NCBI RefSeq assembly: GCF_000143415.4
Contig: NW_003314365.1
Coordinates: 509,181-573,180 of the forward strand
Reading direction: 5' to 3'
Length of the DNA stretch: 64,000 nt
Source of the DNA: Selaginella moellendorffii
Lineage: Eukaryota; Plantae; Lycopodiophyta
This document shows positions 1 to 64,000 of this stretch, piece after piece (the first letter of the stretch is position 1; the number at the start of each line of letters is the position of its first letter). Position numbers and translations under genes: made by a program. The notes under the pieces are model-generated. The model was given only the letters and a program-made list of their open reading frames with translations, did no database searches and was not told the DNA's origin.

Positions 1-1411
1 GTCAGGTCTCTCCATGGAGAGAATCCTGTTATGATAATATGCAGTCCTGCAACTTCTCTGCTCGATGTTGTGGTCGAGCCGCCTTCTAACCAACGTCTCT
101 CGTTCTTGAGTGCTACAAGAATTCTTCGACAAAGCCATTTTGATAGCAGTGCACTCGTCACACTTTGAAAAGCTGGAGTACTTTCCTATACTCACATCCC
201 TGAACCTGTTGCTCCACAATCTACTAAATCTAGATTGGCTCAGCTTCCTCTAGCCATTACTCTGGAGTTCCCGATTCACATCTTCCAATATGGCCCCCTT
301 GGTATACATGGAAGGGAGAACTCGTTGGGTGTCTCGTGTTCCATCTTCCAAGAGGCGGGTTTTATGTGGTTGCTGCTCGCTACATGTCTCGACAAACCTC
401 TTGAAGATTGCCTCTCCATATACAACATGACCCCTGGTTTTGTGCGTACCGTCGTTCCCATGGACTGCCTGTTGAACCCTTTGTTCCTCGAACTCAGTTT
501 TGATTCTGTAGAATGTGCTTCGAGGGACTCCATAAATGATTCTCCATGCCTTCATGCAGACCAAACCCCTCTGGAAGACCATGTCCCCCCACCTGATGTT
601 CTGAAGCATCAACAAATGACCGTAATGCCTCATACACAAAATTACGAGCTGCCTTCCAGGACAATGTCTTGTATCTTGCTCTCTCCTCTTCAATAGCATC
701 CCAATCAGCATGTTGACAGCACCTCCTCTTGCAACAAGCAACTGTCGAGACCATTCGGACCTCCATCGCCATTTTTTGCCTTTTCGGTTCCTTGCTCAGA
801 TCCCTTTGGCTGCGCTTTAGGAAGGTGTACTTTCTTTTCCCATGAAGAGATGTTCTGTCATCAGTTGTAGTGGTGTTTGATTGTGAATCCTTCACATTCT
901 CAAACACTAAATGCCTCAATTTCCACCGCACAATGCTTCCAATAGTCAGACTGTTTTCTTCTGTGTCAACAACCTCTAAAATTGCAACTCCAATATCATC
1001 CCAGCCCAATTCTTGATTAGCAACCGCATCTCTTGGATCGACAACTGTGGCTAAGCCCTCAGCTACCACCTCCCCCTCGGGGTTGTTTAGAAACACCTTT
1101 GCCTGAATCCATGTAGCACGGTTCTTAAGATCCACGGAGGGAACATGCGTCGCACTTGCGCTGTCCCCAACATCTGCTTTCTTCTGCAGATTTTTCAAGG
1201 CAACAACAACATTTACCCCGACGACCATCTCTCCTCGTTCAATAGCGACCACATTCCCATCGAAGACAGTCTCTACTGATACAGCAGCATTGCCTTCCCC
1301 AAGCCTTTGACAGTGTATAACAAAGTTCCGATCCATAGACACAAGGGTCCCTTTTGCAACTCTCTTCCCACCATTCAAAATGTAAACCTTTTCCCCAACC
1401 CTGAAGGCCAT
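1..1411 (-). pseudogene. Transposase-like gene, N-terminal part: two Tnp1/En-Spm-like domains, then a Cys/His-rich region resembling DUF7869-type transposon proteins; disrupted
   Basis: ATG at 1411 directly after a TTTCAG acceptor. Repeats VAKGTLVSMD..IH...LG...VSV and VAEGLATVVDP..V....LG...VAI...VRW. Then CCKRRC, a frameshift near 600 into VCMKAWRIIYGVPRSTFY, and an in-frame TAG at 250-252. The frame then stays open to base 1: FSRLWSNRFRDVSIGKYSSFSKCDEC...LDHNIEQRSCRTAYY. The catalytic region would lie left of the window. Confidence 0.65.
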
Positions 1412-1590
1412 TCTGAAAGTGCAGAAAAGAAGTTAAGACCATACAAAAAATGATTGGAGAATGGCCTAAATCATAACATACCAAATAGCATGAGGCCACA
1501 TGCCATTATTCAAACATGCTATTGACACCCACGTGAAATTTCGCATTCACAAAATTGGCATGAGCCCTCATGCCATTAGTGGTACCACTA

Positions 1591-1782
1591 ATGGCATGAG
1601 GCCTCACGCTATCTTTGGCCCCTGCTAGCCTGTTGCTATATTCCTTTTGCCTTGTTGCAACTGTATATATTTTTGTGTGCGTGACTAGTCACCCATACAA
1701 AAATATATACAGTTGCAGCAAGGCAAAAGGAATATGGCAATAGGCTAGTAGGGGCCAAAGATGGCATGAGGCCTCATGCCAT
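1591..1782. repeat. 192-bp near-perfect loopless inverted repeat (fold-back) bounded by two palindrome copies
   Basis: Centred on GTGACT|AGTCAC (1681-1692). The 96-bp arms differ at 8 positions by my count. A smaller palindrome centred on GGTACC (1581-1586) overlaps its left end. Confidence 0.95.
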
Positions 1783-1974
1783 CTTGATATACACACAGCT
1801 GCAGGCAAGTAAAAACATACATGACAATACGCTAGCCATGAAATTGCAAGGGCCCAAGATGGCATGTGGCCTCATGCCATTTCTAAATGTGGTCCTAAAC
1901 CATTCCATGGTGAACATACCAGGAAGCACAAGTGCCGAATATCAAGAGGAAGCGGTAGCCACACCAAAGACAGT

Positions 1975-2044
1975 GCCGCTCGCAACACCGCAACTACTCG
2001 TAGCGCCGCTCGCAACACTGCAACTGCTCGTAGCGCCGCTCGCA
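1975..2044. repeat. 30-bp CpG-rich tandem repeat (about 2.3 units) in the probable 5' UTR exon of the transposase-like gene
   Basis: GCCGCTCGCAACACYGCAACTRCTCGTAGC repeated. A minus-strand donor-like GTATGT lies near 1919. Confidence 0.75.
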
Positions 2045-2398
2045 CAAACTGCCACTCGCATAAACTGCCGCTTGCAATGGCGCTCGCAATGCCGCAACCG
2101 CTTGTAGACGCATAAACCACAGCTCACAACGCCGCTTACACAAGCAACGCTCACTGCGCTCAGCAGAACCAAGAACACGGCACACAAAAATGATAGACCT
2201 AGGAATGAGTTCGAGAATTCAAAAATAACACACGCTTGAACGTCACATCAAATCCTCTGACAAACCAGATCTTATGATTCCTCTGACAAATTTCAAACTG
2301 AGTAGCTTCTAGACTTTGCTGTCGGAGGTTGAACTTTGTCACATCATGTCCTTGCCTCGATCCAGCTGTGCCATGTCAGTGATTCGAACTTTGCCATG

Positions 2399-2416
2399 CC
2401 ATGTCAGCGATCCGCG
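2399..2416 (+). promoter_or_regulatory. Plant histone-promoter type-I-like element (hexamer + octamer)
   Basis: CCATGTCAGCGATCCGCG versus consensus CCACGTCANCGATCCGCG (one mismatch), in the divergent intergenic region. Confidence 0.4.
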
Positions 2417-2870
2417 CCAAGATTATTCGCCGTGTAAAGGAATAATTATGCTGTGTGTGTACGTCCATTTATGGCAATATAAGGCCACATGCCATTCAAA
2501 GAATAATGCTAGTCGAGCATCTTTTGGTGCATTTTTGGGTTCAAAATTGCATGAGCCCACACGCTATAAAGTTTACCTGTACCAAAAATAGATAAACATT
2601 TTTAAACTTACAAACACATGCCCTACTTACATTCCTTTGGTTGCTTAAAATTCAAAAATATTATAAACCTTTCTTTTTGCATTTTCAATGTTTTCAATTA
2701 TGGTTTTTGATTTTCGCAGGACCAGCCTAGTAATCTATTTGCATCCCGTCATGTTTATAGCTAGCTTTCGTTTGTCCCCTTCGCTAGCCTGAGATACCTC
2801 TGCTCGGCATCTGCCGCTTACAGCATTTGCCCAGAAAGGGCATCTTTCTTCACGCAGCATTTGCCACATG

Positions 2871-2902
2871 TTTAGGGTTAGGGTTTAGGGTTTAGGGTTT
2901 AG
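2871..2902 (+). repeat. Short interstitial plant telomeric repeat / telo-box cluster
   Basis: TTTAGGG TTAGGG TTTAGGG TTTAGGG TTTAG. Confidence 0.85.
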
Positions 2903-4137
2903 CAATTCAGTAGCTTGATAAACATGCAAATACAGAACTTGATGCAAAATCCTTTGATATGTCACAATGCCCCTAGGACCATAAACACATTTCAATAGAG
3001 AGGGTCCTTTCATTTCATAACTCCTTACGTAGATCTTGGTGAAACCAGAGTTAGTGAAGTTGGTTTCTTGTGATCCCGCATCTGATTGTGATGTCCCTTT
3101 GCAGTGTCGATGGAAAGGTCAATGCACACCAAACTATAGAATCTTGGAGCAAAATAACGGTCGGATCTATGGCAAATGCCCCTGAAACATTGTAAGGCTC
3201 GTGTGGTCTCATGTGGTGTCCGATCGAGATGCTTCTTTGCAGGGTCATCAAGAAGGACATTGTATACCATTCTATAAAATCTAGTTGCGATCTAACGGTT
3301 GGATCTCCAGAAAACTCAAAACAATCTCGCGCGTGTCAGAATATTCTAGGAATATACTCCTATGTGCTCCTGAAAATGGCATGCGGCCCCACACCATTCA
3401 AGAGATAACGCCAGATGACGCCGAGCATTTTTTGGTGCATTTTTTGGGATCAAAATTGCATGAGCCCACATGCTTGAACGTCATCCTCTGACAATTTATT
3501 TAGCTGAACATCTGGCATTTTTGGAAATACAAGATGCTTTGGAATATCCAATCATGCATGGTATAAATATAGCGAGGGTATTAAATGATATCCCAATCAT
3601 GATCTTTCTTTTGGATTTCGCGTGCATGCAGTCCGAGGAATGATGACGTTGCGGATTTCTTTTGGATTTCACGCATGCGCGCGCCGATCCAGAAATTAAT
3701 GGTGGCACCCAAGTCTGAGAAATGATGACGTGGCGGGATTACCAACCGTCGTGACATTTCGCGCGTGTGAGGTTAGGTTTTGCATTTTGCTTCGTACTCG
3801 CGCTCGCACACTCGCGCTCGCATCGCGCTCCCACTCGCGCTCCCACTTCTCTACAGGTTTCTCGTGTGCATCGGCATCCACTCGCGCTTGCATCACACTC
3901 GCGCTCGCATCGCACTCGTGTGCATCGGCGTCCACTTCAAGACACACCCAGTTTGTAACTTCGCCGCCAACTCCGCCGCCCACTCCGCCACCCACACGCA
4001 GCCCACTTGGCGTCCCGGGAGATTTCAGCGCCACTCTCCAACTGTAAGTGGCAGAGTAGCCTTGCTGCTACGATCCGCTGCACACACAGTGCACATTCGC
4101 CAGCGAGTCCGGTTGTCACGCCTCCATTCGGCTTCAA

Positions 4138-7100
4138 ATGGTAAGTCTTTTAGGCCAAGTAGAAAATGGCATGAGGCCACATGCCATTCAGTAGCAACAT
4201 TGGCATGCACCGATTGGGCTCTCGAGTGCAGTCCGGTTACAGATGGCGTGTAGCCTCACGCCATCTTAGGATGCAACCTCAAGACATCTGATGCAGTGGT
4301 GAATGGCGTGTGGCCTCACGTTATTTCCAGCTACTAGCTTTTCATCTATCAGCTCTAATTGTTGTGCATTTCTGAACAGGCGAGGAATTGCGTTCTTCTT
4401 CCAGCCACTGTCAATGTGGATGCAGAGAAGGGGGAGGAGCTCACCAGTTGGACTTTCGGGATGGAAGGCGAGGATCTGAGGCTGTACAACACAGATGGTG
4501 GGAGAAAAGAATGCATGGGGATCCTCATCCAAGTGACAGACACTCCATGCAGTTCCATGCAAGAATATGGACTGGCACTTGTGGTAGAGACAGCGTCTGC
4601 CTTCAAGATCCACCTTGCACATCCTAGCGGCTTCCCGGAGGGGGGTAGCAGCTATGAGGAATTCCTAGAGGGAGCTAGGGAGAGGTTGTCCAGGAGGCCC
4701 ACAATTTCAAAGACGCTGCGGGTCTATGAAGATCACATGGAATCCACGGACCTCACCTACGGCGATGTTCAAAAACTATATTCCAACATTGAGCCGTTGA
4801 GAGTGACTCCAGTTCGCGAAGCAAAGGGGAAGGGGGTCGATCTGGAAACTACCTCGAAGCAGAAAAGGGTGGTCAAGCTCAAGCCGATGTCCGACTCTCC
4901 TGCTCCAAAAAAGAAGCTACTCAGTGATGCCATTGCCTCGGGTTCGAACACTACACCCACCAAAAAGAAGAGCCGCAAAGAGCAGAAAGAGCAAGAAGAG
5001 GCAGCAAAAATCGTCGCAGATAATAGTACTTGTTACTATTCCAACAAAGTATATACAATCGACGTGAGCCGTATCGACATCCAAAGCAAATACAACCACA
5101 GGCTAGTATCTGATGAGTGGGTGGAGAAATTGAAGCAGAAGATGCTGGCAAGTCCAGTAACACCCGACATCGCAAACGTGATCCCCTACTACCAAAAAAT
5201 GAAGGGCGAGATGAGGTTTCCAGACTTGATCAATAGGAAGGTGTTGGACGATCAGAACATCCGGTTCTATGCCGTCTCCGGGCAGCATTCTAGCTTGGTG
5301 ATGCAAGAGATAGTTGTGGATATTATGGTGGGCGAGGAGGTGAAGAAAGTCTTCAAGACAAGAGTTGTCCGCCTGATAAAAGGCAACTCGCCCCTCCGAT
5401 CTATCATATACATCTCCCACGCGCAGAATGTCAAGCAAGAAACGTGCTACAAATCGGGTCTGCACGAGACATTGGCACGAACACGGAAGCTCTGGGTTCA
5501 ACTAAAGAAGCCACAAAAACCAGGACAAGGACGTGCACTAGCAACTAGCGCCTGGCAGGTAAGCCTCGTTGTATGTGGCATAGCATGTGGCCTCACGCCA
5601 TTTCCATTGCAGGAATTCTCGAGTCTTCTCTCGAAAACACTGGGGGTCAATGACACACTCAGCATCCATAACATTCTACTCGCGACAAAAGTTGTTTTTG
5701 ACAAATGGGTAGATGTGCTGAGGAGGTACCATGACGGGGAGTTGCCAAACTCAATGGGTGTGGAGGACGGCCGGAAGCCCAATGATTTGAAGCTCAACGC
5801 CTTGCGTTTCTCGCGGTCTCTAGACGACGACGACCTTCTGACAGTGGCTAATGCTCTTCTACGTGGTGAGGTTGTCTTCAACAAGACCAAAATGACTCCC
5901 GGCCATATTGTGACATACGAGGACTTGTGCACGACTCTGAGAGCTCGTGTGCTATTGAAGGATTGGATCTTCGAGCAAGTGGCCGTGGAGAGGGTGAGCA
6001 TCAACACCACGCAAGAGATGATGGAAGCGCTGGAGTTGTCAAATGAAGACATCGACGAGTACGTGAAGGGGGCCCCCAAGTTCATCGATCTGCTGCGGGA
6101 TGCCACGAAAAGTAAAGCTGAGAAGTTGGATCAATATCCAAATTTCATTAAGATTGATGTCGACCGCCGGCTTCAGAAACAGCTCGACCCCGCAGCAAAG
6201 GCCTATCGAGAACCTTACCGGGTATACTTGAATTCGGATGAGGATCAAAGGTGGAGGAGCATCGTTTCCCGCGGAGATGAGCAGGTCAAGAACATCTTTT
6301 GTGTGATGGACTTCACAAATGAGGAAATCACTCATGCAGACGAAGTCAGCTCCATCATTGACTTAATGGTGGGACTTGCGGAGGTGGAATCTTCAGTCCA
6401 CTATATGATCTACGACTCCGAATCCTATCACAAGTTCTGGAAGGCCTTGAACGAGGTGAAGGCTCGGTTGAAAGGCAAGGAGATGCGGGAGATCCATGGG
6501 ATAATGGCTAAGAAGAAGATACCGACGAATGTCTGCATCTTCACACTCGCCCTTGTTATTGGTCCTGCAGCAGAGTGGGACTGGAGTGACTTCCCAGCTT
6601 CGTTCGACAAGGCCAATCGAATTGATCTGAGGGAGGTCAATTTACCCGTGCCTGAGGAACTGAAGACGGCTATGGAGCTTTCGAATCCAAAGAAAGCTCC
6701 AGGTGCAGCATGGGAAATGCTCAGCTGGGTCTTCAACGCAATAACGGGTGGGTCACCTGCTTCCGACTCCAAGGGCAAATGCGTTGTCGAGTACAACTGC
6801 GGCGAACTATTCTTTCGAGCCGCACTACTCAAGGGTGTCCCGTGTGTTGCGGTGACAAACTCCATTGAAGAGGTGACTTCAATGGAGCATATAATTACAG
6901 TTGCCAAAGAAAAACAGTATCTTCTCTGCGAACCTGGTGAGTACGCACTTTAAGTTTAAATGTTATCTCACAAGCTCTGTATGCAGGAGCGTGGCCACCC
7001 CCAGATGCTGAAACGACGTTAACAGCTACTGTTGAAGATACCCATGTTGGGCCGAGCTCACAACCTGCACAAGGTAAGGTCACGTGTGGCCTCACGCCAT

Positions 7101-9754
7101 TTTGATTATAGATCGTTGTGAATATTCAGACACGAGGACTGAAAAGCGCACTGGTGGCGCATCGAAGAAGGACAAACAGAAAAGCAATAGGAAAAAAGGA
7201 GGTACAAATTATATTTGCAATGGCGTGTGGTCTCATGCCATTCCTTGCAGGAGAAACTTCTTCAAAGGCAAAACAGGCAAGCACCAGCCAAGCTCAAACT
7301 GACAGTGGTCATAAAAAGCGAAAGCACGTTGGACAGTCGTCGAGATCAGAGGCGTTTGATTCGAAAAGGAAGAAGGGCAACGAAAAGATGATAGGTAATG
7401 CCTCGCGGTTATGGCGTGTGTGCTCATGCCATTCATTGCAGATCAAGGGCTGAGTGAAAGAAGGCAGTCACCACCTCATGACTCAGATTCCTATGGCGGA
7501 CTCCCCTTCCCCAATCTCAATGGAGAGGTACAATGGATGAGGGAAGCTTTTCAAGGCAGGGCCACGTTTTTCTCATCTCGTCGTCTTCGAAGGGTGCAAG
7601 AACGTGCAGAAACCATGTTAAGACAGTCGGGTGAGGATACGGTCCTAGGTCACACACTAAAACAGGCTATGGATGTCTTGTATTTTGAGATGGAGACTCG
7701 GCCAGATGATTTTCCCAAGATGGTCCTGGAAGAACAAGCCATCCAGCCTGAGCAGCCTATGGAAGAAATGCAGGAGGGGGATGAGGAGCCAGAGAAAGAT
7801 AATGAGCAGGAAGAGCAGAAGGACGAAGAGGAGGACAAAGAAGAGGAGGACGAAGAAGAGGAGGACGAAGAGGACTTGGATGGTCCTCACAATGGTGACG
7901 ATCACAATAACGACGACGACAATGATGACGACGATGGCCAGCCTGAGGTGGCCAAAGAGCGGTGGAGGAAGGTCATACAAGACAAACCATCAGGTAAATA
8001 CATCCATTCCTAACCTCTTACCATTTCTAACATTGTCCATGTAGGTCGCAGAGCAAATGGTAAGTAGAGATTATTCAGTTGAATTTACAAACTCTAGCCT
8101 TTAGTGTCGAGGAAGGATAGTGCCAAGCAAGGGTCGAAACGTATGTCCAATCCTTCAGAATCAGCAGTGCGCCCAAGTGATATCGGTCCTAGTTCCTCAA
8201 TAGCAGTTGATGGTAAATACAGTATAGTCGATTCAATGTGCTAATGAGTTTGTTTTTAGTAGCACGGGAGGATACCATCTCAATCGAAGGGAGATATTTG
8301 GACATGCATATGGATCCGCCAGTGGACTCTACTTGCCTGCAAGAGTCATCAGAGCTGGTGGAGGCTACTATCCATATCAACGCCAAGCAAGCTGACCACG
8401 CTCCACTTGATGCTGCCCATACCACTGAGTCAATCTTGTCCACGTATCCAACTGACGGTGACCAGGCACCATTGGACCCACATGAGGCCGCCCCAGCCGC
8501 CGAGCCGGTCGTATCCTCATTTCCAACGGACTCAACGTGTGCCCAATCGTCTGACTACGCGCCGTTGGAACCTCCCTACACCGCCCCTGCTGCCTGTTCG
8601 GTCATGTCCACTTTGCCAACGGAGGCACCAGCTGAAATGGCGTGTGATCACACGCCATCGGAACCACCCCATGCCACTGTTGAGCCAGTTGTACCAGAGT
8701 CTACAGCTGAAATGGCATGTGCCCACACGCCATCGGATGCGATTGACCCCACATTGCAGAGGAGAGTATTTTCGCCCTTCACGTTTCCTTGACCAAAACC
8801 CTCTCAACGACCATCGGGAGCAACATTCGCTAATATTGTAGATGGTAAAATTGACTTGTACCATTTTTTATGCTGACGCATTTCATTTCAGAGTCACGGC
8901 GAACGTACTGTATCGTTTTTTATCTGAACGGTGTCCTTTTCTCCCATGAGCGTGGCTCGTCCTCGAATGTCATTGCACCCTCCAAAGCCTGCGGTCGCAA
9001 GTTGGTCAAAAGAGACAGATTCACATTAATCACATGGGAGAAACTGCGGGATCTAATAATGACCATGCGACACTTAAAACAGAGGGCCGGGTTCAATTTG
9101 CAATTGGGAGTTTGGACATCCATGATGCGCCACAATGCATTAACGTTGCTACAAATGATGCACGATCAGACGCGAGTAATATTACCATTTGACTTTCTCC
9201 TAATGCAGGAGGATTGCTTGACTATGGTCCATGTGAGGGGTAGCAAGCCCATCTTCGTCAAACCAGAGGCTGTAGTGATGAACCGGACTGCTAGCTCAAG
9301 TGAAATCCTCATCATCGATGACTCGCCGATTAAAACTACAGCGAACACGCACACATATGCAGTGCACCCCATCTCTTGCAGTATGGAAACTAGGGAGAAG
9401 AAACCGTATGTTCTGGGGGACCTTGCAAAACGGCTTGGAGCGATGGTGATAGAGAACCGGCCAGTCCAGGAGGTGGCTGCAGAAATCAACCAAATGGCAG
9501 ATGGAACGGTATATCAGAAGCCATTTGATCGGACAGACACCAGTCATCATTTATGGCATGTATATTGTCTAGCCAAGCACTATCCGCATCTCCATAATCT
9601 GCTCAACCGGATGGGTTCTTCGACCACTGAACATGAGCGTGGACGTATTAGAGAAGAGATGGCATTACTATTGGGTTTAAATCCTGATAGTGTGGAGAGT
9701 GATGAAATTCCAAGATTATTGTATAGGCGTTGGAGGCAAAAAATAACAGTCTGA
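4138..9754 (+). CDS. 11-exon cargo gene (about 1640 codons): ParB/Srx-like domain, degenerate beta-class N4/N6 DNA-methyltransferase-like fold, basic/acidic linker, C-terminal FCP1/NIF HAD-phosphatase-like domain; one in-frame TGA at 8790-8792
   Basis: Exons 4138-4140, 4380-5558, 5613-6936, 6987-7073, 7130-7201, 7251-7394, 7442-7993, 8045-8059, 8105-8212, 8260-8844, 8892-9754 join in frame through GT-AG introns and link six separate track ORFs. Motifs: YNHRLVSDEWVEKLKQKM...FYAVSGQHS (ParB-like); KCVVEYNCGELFFRAALLKGVPCVAV (MTase motif I-like); IVFYLNGVL, LGVWTSM, KPIFVK, ILIIDDSPIK (FCP1-like). Confidence 0.75.
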
Positions 9755-9901
9755 GATGGCATGTATTTATTTAAAAATGTAACTTATTATGGCATGGGGT
9801 TCCATGCCATTGTATTAATATTAAAAGACAATTCTTTGAGAGGATTTGCATTATACTAGAAGTGTTACAGCATGTTATTGGAAGTCTACGAAGTTGTTTT
9901 A

Positions 9902-10065
9902 TTAATAATGGGAAAGTAAAGATTGAATGGGGACTTGGGCTCCACCTAGACTCGGAGCAACTGAGCCAATATTAAAAGGATGGAAAGAAATTGGACGACG
10001 ATGACAAGGAGAAGAGAGAGGTGAAGCAGTGGCAGGGGGAGGAGAAGTGATTGAGTAGACATTTC
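9902..10065 (-). CDS. Probable last exon of a third, convergent gene of the element, truncated upstream by an LTR insertion
   Basis: Open frame GNVYSITSPPP...SLLSHY* preceded on the minus strand by TTTTATTTTAAACAAG. A palindrome copy (10081) sits just upstream of this acceptor, as in the cargo-gene introns. Confidence 0.35.
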
Positions 10066-10130
10066 CTTGTTTAAAATAAAATGGCATGTGCCTCAATGCA
10101 GTTGAATTTTGTTATATTTATATACTATAT

Positions 10131-10491
10131 AAAGGTTTGGAAACCTTATTTTACAAGTGGGATAATGACAATTCCCACTTTAACGAAATAGAGCTTAGAT
10201 GGAGTAGTGGAATCGAGATAGAGACAGTGTCTTTAACAGATTTAGTGAGAACTAAAAAAAGAAAAAGTGAGAACCACCACAAGTGGTCCAATTAGTCTTT
10301 AAGTTGGAGAGACTATCCTCCTTAGAGATGGGCAAGGCAAGGTGAGCCTTTGGTATCAAACCATTGACGAATATTGGCGAGGTGCCAAGAATGAAAAGAG
10401 TAATACAAGTTGGTGTTACTTTATAAAATAGTTTATCGTTCGATGAGGACATCGAACTTTGTCTATGGGTGGTGGAGTTGTGAGACACAAA
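10131..10491 (+). mobile_element. Fragment of long-LTR retrotransposon family A: 3' internal region, PPT and first 13 bp of LTR
   Basis: Homologous to the reverse complement of about 58970-59300. PPT GGGTGGTGGAGT is followed by TGTGAGACACAAA at 10479. Confidence 0.75.
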
Positions 10492-11700
10492 TGTAAGGAA
10501 CCAACTCCCTGAGGTGTCGTAGGCTAAAGGATCCCCGAAAGCATGACCGAAATGACAAAGAGTTCATCAGATGGGACTGAGTCTGAGATCGAGTCCAAGA
10601 CCGACTCTAAGATCGAGTTCGAGATGGAGTCCGGAGTCGAGTCCAAGGCTGACTTGGAGACCGAGTTCGAGACCGAGTCCGAAATCAAGTCCAAAGTCAA
10701 GTCCTAGATCGGGTCCGACATTGAGTCCGAAATCGAGTCCGAGACCAAATCCGAAGTCGGGTCTGAGATCGAATCCAAGATCGAGTTCGAGACTGAGTCC
10801 AAGTACTAATACAGGTCAAGGGGTGAAAGCCCAAAGTGTGCGCGTCTCCCAAAGGGGGGGGGGGGGGGGGGCTGCAGGGGGTTCCAAAAGTATAGTAGGG
10901 ATAGTGAGGTTCAGAAACCAGTCTTGAAGGAACTCTCCAGTGGTGCTTCCAAACTGACTTGAGGTTGAGACTGGGGCCGAGGCGTCTTGGGTGGGAGTGA
11001 GCATGGACTCGGGTGGTGCCGGAGGGGCCACCCACGGAAGTGCTCAAGAGCAGCTCCCACTTCCGAAGGGGAAACCGACTGCGGTGCTCTCGGCTCATGT
11101 GGAGTGGTGCCCCACTTGAGTACCTTGTGGCTCATTAGTCCTCGCCCTTCCTAGGGGCTTGGGCCTTCCCTTCAAGATGGAAGTGGGAGGGTAGAGGTAC
11201 CCATACCGGGCTGTTATGTCACGGTGTTTTGCCCTGGCGTCCCGAAGCAAGTATTGCACCCAAGACTTGGGATTTAGAGGGTCCCATGATCAAGTCTTGT
11301 GGTATCAAGGGATGTTAGGAACCTGGAGGCTTGGTGTGCTTGGCTGCTTATGCTTGTGGGGAGTGTAGCTGAACCTTAAGTCCAGTCTAACCCGGGGACA
11401 AGGATTGGGAAAGATTTGGGAATCTGTGGATGGATGGCTAATGCTCCGTTGCTCGTGTAATGAGTAGCTGAAACCAAGTAGGACCAAGTAGGAGCTGGTA
11501 CCATAGGCGGGGACCTTGGTGAGGGAACATAGCAAAAGCCAAAGTAGTGTGGGATGGATAGACGAGGTAAGTTGGCAAATTGGAAAGGAAAAATTTGTGG
11601 CTTACACCCAAATATCCCAAGACCCTTAACCAATTAAAAAAAAGGGTGCACTTTTGTTCATGGGACCTTTCCCTCTATATTTGAACCCCTATAGATCGTC
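10492..11700 (+). mobile_element. LTR family B copy nested in the family A LTR
   Basis: Starts TGTAAGGAAC, nearly identical to 63718 onward. Contains a GAGTCC/GAGACC hexamer array. PBS-like TGGTATCAAG near 11300. Right boundary approximate. Confidence 0.65.
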
Positions 11701-14700
11701 TCTCGAATCATTCCTTTTGGTTGGTTACATTCAAATGAGATTTATGATTATTGTTTAATGAGACTTGGTTATAGGCTTTTTCAAACTTTTGGTTTTTTGA
11801 GTTTTATATTTATTATTTCATTTGTTATGAGTTATTAAGGAAGGTATTTTTGAGTCATTAGCTTCAATATTGAAGTTAGTATTTGCATATAGAAATTATT
11901 GGTGATGACTAAATGTCATTAGAGATAGTTGATTATCCTTGTTAAAGGTTTTCTCTTAATTATTATTGATATAAAATGATTTGCCATTCTTTAGGATTGT
12001 AAATTCTTTATTCAACAATGATTATGCACTTTTTTATTGATAGAATGATATCAAAGTAGGGATATAGAAAGTGGATATGGATTACACTATTTTAGATATA
12101 GCAGGATTTAATGTAATATTTGGGATAGATTAGTTCAATTAGTTTCTAGTAGCCTTGCATGGATAAGGCAAAACCCTGATGGTATTAGTGAATGCCCAAG
12201 GAAAATGATCTAGAGTGGATGGACACCATTGTGTTTAGGACAATCTTTACATTCCGTAAATATGCCAAATGAGAAAATCTAGACACTTTCCATAAATAAC
12301 ATTTGGGGCCGAAATGAGACTAACACAAAGGGCATGATAGCGAGGAGTTTAGTAGACATGGAAAGCTGTCATCCAGCAATATTGAGGGACTAATCTCAAT
12401 ATGCGAGGGTTTTTGTCAAGCCAGTGCAAGACAGAGCAAAAGAAAACTAACAAGCTAGGCCGAGTATGCTCAGCTAAATAGACACTTCAGAATTCCTTCC
12501 TTATGCTCATCTGGCCAAGTACAGATGTTAAACCCAGTTTACTAACACTTGAACAAGAGGAATTAATAAAGGGTCCAGCTATACTAACCTCCTACCGTCG
12601 TGGCAGTAATGAAAGAGTGTCTATAAGAACTGGTTGATAGGTAACTTTAGATACCTGAAGTCACATTTGCGACACTCTACCCCCCTTAGGGAAGATCGAT
12701 GTCTTCGTCTATACATACTCCAGTCTAAAGCACCGCCAAGGAAACAACTCTAGAAAAATTTCACGGTGTTCATACTATGTGAGAAATGCATCAACTTAAA
12801 TGAGTTAGGGTAACCTCTTTGTCTAATGCAGATGCGCTATCAACTCAGACACCTTCCGGCCATTGCCAACAAGGAAATGACCAATGGAGTTGGCCACCGT
12901 TGCTGCTCTGGGTGTCACCCAGCTTACAAAAGTGTGATACACCCCTACCCACAAGGACATAGAGAGAGAAGCCAGAGGCCCCAACCCTCATGAGCAAAAA
13001 CATCAAACCTGTCAGTAAAGTTTAAATAGACTACTGTAAACAGGCAATTAGAGTTGTTTACATGGTCACGCCCTTTTAACAAAATAAGGAACATCGACAG
13101 AGAGGCGGGTTATATGACCAATCGACAGTAGCTACCCTATGACTAGAGATTTTACCATACACATGAAGTGCCAAAGCCAGTCTACCTATACTAGCCCAAA
13201 TTCAAAGATCAAAATAGATGCTTAATATCAAAGTCACAAACAATGACATCTTAGAGCCTTAATTATCAGTGAATAAAGCTTAGTTTAGAACACAAAAGTA
13301 TTCCAAGTAAGTTATCACCCAATAAACCATTATCAAAGTATGAAAACCTCCAAGATTACTATAGTTAAAAAATATAGGATTCCTTATCCAACAAANNNNN
13401 NNNNNNNNNNNNNNNNNNNNNNNNNNNNNNNNNNNNNNNNNNNNNNNNNNNNNNNNNNNNNNNNNNNNNNNNNNNNNNNNNNNNNNNNNNNNNNNATTAA
13501 AACAAATGGAATGATAGTCAACAACATAGAATGAATGCCGTACTAATAACAAACACTCATTCATACCAACTATCACACTTAGCCAATCTAAATAAATCCC
13601 AGTCAACAATATGGAAGAACCTAAGTTGCTTTTAGCAAGCGTCAACAACATCCTACCGATGTCTCAAACCCAAGAGACCAATCCAAAGCAAACCATAAAG
13701 AACATGTAGTAATGCAAAAAGCCAAAAGCTATCAAAGAGAGCAACTAACCATTATGGAAAATCATCAATCATTCCATTAATAGAGAGATGCATAATCATC
13801 ATTGAAGAAAGAATCCACCATCCCGAAGAATAGCAAATCATTCTAGATCAACAATAATCAAGCAAAACCTCTAACAAGGATAATTAATTATACTAGATGA
13901 TAGTCAATCATCAACAATGATTACTAGATGCAAATACTAACTTCAACATTGAAGATAATGAGAAAAAATGCCTTCCCTAACAACTTTTAACAAATGGAAC
14001 AATGAGCATAAAAAGTCAAGGAACTAAAAGCTCGAAGAAGTTTATAGCTAAGTCTTGCATAATAATAATCATGAGTTTTGTATAAACTAACTTCAATGCT
14101 AAAGAAGAAATCATGGCACAACCCACAATATCCTCCTTAACACATCCATAAGCTAAATTTCATAATGCAAAGCTAATAAAGAGCACATTTGCATCAATCC
14201 AAAAGCTAAGCACAATGGAGCTATACTCAACAAGTAATCACCAAACTGATGCTCCATGAATCCATCTATAGTAGGACATAACTCACTTCGTAACAAGCAC
14301 AAGAAAAATTATCAATGATCGATATATCCCAACTAAAATCCAACAAGGATTCAATCACTTCAATATCGATCACTAACTCTTTCTCTTGTAAAGCTAGTAT
14401 AATTCATGACTAAATCACTTTTTAAGGAAAAGCTAAAACTCAACCTCTACTAAACAATCTCGTCTCAAACACAACTAAGTCAACTTGCCACTTAGTTCAT
14501 TTGAACGTCTATATATTTGTTAACTAGCAAATACATGAATGCTAACTACACAAAGCTACAGCCCAAGTATCAACACTATCTTCATCAACACTAATGAAAC
14601 TCAATATCAATCCTAAGGAGAGACATCTTATTTCACTTGTATCTCAATATCAATAATATCAACGACAAAACATCACTCCATTACCATCAACACCATGACA

Positions 14701-16094
14701 AAACTAAAAGAAAGCAAGAGTGAATCACCACTCAAAACTCTGTAGCGACCAAGCTAACCAAAGTTGAAGATACTTTAGTCAGTATCTGAGATCAATCCTT
14801 CAACAATACTCAGTTTCAGATAACATATCATCAAGGAGTGATTCACCACGTCCAAGACTCAATAAAATCCAACACTACGAACTAAACGCAACCAAATGAT
14901 ATCGATAGAAGTAGAGTTGACATGCCAACATGGAAAACCCATGTAAATCTAATGACATAGTCCTCGACAAAGTTTACAAGTAACTATTAATTGCAATAAT
15001 TACTCTTCAACTTGCCTTCACAAGACCCAACACTAAACTCATATCATCGAGTTATATACTCATCCAACATGAATGTAATACCTCAAGTAGGAGACAAAGT
15101 TCATGGACAAGCATAACTAAATGACCACTCTAATCCAACTCAACTACAATAAGCTCACCAATGCATTTAGCCACTAGCTCTGAGTATACTTTGAAGAGGC
15201 TAGCTATGCATAATCAACACTTAGTTGAAACTAAAGTGAAGACCATAAGATGGACTCACATCGGTACACAACCTCCTCATAGACAAAGCTATAGTACAGG
15301 TATCAACATCTTAACCTTAAACAATTAAGTTAGACATCACCATCCCTAGCCAAGGTGCAAGGCTACCAAGACCAAATCAAGATCAGTGAGAGCTCACTAC
15401 TCTTATAAAATCTTAATGAAATGCAAGGTGCAACCTACCATCAAACACAACACTACAAAGAAAAGCACAAGGGTCACTTTTCTACAAAAGCGTAATGGCC
15501 ACTTTTCTACCTTTTCTACACCAACTCCAAACTCTATCCAACTCAATTACCTTAGCCCCAAAAGTTAGCATCCTTTTCGGGTTGCATCATACAAACTACC
15601 TACTAATGTTTAAGCCAATCCAAGTCACCTCCAACCCCCTCACTAGTTTGTACTGGCTTATGAAAATAGAATGGTTTTGAGTAGAGTGATCAACAGATCA
15701 GCCATTGAAAAATTCTAGAAATTTTGTGGAAAATTTTCCATCCTAGAGAAAGAATGACTCTCAATCTAGAAATGCAAACTTTCAAAACTCAACCAACTTC
15801 CTCCTGCTAACAACTTCACATAGGTTCACCTTACCACAAATTCTCAAGACCTAATTCATCCCAATGCTAGGATAGCATGCAAAACGGAGCTAAACAAAGT
15901 CTAGTGTTATCTCAGCATATTGATGGCCTAATGCAAGGACATGGGTACTCCACCAACTAGTATGGTGTGGAGCTTGGGCTTAGACCCAAGCTAGACGCAA
16001 AAAAAGACAAACACACAAGCAGGAGCTAGACTATGCCTCAAATTGGTTAGCCATGCCTGACCTACCCATTATTCCCTACTATACATTTGGAGCC
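11700..16094. repeat. Highly decayed AT-rich repeat family fragments
   Basis: 11760-12050 is the inverted homologue of 13770-14060. About 14600-15850 is the inverted homologue of about 29100-30370. No intact ORFs. Confidence 0.55.
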
Positions 16095-17015
16095 NNNNNN
16101 NNNNNNNNNNNNNNNNNNNNNNNNNNNNNNNNNNNNNNNNNNNNNNNNNNNNNNNNNNNNNNNNNNNNNNNNNNNNNNNNNNNNNNNNNNNNNNAAAGGG
16201 GGGTAAAAAAATTTTTGGTTTTTTTCCGCAAATGGGGGGCTTAATGAAAGGGAAGGGGGTTCCCCCCAATTATTTTGGGGGGGGGTTGGGGCTTTGCCCC
16301 CCCCTGGCGCCAAAAAAGAGAAAACCCCCCGGGGGGGGGTGGGTTTTCCCCCAAATGGGTTAGCCCCCCCGGCCCCCCCCATTTTTCCCTTTAAAACTTG
16401 GGGGGCCCCGGAAGGGGGAAACCCCCTCCCCCCCCCCCCCCCCCCACCCCTAGGAACACATGCTTTGAGCTTTCACCCCAAGCCTTCCTTAGTATCAGGA
16501 GTTTGTGGGACAAGCTTGAAACTTACTAAATATAGAATGTCCCTAGATTGCAAATTTGGACACGAGACAAACACCATTGTGTTCAGGATAATCTCTACAT
16601 TCATCCAAATGAGCAATCTAAACACTTTCCATAAATAGCATTTGGAATCGAAATGAGCATAACACAAAGAGCATGATAGCGAGGGTGTTTGGCAAATATG
16701 GTAAGCTATCATCCAGCGATATTGAGGGACTAGTCTCAATACACGATGGTTCTTATCAAGCCAGTGCAAGACAGTGCAAAAGAAAACTAACAAGCCGGGC
16801 CGAGTATGCTCAACTAAATAGACACTTAAGAATTCCTTCTTTATGCTCATCCGGCCAAGTACAGATGCTAAGCCCAGTTTACTAACACTTGAACAAAAGG
16901 GACTGATAAAGGGTCTAGCAATACCAACCTCCTACCGTCATGGCAATAAGGAAAGCGTGTCCATAAGGATTGGCCGACAGGTAACTTTTGATACCTGAAG
17001 TCACATTTGCAACAC
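12190..17015. repeat. About 480-bp diverged direct repeat pair (12190-12680 and 16530-17015)
   Basis: Shared sequence from ACACCATTGTGTT through ...GATACCTGAAGTCACATTTGC in both copies. Confidence 0.8.
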
Positions 17016-17089
17016 TTGAGCTGCTCTTGAGCACTTCCTTGGGTGGCCTCTCTAACACCACTAGAGTCCACGCTCCCTCCCACCAAAGG

Positions 17090-20000
17090 CCCCTAACCCC
17101 CAATCTCAACCTCAAGTTAATTTAAAAGCATCACTAGAGAACTCTTTCAAAATTGGTTCCTAGACCTCACTATCCCTACTATGCTTTCGAACCCAATCTC
17201 AAATCTTAGACTTGGTCTTAAACTCAGTCTCAAACTCAATCTCGAACTTAGCCTTAGACTCGGTCTCGAACTCGTCTCAAACTCCATCTTAGAGTCAATC
17301 TCGAACTTGTTCTAAGATTTGCCCTCATCTAATAAACTTTTTATCATTCCAATCATGGTTTCAGTGATCTTTTAGCCTACAACACCTTGGGGAGTTGGTT
17401 CTTTACAACTCCACCACCCATAGAAGTTTAATGCCTACATTGAACATTGCTTTTTAATTTTATGACTTTTTGACTATGTCTTTAAAGGCATCCCCCCATT
17501 TAGAGGTGTGACTAAGTCAACCTCCCCAACTAAGAGCCCATGACAATGGGATATAAATGTCCCTATACCCCTCACCTCACCACACCCTAGTATAGGGTTG
17601 GGACTTGAACCTAGGCTTGCTTTATTAAAGGGTTGGGAAAATTTCTATAGAATATATCTATGAATTTGACATCTTTGCAGGGAGTCAAGTGTACCTTCCT
17701 ATGGCTGGTCAACCTAGCTAACCCATGGTAATTAGCTTACCTTCGACTTAAGAATTCCTTCAAAACTGAACCTCACTATCCCTACTATACTTTTGGAACC
17801 CTCTACAGCCTTTACAGGTCTCAAATTCGATCTCAGACTCAGTCTCAAACTCGATCTCAGACTCAGTCTTGAACTTGGTCTTGGAGTCAATCTTGGACTC
17901 GGTCTCATCCGATGAACTCTTTATCATTCTGTCTTTACATCTACTTTAGTAACTTAACCACATGTTTGACTACTTGGAGGAGTCTCACTCATAGCCTCCA
18001 TAGGTCCTCATCTCAACTTCGGGTATTTCCTAGCTTCCAATTGTGTTCTCATAGCCACACTGACCTTGCACTTGGTTCAAGCTCTCCATATGTTCAATCC
18101 TACTTTAGGCACCTAAAGGTACCACCAATATACCAACCTCTTACACTAAGGCTATGATCGTTCTCATATCTCATTGGTAGTATAAGACCACCTATACTAG
18201 GGTCTTGTCTTTCCATGACTAGGCCATCCATCCATGAGTGGTCATCCCATGACCACACTTGAGCATCCATAAGATGTCTCAAGATACAAGGAATACCATT
18301 CCCTAATATGTGCTTTTTCATCCCTACCAAGTCTTTCTCCATCTATGGTAGTGCTCGTAAACACCACCATGGCCCAAAGGCCCATCCACTAAGTCCCACT
18401 AACCTTTTGGACTATGTAATGATAGCTTTGGTCACCAAGTAAGAGGACCACTCTTGCTTTCTATGGTCCATGACTTTAAGATGACATTTTAAAACACTGC
18501 AGCCTAATGTGAGCCTCATGGGTACTCCCCCACCTTACACCACTAGGGTGCCCCAGCCATGTGGCTAGAGTGATGTTCTGATAAGCCATGTATGGTATCC
18601 AAGTAGGTAGTGCCACCCACACTTGGATTAGGAGTATTGACGATTGAATCTCTTAGGGGAGTTAAAGCTAGCTCTTAAATATTTCACCAAGTTAACTCAC
18701 TTTTCCATTTGTGTTCACTCTAGCCTTAAACTCCTTGATGGTTATATCATCACCCACCACATGAGTGTAGTCTTAATTGGTCACACTAACCTTTCCTAGC
18801 TAAACTGGTTCCACTATAATCCTCACCCTATTATCCCATAAGGACTCACCAAACCCCTCAAGGTTTGGGAGGCAATTGCTTTGGGCTTTCACCCTTGTAC
18901 TTGGACTTGGACTCAGACTCGAACTCAAACCCAATCTCAGTCTCGCTCTTGATCTCCATCTTGGACTCCATCTCAGACTCCTTTTTGAACTCCATGTTAG
19001 ACTCTATCTGAGACTCCATTTCGAACTCCTTCTTAAACTCCATCTCGAACTCAGTCCCAACACTTTTATATGTCAATCCCTCTTATGTCCCTTTCTAAAG
19101 ACTCACTTATTGATTACTTCATACTAGTTCCTCGACCACTTCTTTGGGAGTTTCACTCCAGCTTTTGACTTTCTGAGTTAAAGTTTTTAGTCTAAACATG
19201 TTACGCTCGTTGGACTTTTGCTTTGGCCACTACCACGTGGCACTCTTTTGGCCCCAAATTGGACTTAGGGATTTGTGTCTTATACAAGTCCATGACTGGG
19301 TTTGAGACCAAGACAAAGACCAAGACTAAGACCGAATCTGAGTTTAAAGTTGAGATTGAGTTTGAGACTAGGTCTTATACTGGGATCAAAACCAAGACCA
19401 AGTCTAAGTCCAAGTCCAAGTCTGAGAGTGAAAGCCCAAAATTATTGTCTCTCTCCAGATGGACAAATAGGGTTTTTGATGAAGTTTTCAAGAGCTAGCT
19501 CTAACTCTTGTAGTCGATGCTCCTAATCCAAATATGGGTGGTATTACCTACTTAGATACCTTGTGTGGCTTATTGGAACCTCACTTTAGCCACATAGCTT
19601 GGCAGAAGGTTAGGGGAATACTCACAAGACTCATATTAGGCTGCAGTGTTTTAAAATATCATTCCAAAATCCTTGACTATAGGAAGGAAGAGGAGTTGCC
19701 CTCTTGCTTTATAACCAAGGGTATGGTTACATGGTGAGGATGTCTCAGAGGTTAGTGGAATTTAATGGATGGGCCTTTGAGCCTTGAACTAATGGCTGTA
19801 TTAGCAAGCACTGCCATGGATAGAGAAAGACTTTGTTTGAATCAAAGAAAGGATATTGGGGATGGTGTTCCTTATGCCATTAAGGATGCTAATGTGTGGT
19901 CATACAATGGAATCCTCCTTGAACTTGATCTCCAACTCTATCTTAAATTCCATCTTGGACTCTATCTTAGACTCCATCTTGAACTCGGTCTTAGACCCGA

Positions 20001-20370
20001 TCTCAACACTTCCATGTGTCATGACGCTTGCCATATGTCAATTATTCTTTTCTCCTTTTTCTTAAAACTTGCTTACTGATTGTTTCATGCTCGTTCCTTG
20101 AACACTTCTTTGCGAGTTCCACTCTTGCTCTCAAATTTCCAGGTCCAAGCTTTTGGTCTAAATGTGTTACACTCATTGAATTTCCACCTTGGCCACTACC
20201 ACATGAATCATCTTCGATTGCACTTTGGGACTTAGGGATTTGTGTCTTACAAAGGGGTGATTTAGTGAAGTATTTAAGAGCTGGCTCTAACTCCCCAAAA
20301 GATCAAATGGTTAATGCCCCTAATCCAGTGTGGGCACTACCTACTTGAATACCTTGTGTGGACACATTCA
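17090..20370. mobile_element. Cluster of decayed family A/B LTR fragments in both orientations
   Basis: Hexamer/12-mer arrays (GACTCCATCT, GAGTCC), the GAAAGCCCAAAG core and ACCACTTGGAGGAGTCTCACTC-type segments shared with 57312-58981. Confidence 0.7.
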
Positions 20371-21232
20371 AGCAAGCAAAGATGTTAAGAGGAGTCCCTG
20401 CAAAGAGAGCACAAGCAACAAATGGAAGAAGAGCATCACTTGTACATCTTTTACATCTTTTTCTTTCTAAATATATACATCTCTTTCTCGTCATAAAGAA
20501 AACCTGGAGAAGTATCTGGAGGAACTGAAGGCCAGGCTTTGTGAAGTTTCAACCAAGGTAGACCAAAGAAAACAGTAGAAGGTTTGCACAAGCAATGGCC
20601 ATGGTACTGTAGTTGCAGACTGGCGGTCAAAGTGAAAGGCTGAATGCCGTGTAGAGAGAACAAATGAAACTCTTAATGCAAGAAACCTTTGATGGGGGAA
20701 AGGATGAAGATACTTTGGCATGAATGATGAAGATTGGCATATGTATAAGCAAATGGACAGAGACTACAAAGAAGAAGTAGAAGAAGATGTAGATAAAGAT
20801 GAAGCAGAACTCGGTCATCTAACCTCGAGACTGAAGGTATATCACTTTCGTCACTACTTATTGTTTTCCCTTTCTAACTGCTTTACTTCCAGGAAATTGA
20901 TCTTTCATATACTTCAGTGCCACCACCAGGACCGTAGGAAATAGTGCCAGAGTTTGTAATAAAATGGCCTCTTACCAACGAATAGGACTTGGTGTGGAAT
21001 AATTAAGAGAGAGTCTTCCAGCCCTTGATGGTCAGTGCAGATCAGGCAGGAGTGGGAGAAATGGCATCCATTGCCATGAGGAGACTGCCAGACTAACTCG
21101 TCAGCCAAGTTATGGATTGGACGATTCTACTCACAGGTGGAAACTGCGAGTTTGATGGATTTAACAAGAGGATGTTCTTGGAGAGATCAATCACTGGGCT
21201 CTCTTATCAGAGTGGTGCAAGCAGCAGACCGG
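20370..21232 (+). pseudogene. ARP5: Actin-related protein 5 (INO80 subunit) gene fragment with stops and frameshifts, introns retained
   Basis: Conceptual translation: KENLEKYLEELKAR...REQMKLL...FDGGKDEDT-FGMNDEDWHMYKQM...DEAELGHLTSRLK|EID...DQAGVGEMASIAMRRLP...ILLTGG. This matches the C-terminal half of plant ARP5 as I recall it. Confidence 0.8.
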
Positions 21233-23132
21233 TAAGTAGAATCATATGATGAGGAATAAAAGTGACTTAAGCTGATACAAAACAAGCTGCAGTCTGTGTT
21301 TGCATCCGGTAGTTTCTTTAGTTTGTTTTCACATGTTTACACAGCAGATTTAAAAGATGAGTCACTATTTTAGTGGTTCATGGCATTTATTTCACTAATG
21401 TAGTGTTCATTCTCACTGTTGACATTCGTAAAGACAATTTCCTACAAGTCACAATTGATTCTAATGCATCCAATGGTATATAGTATAAGAAAAATTGATA
21501 AACAGGTCATGTACATGAAATGTGGAAGCTTGGTGGATTCTCAACCAGCTTTGACAAGATGGCTTGCCACAGCACCGTGTCATAGATGTTGCTGATGCTG
21601 GGATTGGGAGGTGGTTCTGGAGCTGTTTGTTTGTGATGGATTTGCCATAAGCCTCTCCACAGTGCTCAAGTTGTGTGGGAGCCTGGTGGATGTGTGGCTT
21701 GGAGAAGGAGAGGATCACTCCCAGGCGTGTAGAACCGTGTCAAACTCAGTAAAAGTTTGTGGAATCTGACTTTGTTCTTGTGTCAAGATTTCAGGATAAA
21801 TACAACATAGAGAATAGGCCTTGGCCTTTCTTTAGAGGGCTTGACTACTAAGATCTACGAGGCATAGAACATACTTAAATTCATCACATTTGTTTCTGTT
21901 ATTTTCAACTGCAGATGACTGCTCAGAATCTTCTCAAATAATTCAAATTCTCTGCTTGAGAAAGTCGTGATTGCAACAAACACAAGCCGCCTGGATTACT
22001 GTCAAGATTGGATCGTGAGTTAAAAGCTTTTGGATAGATTTCTTTCACTATTTTTTGCAGGATTGGCACTGAAACAAAGTGGCATAGACAATGAGGTAGC
22101 CAATGAACTTACATGTGACTCAAGTTGTGTAGTTTACTATATATAATACTAAGATATATGTGAAACATCACCTACTCGAGAAACTTGGGGAAGGTGAGTA
22201 TGACACACTTCCTCTTCATAGTGGCCTCCCACACCTCACTTCCATCATCAGTAGTACGGGATGAGTGAGAACGAACGAAATGCCTTTAAAAGAATTGAAG
22301 AATAGACAGATTTACATAACATATAATATGTATAAGATGAGCGTCTCTAGCAAAGTTCTCCAATTGTACCTTGAAGCATTGTTCAAAAAAATGCAAAGAG
22401 TAAGACAAGCATCCAGATGACCATTGTGTTTGTGGTGCCATAAAAGAAGAGGATCTGCTAAGTGACTTGTGAAACCTTTCTGAGCCACCCAAATTCGACA
22501 ACACTTGTGCCATAACAATCCTCTTCTAATGTTTTCTGATCAGACAAGTTCCATCAAGGAACTTGGATTCATGATTGGAGTTTAGAATATTTACAGGAGT
22601 AGTGACAACAGAAGTAAGTGAAGATTTTTTTTCTAGATTCTTGAGAGTCCAGAGCTGGTTGCCAGAATCTGGTAATTGAACTTTTATTATTATAGATGTA
22701 TACTCTTTCTTTTGGTTTTGAAGGTATGCTTAATAAACTTAGTTGCAAAGACTTATGAAGAGCTCATTGAATTGCTAAAAGACTTACTGGTGGTGGGGAG
22801 GATCTTTGCCAATAATGTCTTCTCTCTTCTATGCGGCTAGAGTGGATGCAAGTGCTTAGAAGCTGCATTTTGCACCTGCAAAGTTTCTGTGACCAACTTA
22901 CTTGGACTGTTGAATTACACTCCTTTAGACATGGCTCTCTCTTTTCTTTTCTTTTTTTGACCAAAGAAAAGGCTACCTAAGACGCCACCAAGTCTCATTA
23001 CCGGGAGAACCACCAAGTCTCATTACAGGGAAAATCACCATAAATCATTGTTCTATTATTTTATTTTTTAAAAATCTGTTGTTCTAACCCAAAGTATGTA
23101 TGATTACATTTTTTTCATATTGAAAACATTTT

Positions 23133-23158
23133 CTGGTGGAGCTGGGATCCCTGCTATA
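23133..23158 (+). mobile_element. Degenerate Helitron-like 3' end
   Basis: CTGGTGGAGCTGGGATCCCTGCTAT resembles the termini at 35793-35819 and 44391-44417. Confidence 0.35.
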
Positions 23159-24902
23159 TACACTTGATATTCCTGAGACCGTCAATCAGATCACCATTGA
23201 AGATTTTCGTCCTTATGCGATGGAGATACTCCATCCTACTGCGTATTTGTCGTATGTAAACACGAAGCTCACTTTTGTCCAGTCCATTCTCAGCAGATAT
23301 CATATTCAGTGATAGATGGAACGCATGGAAGTTTTTTTTCCAAAGGGTGATGAACTAGACACGGAAAAGAAAGCGTGAAAGCAATATATATACCACAAAT
23401 CTCTCAAAACGGGAACTAAGGATATAGTCCTTCACCTGACAATCTCTCGGCTTAAATCTGAGTTTCGAAGGGAGGAACACAAGCAACAAGGCTTTATATG
23501 CCGACATAATCATATTCTCATCGTCGTGCTCTTTTTACAGTATCACCATCCTCCAGCTGGAAGAATTAAACTTATGAAAGAAAGAAAAGAAAACAGACCA
23601 AGTACCTTGATGATGGATTTTTTTTATCTCGTTGCTTTAAAGAGAGAGCACAATATTTTTAAAATGCCTCTTCCATTTCCCGAGTCTAGGTGGGATGACA
23701 AGTCCAAAACTGCAAGTTGAAATCTTTGGAACACGACAAGTTAACAAGTTCTGAAAGTTAAGAATGATGCTTGTCGTTCTCTACTACATCGACAAGCATT
23801 CCTCCAAGTACGGTGACAAGAAGATCCAACCTCATCCCTTTTTGTGACTCGCAAGGATAATTTGACTTCCTTTATCCACCGATGCCAGCTAGAACTTCAG
23901 GAGTTCTAGCAAAATGCCAGTTCTCCCATGCTCTGTCGCCCCCGATAGATGCAAGAAAGAAAAGAGAGTGAGTCAGCCGATGAAAGAGAAGGAGAGGTCA
24001 CAAGTAATCTCTTCTGTAGATGATAGAGTAGCTTCTTGAAGAGCGTGACTTTCGATCAAGGTCTGATATGGAGACTGGTGCGTCGATCCAGGTTCCAAGT
24101 GCCTTAAAAAGCATTCCAGTGACATGAAGAGGAAGGATGGGTGAGCTGGCAAGGAACCTGCCATGTACACCCTGGATTGGGAGAAATCCCATTGCTTCTG
24201 CTGCACCGCCACTGTGAAACAAAAAGAGGAGCACGGCAAAGAAGTCTCGGCCCAACAAGCAAGAGAGCAGCCTAGTAATCCCATCTCGATCCGTAAGCAC
24301 TCCTTGAGCTCCAGCAGCCGGAGCAATTGCTTGAGGCCAAGATGAAGGAGAGGTGGAAAGAATGCGTGGAATGCTTCATGCACACGTGGCTTACCCCATA
24401 TGTTACATACCTTTTGATCCCTGTAGCAATCAAAATGCGACTTTCATATGTTTATAAACATTGTAACTGTCGTCCTCGCTGAAGGCTCGTTCCCATTCAC
24501 TGCCTATTGATCCTTTCTCTTTTGTTGTCTCCTGATGCGCTCCATGTTTGAAATCTTCAATCTCTACATATCACAAGGAGCGCTGATGCACAAGAGCAGT
24601 ACCACATTAATATAAAGAGTACAACTTATAGCTACAATAAATTCTCATAAATACCAGCTAAAATTTACACATTACATTGGCTCATTCCACACTCTTTTTC
24701 TATTTCCTCACTCAATAACAAACTAAAAATAAACTCAACACTAACAAGGATGCAAGAAAAAAATGATGCATAAATGTTAAAAGATTTCTGAAAAAGGATA
24801 TCTTTTCTGATAAAAAAACAGTTGGTTTTCAACTGAACCCATGGACCAAATGAGAGAAAGTGGTTTTGCTCTAAACGTGACGTGGGTTTGGTCTCGCTGC
24901 AT

Positions 24903-26381
24903 ATGGATGACCAAGGGGAAGCGCAGAGGTCAGAAACGTTTCTGCGTTCAAATCTCGACAGCAGTTGTGCAACACCGAGGCATCAATGGAGGTCACCAGA
25001 CTGGAATCCTCTCAACAAACAGCCGCACACACCGTTCGCCTCACTTAATTCCCATTCTTTAACGACAAAAGACATCGCCGTTGACAGCAGCAATTCTACA
25101 GCTTCCTCATCCGATATTCTATGCCCTCCAATGGGATCCTTTGCCGTCAGTAATCTAGACGAAACACAAGGTCAGTCAATTGATCCGTGGAAGAAAAAGC
25201 TTCCAATGAAGCTTGATTTGGCAGCTCTCAGCAGAAAAGTAGATGATCATCTATCTGAGGACAAGATGCCTAACCCTGACATATCCGAATCCGACAATGA
25301 CCTCCACCTTCGGCGCCAAAAGATGGCTATGTGCGATCGCCAGTGTACACGAGTTATGGGCCATCTCTATTTTGGCAGCAAAAAAGTGGCGGAAAACTAT
25401 GCAATGCTAAGGCGTTTTCGAATCACACATATTCTCAATTGCGTTGGAATGGTTTGCCCCAGCTATTTTCCAAATGATTTCTCTTACAAGACACTCTGGC
25501 TTCAAGATTCACCTTCAGAAGATCTTATTTGCGTGCTCTATGACGTATTTGATTTTATTGAGGATGTCCGAGAGCAAGCAGGAGGCAGGGTCTTTGTACA
25601 CTGCTGCCAAGGGGTGTCCCGTTCGGCATCGTTAATAATTGCTTACGTTATGTGGCGAGAACGACGCAGCTTTGACCACGTATATGACGATGTCAAGCAG
25701 CGCCGAAGCGTGACATGCCCCAACATTGGTTTTGTCTTTCAGCTCACTCAGTGGCAGAAACGTGTGCTAGATGCCAATAGAGCAGCAGTCTCATGCAATA
25801 CGGTGGCTATAATGTACCGCATGACACCGCATTCGCATTTTTGCCCATTGCAGCTTGTTCCGAAAGCTGTGCACGGTCCGCCTACTTCGGATTTACTTGA
25901 CTCAAGAGGGGTGTTCGTTCTCCAGCTTCCCAACCGTCTTTATGTCTGGCGTGGCCGTGGCTCAGACAAAGCAATGGCAGCAGCTGCTGAACGTGCCGCA
26001 TTCCAGCTTGTGCGGTATGAGCATGCTCAAGGACCCATTGTGGTGGCTGTAGAAGGAAGGGAGCCACCATTCCTGCTCAATGCACTAAGACGTGAGCATT
26101 TACTGTCCGGTCCAGATATAAATTCCCAGGCCCAAAGGGGCGCATTTGCTGAACATATCAATTATGCGGGCAAGGCACCGTTTGGTCTAAAGCTAGTCCG
26201 TGCATATGATGCAGACTTTGAGCTGTATAGACAAGGGCTTGCAGCAAACGGTGGGGCCGTGTCTGTGGACTTTAATGCAGGATTGCAACCTCACCCCATT
26301 AGCAACTTTCCAGCGTCACCTCGAGTTGGAAGATGGAGGGTCATGCGCCCACAAATCAATCATATTGCAACAAGATGGTAG
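24903..26381 (+). CDS. MKP1: MKP1-like dual-specificity MAP kinase phosphatase with a gelsolin-like domain, single exon, 492 aa
   Basis: Catalytic VHCCQGVSRS, WLQDSPSED and CPNIGF, followed by YRMTPHS..PLQLVPK and LDSRGVFV...LYVWRG, typical of plant MKP1. First ATG at 24903. Confidence 0.88.
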   Translation: MDDQGEAQRSETFLRSNLDSSCATPRHQWRSPDWNPLNKQPHTPFASLNSHSLTTKDIAVDSSNSTASSSDILCPPMGSFAVSNLDETQGQSIDPWKKKLPMKLDLAALSRKVDDHLSEDKMPNPDISESDNDLHLRRQKMAMCDRQCTRVMGHLYFGSKKVAENYAMLRRFRITHILNCVGMVCPSYFPNDFSYKTLWLQDSPSEDLICVLYDVFDFIEDVREQAGGRVFVHCCQGVSRSASLIIAYVMWRERRSFDHVYDDVKQRRSVTCPNIGFVFQLTQWQKRVLDANRAAVSCNTVAIMYRMTPHSHFCPLQLVPKAVHGPPTSDLLDSRGVFVLQLPNRLYVWRGRGSDKAMAAAAERAAFQLVRYEHAQGPIVVAVEGREPPFLLNALRREHLLSGPDINSQAQRGAFAEHINYAGKAPFGLKLVRAYDADFELYRQGLAANGGAVSVDFNAGLQPHPISNFPASPRVGRWRVMRPQINHIATRW

Positions 26382-27349
26382 ATATCTGTACACTAGGAGG
26401 GATTCCAGAAACAAAAAGAAGAAAAGAAAAAGTAAGATTTCACCAAGGCAACATCAAGAAATTCCAGATGTCATATAAAAAATTATTACATAGTCTGTTT
26501 TTAGAGTGTACCCCTCTTAAGCATACTGTTGCAAACTCATTAGAAACAAAATTGATGATTGTCCATTGCCTGTCCAATGAAGTGGCGTTTTTCTAAAGTG
26601 GAAAAGGAAAAAGAAAAACAGACATTCTTTCAAAGATAGAGGCAAGACACCCTGGGTCGCAACTCATAACTCGCACCATGTGCTCATTCTTGTAACTATT
26701 GCGCACCATCTCTCTTTTTTGTTCAATGATGATCCAGATGCTTGCAAGCTCTCATCTTCTCGCACACTTAGAGTTCCCAGCAACAATTCCACAAGAAAAG
26801 ACAAAGCTCTATAGTGTTTTTCTTTCTTTAAAACACTGAATCTTCACATAAACCTGTGGAACTTTTGGAGTTGCAAGTACAAAAAAAATTTAAGATCACA
26901 GGTTTCCTACACCAAAGACCTTGTTCCACTTTCACATAGTAGTAGTTTTTCTTTCACGATGAAAGACCAACTTGCAGCTTCTGAGTTCTAAGCTTTTCCA
27001 CATAAATTTTGCCAGTCCTTGCTCCAGACATGCTAGACAAATTTCTCACCGAAAATGAATAAGAGTTCTTGCCCAAAATCATGTCTGGTGGCAATGGTGG
27101 AGGTCATGGCAACAATGGTGGAGGTGGCCGGAATAATGGCCAAGGATCAAAGAAGCTTCACATCACTAAACTTATTGGAGATAATGCTTCAAGTGTGGCT
27201 CTTTGGCTCACTGAAAAAAGGATTGTCCATTGTTGAAAAACAAAAATGGAGCTGATGATTCCAACCAATGCCAACAAGTGCAGTGTTGGACAGAGATGCA
27301 AAGGAGTTTAAAGCCATTCTCTAAGGTACTGACTTTATGAGTAATGGCC

Positions 27350-27560
27350 CTCATAGCAAACTTATTGACGAAGATTGAAACCGAGACTAAGACCAAGTCC
27401 GCATCCAAAGTCCAAGTCTGAGTCCAAGTCTGAGTCCAAGGGGTGGAAGCCCAAAGCAATTGTCTCTCAGACCCTGGGGGGTTTGGTAAATCCCCACAGG
27501 ATAGTAGGGGGAGGACTTTAGGGGAACCAGTGTGGCCAAGGAAGGTCAATATGATCCAAG
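27350..27560 (+). mobile_element. Short LTR fragment (family A/B core)
   Basis: GAGTCCAAGTCT repeats followed by GGGGTGGAAGCCCAAAGC...CAGACCCTGGGGGGTTTGGT, as in the other LTR copies. Confidence 0.6.
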
Positions 27561-28439
27561 GAGTTGGGGGTGTACTTAAAAGGTGAGTTGGTAGTTATAT
27601 TTTGTATGGTTTTCATGCCAGGGTAATTCAGCAAAAATCCATGATTCATATTTATGGATTTCTTGTTTTGCGCTATTTGTAGCAGGTGGTAAAGAAAGTA
27701 TGGAAACTACCATAGTCTTTGGTAAATTCCGAACTGGCAAAACTCAACTTGTGCACACTCTTTGTGAAGCCATGTGGAGCTAATGGTAAAGTGGCTTAAG
27801 CTCCTAGAGGTAGAAAGTAACATTTAGATTTCCAGGCTGAACACACATGCATAAGCATCAATACAACTTTTGTTAGCGGCTAAAATGACTAAACAGGCTA
27901 GGCTCACCACTTGACAAAAGCCTATCCTTATCTTGGTGGGCGCTGCAAGACTCTGTAAACAGCTAATGAATGAATGAATGAATATCCAACCATTGCTAAA
28001 TTTTCAGTTTTCATAGTTTAAATAGATGTGCATCCATTTTAAGATTTAGCATTGGCTGGGCATTCACCAGGTCTGTTAGGAACCAGGATCCATATCTCCA
28101 AAGTTTAGGTCTATCATCAAATGTAGTTTTCTTTTCTTTTCTTTTTTATGTTTTGGGATCCCAAGTGCTCCACTTTTCCATTTGTATGGCAGCCACAATG
28201 CTTGCCTGCTGCTACCTTCTCATCCTCTTCATTATGGTTGAAATCGAGGTGGAGGTAGAGTATGGCTGTTATGGCAAAGGCCTTGTTATGGTGGAACAGA
28301 CTATAGTGGAGGCTGGCGGCAACCCTAGTTACAGTGGAGGATATGGTAACAAACCTGGCTATGGATTATTAGAGGATGATCAGGAATGGGACAGATGTTT
28401 AAAGAAGTCACTAACATTTTAAATGCCATCAAAAGTAAG

Positions 28440-30470
28440 AGCATTATGTGTTATTTAAATTGCATTTTATTGAATTGAGTTGGCACTATATACCAATGTA
28501 AACATTTGCAGTAGTGACATTGGCATTGCTTATGATATTTTTTTATTGAAGATCAAGTCATTGTGATATTTATATTATATCCAAATTATGAGCAATATGT
28601 TTATAAAGTTGCTTGGTCAAATGATGATCAACCCCAAAGTGAAACTAGTCTACTTATAAGTAGTAGTAATGTAGTAGCTTTGACTGAATTCTCAAAAATA
28701 TTCCTAAACTTATATTGGTACTTTTGTTCCTTAAGATTTTACTTATTGAGATTTTAGAAAAGTTGTAATATTCATTTACTACAGTTTGTTAATGAATCTA
28801 TTTGGAGTAGATTTTTGGATGGAAAAGGTGTAAAATTGAGGCATTTACATTGCTAGCACTTGTGTTAGTGGAAGTGACATTGTTATTCTGAGTGATGATG
28901 AGTTTTCCTTAAAGCTTAATTTTGTATGTCATTTTTCTTATTTGTGTTTTGAATATATACCGGATCTTAAAGGTGATTGTAGAAGAATATTAATGTGATA
29001 TAAATATCTAAAGGTATGATCTCATAAAGTCTTGAATATTTATCTTCACACTTTACAAATGTTGTCAAATGTTAGATATATAGGTATGTTGTTGGATGCT
29101 TAAGCATATTATTGGGTTATGGTAATTTCTGTTGAGGTGAATCTATATAAAGTTGTAAGTAGGAGGATATTGGTTGAGTCTTAAGAATTTACATTTCTGG
29201 ATTGAGAGTCATTCTTTCTTTAGGATTGAAAAATTTCTATAAATATTTTTAGGCTTTTCAATAGATGATATGTTGATCATTTCGTCTGGAAACCATTTTA
29301 TTTTTAAAAGCTATTGTAAATTAGTGAAAGGGTTAATTAACTTTTAATTAAATGAAATTAATTTTTGTTAGGTTAGACATTAGTAGGTAGTTTGTATGAT
29401 GCAACCCAGAAAGGGAGACTAACTCTTACAACTAAGGTACTTTAGTTGGATAGAAAAGTGACCTTTGAACCTTTTTTCTGTAGCATTATGCTTCGTGGCA
29501 AGTTGCATCTTGCATTTCAATAAGCTCTATGAGAGTAGTGAGCTCTATCTCATCTTGACTTGGTTTTGGTGGCTTTGTGCCTTGGCTGAGGATGATGATG
29601 TTGAACTTAATTGTTTAAGGTTGAGGTGTTAGTACCTGTATTATAGCTTTATCTATTAGGAGGTTGTGTACTTATATGAGTTCATCTTATGTTTTCACTT
29701 TAATTTTGACTAAGTGTTAATCATACATAGATATCCTTTTCACTTATGCTTAGAGCTATCTTATTTCTGAATAATTGGATTCAAGTAGTTATTTTATCCC
29801 TACTTGTCCATGATCCTTTTTATTATACTTGGAGTATTACCTTTTCCATTAGACAAGTAGATATAAGTTTGGTATTTGGGTTTTATGAAGATAAATTGTA
29901 AAATGATTGTTGGTTGTTTTGCAACTACTAATTGCATATAGATTTTATCAAGAATTACTAACACTTTACTTAGCTTAATGATAATTTAACAATGATGAGC
30001 TTGCTTCATTAGATGGCAGTATAGATGACCATTTCATTGTCCTTGCATGGTTTGTCCATGTTAACATTTCAATTTTATCTCTGTTGATATTTTTTATTTG
30101 CATTTAGTCTATAGTGTTGGATTACATTGAGTTTTGGATATAGTGATTCACTTCTTGATGTTATCTTATCTATAGTTGAGTATTATTGAAGGATTGGTCT
30201 TGGATACTAAATGAGGTATCTTTGACCTTGGTTAGCTTGATTATTAGAGAGCACTAAGTGGTGGTACTTTTTTGTTTTCTTTTAGTTTTATTCTGATGTT
30301 AATGGCATTGAAGTGATGAATCGATATTAACATTGTTGAAGTTGAGATTGGAGTGAGATGAAATATTTCTCCATGAGTATATTGTAAAAGTTGGATTTTC
30401 CATTTGTAGTGATTCAGATGGTTAGTGATCAGTTGAGCTAATTGAAGATAAATATTTTGTTTTGCTAGTC
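28440..30470. repeat. Decayed AT-rich repeat, inverted homologue of the 14.6-15.9 kb region
   Basis: For example, TTTCTGGATTGAGAGTCATTCTTTCT near 29200 matches AGAAAGAATGACTCTCAATCTAGAAA near 15750. Outer boundaries approximate. Confidence 0.6.
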
Positions 30471-31835
30471 TCAATGAAGATGATGTTGATAGTTTGGGTA
30501 TACCTTTGTGTTGTTAGGAACAAATAAGGAAACTAAAGTGGTCTTAAATGTTATCAAAGTGGAAGAGATTGCACAAGGGAAGAACTCAGAGGAGGAAGCA
30601 GAGGAAAACATTAAAGAAAGCTTAAAGTCTAATTCCAAAGTGAAAAACCTTAACAACGCTTTCAAAAATGCCATATCAAAGTCTTATAGATTCTTAATTC
30701 TAAGTTTCGACTTGTATTGACTTGATTTTCTTACAGGTAACAAGAATTTTACAAAGAGTTTAAGCCAAGTTCTTGCCAAACAAGCTGAAAGACATGGTGA
30801 TGTAATGAAGTCACCATCATTGACACCATTATAGAAGGCCAGTCTCACGATGGGGATCTCAACCAAGCAAGGGGATAAGGCAGTGGAGAGATCTACCTCC
30901 ATGGTTTCTTTAGCAGCATCAAGTGGAAGTGCAAATCTAATGATACATACAGCCCAAGCAAGCCCCTAATAAAGAGGAAACCCACAAAGAAACAAACTCA
31001 AACACCAAAGAAAGTTAGGAAGTGATAGTGTATGGTTTAAAGTTTTATTTACTTTGGATTCTAAAGATGAAGTTAGTAGAAAGTTTTATTTCTATAATAT
31101 TTATTTTTATTTCCAATATAATGTAAGAGGAATTCAAAGTGGCCACCAAGTATGAGCATCATCTCTGGGTATATCTCTCTATGAGCATGCCAAAGAAAGT
31201 GATTTTCTAGAACTTTATAAAACTTTAAGTGAATATCATTATGCAATACTATTGAATACTATATTAGTAACACTCAAAGCACAAGTGATCTAACTAAACT
31301 CGTATTCTGTTTGGTTGCTCAAATATTGGGTTGGATTGACATAAAGCTGTTTGGTGAAGATCTTTGGGATCTTCTCGTTGTGGTGCTTCAATCAAGGGGG
31401 TTTATCTAGATAGCTTAGGTTCCTTGAGGATGGGGCATATTTCAAAGTGGTCTAGAGCATCTTCACAAGTAGGATGCAAGTTTCAAAGGCTTGCATTGGA
31501 GGAGGGTCACACCCCATAGGAAGGGTTCATCACAATATGGCTTTGGAGAAGCCAGTCGGACGGAAAACAACTCAGTATCTTTGCAGTTGAAGGGAGGAGG
31601 ACGTGTTTCCTAGGGCATAGCAGTGGCTTTAGATTCATGGAGGAGTCACCTGGGAGGCAGAGGGACCATGACCAGTGCCAGGACTTCCCTGCTTGTGAGC
31701 GTTTCGCTTAAGTTTCACCTTGTACTTTTTTGAGTCCCTAAAGAGCATTGAGTAATCATCCTTCCATATTTAAAAGAGTAAGGGCGACATATTCAATCGA
31801 GATTCTTTTCGAGCTTAATGGTGGAGATGAAGACA

Positions 31836-31977
31836 CATGGGAAAAACAGTTGAGAGTGGAACGCTTCACAAGTTTTAGGTTTTGTGTATTTTTGTGGAAG
31901 CGGAGCATGGGAAAAACAGTTGAGAGTGGAACGCTTCACAAGTTTTAGGTTTTGTGTATTTTTTTGGAAGCGGAGCA
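31836..31977. repeat. 70-bp tandem duplication
   Basis: Units start at 31836 and 31906 and are nearly identical. Confidence 0.9.
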
Positions 31978-32199
31978 ACAGATTGAGGCTCACACTTGGA
32001 TGAGCAGGAGATGAATTTTGGACGAGTGATCAAATTTCTGCAGTAGTGTGGTGGTGAAGCATTCCTGAACATCAATTTCGAGAATTTCGATATGCACTGC
32101 ACAGTACAGTAATATGGAGCATATTTCTGAATGTAGTCTGAAACTCTCAACCTCAATCTTCTTATGAAAGGTACTAAAACTGTCTGTCACATTGCAGGA

Positions 32200-32470
32200 A
32201 ACAAGCTTGCATACTTTCAGAAGGTTTGTTCAGGACTCTCCAAGAATGAACGTTGTCTCTTGGTACTTCTCAATTTGCTCCACCAGAGACTTATCAACAT
32301 CATCGCTCTCTACAAGAACAAATTCTGCTTTCACCTGTAAGTCAAGTGTTTCCTTTGAGTTTTCAGCAAGCCAATCGGACTTTGTAACGTCTGTAGACAT
32401 TTTGCAGCTCCTGAGAGAAGTTCGCTGTCTGGCCTCCTTGGTTGCCATATATGCAAGTGTTTCCTTCAAA
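32200..32470 (-). pseudogene. Fragment of a USP-like domain, as found in U-box/receptor-like cytoplasmic kinases
   Basis: VKAEFVLVESDDVDKSLVEQIEKYQETTFILGES follows an intron-like TTACAG. Stops on both sides. Confidence 0.45.
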
Positions 32471-32661
32471 ACTTGTGAGACAGGTACTCTCCCAACCTAC
32501 GCAATTTGTAAGATGCAAGTGATGTTTCTAATTTTGAAGCTCCTGAGAGAAGTTCGCTGTCTGGCCTCCTTGGTTGCCATATATGCAAGTGTTTCCTTCA
32601 AACTTGTGAGACAGGTACTCTCCCAACCTACGCAATTTGTAAGATGCAAGTGATGTTTCTA
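32399..32661. repeat. About 132-bp tandem duplication
   Basis: Units start at 32399 and 32531 and are nearly identical. Confidence 0.9.
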
Positions 32662-34211
32662 AAGAGTGACTTACCAGAATTTTGCAATTGTTCGGACAAC
32701 AGATCATACATGGAACAGTAGAAGCTCCCTGTTCCTCTCTACTGCATTTTCTAGCGTCTACTTGAGCACTACCCCAAAACAAGCATCAGGGATCAATGCA
32801 AAACCCGTTTTGTGTAAACCACTTCCATTCCTTCTATTCCTGCAATTTACATAGCTGCTCCTTAACCTTTTCTTTGCATCCCCAGGAAATTTGGAACTCT
32901 AGAGAAAATGATAGTCTAGAGCACATCGATGATTTAAGATATGCTTCAAGATGATTCCGTGTCTTGACTTTCTACTGCTTATTTTAAAGACAAAGTAACT
33001 GGGCAACAGCCAATCAACAGACTTTCATAGTCTCCAGACAATCTCTGCAAAAATGGGCTGTTGATCCGCTTTCTTATCGCAAGCAGCTTTGATGAGCTTT
33101 GATGAGCTCATGCATACACTCAGTGCTTCTTTATGTGCGAGTTATGTGTCTCTATGGTTTCTGTTCATAATTTCATCACGCATATTTTACTGCAGGAGTA
33201 TGGCACCTTTGAGTCCCTTCCATGAAATAAGCTCCCTGGATCTTGGCAAGCATGTCAATTGTCACATTGAAAGGCAAGCTATGTAAGTGACTATCTAAAT
33301 TGTTTCGGAAGATAAGTTCAAAAACTTCAATGGATCATGATCCGGTAAATCCAATTGCCAATTCTATATATCCAAAGCTAAACTTGTCTGAAATTGTATA
33401 TCTTTGAATCCGCTGTCCTATTCCAGCTTGAGTTACAGCTTTTGATTTATTCTCTGACCAGAAAATCCTTAAAAGCACCGCACCAGTGCCAGAATTATGA
33501 ATATGAAAGCAATGAGTGCTCCAATTCGAGTGTCCTCCTGCACTCACACAGAAACAGATCTAATGTTCATCACATATCTTGGTTGGTTTGTGCGCTCAAT
33601 GACACTGACTGACAGACCATTTCAGTATTTCCTTTAGCAGATCCCAAACTGCAATAGAAGCATTGCTACTGTAAGAACAAAAATATTATTTTCTCTTGTG
33701 TTTTAAAGTTACTGCTGAGGTCATGGGAGCAGCAGCGCCTACAATTTTCAGACTCAAAGTAGGAGCAAGTAACTGATTTTCCATTCTCGCCCTGTTTCTT
33801 CTTCTTTGTACTGTTTTCTAGAAGATTATTTTGTCAAGTATGCCTTGTAAACCTGATTGGAAGCTTTGCTCAAGATGAAAAAGAAAACACTCTCTGGCAC
33901 TGTCCAGCTTCCAGTGGAACTGTGGAAATGGATCAAGTTTCTCTACTTCCTCATCTTATTGTGTCCCACTTATTGAATTGTGAGTGATTAGCAAGCTCTT
34001 TAAATTTATGATAACGAATTAAAATATACAAAATTTTAGGAGACCACTACTTCACTTTGGTTCTTTGGAATGATCCTGGTGAAAAACTTTGAGGCTTGCA
34101 AAAGTGAACACTCAGAAGCAATCACATGTGGAAGCAGTGTTTTAAAACTGATTACATGGTCCTTGCATGTTTATGGTCTAGAAGTCTACCCCTTGTCCCA
34201 CTTGTCCATTT

Positions 34212-34405
34212 TGATTCTTTGGAGGATGAGAGCATGCAGGAGCTGGAAGACTACGCTGTTCAAAAGGCCGAGGAGACCACAGCTGCCAATTACAAAGTTC
34301 TCAATCTTGCTGAAGAGATCACTTCCGTCATGCTTCATGAGCAGGGTTCATCAGATCTTGCACACTCACGATACTGTTGTAGACATTGATCACGAACTTA
34401 GCTGA
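34212..34405 (+). pseudogene. SNAP25/SNAP33-like SNARE gene fragment
   Basis: ESMQELEDYAVQKAEETT...LAEEI..MLHEQG, then a frameshift into HTHDTVVDIDHELS. Resembles the N-terminal SNARE helix of plant SNAP33. Confidence 0.7.
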
Positions 34406-35792
34406 GTCAATGACACTTTCTATCTGATTTCTCTTACCCATCACTTTTGAAAGTTTCATTGGATTCCATGGTGAGAAACTGCTCGGTAGTCTTGGAGGCC
34501 TTTTTTTGAGGACCAGACTCATAACATAGCAGGACCAATACTTTCTCTAGGTGATTCATTCAAGAGAAAAGCCTATCATATTGCGCAAAGATCCACTTTG
34601 GGATTGAACTGGAGTAACTCCAGAGGTGTGACTCATCACACAGCAGCCCTTGCTGACTCATTGTTCATTTCTGGGTCACATCATCTCCAAAGCCTCATCT
34701 TTTGTCACTCTATTTTTGGCGGCTATAACTTGGATATGTCCTCACTGCTCCTCTCAAGGGATGACATAACAGCATTTTTCTGGACCCAACCTATAGCATT
34801 GCTGGTTCCAGCAGAGACCTCTCTAGGAGTAGATAGTGTCTCCTAGATTTCCAATCCTTCTCCTGATAGCAGGCTTCCAGATTGAATGAGCAGTAAAACT
34901 TGCTCAAAACTTTCTACCATTACTCAACCCTGAGATACTCTTTGATCCTGGGAGCTGCCATGACCACATACTTCTTCCCCAAAGAAAGCAATGTTGTGAA
35001 AGTAGGGCTTTGCAAGGGAACTCTACTCTGGAAGCATTGAGAGGATAAAAACCAGCACCTCATGGCTACCTCTGCATGGTATCATTAGATACCATGAATC
35101 TAAGCAGTAAGAAAGCTAGGAATGCAGCTAGGAGCATGAATGTTGGGCTAAAGGACCTGTTTCAAATGGCAAGAGCATGAATGGATATGTCAAGATTTGT
35201 GCTTGAGGTCGAGCACTTGCCATGTGGTCATGTCCTCGGTGGGGCAGGACATGGCTACGTTGTTGTCATTCATGCTTTTCTCTAACTGTTAAAAATATTT
35301 TCTACACTAAGAAGCCTTTCTGTTGGCAATATGGCACAGACCGATTGTGCTCCATAGAAGGTACAAGTCCTCCAAGGCTTCAAGGCTGCAATGCCTGCTT
35401 GGCTTCAATCAAAACTTGTCTGGGTAAGCTATGACAATCTAAAAACGTTAAATCTATTAACCACTTAAGTAACACAAGTTCAGGAAATATTATTAGAACC
35501 TCAAAAATGAACAAATATTAATTTACAGAATCATTAAAGTATATTTTTATATCAGAAAACTAATTTACATTTACAGACTTTTAAATAATTACAAATTAAA
35601 AGCAAATTAATTATTTGTAAACTTGATTTCTCTTATAAAAGGCTTTGTGATTATTATTACTCTTATAGATTTTATAAATGCTCATGATAAATCTTAGAAG
35701 CATACAATACACACTAATTTATTCTATGTTGCACTATTAGCTATAACTTTTCTATCCCAGTAAAGTGTTTTCAAAGACTTATTTTGGTCCAG

Positions 35793-35819
35793 GCCAGTGG
35801 AGCTGGATTCCTTGCTAGT
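35793..35819 (+). mobile_element. Helitron-like 3' terminus closing a gene-fragment-rich block
   Basis: GCCAGTGGAGCTGG hairpin, 8-nt spacer, CTAG, then T. Confidence 0.6.
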
Positions 35820-36529
35820 GTACATTTATGTTTCATCTATACATTATAGATGCATACTCTATTTTTCCTGTAATGTGCTACCATATTATCTAGTGTTATG
35901 GTGGACATATACATAATGTGTGAGATTATTAAGCTCAGCTGTGTTTGATAAGATGGTAGCTGGAGAAGTTCAGATCAAACTCAAGAATCACAAGCAATCA
36001 GAAGTTAAATGGTGAGAATTTTCTCTCTATGAAGTGGACTTCAGATAAAGTAGAAAATCATTCTCAAAATTAATCGACAGCAAGATCAGAGAGAAAAGAA
36101 AGATTCATGTATGAGTAAGATAATGGCTAGAAGAATGTTTAGATGATGAGAGAAAGTCCTCACATATGCCACAAGAGTTGGTGCCAAAAAGAAGCCTTGC
36201 ATGTATCCCAGTCATCAACCTCAACACTAGGATTTACTGACTGGCAGCTTCTCCTAAATTTCTGTGATAGAGGCAGAAGACCAGGTGATAGAGGCCACGA
36301 AAGCTGAGAAAGAATATATGTTCTCAAGTTGTTCTTACCGTTCGATATATTTCTTATAATTATCTACACAGCAAGTGTGACATCTCACAAGATCATCGCT
36401 TGCTCTGAATTTCCTCTAGAAATTCCTCGCCATAGGATCTTGTGGAAGAAGCTGTGGCTATACAGTGACCAATATTTTCCAATCAAAGATGTACCAGGAA
36501 ATAAAAATTTACATTTTGTATATGATGTG

Positions 36530-36531
<2 letters not shown>

Positions 36532-36567
<36 letters not shown>
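36532..36567. repeat. (GA)n microsatellite
   Basis: About 18 GA units. Confidence 0.95.
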
Positions 36568-36569
<2 letters not shown>

Positions 36570-37486
36570 AAACAAAGCCTTAGGAGTTCGATGATCCACC
36601 ACGCAAAAGAGATAGCTCCGTGGAACAACATTAAACCAGTAAGATAGTTTCTCTCAACAACATGAAATCACCGTCACCGCTAGGTTTTGGTCTTGTCTTT
36701 CCAACGCTCACAGTATTGATAGATGGAACAATGCTGTACCAGAGCTCTTAAGGGAAGTGGCCTTAGCGAGCACATCAGAAAGGATACGAAGAAGTGGGTG
36801 TGTGCTACATTTGATTCCTTCTATTTCGCATCCTTACAAATACTTTGACAGGCTTGAACGATGACATCACTAAGACTGCAAGGTGGAAAATTTTACCTGT
36901 TGGTGATTGCTGAAAAACGATAAGATGTGAGAAAGAAGGTTACTTATATCAAGTTTCTTTCTCCTTTTACTTTTTGTTTCTTGTGTCTAGGTTTGTGAGA
37001 ATTGAATTGAAGAAGCTCAAAATACATCAGTGGCCATGGAGATGTTTTCTGTCATTTGAAATTTTAGCTTTAGAGCAGCAGCAATAACCTTTGGACCAGA
37101 ACTGGCGAGCACAATGTTGGCGCTGGTTGATATGCAAACATTATACCTAAACACAATCCATTTAAGAAAACTTCATGTCACCACTGATCAAAAGTGGGCT
37201 GATGCACTAGAGCACTTCCAATTAGGATAAAGGGCACCAAACACACATCAACCTCTCTAGTGCGCCACACACAAGCTACAAATACTACTTATTCTAGCAT
37301 AACACTAACACGTTTCAAATTCACATGAAAGAAGCATAGGCAACTTAGTCTCTTCCCGCACTCTTATGCTTCATGATAGGCGCCAGACAATTTCTTTAAA
37401 TGAGATATTCTGTTATGTGGTCAGCCAGCCGTTAAAAATCAAAACGCGCCTCTGCCTATCACAAAACCACAAGTAAAAGACAAAAA

Positions 37487-38704
37487 ATGGGAAGGAAGAA
37501 CAAAGACAACAAGAATCCAGGCCCTGGTGCATACTATCCTGACGTCAAGCCAGTCACTCCAGCATCTCCAGCGTATTCGATCTCCTGCAAGCCTCCTCCT
37601 CCCCACAATGACGAAGGTAATCCCGGACCAGGAGCATACACTGTCGAGCATGGAAATAAGCGTTTTGGACCTGCATTTACAATTCCTGGTCGCCATCCTT
37701 CTTCTCATGAGAAAGACGAAAAAGCACTTATGCCTGGACCTGGAGCATACAGAGCCGACTGTGAGATCATTCATCCTCGAGATCCTGCTTACTCAATGCA
37801 GGGACGAAGGTCTTCCTACCCAAAAGAAGTTCTACCTGGACCGGGTGCTTACGGTGCTGGAGCTTCAGAAAGCGGTCCGTCTTTTACAATTCTGGCGAAA
37901 AGAGAGTCGCCAATGTCTACAAGTGCCGAAACGCCTGGACCGGGCGCCTATAATGCTGGAGAGCGTCCAAAATCGTCGGCTATTTCTTTTGCTGGCAAAT
38001 ATGGACGAAGGTTGGAGGATGACAGTCCTGGACCGGGAGCTTATCCAGCAGCAAGTACTTTAACAGGTCCGTCCTTCAGCATGGCACGAAAGCGACCACC
38101 ACGAGAGGTTATTGAGACGCCTGGACCTGGACAGTATGCAGCAGACGCAGCCCTGGCTTATCTTCAACACAAAGAGCCTGCTTTCAGCATTGCTGGTCGA
38201 GGACGAAGACAGGTTGAAATTTCTGGACCCGGGCCTGGTGCCTACAGTCCCAGGGTCGTGACTTCTGAAACCAGACGAGGATGCAGTATTTCTGGAAGGA
38301 AGCCTGCTAGAAAGATGGAAGTCAGTCCCGGTCCTGGAGCTTACTTTTGGAAGACTGTCAAGAGGCCAGGTACTCCTGCGTATACCATTGCAGGGCGACA
38401 CAGTAAATCGCTTCAGGAAACTGGACCTGGGCCAGGTGCTTACAGTCCAGTAGAAAGCTACTGGGGTGGTCCGGCTTACAGCTTCACATCCAGAAAGCTC
38501 AACAGGCCAATGAGAGAGTCACCAGGACCAGGAGAGTACAAGGCCAGCACCAAGAAACTAGCCGAATCATCACCCGCTTTCTCCATTGGCATCAAGTATT
38601 CTTCCAAGAATTTTGAATCTGGTCCAGGACCTGGAACATACAACTCGAAATCTTCCCTTGGAGGACCGGCTTTCACACTCTCTGGAAGAGGTGATGATGA
38701 TTAG
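37487..38704 (+). CDS. ODF3/SHIPPO-1-like PGP-repeat axonemal protein, 405 aa
   Basis: Twelve or so PGPG(A/Q/E/T)Y repeats, each followed by a P(A/S)(F/Y)(S/T)(I/M/F)-type segment. Intact single ORF. Additional upstream exons cannot be excluded. Confidence 0.88.
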   Translation: MGRKNKDNKNPGPGAYYPDVKPVTPASPAYSISCKPPPPHNDEGNPGPGAYTVEHGNKRFGPAFTIPGRHPSSHEKDEKALMPGPGAYRADCEIIHPRDPAYSMQGRRSSYPKEVLPGPGAYGAGASESGPSFTILAKRESPMSTSAETPGPGAYNAGERPKSSAISFAGKYGRRLEDDSPGPGAYPAASTLTGPSFSMARKRPPREVIETPGPGQYAADAALAYLQHKEPAFSIAGRGRRQVEISGPGPGAYSPRVVTSETRRGCSISGRKPARKMEVSPGPGAYFWKTVKRPGTPAYTIAGRHSKSLQETGPGPGAYSPVESYWGGPAYSFTSRKLNRPMRESPGPGEYKASTKKLAESSPAFSIGIKYSSKNFESGPGPGTYNSKSSLGGPAFTLSGRGDDD

Positions 38705-38800
38705 AAATGTTTTTCTTTCAAAATGGAAATGTGGAGAACGTTTTATCACAAGAAAGCAACAGATAGTAAGTAGACTAGAAAGAATTAGGGTTTCGCCGAA

Positions 38801-41547
38801 ATGGCGATCCTAGCCGCGCAGGACAGGGAGTTCTCAGGTAAGATTCACCTGCGTAAATGCGTTTAATTACACCCCCTTGTTGCGTGTTCAAGATGCCGTG
38901 GAATCAGGGACAAGTAATCAAGAAAAGGAGGTTATCCGCGTTGTTTAGCTCCTTAGCAATGCTGTAATACTGACTTTTAGGTGGAAGTTCTGCAAGCCGA
39001 GCTCAAAGTGTTGCCATTGAGGGCTTCTGACAGTGAATTGACCATTTTAACCCTGCGTTCTCAGCTCGCACAGAAAACCGAACAGCTCAGCTTCCTGACG
39101 GATGAAAAGGTTTGCTTTTACATGAAGCATCATGCTCACTATTTCATGAAATGTAGGTTGTGAGTGAAGAAGCGCTTGAAGCCAGCCAGCGTGAATGCTC
39201 GCAGCTAACCTCTCTTATCAAGGCAAGAAATTGTATGGTGAGATATTTTCTGAGCAATTAATTTCAGGAACTAGATGCTAACATTGGAGACCTAACATCT
39301 GCTCTTGCAACAAGGACAGAAGAACGTGATTCTGCCATATCTTGTGAAAATAAGGTAGGAAAATGGGCTGTTAATTGCATTTTATGCATCTGTGTACAGG
39401 AATTAGAGATACGGGTGGCTTCTGAAGTGAAACTTCAAGAGAAATGCAAAAATTTGGAGTATGAATCTCTTAACCAATTGGATTATTCTTATATGGGCAT
39501 TACAGGTGTCAACTTCAAGCCCTTCAGACAGAACATACCAAGTTGCGAAATTATGCTGAGGATTGTAAAAATGAGGAGTGTCGGAAGAAATTAATTTTAG
39601 CGGCATCCGCCTCTGAGATTCAAGAATACCAGTAATATGCTATAGATTCTCTTTTCCTTTGTAAGTGCGCTGCAATTACAGAGTTCAGCTACAGATAGCT
39701 GAGAAGGAAGTCAGGGATCTAAAAGTTCTTGTAACACAACTCGATCAAACAAGGGATAAGCTCGTAATATTTTGCAAAAAAACTTTTCTTCAACTCATTT
39801 CTTGTGTATGGAAGGTCGGGAAGCTTGAAACTACAATGGCAGATTATCAGCTGCTTGAATCGCACCTTATAAAAACCGAGGGTGACCTTCGGCGTCTTAC
39901 AGAAGAGTCTGAGGTCAAGAGTACGGAAACTCTGCATTTACAAACTTTAATGGAGTCTCTGGGAAAGGAGAGAGACCGTATTGACACTGAGGTATGATTC
40001 TTTCTTGAATTATGCATGAACTATCTCTTTTTTTTCCCGCATAGTTTCACATTCAAATGGACAGCTTCTTGCAACTAAAAGAAGAGAATAAAAGGCTAGT
40101 CGCCGATGCCTTACATATGTCGAAGGATCTACATAAAGCGGAACAGGCTCTTCAGGAAGAAGGCATGCACGTTCATCAAGCGGAATCAAAGGTAGGTTTC
40201 TTGTTCTTGTCTTTTTGTTTGGAGGAAGTTCAGTATTTTTTATCTATAGATAGCATCTCTTAAAGAAGAGCTTGCCATTGAAGAAGGTTCACGGCATGTG
40301 TTTGAAGAAAGGTGTGCTGCAAAGGTGTGTCATGCAATGTAGGGATTTCCCTGTTGACATTGGTCATTCAGACTGCAGAGTTGCATGTTGTTAAAGAAGA
40401 TTTAACTCGAATGACCTGTGACATTCAGGTATAATACTTGTCCTAGCATGAGTGATTACTATGCTTATGCAGACCGTAAAAGTGAGCTAANNNNNNNNNN
40501 NNNNNNNNNNNNNNNNNNNNNNNNNNNNNNNNNNNNNNNNNNNNNNNNNNNNNNNNNNNNNNNNNNNNNNNNNNNNNNNNNNNNNNNNNNNNNNNNNNNN
40601 NNNNNNNNNNNNNNNNNNNNNNNNNNNNNNNNNNNNNNNNNNNNNNNNNNNNNNNNNNNNNNNNNNNNNNNNNNNNNNNNNNNNNNNNNNNNNNNNNNNN
40701 NNNNNNNNNNNNNNNNNNNNNNNNNNNNNNNNNNNNNNNNNNNNNNNNNNNNNNNNNNNNNNNNNNNNNNNNNNNNNNNNNNNNNNNNNNNNNNNNNNNN
40801 NNNNNNNNNNNNNNNNNNNNNNNNNNNNNNNNNNNNNNNNNNNNNNNNNNNNNNNNNNNNNNNNNNNNNNNNNNNNNNNNNNNNNNNNNNNNNNNNNNNN
40901 NNNNNNNNNNNNNNNNNNNNNNNNNNNNNNNNNNNNNNNNNNNNNNNNNNNNNNNNNNNNNNNNNNNNNNNNNNNNNNNNNNNNNNNNNNNNNNNNNNNN
41001 NNNNNNNNNNNNNNNNNNNNNNNNNNNNNNNNNNNNNNNNNNNNNNNNNNNNNNNNNNNNNNNNNNNNNNNNNNNNNNNNNNNNNNNNNNNNNNNNNNNN
41101 NNNNNNNNNNNNNNNNNNNNNNNNNNNNNNNNNNNNNNNNNNNNNNNNNNNAGTACATTCGCCATATTGGTTCACAGCGTACGCCCTAGTGATGTTGCCA
41201 AGGTACTTCAGGTCTTTTTGTATCTGGCTGACTGAAGGTATCAGGAACATGAAGATCACAATGCCACATTACCAGCCGACTTGTCTAAAACGTCGGTGAT
41301 ATATAAAGATTGTTTGGAAAGACTTCATCGAACTGAGTCGCAGTAAGAATTGCGAAAATGCTAATTTTACAAAATATAAACCTTTTAACAGGTGTGCGCA
41401 GCAAAAAAGGGACTATGACAACATCCTTGAGCTACTTGCAAAGGTTTCCGTATCCAATCTTGGTTTTATTCATTAGCTTCTTGATAGGTAGATGAGGAGA
41501 GAACGCAGCTGCAGAAGAAATGCTCGGAATTGCTAGCGAGGGATTAA
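38801..41547 (+). CDS. Multi-exon coiled-coil protein of unknown identity; contains an assembly gap
   Basis: ATG at 38801 (MAILAAQDREFS|GTAAG). Many short exons with heptad-rich E/L/K/Q content and about 50-nt introns. Last exon VDEERTQLQKKCSELLARD* with TAA at 41545-41547. Confidence 0.65.
40491..41151. other. Assembly gap (others at 13396-13495, 16095-16194, 43912-44011, 45920-46019)
   Basis: Runs of N. Confidence 1.
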
Positions 41548-41731
41548 AAAGCACCACCAATGCAGGTCAGTATGCATGCCCTTTCAAAAAAGCTCCTTAT
41601 GGTTAATCAACAGATAGGAGCATAAAAAATTGTGGGTAGCGACAACTTTATGTAGATTATTAAAGTGCTTTGGTTGAATGGCAATTAGGGCTCTCTAAAG
41701 ATTTCCCGCTCTGTCATTTCTTGTCGCTCCA

Positions 41732-44376
41732 ATGGTGGATGACGAACAGGTAAGGAATCCTTGAGCTGGATGGACTGATCTTCTCATTTCTTCTGGCATT
41801 TGCAGCCAAAAAGTCCATTGAGCGCGTTGCGCTCTCCAGAGCCATCAGGCACACCAACACTCAAAAGTACCTTAGCATGCAGGTTCTCATTTCCCCATTG
41901 TAAGTTCGAAGCTGATTGTTCGTCAGGCCTTCGGCACTTGGCTTTCACCTCAATAACTTTGAATTGATATATCCCACATCCATTGTCGCTGAAGAGAAAT
42001 GCGGTCATTCCCTCAAATCAGAATCTGAAGAGCCTTATTTTATCAAAACTCGTATGCTATTGAATCTGTTAGTATAGAAAAAGCTCAGCCTTTTGTTTCA
42101 GATTGTGAAGACGATCTTTGCGTTTGGCATCCTTCTATACTGGATGTTGAACCAGAGGAAAAAAAGTAGCAGGTTATTTTGAGGCACAGTGGCTGTGAAA
42201 TATTTATCCCTCAAATTACAGACATGATAAAAAAGAAGTTCTGCAAGGAAGTAACTCGAATTTTGAGGCTTTTGATTTGTCCTCAAAACATCACGCGTGG
42301 ACGTCTTTACCAGAATTTAAACAGCGTGGACACCAAGATCCAGCAATGGATTGCAAGGCTATCAAAAGCTTTCCATTTGAAGGTATGATGCCGTGTGGTT
42401 ACCCTATGTGCTCATCCGTATGTTTTGAAGATGTTGCTCACAGAGATGGACAAACTGAAGCCAGTGCTCTACAAACTCGATTTGCTGAGCTATTTAGAAA
42501 AGTTGTACAATATTTATGCTGCTTTAACTTATGCTTTCAATTTGTTCAGGTAACAGCAAATCTAAGCAAGATAAAGCCCCTCAGTGTTTCTATACAGCAA
42601 GAGGATCTTCTAAAAAAGGTAGTTGTTGAGAAGGGATTTTTAAAGTTTTCTTTTCAGATAAAAGAACTAGAGCTGCAACTGGCCCATGAAAAGCGCCACA
42701 GTCAGATAGTTGGTAAGAAGATGATAGAGGAACGACAAGTTGCCGAAAGAATTCTGAAGGAACGGCAGGAATTCTGGGAGAAAAAACTCAAGGATCTACA
42801 AAAGGAAAAGTATGCTCTATCCATTCGCCTACAGGTGATTTTCTAGGATGTTGCTATAGTTGTGCTAATAATCAGCTGTTTAAGGAGGTGGGCACCGAGA
42901 CTCCTCGAAAGCGTATCGCAAGGGGTGACGATGTCGTTGTCTTGACCGGAGAAGAACTGAAACGGCTGAAACAAGAACTGTGGGAGCAAGAGTCACTTAT
43001 TAAGGGTTATCAGGTATGGCAAATAATAGGGTGCCTACAGCTTACATTGTGATTTCAGCTTGAAAATCAAAGAGCAGTTGACAGGATGAAAGATTTTCAG
43101 CTAGAGGCCAAAGAAAAGCATAAGCTAATGGCAGATGAAAATGCTGCGCTTGCTTCACAACTCGCAAACATGCAATTATCTGTTTGTCAAAGTACTGGGC
43201 TTTCGATGGAGGGGTCGATGAAATCCATCAACGGCCTTGAAGGCCATGCCAGAGAGCTGAAACTCAGGCTCGAAAACGAAAAGGTCTTTTCTTTCACTTA
43301 TTATGCTAAGGGAACGAATTTTCTGTGTCATCACAGCTCCTACAGCTTGTTTATGACCTGGAGCAAACAATTGCAGAGCTCAGGTCTAATAAGAAACAGA
43401 GAGAGCGAGAGGAAGAACAAGCTGCAAACTACCAGCAATTACTCTTTGAGAAGAAACAGCTTGAGAAACAACTGAAAAGTCAGGTACCCCTTGATAACAA
43501 ATAAATTTCCACGTCTCAAGTAATATTGTGAAGGCTGCTACGATTACTGAGTTGGAGATGAAGATTTTGATGGACCAAACAAAACTTAGGCTGGAAACAC
43601 CTCAAACTACACCACCTCATAATCCGCTTGCTTCAGAAAATGGCCAAGCACCTTCAAGGAAAATAAAAAAAGTCACCCAACAGGTCTGTTCAGGATTTGC
43701 TGAATGATATAAAGGTTGGGAAGTTTCTTATAGGTTGCAGACATCCGCTCGTTTTACCTTAAGAAAATTAAAGACCTTGCTCAAAAGCTGGAAAAGGCTA
43801 ATGATGTAAAGCCAAAGAAGCTAGATGAGTTGTTACCCTACAAAGACCTGTCATCTCAGGTACTTTTTACTTTTTCTCTTCATGCGTGTGGGTTTTAATT
43901 TCATGCAGTCANNNNNNNNNNNNNNNNNNNNNNNNNNNNNNNNNNNNNNNNNNNNNNNNNNNNNNNNNNNNNNNNNNNNNNNNNNNNNNNNNNNNNNNNN
44001 NNNNNNNNNNNAAGCATTAACCGAGGAGCTGTCTGAGCTCCAATGTACACCTCGTAACATACAGGTGTAATCAATTTTAAGAAGACATCTGCTGAAGTCT
44101 CTTTATTATTATGTGCAGTTCAACGTCTTAAAGGACAAGATTCAAGACATGGAGGTTTGTCACCAGCAGAAGGAGCTGGAATGGGAGGAAATTCTCAATA
44201 AAACGAAGCGGGTCTATAACATTCAACAGGACACAATTGAGAGAAAGTGGGAGCTCACTCTAGCAGCCAAGAACGCTGAGGTAGAGCGATTTAGATTGGA
44301 ATTAGATACCATATTAGAAACAGCCTTGAAGATTCAAGCAGCACAACTACAAATAGTAAAAGGTTCTTATTTTTGA
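41732..44376 (+). CDS. CEP162: CEP162-like centriolar/transition-zone coiled-coil protein, multi-exon
   Basis: LKQELWEQESLIKGYQ|LENQRAVDRMKD...MADEN and the C-terminal KIQDMEVCHQQKELEWEEIL...KWE...KNAEVERFRLELDTIL match the two conserved CEP162 blocks as I recall them. Proposed start MVDDEQ|GTAAG. Confidence 0.72.
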
Positions 44377-44390
44377 CTTTTTATAGTGAA

Positions 44391-44417
44391 ACTAGCAAGG
44401 AATCCAGCTCCGCTGGC
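44391..44417 (-). mobile_element. Helitron-like 3' terminus about 15 bp after the CEP162-like stop codon
   Basis: Minus strand reads GCCAGCGGAGCTGG-ATTCCTTG-CTAG-T, nearly identical to 35793-35819. Confidence 0.6.
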
Positions 44418-45259
44418 ATAGATAGTAATTATGTTTTTTTAATATTATCATGTAAAAGAGCTTCTTTATAGACTATATTTTTTGTGTACACAATTTTATT
44501 TTGCAGGAAACCTTGTCCCTCACATTGTTTTATAGACATTTGTGTCTTTGATGTTCCCCTTGAGAGTGCAACATAAAGTTGACCATGGCTGAAAACTTGT
44601 CTTGGCAAGAATATCTTTATATTTTACAGTGTTTGTCTTTAGGATTTGCAAATTATAACAGAGAATGCAAGCCTTATAGAGAACTACTACCATTTTACAA
44701 TGAACGGCATATCTCCATTTTTTGGTTTCAAAGAGATTATTGGTAGAAGTAATTTTTTTTTACTTACATATCATTCTGTAAAATTTTAACTTCAATGACA
44801 TTTGGTAAAGCCTTGGTTATGGTAGTTTATTTGTGTTAATATTATGTAAGAGCATTATGATACAACTGATTTTTATGTTTATCTTGTCATTCCAGACAGT
44901 GTTACCAAGTTTAAGAACTCCATACAATAGTCAAGCATCTTCTCATTTGATTCTGTTTCTACAGTATCAATGCTCTTGTATGTTATTGTTGCTCATTCTT
45001 GAAAGGACTCAGTCATTTACTTGTAAAGAGAGGTCATTTAAAGTTGTGAAAATAGCCTTTTGAAATAGGCTGAAGTTACTTGTCTTTGTATGTTTTTCAA
45101 ACACACTATCTATCAATTGTTCTATAGTAATGGATGTTAGTGGTACTCTGAATGTCCTGATTAAATCTTGGGAGGTTAGGGAGATTGCCATTCCTTGGCT
45201 CACAAGCCATCTTGACCATTCTTTTTCTTCTGGGTTCACTTGCATGTTTATATGCAATA

Positions 45260-45845
45260 AGAACTTTAGGAGTTTAGAACATATTGGTGAAGATTTAACA
45301 CTATTTTGAATGATTTGTGTGTGGCAAGCGGTTTATACGGATAGTAACACATTGAGCTACTTTGTTATGCAGCCAAAGCTTATGCCGAAGTAGACTCATT
45401 GGCAAGAGAAGCTTGTTAGAGTTGATATTAGAATCATCTATAAACCTAGTAAAAACAATATTATTTTGGATGCATTGAGTCATCAGGCTCAATTCCAGGC
45501 AATATTGGCAATCAATTTAGACTGGTTGGAGGAGATTTGGGCTTCATATGGAAGTGATTCATTAGCGAAGGCAATCTTGCACCATGCGAAGTTGTCAAAG
45601 TAAAACTCTAGTAGCAAAGTGGTGAAAGTTGCTAGTGGTGCCAATGTAAAGCTTCAGTTCTCAATTTGGGATGGACTTATATTCTATAAGCAAGAAATAT
45701 TGTATCTTCCGTCCAAGGATCTATGACACCTGTTTCTACAGGAACATTATGATGTTCCCACAGTGGGACATAGTGGTAAACAAAAGACTCTTTCTTCATT
45801 GAAAAGGATTTTTTTGGTTAGGTATGGAAAGTGATGTAGTAGGTA
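45260..45845 (+). mobile_element. Decayed Ty3/gypsy RNaseH-integrase remnant
   Basis: Remnant translation ...ELEHIGEDLTLF...IIYKPSKNNIILDALS...WDGLIFYKQEILYLP...EHYDVPTVGHSG with stops. Confidence 0.65.
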
Positions 45846-45879
45846 CCAGCTAGTCTCGCCCTTTTTCTTACCCCCTTTT

Positions 45880-45914
<35 letters not shown>

Positions 45915-46019
45915 CTTTTNNNNNNNNNNNNNNNNNNNNNNNNNNNNNNNNNNNNNNNNNNNNNNNNNNNNNNNNNNNNNNNNNNNNNNNNNNNNNNNNN
46001 NNNNNNNNNNNNNNNNNNN

Positions 46020-47268
46020 CTGAAGGAACTCTATGGAGGTGTTTTTAAACTGTGTTAGGTTGGGGCTAAGGGTTAATAGCCTTAGGTGGGAGTGAGCATA
46101 TATTTAAGGGGTGCCAAAAAAGAGCAATACCCACTCTCAGAAGAGAAATTGACTTCAGTACTTTTGTCTTAAATGGAATGGTGCCCCACTTAAGTACTAT
46201 AAGGTTCATTGGTCCTTGCCCTTTCCTAGAGGCTTAGGCCTTCCCTTTGGTATGAAAGTGGGGAGTTAGGGTTTAAACTATGGTGTTTCCCTTTGAGGTC
46301 CTGAACTATTATATACACCCCAAGACTTAGGATTGAGAACAAGTTTTGTTATACCATAACATGTTAAAAACCTCAAAGATTAGTTGGTTATGGTTGAGGG
46401 GATTTTAGACAAACTTTAAGTTTAGTTTAACTCGAAAAAAGGATTGGGAGAGAGTTTAGGAATTTGTGAAGAGATGGTTAACACCCTATTGCTTATGTAG
46501 TGAGAGTTGGTATTTTTATAAGTAAAACATTAAGCATAATAAGCAGAGTTATCTTTAAGCTTTGAATATGCTTAAAGCTCCACACTTTTAATTAAAGAAA
46601 AAATATCAAAAGTTAGTGTCTTTGGCAAGATTTCTACCACTAGATTTCTTGAATAAGTTTGCAATTAATACACAAAAAGCCCCATAGCTTCATGCTACCT
46701 TGGAATAGGCTCAACCTCATCTCACATTTATGCCACTTCTTTAGTGCCAATAGCTGTGTCACCAGTGCCAAGTGCCCCCTCTTTTCCTGGGTCTAGCCAT
46801 CCTTATCCCTTACTATTGGACCAAAATCTTCATGATTGCCCAATGGCAAGATTGTGATGGGACAAATGTTACACACTAGATTGAGTGGTAGGCCAAGTCC
46901 AAGCTATAATGTCATGCCTCCACCATCTTCTTATGCCCATAAGGAAATATTCTATGGGTTTTGCATATCATTTAGGCATTAAGAGGGCACTTGCCAACTA
47001 AAGTGCTTCTTTCTCAGTTGTTACTAATATGGGTATGTACTAGCCCTTCTTCAACTTGTTAAGAGATTTTAGTAGAGTATACAAGAGATAGTGGATACAC
47101 AAATATTAAGCACTATGCTGCTCTAGCACTTGGGTGAGCCAAGCTCCATAGTCCACATCAATTGCCTTATCTGAGCATTTGCTACAAGTAGCATCCTTAA
47201 ATCATCCTCCAAATGGTCGGAGGTGTGGTTAAGTGACTAAAATAGAATGTAAAATTTAGTCGCTTATA
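46020..47268 (+). mobile_element. Decayed LTR fragments (family B-like, then family A-like)
   Basis: 46170-46500 resembles 11100-11460. The end ...GTGTGGTTAAGTGACTAAAATAGAATGTAAAATTTAGTCGCTTATA is the reverse complement of the LTR end at 57312. Confidence 0.6.
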
Positions 47269-47279
47269 GATAAGGGTCA

Positions 47280-49288
47280 AGTGCTAACTCTCCCCCTTAA
47301 CTACTCCTAAATGGTAACTGCCACTTCATCTTGAGTCCTGATTGTCAAGAAAATGCTCGAATGTATGGTTAATCTGATGTACTTCATCAACCCAATCGTG
47401 TTGGTCTACTACAAAATAGTACCGCAGATAATCCTCAACTTGAGCATTCACATATTTGGTCTACCCATCAGTTTGAGGATGATAAGCCATACCAAAGTTC
47501 AACTTGGTATTGAACAACTAGAATAGTGTGCCCCAAAATTTCCCCATAAATCTTGAATATCTATTCGAGATCATTTCTTTAGGAAGACCACAAAGTCGTA
47601 CTACTCTATGGAAAAAGAGCTTTGTTGCTTGCTTTTCATTTACTATTTCCACAGTTGGAATGAAATGTGCAATCTTCAACAACCGACAAGTATCATAACC
47701 CTTAGATTTTGAAATGACGAAATCAAGTGTCACACTCTAAATTTTCCATGTTGGTGCTAGAATGCATTGCAACTTTCCAGCCTACTTATTATTTTTGCAC
47801 TTACATTGCTCGTATATAGGGCGAGAACGGACATAAGCAGCTACATCACTTTCCATACCAAATTAGAAAATCCCTTTTTCATAAATCAAGAGTCTTTTGT
47901 TTTCCACTATGTCCTACTACTGGAATATCATGATATTCCAACAGAAACAACTACTATAGATCCAAATAATCTCTAAATATTTTATCCATCATTGTACTAA
48001 ATGTTGTTGAAGCATTACATAACCCAAATGGCATGACAAGGAACTTATAAGATCTGTACCAAGTCTTAGAGGCTGTCTTCTCCATATCCTGATCTGCCAC
48101 CTATATCTGATGATACTTGGACCACTAATCAAGTCACATAAAATACTTTACCTTTAAGAGTTGGTTAAACAAGTCATCAATGTAAGGCAAAGGATAATTA
48201 CTTTTAACCTTGATTTTTTTGAGTGCCCAATAGTTAAAAAAATCCTCATATTACCATCCTTTTTCATAACAAAAAGGAACGGTGCTCCATAAGTGACTTG
48301 TTTGGTCAAATTTGACTTTTGTCAAGAAGCTCCATAAGTTGTTTCTTGAGTTTAGCTATCTCCTTGATGTTTAAATGATATGGAGCCTTTATAAGTGGTT
48401 TAGAACCCAAAATAACTTCAATTCGATGATCAACCTCATAGCTAGGAGGTAGCTCTGGTGGTAAATCCTTTGGAAAGATATCTTGAATCCATGCCAAAAG
48501 CTTTAATATCTCATTTGGTATAGGATCAACCTCTTCACCAATTTGAATTGGGTCACCATCACCCTCAACTTCCATTACTTGATCCCAAAAGGTCTAACAT
48601 CCCTTCTTAGCTACTTTTTAAGTGGCTCTTGTAGTCAAGAATTTAGCATCCCAATCCTTTAAGAAGCACTTTTGCAATAGAAAGGACACATCAGGACATC
48701 CTTCTAACCTCAATATTATATGACTTTATCAAGCACAATAAATCCCTTTAATATATTTGTTGAAAAAATCTATACCAAACACCATTTGAAAATATGGTAT
48801 CCTCAACACTACCAAGTCCACTCTTTCTTTCCACTTGGATATTTTTGTTGAAACATCACTCGCAAAATTTCAGCTACTTGCCTACCTTCCCCAAACTGAA
48901 AGTGTATGGGCAACATTTGCTTAGCATTCAATCCTATTAACTTACCTAAGTCTTCAAATATCACGCTATGCATAGCTCCCATTTCAATCATCACTCGGAT
49001 TTGGTGTCCATGGACAAAGCCTACCAGATAGATCAACAGATTAGTGTTTACATTGACTGCAAGAAATCCTTGAGGAAAGTAATGAAAGTAAATCACCTCC
49101 TCTTCCTCATAGTCTGCATTGACCAACTCGTTAACCCCTTTAGCTTCACCACCATTGTCTTCTCTCATGATATTGACATGAGACACATGACCTTGTCTTA
49201 TGCTTGTTGGGACATTCCGAGGACTTTATGTCCTATCTCTCCACAACAGAAGCAATGACCCATACTACCTATTCTTTTAGGAATAGGT
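47280..49288 (-). mobile_element. Old Ty3/gypsy gag-pol remnant (protease, RT, integrase) with stops and deletions
   Basis: RVMIEMGAMHS; FPKDLPPELPP...DHRIEV...APY; NYPLPYIDDLF; FLVMPFGLCNA; GLPKEMISNR.SRFMGKFW. Confidence 0.8.
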
Positions 49289-49886
49289 TGTAAGTGAATA
49301 AATTTTCCATTCTACTTAATCATTTAATCACACCTTTGACCACTTGGAGGAGTCTCACTCATAACCTCCATAAGTCCTACTCTAGACTTGGGGACTTGTT
49401 AGCCTCATGAATGGCATCTATGCCACTTAGCCTTTGCACTTGGTCCAAGTGCTCCACGTGTCCTATAACTGACACCCAAAGGTACCACTGAAATATCAGT
49501 CTATTATACTAAGGCTATGCTGATTCACCTTTGTCACCCTGGTGGTCCAAGACCACCTGCATCACAGATCTGTCTCTCAAAGATTGAGCCATCTATTCAT
49601 AGTGGTCATCCCATGACCATACCTTAGCATCCTTAGGATGCTAGAAGACATGGGGAACACCCTTCCCCAATATCCCTTCTTCAGTTCATGCCAAGTCTCC
49701 ATCCCCGGCCGTGCTTGCCAACACTGCCACCGGGTTAAAGATTGAAGACCCGACCATTAAGTCTCACCAACCTTTGGGACTTCCTCAATATGTGACCATA
49801 TCCTTAGTCACTACACATGAGGACTACTCTTCCTTTCCACAATCCACCTATGCTAAAGCCTTGTATCTCAAAGACTAGACCATTTG
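49289..49886 (-). mobile_element. Family A LTR fragment, interrupted by the younger gypsy element
   Basis: Starts TGTAAGTGAATAAATTTTCCATTCTAC, homologous to 57312 and 63049. Confidence 0.75.
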
Positions 49887-52800
49887 TGTTAGGCGCCAGC
49901 TTTGACTACGTGGTCAACATTAGTCAAAGGGAGGCTCAAGGGTATATTAAGGCATGTTAGGGTAAAGGACTTAACCTACCCTAGGGCTCACAGTGGAGCT
50001 TTTGAGGTAGCTCGGGGGTGGTTGGGTGGTGAGGAACTTCAAGAGGTGGTGTAGCATAGTCTAGGGCTACTAAATCTCTGTCTTTTTGCGCCGGATCATA
50101 ACATTGGTATCAGAGGATTGGTTGCGATGGCCGACCAAGCTGAACGCTGGAATCCTATTGTCGATGGTGGTGCCGGCGATGGTGCCGACGAAGCTGCGGA
50201 AATTTGGACCATTCAAGATGTGGTTCATGAGCTGCGAGCCCTTAATAAAAATCAGCAAGAGATGCAAGACGAGATGCATGGCATGATGGATACCATGCGT
50301 GGGCGTGTTGAGGCACTCAAGGCTGGACGGGGTAGCGCTCCAAGTAAGCCTTCTTTGGTAGATCGACTCAAGATTCCAACTTTTTCCGGTGATGGTGGTG
50401 TGGATGAGTGTCTCACTTGGCTAGCCAATGTGAAGAAGTTCTTGGCTGCTAGGGGAACTCCGGATGCAAAGGCTTTAGTGGCTATTCCAATGGTTTTGCG
50501 TGATGCGGGTCTTCGATGGTGGAATTGGCTTGAGGAGTCCCGTGTTGCGGATAAGAAACCACCAGTGTCTACCATGGATGAGTTTGAGGCTGCTTTCCGT
50601 TTACGTTTTGCCCCTCATTACGACATGGAGAATGCTCGTACAGAACTTTGACATTTTCAGCAAGGGAAAATGACGCTCGGGGACTATATTGAGAAGCTTA
50701 CTCGCTTGATTAGTCGTGTTCCAACGAAGGATCCAGATCAGAACAAGTCCTACTTCATTGATGGCCTACATAGTGAGAGCATGCGGCAACACTTGCGTCA
50801 TTCTCAGCCTACAAAGAGTTTGGAGGAGCTCTTTGATGCAGCTCGTCGACTTGACAATGACAAGCACAAGTCTCGCAAGCGTTTGCAGAGTCCTTCTGTT
50901 GAGAATCATCATGATGATCACCGTGGACACAAGGATGGGAACAAGCATCACAAGTTGAAGTCGGTGGTGACTACTTCAGATGCAAAGGGGTCCAAGAAGC
51001 AGAAGTTCTTTGTGAAGAATTATCGACAGGGTTGTCATAATTGCGGCGAACTTGGACACTACAAGGCTGATTGTCCGCAGTTGAAGAACAAGCAGCAGGA
51101 CAAGAAGAATGGCCAATCTTCTTCTCACGGTAAGTCAGATACTAAAAAGTTGCAAACTTTGCAGCGTGAGGATGAGGAGAACGACCATTCCGGTCAGAGG
51201 AAGCGACTTTAGATCGTTGCTCGTCAGCTCAACTGTGTATGGAACAAGATGGAGCTTGAGGATACGCGTGAATCAGCTTTAATGCTAGAGGGCGTGTTCC
51301 GTGGCAATCTAGTGCGGATTTTACTGGATAGTGGGAGTGATGACAACTTTGTTTTGGCAAAGTTTGTTGCAGAGCATGGCTTGGTCACACGCGGAGTTCT
51401 TCCATACACAGTGGAAGGTGCAGCTACCTTTGCTCAGCATTTCGATGCTTATGTCAAGGGGCTGGAAGTGTTGGTTGGCAAAACCACACTTGTGGAGACT
51501 TTTTATCTCGCGGATATCCATTGTGTGGATCTCATCCTTGGGATGCCATGGTTGGTGAAGGTGGATCCAGAGATAAAGTGGAGTATTAAGCGTATCTCGC
51601 TGGAGTATGGTGGCGTTAAAGATGTGTGGTTTGGCGAGGGCGTTCAACCCCCAGTTGTTATGCTCTCTGCTACATCTTTGAAGCGGGCTTGTCGTAATGG
51701 AAAAGCACATTCGAGTTACTTGCTGTTTGTTCGTGACTTGGGGGACCAAGGCACGTGTGGGGGAGAAGCAGCAGTACGGGATGTACTTGATGAGTTTTCT
51801 GATGTTTTTCCATCTGAACTTCCTCATGGATTGCCTCCGTTACGAGGTGTGGAGCATGGGATTACATTGGAGCCGGGGACACGGCCAATTTACCGGCGTC
51901 CATTTCGGTTAAGTTATGTGGAGGAGCAAGAAGTTCAACGACAAGTCAAGGAGTTACTTGAGTTTGGATTCATTCAGCCAAGTAAGTCTCCATTTGGTGC
52001 TCCGGTCTTGCTTGTGAAGAAGAAGGATGGTTCAATGCGAATGTGTATTGACTACCGCGCTTTGAACAAGAAGACAGTGAAGGATAAGATGCCGATGCCA
52101 CGTGTGGATGATATCCTAGACAAGCTTGGTGAAGCACAAGTGTTTACCAAGATTGATCTGAGGAGTGGATATCATCAGATTGCAATGGATGATGCATCTA
52201 TCTCCAAGACGGCATTCAACACAAGCTTCGGACATTTTGAGTTTATAGTTATGCCGTTTGGTTTGACGAATGCACCAGCCACATTTACTTGGTTGATGAC
52301 AGAGGTATTTGGGCGTTATCTTCATGAGTTTATGGAGATTTTCTTGGACGATATTCTTGTTTTTAGCAAGAATATGGAGGAGCATAAGGTGCGTTTGCGC
52401 AAGGTTCTTTTGTTACTTTGAGACAACAAACTTTATGCAAAGAAGAGAAATTGTGAATTTGCAAAGTCGGAGGTGGAATATCTAGGCCATATTGTGACAT
52501 CTCAGGGTGTCAAGACGGATCCAAGGAAGGTGGCTGTGGTGGAAAACTGGCCTACACCGACTACAGTGGCCAAGTTGCGCAGTTTTCTTGGTATGGCTAG
52601 TTACTACCGACGTTTCCAGCATAAGTTTGCAAAGGTGGCTATTCCTTTGACGCGGTTGTTACGCAAGAATGTGCCATTCGAGTGGAAGAAGCCACAAGAG
52701 GAGAGTTTTGTGGCGCTGAAACAATTGTTGAGTGAGGCTCCAGTGCTTCGCATTGCTGATCCATCGAAACCTTACGAGGTGAAATGTGATGCGAGTGGTT

Positions 52801-54778
52801 ATGCACTGGGAGGAGTTCTCATGCAAGAGGGACAGCCTATTGCATATGAGAGTCGAACTTTGAATTCCGTTGAGCAACACTATTCCACATATGAGCAAGA
52901 GTTACTCTCTATTGTTCATGCTTTGCGGACGTGGCGACACTATCTTTATGGTGCAGTGTTCGTGGTGTTGACAGATCACAAACTAGTGTATCTTTTCACA
53001 CAAAAGGAGTTGAACACTAGGCAAGCTCGTTGGATGGTCAAACTCATGGAGTTTGGGGAGTTTCCTATTGAGCATCGTCCGAGAAAATCAAATGTGGTGG
53101 CGGATGCCTTATCTCGTGTTCGTCATGTGACGACGTTACGAACACGATTTTGTCATCATTTGAGTAAGGTGGTCAGCGAGTTTGGGCAATTGGTTGAGCA
53201 TGCTTAGGCTCAGGATGCTGAGGTGGCCTCTTTGCGAGACCAGATGGAAGCTCCTTTCTCATTGGTGGATGGGATTCTCTACTACAATGGCCGTGTATAT
53301 TTGCCACGGGTGGATGCGTTAATTACTCAAGTTTTATTCCACTATCATGATCGTCCAGAGGCCGGTCATTTTGGGGGGAAGAAGACGTATGAGTTGATTA
53401 AGCACAACTTATATTGGAGGAATATGAAAGCTGATATCCTCAAGTATTGTAAATCATGCGAGCTTTGTCAGCGGGTTTAGGTGCCACGGGAGAAGCCGGG
53501 GGGACTTTTGCAACCTTTACCTATTCCTCAGAGCCGTTGGTGTAGTATCTCTATGGACTTCATCACTTGTTTGCCACAAACACAGAGGCAAAAGGAGCAA
53601 GTATGGGTCATAGTGGATCGGTTGACGAAGTATGTGCGGTTGTTGGCTCTTTGGAAGACTGTCACTGCCTCAGACTTGGCTGCGGTTTACTTGGAGAAGG
53701 TTTTTCCTGATTTTGGTTTGCCAGAGGACATCATTAGTGATCGAGATTCAAAGTTCACCAGTAGATTTTGGAAAAGCTTTGCAAAGGCTATGCAAGTGAC
53801 TTTGAAACTCTCAAGTGGAGATCATCCTCAGACGGATGGGCAAACCGAGCATGTGAATTAGGTGGTGGAGGATATGCTATGTTGTAGCATTGGTCAAAGG
53901 CAAGGACAGTGGGATCTATATCTTCCGTTGGTGCAATTTGCTTACAACAATAGCCAACACAGTGGAACCAAGCTAAGTCCTTACTTTGCCATGTTTGGAA
54001 GGCATCCTCGAACAGCGGTGGAGTTGGGATTGCATTTGAGTAAGGACGTTCAAGATAAACTTGATTCCGAGGTGACTGATTTGGCCACAAAACTTGATGA
54101 GATTTTGGTGGTGTGCAAACGGAATTTGCAAGCAGCTCAGGATAGAGCGGAGAAGTTTGCCAATGAGCATCGCCAATTCCGGGAATATAAGGTGGGTGAT
54201 CTCGTCTTTGTGCGAGTGATCTTTCCGTCAAGTGAGCGGCAGAACACCTTGGTGCCTTTACGGATAGGGAAGAGTGATAAACTCTCCCATCAATATGCTG
54301 GTCCATATGAAGTGCTGGAGCGCATTGGTAAAGCGGCTTATCGGGTGCGGCTGCCAGCTGGGGTGAAAATTCATCCGGTATTTTATGTCAGCTAGTTGAA
54401 AGGTGTACTATCTCGGAGTGACGGGCCCAATGCCTCCTTGATGTATACGGCTGTGGAAGATGGACCAGGAGCTTGAGCAGGATTCCCCAGAAAGGGTGAT
54501 CACCAATACAACTCGTCCTTGGGAGAAGGACTTTGTTGGGGGGGAAGAATTGTTAGGCGCCAGCTTTGACTACATGGTCAACGTTAGTGAAAGGGAGGCT
54601 CAAGGGTATATTAAGGCATGTTAGGGTAAGGGACTTAACCTACCTTAGGGCTCACGGTGGAGCGGCGGCGCAGTGGAGCTTTTGAGGTAGCTCGGGGGTG
54701 GTTGGGTGGTGAGGAACCTCAAGAGGTGGCGTAGCATAGTCTAGGGCGACTAAATCTCTGTCTTTTTGCGCCGGATCA
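49887..54778 (+). mobile_element. Near full-length Ty3/gypsy LTR retrotransposon with short LTRs (49887-50103 and 54551-54778)
   Basis: TGTTAGG...TAACA 5' LTR, tRNA-Met PBS TGGTATCAGAG at 50105, and PPT GGGGGGGAAGAAT before 54551. The LTRs differ by about 8 substitutions plus a 16-bp indel. The 3' LTR lacks its terminal TAACA, and I see no TSD. Confidence 0.95.
50127..54476 (+). pseudogene. gag-pol in one reading frame with seven in-frame stops
   Basis: CHNCGELGHYKADC knuckle; protease LLDSGS; [21 protein letters not shown] and FLDD; RNaseH CDASG; integrase HHCC, SMDF, SDRD and HPVF. All track ORFs share one frame. Confidence 0.92.
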
Positions 54779-54789
54779 TTGTACATTGG

Positions 54790-55480
54790 TAACAATCCTC
54801 CCCCTCGTCAGGGAATGATCGTCCACGATCATACTTAGGCCACCATCCGGTCACCATGGTCCTTCTCTTAGGGTCTACCAAACCTTGGTTCTCCCTCTAA
54901 ATCCACCATGTTGAATATTCCTTCAGAATATTCCTGCCCCACTTGTTAGCCACGAGAATCGAACTAGGCTCCGATACCAATGTTAGGATCTTATCCCTTA
55001 CACCCTAAGCCAACTAGCTAAAGGGGTGATCACTTGATTGTAGGGCCCTTTCTTTATCCTATTATCCTGACCTGGTGCCTAACAATCCTCCCCCTTGTCA
55101 GGGAATGATCGTCCGCGATCATACTTAAGCCACCATCTGGTCACCAGGGTCCTTCTTTTAGGGTCTACCAAACCTTGGTTCTCCCTCTAGATCCACCATT
55201 ATTGAATATTCCTTCTGAATATTCCTGCCCCACTCGTTAGCCACGAGAATCGAACTAGGCTCCGATACCAATGTTAGGATCCTATCCCTTACACCCTAAG
55301 CCAACTGGCTAAAGGGGTGATCACTTGATTGTAGGGCCCTTTCTTTATCCTATTATCCTGACCTGGTGCCTAACAATCCTCCCCCTCGTCAGGGAATGAT
55401 CGTCCACGATCATACTTAGGCCACCATCCAGTCACCATGGTCCTTCTCTTAGGGTCTACCAAACCTTGGTTCTCCCTCTA
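54790..55480 (-). mobile_element. Tandem TRIM array: 104-bp LTRs at 54981-55084 and 55272-55375, about 186-bp internal segments, 291-bp period
   Basis: LTR TGTTAGG...CCTAACA. Minus-strand PBS TGGTATCGGAGC and PPT GGGGGAGGAT flank the internal segments. No coding capacity. Confidence 0.9.
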
Positions 55481-56366
55481 TCCTGAGCTGCTTGCAAATT
55501 CCGTTTGCACACCACCAGAATCTCATCAAGTTTTGTGGCCAGATCAGTTGCCTCGGAATCAAGCTTATCTTGAACGTCCTTACTCAAATGCAATCCCAAC
55601 TCCACCGCTATTCGAGGATGCCTTCCAAACATGGCAAAGTAAGGACTTAGCTTGGTTCCACTGTGTTGGCTATTGTTGTAAGCAAATTGCACCAACGGAA
55701 GATATAGATCCCACTGTCCTTGCGTTTGACCAATGCTACAACGTAGCATATCCTCCACCACCTGATTCACACGCTCGGTTTGCCCATCCGTCTGAGGATG
55801 ATCTCCACTTGAGAGTTTCAAAGTCACTTGCATAGCCTTTGCAAAGCTTTTCCAAAATCCACTAGTGAACTTTGAATCTCGATCACTAATGATGTCCTCT
55901 GGCAAACCAAAATCAGGAAAAACCTTCTCCAAGTAAACCGCAGCCAAGTCTGAGGTAGTGACAGTCTTCTAAAGAGCCAACAACCGCACATACTTCGTCA
56001 ACCGATCCACTATGACCCATACTTGCTCCTTTTGCCTCTGTGTTCGTGGCAAACAAGTGATGAAGTCCATAGAGATACTACACCAACGGCTCTGAGGAAT
56101 AGGTAAAGGTTGCAAAAGTCCCCCCGGCTTCTCCCGTGGCACCTTAACCCGCTGACAAAGATCGCATGATTTACAATACTTGAGGATATCAGCTTTCATA
56201 TTCCTCCAATAAAAGTTGCGCTTAATCAACTCATACGTCTTCTTCCCCCCAAAATGACCGGCCTCTAGACGATCATGATAGTGGAATAAAACTTGAGTAA
56301 TTAACGCATCCACCCATGGCAAATATACATGGCCATTGTAGTAAAAAATCCCATCCACCAATGAGA
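55476..56366 (-). mobile_element. Inverted copy of the integrase region of the adjacent gypsy family
   Basis: Highly similar to about 53258-54147 in reverse complement. Confidence 0.95.
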
Positions 56367-56386
56367 TTGAGATTGTTAACATTGTT

Positions 56387-57253
56387 CTCAAGATTCCAAC
56401 TTTTTTTGGTGATGGTGGTGTGGATGAGTGTCTCGCTTGGCTAGCCAATATGAAGAAGTTCTTGGTTGCTAGGGGAACTCTAGATGCAGAGGTTTTAGTG
56501 GCTATTCCGATGGTTTTGCGTGATGCGGGTCTTCGATGGTGGAATTGGCTTGAGGAGTCCCGTGTTGCGGATAAGAAACCACCAGTGTCTACCATGGATG
56601 AGTTTGAGGCTGCTTTCCATTTACGTTTTGCCCCTCATTATGACGTGGAGAATGCTCATACAGAACTTCGACATTTCCAGCAAGGGAAAATGACGCTCGG
56701 GGACTATATTGAGAAGCTTACTCGCTTGATTAGTCGTGTTCCAACGAAGGATCTAGATCAGAACAAGTCCTACTTCATTGATGGCCTACATAGTGAGAGC
56801 ATGCGGCAACACTTGCATCATTCTCAGCCTACAAAGAGTTTGGAGGAGCTCTTTGATGCAGCTCGTCGACTTGACAATGACAAGCACAAGTCTCGCAAGC
56901 ATTTGCAGAGTCCTTCTGTTGAGAATCGTCATGATGATCACCGTGGACACAAGGATGGGAACAAGCATCACAAGTTGAAGTCGGTGGTGACTACTTCAGA
57001 TGCAAAGGGGTCCAAGAAGCAGAAGTTCTTTGTGAAGAATTATCGATAGGGTTGTCATAATTGCGGCGAACTTGGACACTACAAGGCTGATTGTCCGCAG
57101 TTGAAGAACAAGACAAGAAGCAGCAGGACAAGAAGAATGGCCAATCTTCTTCTCACGGTAAGTCCGATACTAAAAAGTTGCAAACTTTGCAACGTGAGGA
57201 TGAGGAGACCCACCATTCTGGTCGGAGGAAGCGACTTTCGGAGGAAGCGACTT
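56387..57253 (+). mobile_element. Second copy of the gag region of the adjacent gypsy family
   Basis: Highly similar to about 50367-51210. Confidence 0.95.
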
Positions 57254-57311
57254 ACCCCACCTCCTGCCTTTCAGTGCCGAGCTTGGGTAGGTTTTGAGCT
57301 CATGAGCTTAT

Positions 57312-60300
57312 TGTAAGCGACAAAATTTTCCATTTTACTTTAGTCACTTAACCACACCTCTGACCACTTGGAGGAGTCTCACTCACACCCTCGTAAGTCC
57401 TGTTTTGGACTTAGGGACTTACTAGCCCCAAGAATGGCATCCATGCCATTAAACCATTGCACTTGGTCCAAGTGCTCCATGTGTCTGATCCTATGACCGA
57501 CACCCCAAGGTACCACCGATGTATCAGCCTATTACGATAAGGCCATGCCCATTCACATTGGTCACACCGGTAGTCTACATCACAGCTCCGTCTCTCAAAG
57601 ATTGGGCCATCTATCCATGAGTGATCATCCTAGATCCACTCCTTAGCATCTTTAGGATGCCTGCAGGCATGGGGAATGGCCTTCCCCAATATCTTTTTTC
57701 CGGTCCCCACCAAGTCCCTTTCTGCCCATGGCCGTGTTCGCCAACACTGCCACTGGATTGGGGCCCATAAGCCTGACCACTAAGTCGCACGGTCCTCTTC
57801 CTTTGCATAGTTTGGGACTTTGGGACAATATTTTGGAACACCATGGCTTTACGCAAGCCTCATGGGTACTCTACCCACCTTCTACCTTTTGGTGCTCTAG
57901 CCATGGGCTTAGAGCGAGGTTCCGTTGAGCCATATTAGGTATCCAAGTGGGTAGTGCCACCCACACTTGGACTGGGAGCATTGACCATTCGATCTCCCAG
58001 GGGAACTAGAGTCGGCTCTTGAACACTTCACCAAGCTACCCCGCTTGTCAGTCCATATTCACTCTAGTCTTGGACTTCTTAGTGGATATCCCATCATCCA
58101 ACACTTGGGCACAGCCTTCCTGGGCCAAATTGGCCTTTCCTGGCCAAACTATCCTTTCCTAGCCAAATTGGCTCCATTGGAGTCCTCCCCCTACTATACT
58201 TTTGGAGCTCACCAAACCCCCCAGGGTCTGGGAGACGAACGCTTTGGGCTTTCACCCTCTCAGACTCGAACTCGGACTCGGACTTGGACTCGGACTTGGA
58301 CTCAGACTCGGACTCGAACTCATACTTGGGCTCAATCTTGGCCTCGGCCTCGGTCTTGGTCTTGGTCTCGGTCCCGGTCCCGGTCTCGGTCTCAGTCTCG
58401 GTCTGGACTTCGGACTCCATCTTAGGTCCTTCTCGGACTCCATCCCGGATTCCATCTCGGGTCCATCTCAGACTCCATCTCGGGTCCATCTCGGACTCCA
58501 TCTCTGTCCATCTCGGACTCGATCTCGGACTCTATCTCGGAATCCATTTCGGACTCCATCTCGGGTCCATCTCGAACTCCATCTCGGTCCATATCGGACT
58601 CCATCTTGGGTCCATCTTGGACTCCATCTCGGTCCATCTCGGACTCCATCTTGGGCTTCATCATGGACTCCAACTCGGGTCCATCTTGGTCTATATCAGA
58701 CTCTATATCAGACTATATCTTGGACTCCAACTCGGGTCCATCTCGGACTCCATCTCAAACTCCATCTCGTGTCCATCTTGGGTCCCTTTTCTAGAGACTC
58801 TCTTATGGCTCGCTTCATGCTTGTTCCTTAAGCACTCCGTTCGGAGTTCCACTCCCGCTCTCAACCTTTCAAGTTGGAGCTTTTAGTCCAAACATGTTAT
58901 GCTCATTTGGCTTTCGCTTCTGCCACCACCACATGGCACCCTTTCGGCTCCACTTTGGGGCTTAGGGATTTGTTTCTCACAACTCCACCACCCATAGACG
59001 AAGTTTGATGTCCCTATCGAACAGTAAACCCCTTTTATAAAGTAACACCCGTATGTATTACCATTTCCATTTTTGGCACCCAGCCAATGTTTGTCTATGG
59101 TTTGACCCCCAAGGTTCACCATGCCTTATCCATCCTCTAAGGAGCATAGTCTCTCCAACAAAGAGACTCATTCGGCCATATAGGGTGGTTTGCTCCCCTT
59201 TTATTGGTTCAGTTCTCGCTAAACCCGTTAGAGACACCTTCTCTAACTCAATTCCACTACTCATTCTCAAGTAGTCTCAAATTCCATCGACATAACCTTT
59301 GCACTTTGGAACCTTTAATTTTGACTCTCAGAGTCAATTTCCTAGGTGTCTCCGACACATTTCGTTGCACATGGTGCAACTCCACTTCCCCATCCTAGGA
59401 AGTTCTTTACTTGAGGGCGCCATCATCCTCTCCTTGATATTGTGCCTCCTCGATATCGATTAAGTTCTAGTTATCATAATTTGTGCTAAGGCTGGCCCCG
59501 GCCCTATTATTTGGCTACCTTACTACTCCCACTTTGGAGCTTCCACTTTCACCAAATTGGAGCGGTTGGGAATCCATCCTTGGGAAAACATTGCCTTTCC
59601 CACAATCCGTTAGCACCCAACACATTAGTGTTCTTGGCCTAACTTGCCATTTGGGTTCTTTCCCATAATTCCCATGGCTCTTTTTTTAGCCACTAATCTT
59701 TTGCTCCTATCCTTGATTGTTGCACCTAGCAATATAGGATCGCTACCTCCATTCTCGAGGTATCCTTTCGGTTCCATAGTGAAGGCTTTTTTTTTGCCAA
59801 GTCTAGAGGGTGCTCACCCTTAGTACCTCTCTTTACCATTTTCTACTGTGGGCTTTATCTACGGCCCAATTTTGGGACCCTCCCACGGGTCTTTTATAGA
59901 GACCACTTTCTTTGGACTCACTATGCTATCGTTTTAATATAGCTCATTTCCCTTACATATTCTTCCCACTTGGTCCCCTTGCCTAAGCCACACCATCATC
60001 AATAGTTCAAATCAACACTTTGAACTAGGAACTTTATTCCTTATCCTCACAAGGACCTCGTCCTTGTTTTAAGCCATAAGATCACATAGTGATCTAACCT
60101 CGGCACCTTAACAGGTTTGCCAATAGGTACTAGGTCTTCTAGACCTTTAAGTTGTTCACCATGACCCCGGGGGCATCCCCCACACTTGGCAGTGCACCCA
60201 AGCCAGCCCTTCCGGCCAAGGGTCATAGCAACTGAGACTGGGTGTCCCCATCTCCTTCACCACGTCTTTGGTGCCACTTGCACCAAAGTGCTCAAGTTAG

Positions 60301-63300
60301 ATATGGCGAGCCACACTAAGCAATCTAACTGTGCATCATGACTCTGAAGCATCCTCCGCTTGGTGGTGTGCCCAAGCCAGTCTCCTCACTGAGAGTCCAT
60401 AACCACTGAAATATGAGTGTCCTCATATTCCAAACCATCACCACGCCCTAGTGATTTGGGACTCGAACCCAAGCACTAGAGGGTTAGGACACGAACCCAA
60501 CCTTCGTATATGCATCTACGGATGGCATCACCCAAGATGCCTAGCGTGACTCCCCATGCCGGTGCACCAATTTATACCAAAAGCGTGCTACGGATCATAG
60601 CTTAGGAACTTAGTCCCTCCAAATTGCCAAGTCTTCTCACTTAATAAATCTATGATTATGCATGGACTCCTCCATGCTTGGCCCCATGAGCCACCCTTTT
60701 GAAGTTAGCACCTTCAACTAGGGGATTTGTTCCCTTGACTTGCCACTCTCACTTAGCAAGTCACCTGACCAATGTAACATGGTTTTATGCATAAGCGTGA
60801 AAGTCTTTGACCATCGACTTTCGTTCAAAGTCATCCCTTTGAACACTCAAGAACTATTTCCCTAACCTTGATAGCATTGCCTTATGGCAAGCTCCAACAC
60901 CATGCTTTTGCTGTGCCACTCTGATTTCACGCGTTCTATGAAACATTTACTCTTGACTTTCTAGGTACTACGCTACCTAAGATTGACTTTGGGAACCTTG
61001 AAGGAACTCTGTCCCTTAGCTTGTTAAGGCTTGTCTTTTTGCAAGTCTTCTAATTGCTATATGGTTTAACATGGACAATTCCATACCTTAGACTCTCTAT
61101 GGCACCACAGTTGTTAGTAACAACATGCTTGAGCGCCCACTTGATTTTTCACTCCCAACTGATATAACCACCCTTGGCTATGCTCTTTGATTCCTATGGT
61201 TTGGTTTTATCCCTTTACTACTTGGTTTTGGCCTCACATATTTCCTTTGGTTATTTACCTCTAGACTAGGAAGATAGCCTTGCACTTTCTACCATGTTTT
61301 AGCAAGTATTCTTAGGGATAAACGTACCTGATAGCCTAAGGAGTGGTTCCTCAATCCGGGTATGCTCACCTTATAATCCCACATACTGGGATTAATGTTG
61401 CTACTTATAGGCCTATATTTGCCCATCCCCAACCTTGCCAAAATCCCATTTTTGGTTTTATCCAAATGGGGTAGATGGATTCCTCCCGTCTCCACAACCT
61501 TGAACGTTTGGATGGCACCTCTTATCCATCATTCACTAGGGACTTAGTCCCTTGGGCCTTATCTAATGCCCTTGCGACAGCAAACACCATTTCCTGGTGT
61601 TTTAGAGTGTTTGGGTGTCCCAATGATGATTTTCTTTGGCAATGAACATTCCCTTTACGACATTGACTTACTATATCACAACATAAGTAGCTTCTCTCCC
61701 ATAAGGGTATATCCAACTTCTTTATCCCAGAAGTCTTATGTAGCTACTTTCTACCAGTTTAACCAATTATTTTGCACCTTTTGCTTAGTTGCCTCATAGT
61801 TGTCAAGTCCTACAACTCATTGCTTGGTGCTTCCACACCTCCATCATTATCTGGATCACCACACTCCAATCGCATACCTTCCAGCTTAGGCTATGCCATT
61901 CCTATTTCCATTGGGATTCCCTTGGTAAGGGGTTCTCATGAACCCACCAACATAACCTCAAGGTATCACACCCTGGCACATTTGGTGTTTCCACACCATC
62001 AGCTCCATAAGCCTATCTTTATGACACTACTTATTAGTGTCTAGGTCTTTGCTAAGACCAATACAGTGTTTCTTATACTAGCTATTTGTTAACACTACAC
62101 CATAGTGTTCACACACAACTCTATGCTAAAGTTGCTTTCTTTTTTGGGGAACACCTTTCCCATGACTTTAGCATTTCATATTTTGCCATCGATGAGATAC
62201 CCTTTTTTGTCATACTTGGATTTTATGATCCCCCCCCCATCCTTCGTGGGGTACCACACACCTTAGTCCAAATGCTTTCATCAATCCTTTAGGACTATTC
62301 CTTGAGTCTATTTGAGTCATCCAGCTTTTTAGACTTTATCATCCGACAATTTGTAAGGTCCTACCTTTGAGGTGCCAGCTCACTGGAATATAACTTCTTG
62401 TATTCAAGTCTTACTCACAAGGACCATCTTTGCAAGTTTTACTCTGACACTTGATTTGTTCTCTTGGGGCAACCTTTTGCCCCTTAAGACCACTTGTCCA
62501 TGTGATGAGAATACCAACTCATCCTCTGAGTACACCCCTCCCCCCCAAGTCCTTGGGTTGTTCCAACATTTATTAGAGGTAGCCCCTGCCACCATTTTAA
62601 GGACTTGTGTCCTCTTCTGTATTTGACATCCCATGATCATCAATTCCGGTCTCAAAGTTATGAGCACCAGCCTCTGTTATATGAGGGTAATCTTGTGACT
62701 CCATTATTGTTTTGGAGTCTACATCTTTCCCGTGATCCCAACTATAGTTGTTTACCACAACTACGTTAACCCGTTTGCTGCGTCAAACGCTCATTTGGAT
62801 CACATCCTTAGCTCTTTAAGGAAACCTTATACTGTTCTCAAGATCCCAAAGTTGTTCCATTATTGGCCCTTTTCTATCCACCACCTCACCTAGAAGTTCA
62901 CACATGAACTGTAGTGGAGAGTCATGTCTTCCTGACTTGCTACTTCTCAAGGATAGGCCCACTCCTGGGACCTTCTGATGCCAACACCAGTGGTGATATT
63001 CTTGAGCACCAATAAAAGTCAAACTAAGGAACCGCTCCAATACCAAGTTGTAAGTAACTAAATTTTCCATTCTACTTTAGTCACGTAACCACACCTCAGA
63101 CCACTTGGAAGAGTCTCACTCAAAACCTCCGTAAGTCCTATTTTTGACTTAGGGACTTACTAGCCTAGGGAATGGCATCCATGCCACTAAACCAATGCAC
63201 TTGGTCCAAGTGCTCCACATGTCTGATCCCATGATCGACACCCCAAGGTACCATTGATGTATCAGCTTGTTATGCTAAGGCCATGCCCATTCACCTGGTC

Positions 63301-63717
63301 ACACCAGTGGTCTGACACAACTTACATCACAGCCCTGTCTCTCAAAGACTAGGCCATCTGTCCATGAGTGATCATCCCAGATCCACTCCTTAGCATCCTT
63401 AGGATGCCCGTAGGCATGGGGAATGGCCTTCCCCAATATCTCTATTTTGATCCCCACCAAGTCCCTTTCTGCCCATGGCTATATTTGCCAACATTGCCAC
63501 TGGATTGGGGCCCACAAACCTGACCACTAAGTCCCACGGTCTTCTGGGACTTCCTCCTCACATGATTGTATCCTTGGTCTCTACCCTAGAGGATGGCTCC
63601 TCTTCCTTTTCACAACCTGGGACTTTGGGGCAACATTTCAGAACACCGTAGCCTTACGCAAGCCTCGTGGGTACTCTCCCCGCCTTCCGCTTTTGGGTGC
63701 TCAAGCCATGGGCTTCG
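57312..63717 (-). mobile_element. Non-autonomous or decayed long-LTR retrotransposon (family A): 3' LTR 57312-58981, internal region about 4.07 kb, 5' LTR from 63049 interrupted at 63718
   Basis: TG...CA LTR of 1670 bp. Minus-strand PPT at 58982-58993. PBS-like TGGTATTGGAGC just left of 63049. 63049-63717 aligns with 57312-57910. No long internal ORF. Confidence 0.85.
58260..58790. repeat. 6/12-bp tandem array inside the family A LTR
   Basis: GGACTC, GGTCTC and GGACTCCATCTC units, which produce spurious low-complexity ORFs. Confidence 0.9.
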
Positions 63718-64000
63718 TGTAAGGAACTGACTCCCCGAGATGTTGTAGGCTAAAGGATCCCCGAAAGCATGACCGAAATGACAAAGAGTTCATCGGATGG
63801 GACCGAGTCGAAGATCGAGTCCAAGACCGACTCTGAGACCGAGTTCGAGATAGAGTCCGGGATCGAGCCGAGGCCGAATCGGAGACTGAGTTCGAGATCA
63901 AGTTTGAGACTGAGTTCGAGATCCAAATCGGGTCCAAGACCAAGTCCGAGGTCGAGTCCAAAGTTGAGTCTGAGATCAGGTCCGAGATCGAGTCCGAGAT
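63718..64000 (+). mobile_element. Family B LTR nested in a family A LTR, running off the window
   Basis: TGTAAGGAAC...GGCTAAAGGATCCCCGAAAGCATGACCGAAATGACAAAGAGTTCATC matches 10492 onward. Confidence 0.85.

Follow-up and report, generated by a model that had tools for sequence, protein, structure and literature searches.

The window analysed here is a 64-kb stretch of the Selaginella moellendorffii genome that holds two divergently oriented genes, a plus-strand gene for a ParB-like and DNA-methylase-like protein and a minus-strand gene upstream of it, together with a family of palindromes (Table 1). The modelled introns of the plus-strand gene are all GT-AG (239, 54, 50, 38, 49 and 47 nt), and retention of any of them except 5559-5612 shifts the reading frame. 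The gene probably extends further 3' than 7993, giving at least 1126 codons.

Table 1. Features of the window; the palindrome positions listed are the 20 sites found at ≤6 mismatches
Feature	Position	Strand	Remarks
Divergent upstream gene	1-1411	-	cut off by window start
Exon-like ORFs of this gene	494-1411, 250-741	-	ATG at 1411
Five strong palindrome copies (1485, 1555, 1591, 1761, 1859)	1485-1880		minus-strand gene 5' end and bidirectional promoter
192-bp inverted repeat	1591-1782		92%; promoter region; palindrome copy at each boundary
Four degenerate palindrome copies (2474, 2546, 3376, 3455)	2474-3476		intergenic region
53-bp direct repeat	2514-2565, 3422-3474		92%; contains two degenerate intergenic copies
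ParB-like/methylase-like gene	4138-7993	+	modelled; 1126 codons spliced, stop-free
Modelled exons	4138-4140, 4380-5558, 5613-6936, 6987-7073, 7112-7201, 7251-7394, 7442-7993	+
First intron	4141-4379	+	palindromes 4166, 4243, 4303
ParB/Noc-like region	5037-6110	+	AlphaFold model and Foldseek PDB
N-terminal ParB/Srx-fold domain	about 5037-5520	+	conserved [IV]SGQHS motif at 5277-5291
54-nt phase-0 intron	5559-5612	+	palindrome 5580; position conserved across family
Helical HTH-type domain	about 5610-6105	+	follows ParB/Srx-fold domain
Beta-class N6A/N4C DNA-methylase-like domain	6207-6915	+	Foldseek PDB and motif reading
Three very short introns (38, 49, 47 nt)	7074-7111, 7202-7250, 7395-7441	+	palindromes 7079, 7220, 7411
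Palindromes 8637 and 8712	8637-8733	+	in ORF 8238-8792 of uncertain coding status
Two degenerate copies (9789, 10081)	9789-10102		downstream of last ORF; 9789 with 9-bp arms
Unrelated repeat	10202-10492		80% match to 59262-58968, inverted

A Pfam search with the plus-strand product gave no match, and the ParB/Srx-like domain named in the preliminary description could not be detected by sequence searches; one family member gave a hit (E 0.015) to a phage family of ParB proteins. The domain was recovered at the level of fold. When an AlphaFold model of the ParB/Noc-like region (pLDDT 78.5) was compared with the PDB using Foldseek, the best 40 matches all belonged to the ParB superfamily (Noc, ParB, KorB, PadC and sulfiredoxin), including Noc 7nfu (E 1e-3, TM 0.51 over about 300 columns), ParB 7bnr, 6t1f and 6sdk, and KorB 8qa9. 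These matches, modest in score, support a predicted ParB/Noc-type N-terminal domain followed by a helix-turn-helix (HTH). The canonical CTP motif of ParB (box II) is GERR, and the plus-strand product has SGQHS in its place, so that parS-type CTP-clamp behaviour cannot be assumed.

The methylase-like domain, modelled at low pLDDT, matches CcrM 6pbd, M.PvuII 1boo, M.RsrI, M1.HpyAVI and the rotifer N4CMT 8s9o at E about 1e-3 in the PDB, and a Calypogeia homologue gives a weak match to PF01555 (E 0.0016). In the window copy a motif X/I-like region can be recognised (KAP...VVEYNCGELF), the SAM loop has degenerated, and MDFTNEE occupies the place of the catalytic (D/S/N)PP(Y/F) (DPPY) motif; indeed, the catalytic (D/S/N)PP(Y/F/W/H) motif is absent from every family member examined (MDFTN, ADLRR, CDSAN, LDATT, ADFAR). 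Lacking this motif, the module is more probably a DNA-binding or partner-recruiting one than an enzyme.

The minus-strand product contains two TNP1-like beta-rich repeats, a cysteine cluster (CCKRRCC) and a psq-like HTH (YGVPRSTFYR), and its Pfam matches, PF03017 TNP1/En-Spm (E 0.0064) and HTH_psq (E 0.077), both lie below threshold. A word search with this gene returned no homologues; over 54 aa at the N-terminus it shares 35% identity (E 2e-6) with the equivalent divergent gene of the homologous locus L007. The unit had been called transposon-like, and its status as a transposon is not established: no DDE domain was found within the window, nor were termini, a TIR or a TSD. An unrelated repeat starts at 10202, and the motif-bearing unit probably has its right limit before that point.

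A palindrome family concentrated in non-coding sequence

The 22-bp palindrome ATGGCRTGWGGCCTCAYGCCAT occurs at 16 distinct sites with ≤3 mismatches in the whole window, spanning 1485-8733, while 100 shuffles yielded a mean of 0.02 such sites and a maximum of 2. At ≤6 mismatches the 20 sites are confined to 1485-10102, with zero in the other 54 kb, matching the roughly 20 copies first reported. The individual copies cited at that time were also correct, 1761 and 8637 being perfect 22-bp palindromes and 9789 having shorter arms, as were the locations given for the family (the minus-strand 5' end, the divergent promoter, five plus-strand introns, the ORF and the downstream region). The ancestral 11-bp arm reads ATGGCGTGWGG, equivalently CCWCACGCCAT, and the palindrome core, GGCC, is short and restriction-site-like. 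A metagenome scan for the palindrome found nothing.

Copy 1485 lies just upstream of the minus-strand ATG, behind a splice-acceptor-like CTTTCAG, and copies 1555-3455 fall within the divergent intergenic region, in which TAGTGGTACCACTA is flanked by two palindrome copies (1555-1612). Within the modelled span of the plus-strand gene, all seven palindromes are intronic, with introns making up 12% of that span (P about 4e-7). The first intron holds three copies and the introns at 5559-5612, 7074-7111, 7202-7250 and 7395-7441 one each; these last four are only 38-54 nt long, and in the three very short introns the palindrome fills about half of the intron. The RNA hairpins of these very short introns are modest (z -1.3 to -2.5), and an Rfam search gave no match. 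In ORF 8238-8792, both palindromes translate as AEMAC(D/A)HTPS.

The dyad symmetry had been described as kept in copies of different sequence; that compensation between the arms preserves it is not supported by the data. Complementary arm positions numbered 156, compared with 153.6 ± 3.4 when right arms were shuffled among sites (p=0.28), and the same test in four homologous loci likewise gave no excess complementarity. The R/Y positions of the palindrome correspond to CpG versus CpA/TpG, indicating decay rather than compensation. That the two arms vary independently in all five loci argues against selection for a hairpin and is what two separately read half-sites would be expected to show.

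Homologous loci carry different palindromes

The suggestion that homologous elements might carry palindromes of their own proved right, with four families each different. Riccia L003, Calypogeia L002 and the loci L004 and L007 from two further assemblies each contain their own 21-26-bp palindrome in 7-16 copies: 13 in L003, 7 in L002 (about 13 by half-site), and 16 in both L004 and L007, as compared to 16 in the window and a shuffle expectation of 0 in each of the five loci. The matrix of five palindromes by five loci is strictly diagonal, with no cross-occurrence. Despite the differing sequences, placement is conserved, as clusters lie just upstream of the ParB-like gene or in its first intron; four copies occupy the first intron of L007 in an arrangement like that of the window. 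Tandem arrays have a fixed period of 26 bp in L004, about 40 bp in L007 and 35 bp in L002, and restriction-site-like cores recur (CTCGAG in L002, TCGA in L007). Within one family, copies from other samples that share 84% and 96% identity still carry the palindrome.

The segment 5559-5612 is missing in homologues, and its position is that of an intron in L003, L006 and L008. The equivalent intron carries each locus's own palindrome in L002 (3 copies), L004, L007, L009 and L010, and is without a palindrome in Riccia. No palindrome family was found in the full-length homologues L006 and L008+L005, which lie on short contigs, and a Selaginella relative that lacks the ParB N-domain and sits among host genes is motif-free. 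The ParB-methylase-like gene is the sole gene common to all motif-bearing loci.

Candidate readers of the palindromes

We consider it probable that the palindromes are cognate sites of the plus-strand product, a lineage-specific pair of protein and site that would regulate or mark its own element. The binder had been proposed to be either the cargo protein or the transposase; the former is the better candidate because its gene alone is shared by all motif-bearing loci. We infer that the protein binds as a dimer, which would put one ParB-type HTH on each 11-bp arm, with a regulatory or anti-silencing outcome. Because the bidirectional promoter and the two genes' first introns hold the highest density of sites, binding would in the first place control transcription of the element itself, comparable to the action of KorB at its OB sites on plasmid RK2. 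Where coding capacity permits, in the tiny introns and the 3' region, additional sites have been kept, through which the protein could mark the entire unit. Each lineage would have evolved its own pair of protein and site as a private address.

It is unlikely that the palindromes instead serve transposition as sites bound by the minus-strand product, which would then be a protein of the TNP1/TNPA or transposase kind whose HTH is of psq type. The minus-strand gene is a second DNA-binding candidate in the window and L007, given its weak TNP1/En-Spm and HTH_psq similarity; copies are dense at its 5' end, and a gene of this kind sits divergently beside the L007 array. However, L002, L003 and L004 carry palindromes and showed no trace of such a gene, the palindromes spread over 8.6 kb including internal introns rather than concentrating at ends, and the Pfam matches are sub-threshold in a unit that yielded no DDE domain, TIR or TSD. 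Slightly less probable is self-methylation (N6A or N4C) of the element, in which the methylase domain would both recognise and modify the palindromes and the ParB part would only aid targeting. The beta-class fold, the motif X/I-like sequence and the restriction-site-like cores of several palindromes are consistent with this, and self-modification was proposed by the Ectocarpus authors for their ParB-methylase protein (PMC12477816), but the missing catalytic motif, the degenerate SAM loop of the window copy and the low confidence of this part of the model argue against it.

We give the lowest probability to structure-prone short repeats (a hairpin or cruciform, a small-RNA source, or a miniature mobile palindrome or introner) spread by slippage, gene conversion or insertion. 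The fixed-period arrays of L004, L007 and L002, the 192-bp hairpin in the promoter and the four tiny introns composed largely of palindrome would suit such an origin. Against it stand the lack of compensatory arm co-variation, the unremarkable intron hairpins and the empty Rfam search. Moreover, the palindrome-bearing introns have unrelated 5' parts and the position of intron 5559-5612 predates the motif; they are therefore no introner insertions. Nor does local spread by itself explain that the palindrome differs from lineage to lineage and yet occupies the same positions beside the same gene, or that the motif is retained in 84% identical copies.

Comparison with known systems

Bacterial KorB/OB, ParB/parS and Noc/NBS share the N-domain and HTH fold with the plus-strand protein, and their palindromic sites are likewise scattered over the encoding replicon, including its own promoters; OB comprises 12 palindromes over plasmid RK2. 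Here, by contrast, box II is altered, the arms, at 10-13 bp, are longer, neither a ParA partner nor a C-terminal dimerisation domain was seen, and the context is nuclear chromatin with introns. The best whole-length structural matches are phage ParB/Srx-methylase fusions, which align across both domains (560-690 columns, best E 1.9e-6) and are the probable evolutionary source of the plant protein, which would thus be a eukaryotic descendant of a phage or bacterial fusion. The phage proteins are 400-500 aa long and presumably active, whereas the plant protein is extended by long regions at both the N- and the C-terminus and its active site is degenerate.

Among plant transposons, VANC of Arabidopsis VANDAL elements has an experimentally shown anti-silencing function, and its motifs are short and not palindromic. 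In both cases an element protein is proposed to recognise short motifs, differing between families, that have built up in the non-coding regions of its own element; the protein families are unrelated, and the recognition is putative here. TNPA of En/Spm binds repeated 12-bp motifs in direct and inverted pairs confined to subterminal regions. Repeated short motifs and a weakly TNP1-like neighbouring gene recall that system, but the motifs here span the whole unit and persist in loci without a TNP1-like gene.

The preliminary description knew of no such module, which is out of date, as ParB-like fusion genes in algal transposons were published in 2025. In Ectocarpus, the transposase-bearing Sola1 transposon Sola1-1_Ec32, a defined element of 21.5 kb, encodes an accessory protein of 1104 aa that has a ParB-like domain for DNA binding as well as an N4C/N6A DNA methylase, for which binding to its own element was proposed (PMC12477816). 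Compared by description, the two proteins share their two-domain architecture, similar size (at least 1126 aa here) and prokaryotic-type domains, and both genes are divergent from a neighbouring element gene. The Ectocarpus element belongs to a brown alga and ours, for which a DDE transposase and termini were not found, to a land plant; a cognate repeat is unreported there, and the methylase catalytic motif is lost here. PAG3 of red-algal Plavaka elements, also proposed to bind its own element, combines a ParB-like module with a 2OG-dependent oxygenase beside tandem inverted repeats, the methylase (PF01555) being encoded by a separate gene, PAG2 (bioRxiv 10.1101/2025.02.11.637652). Both are element-borne ParB-like modules beside inverted-repeat arrays, detected only at fold or HHpred level, and the membership of Plavaka in the En/Spm (CACTA) superfamily (bioRxiv 10.1101/2025.02.11.637652) echoes the weak TNP1/En-Spm signal here. 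The partner domain differs (oxygenase there, methylase here), as does the layout, since the repeats form tandem arrays beside the gene in Plavaka and here lie scattered in introns and the 3' region as well; co-variation between lineages is unreported for PAG3. New here are a land-plant member and evidence of motif co-variation between lineages. The differing palindromes of the plant elements point to private recognition between protein and DNA site, so far only proposed for seaweed transposons.

A palindrome confined to one unit of the window

Sixteen distinct sites matching the pattern ATGGCRTGWGGCCTCAYGCCAT with three or fewer mismatches were identified in the window, compared with 0.02 expected from shuffled sequence. 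When up to six mismatches were allowed, 20 sites were found, every one of them within 1485-10102 and none in the remaining 54 kb of the window. These counts confirm the palindrome and its confinement as given in the preliminary description, which had also correctly described the copies at 1761 and 8637 as perfect palindromes and the one at 9789 as having 9-bp arms. The window consensus is longer by a single base at either end (A...T), and the spacing of the palindromes is irregular. At the R/Y positions of the motif the alternatives are CG versus CA/TG; the ancestral arm therefore had a CpG, and the variation at these positions looks like the decay of methylated CpG. An exact scan of metagenomes for the window palindrome returned no matches.

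Palindrome copies also form both outer ends of a 192-bp inverted repeat (1591-1782, 92% complementary), and at 1555-1612 a second perfect palindrome, TAGTGGTACCACTA, is flanked by two copies of the window motif. Two possibly coding copies at 8637-8733 lie inside a 75-bp repeat, where each reads AEMAC(D/A)HTPS in a Pro/Thr-rich ORF that may be an exon.

The spliced model of the ParB-like/methylase-like gene comprises 1126 codons without a stop, and palindromes are present in five of its six introns. All seven palindromes within the span of the gene are intronic, with introns making up 12% of that span (P about 4e-7). Binding-site-like palindromes kept inside introns of 38-54 nt represent an unusual case. 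The 54-nt intron at 5559-5612 is in frame, yet has no counterpart in homologous proteins; its position is that of an intron also found in Riccia and in two short homologue contigs (L006 and L008). This makes it an old intron, with the motif a later acquisition, and not an introner insertion. The tiny introns share just the palindrome and a few acceptor-proximal bases, and no copies of them occur outside the unit in the window. An introner or MITE origin of these introns was rejected, as their 5' parts are unrelated and the position of 5559-5612 is ancestral to the family.

The window belongs to a eukaryotic scaffold and contains N gaps; features inside and outside the unit are listed in the table. 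Its telomere-type repeats, the phosphatase/gelsolin and SHIPPO ORFs and the gypsy retroelement give it a plant-like character, and the SHIPPO/ODF3-type gene suggests a plant whose sperm are motile. Where the DxDxT motif would stand, the downstream 294-aa ORF reads YLNGV. As the homologous loci have no counterpart, this ORF could be an additional exon or a captured fragment. A CGC-rich stretch similar to the low-complexity sequence of the window lies at about 2200-2300 in the homologous locus L007, directly upstream of its gene.

Features of the window, and palindromes of the homologous loci with copy numbers
Feature	Position or sequence	Strand	Remarks
C-rich, strand-skewed low-complexity sequence	1975-2150, 3790-3920		CGCTCGCA-like units; both sides of the intergenic region
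Plant-type telomere repeats, (TTTAGGG)4	2873-2900		intergenic, between the two divergent genes
Exons of the ParB-like/methylase-like gene	4138-4140, 4380-5558, 5613-6936, 6987-7073, 7112-7201, 7251-7394, 7442-7993	+	spliced model
Introns of the ParB-like/methylase-like gene		+	239, 54, 50, 38, 49, 47 nt; all GT-AG
294-aa ORF	8870-9754		downstream of the ParB-like gene; weak NIF/FCP1-like phosphatase similarity (E 0.003, below cut-off)
Unrelated repeat, inverted pair	10202-10492 and 58968-59262		80% identical; starts right after the last palindrome
MKP1-like dual-specificity phosphatase with gelsolin repeat	24882-26381		ordinary host gene
SHIPPO/ODF3-type flagellar protein	37487-38704		ordinary host gene
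Gypsy-type retroelement	50.6-56.6 kb		gag/protease/RT/RNase H/integrase ORFs; near the inverted repeat pair
Riccia (L003) palindrome	AAACCTCACGC-N4-GCGTGAGGTTT		13 copies; 0 in shuffled sequence
Calypogeia (L002) palindrome	TTGCCTCGAGAT-S-ATCTCGAGGCAA		7 copies, about 13 by half-site; 0 in shuffled sequence
L004 palindrome	GTCRCAACGC-S-GCGTTGYGAC		16 copies; 0 in shuffled sequence
L007 palindrome	AACCTCGAYA-N3-TRTCGAGGTT		16 copies; 0 in shuffled sequence

Palindromes around homologues of the ParB-like gene

An exhaustive HMMER search, in which the 864-aa ORF retrieved 14 weak relatives, found homologues of the ParB-like/methylase-like gene only in Selaginella, in the liverworts Calypogeia and Riccia, and in further assemblies. 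A pattern-based protein scan for additional relatives gave 204 pattern matches, none of which was confirmed. When the DNA around the homologues was examined, every family with a ParB-like N-terminal domain and sufficient flanking DNA was found to have a palindrome of its own, and no motif of one of the five loci occurs in another. The proposal that a transposon-like element, its ParB-like protein and its palindrome form a ParB/parS-like self-recognition system thus came through the test set for it, since homologous elements bear their own, differing palindromes.

The motifs cluster directly upstream of the ParB-like gene or within its first intron, so that placement is conserved and sequence is not. 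The same conserved intron bears the local motif in the window, in L002, L004 and L007, and in two L004-family copies from other samples (L009 and L010, with 84% and 96% identity to L004, respectively), both of which retain its motif at the same places. Between the L007 protein and that of Calypogeia, identity is about 50%, and CCTCGA is common to the half-sites of these two loci. The Selaginella relative has neither the ParB N-terminal domain nor the motif and is surrounded by host genes. No palindrome family was found with two full-length homologues on short contigs. One is on L006; the other, which has the motif VDGQHT, lies on a 6955-bp sequence joined from two Logan contigs by a 100% identical overlap (L008 1649-2062 and L005 1-414).

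Palindromes form regular tandem arrays in L004 (2141-2525, 26 bp) and L007 (1020-1440, about 40 bp), as well as in L002 (10497-10591 and 13589-13680, 35 bp). The liverwort-type motifs (L002, L003 and L007) have CCTC at the same arm position. The 8-mer CCTCACGC is common to the window and Riccia motifs, pointing outwards from the dyad centre in the former and towards it in the latter; this sharing may reflect homology or chance.

Predicted fold of the protein and candidates for palindrome binding

The 864-aa ORF had no usable sequence match in Pfam, NCBIfam, PDB sequences, PHROGs or a word-based search, and the window protein matched neither Pfam ParBc nor PDB ParB sequences at E<=10; one family member gave a marginal match to a ParB-like PHROG (E 0.015). 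An AlphaFold model of the residues encoded by 5037-6110 (pLDDT 78.5) was compared with the PDB using Foldseek, and all of the best 40 matches belong to the ParB superfamily (Noc, ParB, KorB, PadC and sulfiredoxin). Sulfiredoxin aligns with the N-terminal domain model at an rmsd of about 4 A over about 112 columns, and Noc, ParB and KorB chains span both this domain and the helix-turn-helix (270-300 columns, target-normalised TM 0.5). At the fold level, these moderate scores point to a ParB/Srx-fold N-terminal domain with a helix-turn-helix domain directly after it. In place of the GERRxRA (CTP) motif of ParB box II, the family conserves [IV]SGQHS, which in the model lies at a strand-helix junction and is probably the structural equivalent of the GERRxRA site.

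For the C-terminal part, where the pLDDT of the model is low, the top Foldseek PDB matches are CcrM, M.PvuII, M.RsrI, M1.HpyAVI and N4CMT, and the predicted fold is that of a beta-class N6A/N4C DNA methylase (Rossmann-type, with the permuted order motif IV ... X-I). A motif X/I-like region can be read in this domain; catalytic motif IV, (D/S/N)PP(Y/F/W/H), is missing from every aligned member, with the Asp alone kept. Searches with PF01555 gave no match to the window protein, and the best score, that of the Calypogeia exon, was 18.9 bits, short of the Pfam gathering cut-off of 26.7. Phage ParB/Srx-methylase fusions match over both domains in the structure comparison. In our reading, the protein joins a ParB-type module that binds DNA to a methylase module that is probably inactive, and the models indicate that bryophyte and lycophyte genomes retain a phage-type ParB-methylase fusion whose active site is degenerate.

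The palindromes might instead be bound by the product of the divergent minus-strand gene, which displays sub-threshold similarity to TNP1/En-Spm and to psq-HTH. No database relatives of this gene were found, and its one recognisable counterpart, with 35% identity over 54 aa, is in L007, whereas the ParB-methylase-like gene is the sole gene common to all motif-bearing loci. For this reason the ParB-like protein appears to be the better candidate, and the lineage-specific palindromes that travel with its gene are its candidate sites. Symmetry could also reflect selection for a hairpin or cruciform, and the preliminary description had held that it is kept in copies of differing sequence. In all five loci, however, the two arms vary independently, and their complementarity does not exceed that obtained by shuffling arms among sites. 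This fits two separately read half-sites and speaks against selection for intrastrand pairing, and the argument that compensation maintains the symmetry falls away as well. RNA folds of the palindrome-bearing introns are ordinary, and no Rfam family was matched in the window; hairpin or cruciform selection was rejected on the arm variation and the intron folds.

Binding by the ParB-like protein yields a clean prediction from the five loci, namely that each protein prefers its own palindrome, making the hypothesis directly testable. A more specific proposal, which we consider rather unlikely, is that the palindromes are parS-like loading sites of a ParB-type nucleotide-switch clamp adapted to eukaryotic chromatin. 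Such a clamp would load at about 20 private sites and then spread or bridge across the element, with the dead methylase module as a grip on DNA or on a partner. The element would be shielded from epigenetic silencing, or silencing would be directed, and protein and site would co-evolve to give each element lineage its own address code. If true, this would be the first ParB/parS-type system on the nuclear DNA of land plants.

Mobility and relation to known systems

Neither a DDE domain or other transposase-core match (Pfam, 1-1411) nor a target-site duplication was found. As regards the hallmarks of CACTA/En-Spm transposons (CACTA termini, a 3-bp TSD and a TnpD-type DDE transposase), the window contains no left end of the unit, and no right end was recognised within it; the divergent gene, with its weak similarity to TNP1/En-Spm, extends beyond the window. 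A search for terminal inverted repeats in the Riccia locus recovered only the palindromes themselves. The L004 family forms clusters of 3 and 10 sequences, with copies from three samples, suggesting multi-copy status for this family only. That the unit is a transposon is not established; points in favour of mobility are the patchy TE-rich context, the several diverged L004-family copies and the algal precedents.

Recognition of their own DNA by mobile elements is relevant to the ways in which transposons evade or steer silencing. To our knowledge such elements are rare in eukaryotes, VANDAL/VANC being the only proven case. For the ParB-like fusion genes of algal transposons, published in 2025, binding to their own repeats was proposed, with neither a defined site nor a comparative test. 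A survey of Ectocarpus TEs describes a divergent ParB-like plus methylase gene of 1104 aa in a Sola1 transposon; its authors propose that accessory proteins of this sort form a class whose members bind and modify the element they belong to (PMC12477816). In the Bostrychia genome, PAG3 (ParB-like plus oxygenase) is adjacent to tandem inverted repeats in Plavaka, of the En/Spm superfamily, and self-binding was likewise proposed (bioRxiv 10.1101/2025.02.11.637652). ParB-HTH/Dam fusions are known from chlorophytes and chytrids (Iyer et al., PMC4738411), and the paper on the Marchantia sperm 4mC methylase DN4MT1 covers prokaryote-like N4C methylases with no mention of a ParB domain.

The preliminary description knew of no such module, yet the algal genes were already published; in the literature on land plants, no description was found. 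As in Ectocarpus Sola1 and red-algal PAG3, the window gene combines a ParB-like domain with a DNA-modifying-enzyme domain, and, as with PAG3, the unit has inverted-repeat arrays by the gene. The self-recognition interpretation, which came through its own test, is partly supported, with the module as a land-plant member of this recently described kind. New here are the defined sites, candidates of 21-26 bp in a land-plant setting, the way in which they co-vary with the gene in five lineages, the conserved placement of the motif, including in very short introns, and the apparently degenerate state of the nucleotide-binding and catalytic motifs.

What the first reader, a model, noticed from the sequence alone, without database searches (positions are those of the whole stretch)
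4138..9754. Hidden 11-exon protein: ParB-like + pseudo-DNA-methyltransferase + pseudo-FCP1 phosphatase
Seen: six track ORFs splice into one frame of about 1640 codons. The ParB-like core is R.VS.EWVEKLKQKM...FYAVSGQHS. The region about 6280-6900 follows the order and spacing of beta-class N4C/N6A methyltransferases: IFCVMDFTN where DPPY/SPPY should be, IHGIMAKKK, NPKKAP..WEML, then GKCVVEYNCGELFFRAALLKGVPCVAV, which parallels GDxVLDPFxGSGTT..AA...GR..IG. The catalytic and SAM-binding motifs are degenerate. The last exon is FCP1-like with the nucleophile Asp of DLNG replaced (YLNG). Established: ParB fused to beta-class MTases occurs in phage and prokaryotic mobile systems, and bacterial-type amino-MTases have been co-opted by some eukaryotes. 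Inference: a prokaryote-derived module kept as a non-catalytic DNA/chromatin reader or decoy, with a possible phospho-peptide-binding tail.
Basis: partly seen in the sequence, partly recalled or inferred. Interest (0 to 1): 0.82.

Follow-up and report, generated by a model that had tools for sequence, protein, structure and literature searches.

The report
Transposon cargo gene: ParB, dead methylase, phosphatase
This is a decayed, silent copy of a large accessory gene carried by a multi-copy plant DNA transposon; it joins a bacterial-type ParB DNA-binding domain, a methyltransferase-derived domain that has lost its catalytic motifs, and an FCP1-like phosphatase tail, a variant of a transposon gene class so far noted only in algae.

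Summary
Eleven exons (4138-9754, + strand) join through ten canonical GT-AG introns into 1643 codons, broken by one TGA at 8790. Every quoted motif is present.

- **ParB/sulfiredoxin fold:** supported by three structure libraries and a weak profile match.
- **Beta-class amino-methyltransferase fold:** supported only by structure and language-model evidence. The top 7 of 48,161 PDB representatives are such enzymes (Z 7.4-8.1, low-confidence model). Sequence profiles are not significant. DPPY and FxGxG are absent across the family.
- **FCP1/NIF-like tail:** Pfam E=0.003 (below threshold) and giant-virus FCP1 homologues at 0.95 by features.

The interpretation needs correcting. This is not a host-retained reader. 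It is the cargo gene of a multi-copy transposon, and this scan noted the same element in many other windows of the genome. The window copy is decaying:
- Contigs from other runs carry CGA at 8790 and GAT (Asp) where the window has TAT (Tyr), so "YLNG" is specific to this copy.
- Differences are 26 non-synonymous to 10 synonymous.
- 25 of 27 A/T-versus-G/C differences sit in CG or CHG context.

RNA-seq shows no expression and no splice junctions, so the single-transcript model is unproven. ParB-methyltransferase transposon accessory genes are already described in algae. This is a new variant of a known kind.

The parts
4138..9754 (+). Predicted 11-exon accessory gene (1643 codons) with ten GT-AG introns: 4141-4379, 5559-5612, 6937-6986, 7074-7129, 7202-7250, 7395-7441, 7994-8044, 8060-8104, 8213-8259, 8845-8891.
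   Evidence: Splice model rebuilt. The frame is continuous apart from one TGA. No RNA junction support.
4971..5432 (+). ParB/sulfiredoxin-like N-domain (ORF aa 205-358), including RLVSDEWVEKLKQKM and FYAVSGQHS. The canonical GERRxR arginine motif is replaced by SGQHS.
   Evidence: AF2 block pLDDT 59-91 (mostly 75-91). Foldseek PDB top hits are Noc, ParB, KorB, PadC and sulfiredoxin. ESM-Atlas structure hits are mostly ParB_N families. hhalign to a phage ParB gives E=0.0034.
5613..6158 (+). Helical domain after the ParB-like domain (ORF aa 419-600), possibly the HTH/DNA-binding part. This is the best-conserved region across homologues.
   Evidence: pLDDT mostly 65-92. The ParB/Noc/KorB Foldseek alignments span 230-327 columns, longer than the roughly 150-residue N-domain. 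phmmer hits cover query residues 368-605.
6207..6935 (+). Beta-class amino-methyltransferase-like alpha/beta domain with degenerate motifs. VMDFTN stands where hhhDPPY is expected (6294-6320). VVEYNCGELFFRAALLKGVPCVAV stands where VLDPFxGSGTT..AA..GR..IG is expected (about 6774-6854).
   Evidence: VIA-align wide: ranks 1-7 of 48,161 chains are M.MboIIA, CcrM, M.RsrI, TTHA0409, EcoP15I Mod, M.BceJIV and M1.HpyAVI, Z 8.1-7.4. Most of the 100 nearest named Atlas clusters carry PF01555, score 0.80. Atlas structure best match TMq 0.51 is a phage PF01555 protein. hhalign is not significant. Model pLDDT is only 52.7.
7750..7940 (+). Acidic Asp/Glu-rich low-complexity linker in exon 7.
   Evidence: Translation; tandem repeats at 7810-7934.
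8790..8792 (+). In-frame TGA that breaks the reading frame in this copy. Contigs of two other runs read CGA (Arg).
   Evidence: One search gives the position (aa 1339). One search shows T>C at 8790 in X1 and X3.
8892..9754 (+). FCP1/SCP (NIF)-like HAD domain in the last exon. Motif I reads CIVFYLNGV in the window, and codon 8921-8923 TAT (Tyr) is GAT (Asp) in other copies. Motif II-like VWTS and motif IV-like IIDDSP are retained.
   Evidence: Pfam NIF E=0.003, 17.7 bits, below the 21.8 cut-off. Atlas features score 0.95 with 206 shared features to giant-virus FCP1-homology clusters. T>G at 8921.
1485..9810 (.). Sixteen copies of the element-specific 22-bp palindrome ATGGCRTG-N6-CAYGCCAT. They lie in the divergent intergenic region, in introns 1, 2, 4, 5 and 6, in exon 10 and just after the stop codon.
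   Evidence: Nine exact matches against 0 expected. Fifteen sites at up to 5 mismatches, plus 9789-9810. Half-sites run at 2.9-9 per kb here against 0.06 per kb in 10201-64000.
1..1411 (-). Start of a divergently oriented gene (ORFs 494-1411 and 250-741) that runs off the left edge of the window. It is a candidate transposase gene of the element.
   Evidence: ORFs. The only Pfam hint is a weak TNP1/EN/SPM hit, E=0.006. Its identity as a Sola-like transposase comes from unverified scan notes and was not testable here.

Best explanation
The region is one copy of the accessory (cargo) gene of a multi-copy DNA transposon in a streptophyte nuclear genome. The gene lies head-to-head with a second gene that runs off the window's left edge and is presumably the transposase. 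Both share an intergenic region studded with an element-specific 22-bp palindrome. The predicted 1643-residue protein has these parts in order: an N-terminal region, a ParB/sulfiredoxin-like domain, a helical domain, a domain derived from a beta-class N6A/N4C DNA methyltransferase that has lost the DPPY and FxGxG motifs, acidic and proline-rich linkers, and an FCP1/SCP-like HAD phosphatase domain. Intact copies keep the nucleophile Asp in that last domain (DLNG). Inferred, not shown: the ParB-plus-helical module recognises the element's own palindromes. The dead methyltransferase scaffold contributes DNA or SAM binding rather than methylation. The phosphatase-like tail acts on a phosphoprotein at the element, with the RNA polymerase II CTD the obvious candidate, to tune the element's transcription or resist silencing. 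The window copy itself is non-functional: it has a premature TGA, a Tyr at the nucleophile position, CG/CHG-type transition decay and no detectable transcription.
For: Gene model with ten GT-AG introns and a preserved frame. Homologues in Selaginella, Calypogeia, Riccia and environmental data. ParB fold: Foldseek PDB top hits Noc, ParB, KorB, PadC and Srx, probability about 1; ESM-Atlas ParB_N families; hhalign E=0.0034 to a phage ParB. Methyltransferase fold: VIA-align ranks 1-7 are all beta-class amino-methyltransferases; most of the nearest named Atlas clusters carry PF01555; the AFDB top cluster is a 'DNA methylase N-4/N-6 domain-containing protein' aligned over query residues 27-864, E 1.9e-13. 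FCP1-like tail: Pfam NIF E=0.003 and Atlas 0.95. Transposon and decay status: contigs from other runs differ by about 1-1.5% and carry CGA at 8790 and GAT at 8921; differences are 26 non-synonymous to 10 synonymous; 25 of 27 window-A/T versus other-G/C differences are in CG or CHG context. RNA depth over 4197-9900 is essentially zero (at most about 1x in two bins near 4200-4590 of one run) in two raw RNA-seq runs. The palindrome is confined to 1485-9810. Many other windows of the same genome carry the same element (unverified notes). Literature precedent: Ectocarpus Sola1-1 carries a ParB plus N4/N6 methyltransferase gene on the strand opposite the transposase (PMC12477816), and Bostrychia Plavaka PAG3 is a ParB fusion with adjacent inverted-repeat arrays (10.1101/2025.02.11.637652).
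Against: No transcript evidence exists for any junction. Contigs of a run guessed to be RNA (X1) are colinear with the genome across introns 1, 6 and 10, so they are unspliced or DNA. The methyltransferase call has no significant sequence support: Pfam finds nothing and hhalign gives E 0.11 and 0.35. It also rests on a model with pLDDT 52.7, and Z around 8 is the typical best score for such models (notes). Foldseek on the same model gave only generic alpha/beta hits. The transposase, terminal repeats and target-site duplication are not in the window, so the transposon class is not shown here. Copy number comes from contig depth and unverified notes. Binding of the palindromes and any phosphatase activity are pure inference.
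Confidence: 0.7

Rival explanations
1. Two or more separate genes. The 864-codon ORF (ParB plus methyltransferase-like) is a complete gene on its own, and the FCP1-like ORF (8870-9754, with its own ATG, 294 aa) is an independent gene, like the stand-alone 235-310-aa FCP1 homologues of giant viruses.
For: The ATG at 8870 opens a 294-aa ORF. The nearest Atlas clusters are stand-alone viral proteins of 235-310 aa. An 813-aa streptophyte cluster is the best feature match to the big ORF, score 0.97. No junction reads exist, and contigs in a possibly-RNA run are unspliced.
Against: All ORFs are linked by canonical GT-AG introns of uniform small size (45-56 nt), eight of them in phase 1, which restore one frame across 5.6 kb. 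In other copies the stop at 8790 is absent, so the upstream frame runs to the 8844 donor. A 1673-aa streptophyte cluster also matches at 0.94. The ATG at 8870 lies inside the predicted 47-nt intron.
Confidence: 0.15
2. A domesticated host gene: a prokaryote-derived module retained as a non-catalytic chromatin or DNA reader.
For: The catalytic motifs are degenerate across the whole family, which fits long-term non-enzymatic use. The Selaginella homologue sits among ordinary host genes.
Against: This copy has a premature stop, a neutral non-synonymous to synonymous ratio against its nearest copies, methylation-type decay and no expression. The element-specific palindrome array and the divergent second gene fit a transposon. 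The same element is noted in many other windows of the genome.
Confidence: 0.05
3. A fragment of an endogenised giant virus (Nucleocytoviricota) or another viral insertion, rather than a cut-and-paste transposon.
For: The FCP1-like tail is closest by features to giant-virus proteins. ParB-methyltransferase fusions are typical of phages and viruses. Giant-virus footprints are known in moss and Selaginella genomes (PMC4083422).
Against: The gene has ten spliceosomal-type introns. No other viral hallmark gene lies nearby; the other large ORFs tested in the window are host genes and a Ty3/gypsy element. Scanning IMG/VR with the tail found no relative.
Confidence: 0.07

Closest known systems
ParB-like + N4/N6 DNA methyltransferase accessory gene of the 21.5-kb Sola1-1_Ec32 transposon of Ectocarpus (PMC12477816); similar proteins are cited there for green and red algal transposons
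   Same: A large protein with an N-terminal ParB-like domain followed by a beta-class-type methyltransferase domain. It is encoded inside a large DNA transposon on the strand opposite a second gene. The proposed role is to bind and modify its own element.
   Different: Here the methyltransferase motifs (DPPY, FxGxG) are gone and Pfam no longer detects the domain. An FCP1/NIF-like HAD domain and long acidic and proline-rich linkers are appended, giving 1643 aa against 1104 aa. The host is a streptophyte. The transposase class is not verified in this window.
PAG3 of Plavaka transposons in the red alga Bostrychia moritziana (bioRxiv 10.1101/2025.02.11.637652)
   Same: A ParB-homologous N-terminal domain fused to an effector domain, with arrays of inverted repeats next to the gene. 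The same 'binds its own transposon' hypothesis is proposed there.
   Different: The effector there is a 2OG-dependent oxygenase. Here it is a degenerate methyltransferase plus a phosphatase-like domain. The palindromes here are dispersed, including inside tiny introns, rather than arranged in tandem arrays.
Phage and prophage ParB-N6_N4_Mtase fusions and ParB-terminase-locus methyltransferases (PMC4738411)
   Same: The same domain order, ParB_N then PF01555. These are the nearest named neighbours by language-model features, score 0.75-0.80.
   Different: Those are about 400-aa active enzymes with DPPY and FxGSG and no introns. Sequence similarity to them is not significant here.
FCP1/SCP-family CTD phosphatases (Pfam NIF, PF03031), especially the stand-alone FCP1-homology proteins of Nucleocytoviricota
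   Same: HAD-type core with motif II (T/S) and motif IV (DD) recognisable. Pfam NIF is the only hit, and Atlas scores 0.95.
   Different: Motif I is DLNG in the other copies and YLNG in this copy, instead of DxDx(T/V): the second (general acid/base) Asp is Asn. The domain is fused to a ParB/methyltransferase-like protein. The Pfam score is below the gathering threshold.

Membership tests
ParB/Srx superfamily (ParB_N, PF02195) | ParB/sulfiredoxin alpha/beta fold | tested here: met
   AF2 residues 205-358 have block pLDDT 59-91 (mostly 75-91). Foldseek PDB top 17 are Noc, ParB, KorB, PadC and Srx, probability 0.6-1.0 (at least 0.87 for 16 of them); Srx alignments have rmsd 3.7-4.3 over about 115 residues with TMt 0.46-0.56. 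ESM-Atlas rows 2-9 are mostly ParB_N families.
ParB/Srx superfamily (ParB_N, PF02195) | Significant sequence-profile match | tested here: inconclusive
   No Pfam hit and no PDB profile hit. hhalign of the family alignment against one phage ParB aligns the start of the domain at E=0.0034, 31% identity over 48 columns.
ParB/Srx superfamily (ParB_N, PF02195) | GERRxR arginine motif of CTP-binding ParB clamps | tested here: not met
   The family has (I/V)SGQHS, VDGQHT or SGAHS at the equivalent position, with no arginines. This resembles the GxH(R) of Srx and ParB-like nucleases rather than chromosomal ParB.
ParB/Srx superfamily (ParB_N, PF02195) | Cognate palindromic (parS-like) sites in cis | tested here: inconclusive
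   Sixteen element-specific 22-bp palindromes are present. Binding cannot be tested with these tools.
Beta-class N6A/N4C DNA methyltransferases (N6_N4_Mtase, PF01555) | Permuted Rossmann fold with the catalytic strand before the SAM-binding strand | tested here: inconclusive
   VIA-align ranks 1-7 and rank 23 are beta-class enzymes covering model residues 28-270, Z 8.1-6.6. Atlas structure best match TMq 0.51 is a PF01555 protein. Against this, model pLDDT is 52.7, Z around 8 is within the stated background, and Foldseek PDB gave nothing specific.
Beta-class N6A/N4C DNA methyltransferases (N6_N4_Mtase, PF01555) | Motif IV (D/S)PP(Y/F) | tested here: not met
   The window has VMDFTN. Homologues have VCDSAN, IADLRR, VLDATT and FADFAR. 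Only the Asp is invariant.
Beta-class N6A/N4C DNA methyltransferases (N6_N4_Mtase, PF01555) | Motif I FxGxG (SAM binding) | tested here: not met
   The window has EYNCGEL. Selaginella has EYGCGGQ and P0018 has DINTGGV, so the glycines are partly retained in relatives. The reference consensus is LDPFxGSGTT.
Beta-class N6A/N4C DNA methyltransferases (N6_N4_Mtase, PF01555) | Significant profile match to PF01555 | tested here: not met
   Pfam gives no hit even at E up to 10. hhalign against six Pfam-verified PF01555 proteins gives E=0.11 and 0.35, although the best local alignment is the predicted motif I pairing.
FCP1/SCP CTD-phosphatase-like HAD domain (NIF, PF03031) | Profile match | tested here: inconclusive
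   NIF is the only Pfam hit: E=0.003, 17.7 bits against a 21.8 cut-off, covering profile positions 53-126 of 160. Atlas features score 0.95 with 206 shared features, and 68 of 100 hits carry NIF. No PDB sequence hit.
FCP1/SCP CTD-phosphatase-like HAD domain (NIF, PF03031) | Motif I DxDx(T/V) with nucleophile Asp and Asp+2 | tested here: not met
   The window has YLNGV. Contigs of two other runs read G at 8921, giving DLNGV, so the nucleophile is present there but Asp+2 is Asn.
FCP1/SCP CTD-phosphatase-like HAD domain (NIF, PF03031) | HAD fold | not tested
ParB-fusion accessory genes of giant DNA transposons (Sola/Plavaka/EnSpm/Mutator) | Lies inside a multi-copy element, divergent from the transposase gene | tested here: inconclusive
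   A divergent gene starts at 1411 on the minus strand, but Pfam shows only a weak TNP1 hit. Near-identical sequence is assembled at high word depth in a 3-Mb low-input assembly. Other windows of the genome are reported to hold the same element (unverified).
ParB-fusion accessory genes of giant DNA transposons (Sola/Plavaka/EnSpm/Mutator) | Terminal inverted repeats and target-site duplication | not testable with these tools
   The left end of the element lies beyond position 1 of the window. The right end lies between about 9810 and 10200 and was not defined.

The most novel reading that the evidence does not exclude
A eukaryotic, transposon-borne analogue of ParB/parS. The ParB-like plus helical module of this protein binds the element's own 22-bp palindromes, which are spread through its promoter region, tiny introns and 3' end. 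It thereby brings a CTD-phosphatase-like domain (active or substrate-trapping) and a dead methyltransferase scaffold onto the element's chromatin. The effect would be to keep the transposon transcribed or to shield it from CG/CHG methylation-based silencing. The palindrome-centred 45-56-nt introns would have been created or shaped by the same binding-site motif.
Probability: 0.25. Interest if true: 0.75.

Novelty: new variant of a known kind. Interest (0 to 1): 0.5.

Why it matters
ParB-fusion accessory genes of giant DNA transposons have only been mentioned in passing, in brown, red and green algae, and none has been tested. This streptophyte version adds two features not found in the searched literature: a methyltransferase domain reduced to a scaffold, and a fused FCP1-like phosphatase domain. 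It also comes with an unusually clear set of candidate binding sites. If the self-recognition idea is right, it would show how a transposon manipulates its own chromatin or transcription. It would also give an experimentally tractable protein-site pair. For annotation, it shows that this locus is a decayed transposon copy and not a host chromatin gene.

Tried and rejected
- **Word-index protein searches:** three runs (whole ORF, family alignment, FCP1 tail) found nothing. Low-complexity words probably saturated the candidate lists.
- **Exhaustive phmmer:** gave only 14 weak hits, best 1e-10. Two of them (Zygosaccharomyces P0003, P0008) look like low-complexity artefacts by their Pfam patterns and were dropped.
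- **IMG/VR scans:** the family alignment was too divergent to use and the FCP1 tail gave no confirmed relative.
- **tblastn against homologue loci:** the window's pieces against the Riccia, Selaginella and Calypogeia loci found only the central conserved region. No FCP1-like part was seen there.
- **Profile search of PDB sequences:** the C-terminal and ParB alignments gave only artefacts, including a triplicated PCNA chain.
- **Foldseek on the low-confidence C-terminal model:** returned generic TIM-barrel and alpha/beta hits. Only the Foldseek-independent aligner picked out the methyltransferases.
- **hhalign against verified PF01555 proteins:** not significant in two runs.
- **Rfam:** nothing in the window.
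- **RNA-seq:** no coverage, so the junctions could not be tested.
- **Rejected readings:** chance ORFs are ruled out because homologues and confident folds exist. A catalytically active methyltransferase is ruled out because the motifs are absent family-wide. A 'pseudo-phosphatase' as a family trait is ruled out because Tyr is private to this copy.

Full report
**1. What is in the sequence**

Region 4138-9754 (+) holds one long ORF (4359-6953, 864 aa) followed by ORFs at 7118-7453, 7411-8013, 8238-8792 and 8870-9754.

I rebuilt the splice model from the DNA. Eleven exons give 4932 nt, that is 1643 codons plus the stop.
- All ten introns begin with GT and end with AG.
- Nine introns are only 45-56 nt long; the first is 239 nt.
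- Eight of the ten are in phase 1.
- Only one (5559-5612, 54 nt) is in frame and free of stops, which is why the 864-aa ORF reads through it.
- Those 18 residues fall in a disordered stretch of the model and are absent from the Selaginella homologue. Both facts fit an intron.

The frame is broken once, by TGA at 8790-8792 (aa 1339).

**2. Is it a real gene, and is it expressed?**

An exhaustive phmmer search of 1.84 billion representatives gave only 14 weak hits, best 1e-10. They include proteins from Selaginella moellendorffii, the liverworts Calypogeia fissa and Riccia sorocarpa, and unnamed assemblies. They align over query residues about 130-605, with the conserved motif (I/V)SGQHS, and more weakly over the C-terminal part. 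The ESM Atlas places the ORF next to two streptophyte clusters of 813 aa (0.97) and 1673 aa (0.94). The longer one matches the size of the spliced model.

Two raw RNA-seq runs of the same species (about 9 million reads each) give essentially no depth over 4197-9900 (at most about 1x in two bins near 4200-4590 of one run) and no junctions. Contigs of two older runs are colinear with the genome, introns included. One of those runs is only guessed to be RNA. The single-transcript model is therefore a prediction from sequence, neither supported nor refuted by transcripts.

**3. This copy is decaying; other copies are better preserved**

The contigs of runs X1 and X3 differ from the window by about 1-1.5%. 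I projected the 40 listed differences onto the gene model.
- At 8790 the contigs read C, giving CGA (Arg) instead of TGA.
- At 8921 they read G, giving GAT (Asp) instead of the window's TAT (Tyr). The motif elsewhere is therefore DLNG, not YLNG.
- 26 differences are non-synonymous, 10 synonymous and 4 intronic, which is about the neutral ratio.
- 27 differences are window-A/T against other-G/C transitions. Of these, 25 lie in CG or CHG context in the other sequence. This is the signature of deamination of methylated cytosines in plants.
- The only indels lie in introns or upstream of the gene.
- X3 is a 3-Mb assembly in which this sequence has word depth of about 100-190, as expected for a repeat.

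This scan's own notes list many other windows of the same genome with the same element. Those notes are unverified AI notes, used here only as a lead on copy number.

**4. Domains**

*(a) ParB/Srx-like domain.* The AF2 model of the 864-aa ORF is confident for residues 205-358 and 415-600.
- Foldseek against the PDB puts Noc, ParB, KorB, PadC and sulfiredoxin at the top, with probability about 1 and E of 2e-3 to 0.1.
- A shape search of the ESM Atlas returns mostly ParB_N families.
- hhalign of the family alignment against a phage ParB aligns the start of the domain at E=0.0034.
- Pfam itself does not detect ParB_N.
- The arginine-rich GERRxR motif of CTP-dependent ParB clamps is replaced by SGQHS.

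*(b) Methyltransferase-like domain.* Sequence methods fail.
- Pfam finds nothing, even at E up to 10.
- hhalign against six Pfam-verified PF01555 enzymes gives E=0.11 and 0.35.

Structure and language-model evidence agree with each other.
- The AFDB cluster hit of lowest E-value (1.9e-13, query 27-864) is a 1005-aa 'DNA methylase N-4/N-6 domain-containing protein'.
- For residues 600-864 alone, most of the nearest named Atlas clusters carry PF01555, score 0.80.
- A Foldseek-independent search of 48,161 PDB representatives ranks seven beta-class amino-methyltransferases first, with M.PvuII at rank 23. The seven are M.MboIIA, CcrM, M.RsrI, TTHA0409, EcoP15I Mod, M.BceJIV and M1.HpyAVI, at Z 8.1-7.4 over model residues 28-270.
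- The best Atlas shape match (TMq 0.51) is a phage PF01555 protein.

Caveats apply. The C-terminal model has pLDDT 52.7. Z of about 8 is the stated background for best hits. Foldseek on the same model was uninformative. I therefore treat the fold assignment as probable and membership as unproven.

The catalytic motifs are absent family-wide. Only the Asp of the strand-4 motif is invariant (VMDFTN, VCDSAN, IADLRR, VLDATT, FADFAR). The glycine-rich loop is partial (YNCGEL, YGCGGQ, INTGGV).

*(c) FCP1/NIF-like tail.*
- NIF is the only Pfam hit: E=0.003, 17.7 bits, below the 21.8-bit cut-off. It covers profile positions 53-126, which contain the motif II-like VWTS and motif IV-like IIDDSP.
- Atlas features give 0.95 with 206 shared features to giant-virus FCP1-homology clusters.

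**5. Context**

All 16 copies of the 22-bp palindrome ATGGCRTG-N6-CAYGCCAT lie between 1485 and 9810. They sit in the region between this gene and a divergent minus-strand gene that starts at 1411, in introns 1, 2, 4, 5 and 6, in exon 10, and after the stop codon. Half-sites are about 50-fold denser here than in the remaining 54 kb. The minus-strand gene leaves the window at position 1 and shows only a weak TNP1 Pfam hint.

The rest of the window holds ordinary nuclear content: a DSPc/gelsolin gene, a SHIPPO-repeat gene and a Ty3/gypsy element.

**6. Comparison with what is known**

The Ectocarpus transposon survey describes a 1104-aa protein with ParB-like and N4/N6 methyltransferase domains, encoded opposite the transposase in the 21.5-kb Sola1-1 element. 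[quoted passage not shown] The Bostrychia genome paper describes Plavaka PAG3, a ParB plus 2OG-oxygenase fusion, with adjacent inverted-repeat arrays and the same hypothesis (10.1101/2025.02.11.637652). Iyer et al. list ParB-HTH-fused Dam-type enzymes in chlorophytes and chytrids, and their phage ParB-terminase-locus relatives (PMC4738411). No held paper combines ParB, transposon, FCP1 and methyltransferase.

The kind is therefore known. The variant features are the streptophyte host, the degenerate methyltransferase, the fused FCP1-like domain, and palindromes inside tiny introns.

**7. Verdict**

The framing needs two corrections. The gene is transposon cargo, not a host-retained reader. The missing nucleophile and the stop codon are lesions of this decayed copy, not family traits.

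The mechanism remains inference: the ParB module binding the element's palindromes, and the phosphatase-like tail acting at the element. The most useful next data are a copy census with element ends and transposase, long-read cDNA, and a binding assay for the palindrome.

Noticed in passing
window 5559-5612, 7074-7129, 7202-7250, 7395-7441 (also 4141-4379): Five of the ten predicted introns contain the 22-bp palindrome. In the 47-54-nt introns 2, 5 and 6 it ends 9-11 nt before the 3' splice site, where the branch point and polypyrimidine tract would normally sit. Intron 4 has two in-frame acceptors (7111 and 7129). Introns of 45-56 nt seem very short for a land-plant-type genome.
   Followed up: partly
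window 1591-1782: A 192-bp near-perfect fold-back (91.7% self-complementary), bounded by two copies of the palindrome, lies in the divergent intergenic region (self-BLAST).
   Followed up: no
window 4041-4080: A 40-nt patch just upstream of the predicted start codon is covered at 24-38x by RNA-seq reads. All of those reads continue into unrelated sequence on both sides, and the same flank appears in DNA contigs. It is therefore a shared fragment of an abundant transcript encoded elsewhere, not expression of this locus.
   Followed up: no
window 2870-2902: An interstitial plant-type telomere-like repeat, (GTTTAGG) x 4.9, a permutation of TTTAGGG, lies inside the element's intergenic region.
   Followed up: no
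window 8629-8737: Two palindrome copies lie inside coding exon 10. They sit within a 75-nt direct repeat that encodes the repeated peptide AEMAC(D/A)HTPS in the proline-rich region.
   Followed up: no
L002:10001-11425 (Selaginella moellendorffii GL377575.1): The closest named homologue (451 aa; helical plus methyltransferase-like part with EYGCGGQ, no ParB part in the annotated model) sits among ordinary host genes (ArfGAP, VQ, SCAR). It has a near-identical second locus on another scaffold. This may be a domesticated derivative of the family.
   Followed up: partly
window 10202-10800, 17074-17928, 58968-59262, 63718-64000: Another dispersed repeat family with a 12/48-bp tandem array (GAGTCCGAGATC)n abuts the right side of the element and recurs three times in the window. 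It may mark the element's right boundary region.
   Followed up: no
window 24882-26381, 37487-38704, 50118-57049: Neighbouring content: a DSPc phosphatase plus gelsolin-repeat ORF, a SHIPPO (sperm-tail PG-rich) repeat ORF that suggests an organism with flagellate sperm, and a Ty3/gypsy LTR retrotransposon with zf-CCHC, protease, RT, RNase H and integrase domains.
   Followed up: partly
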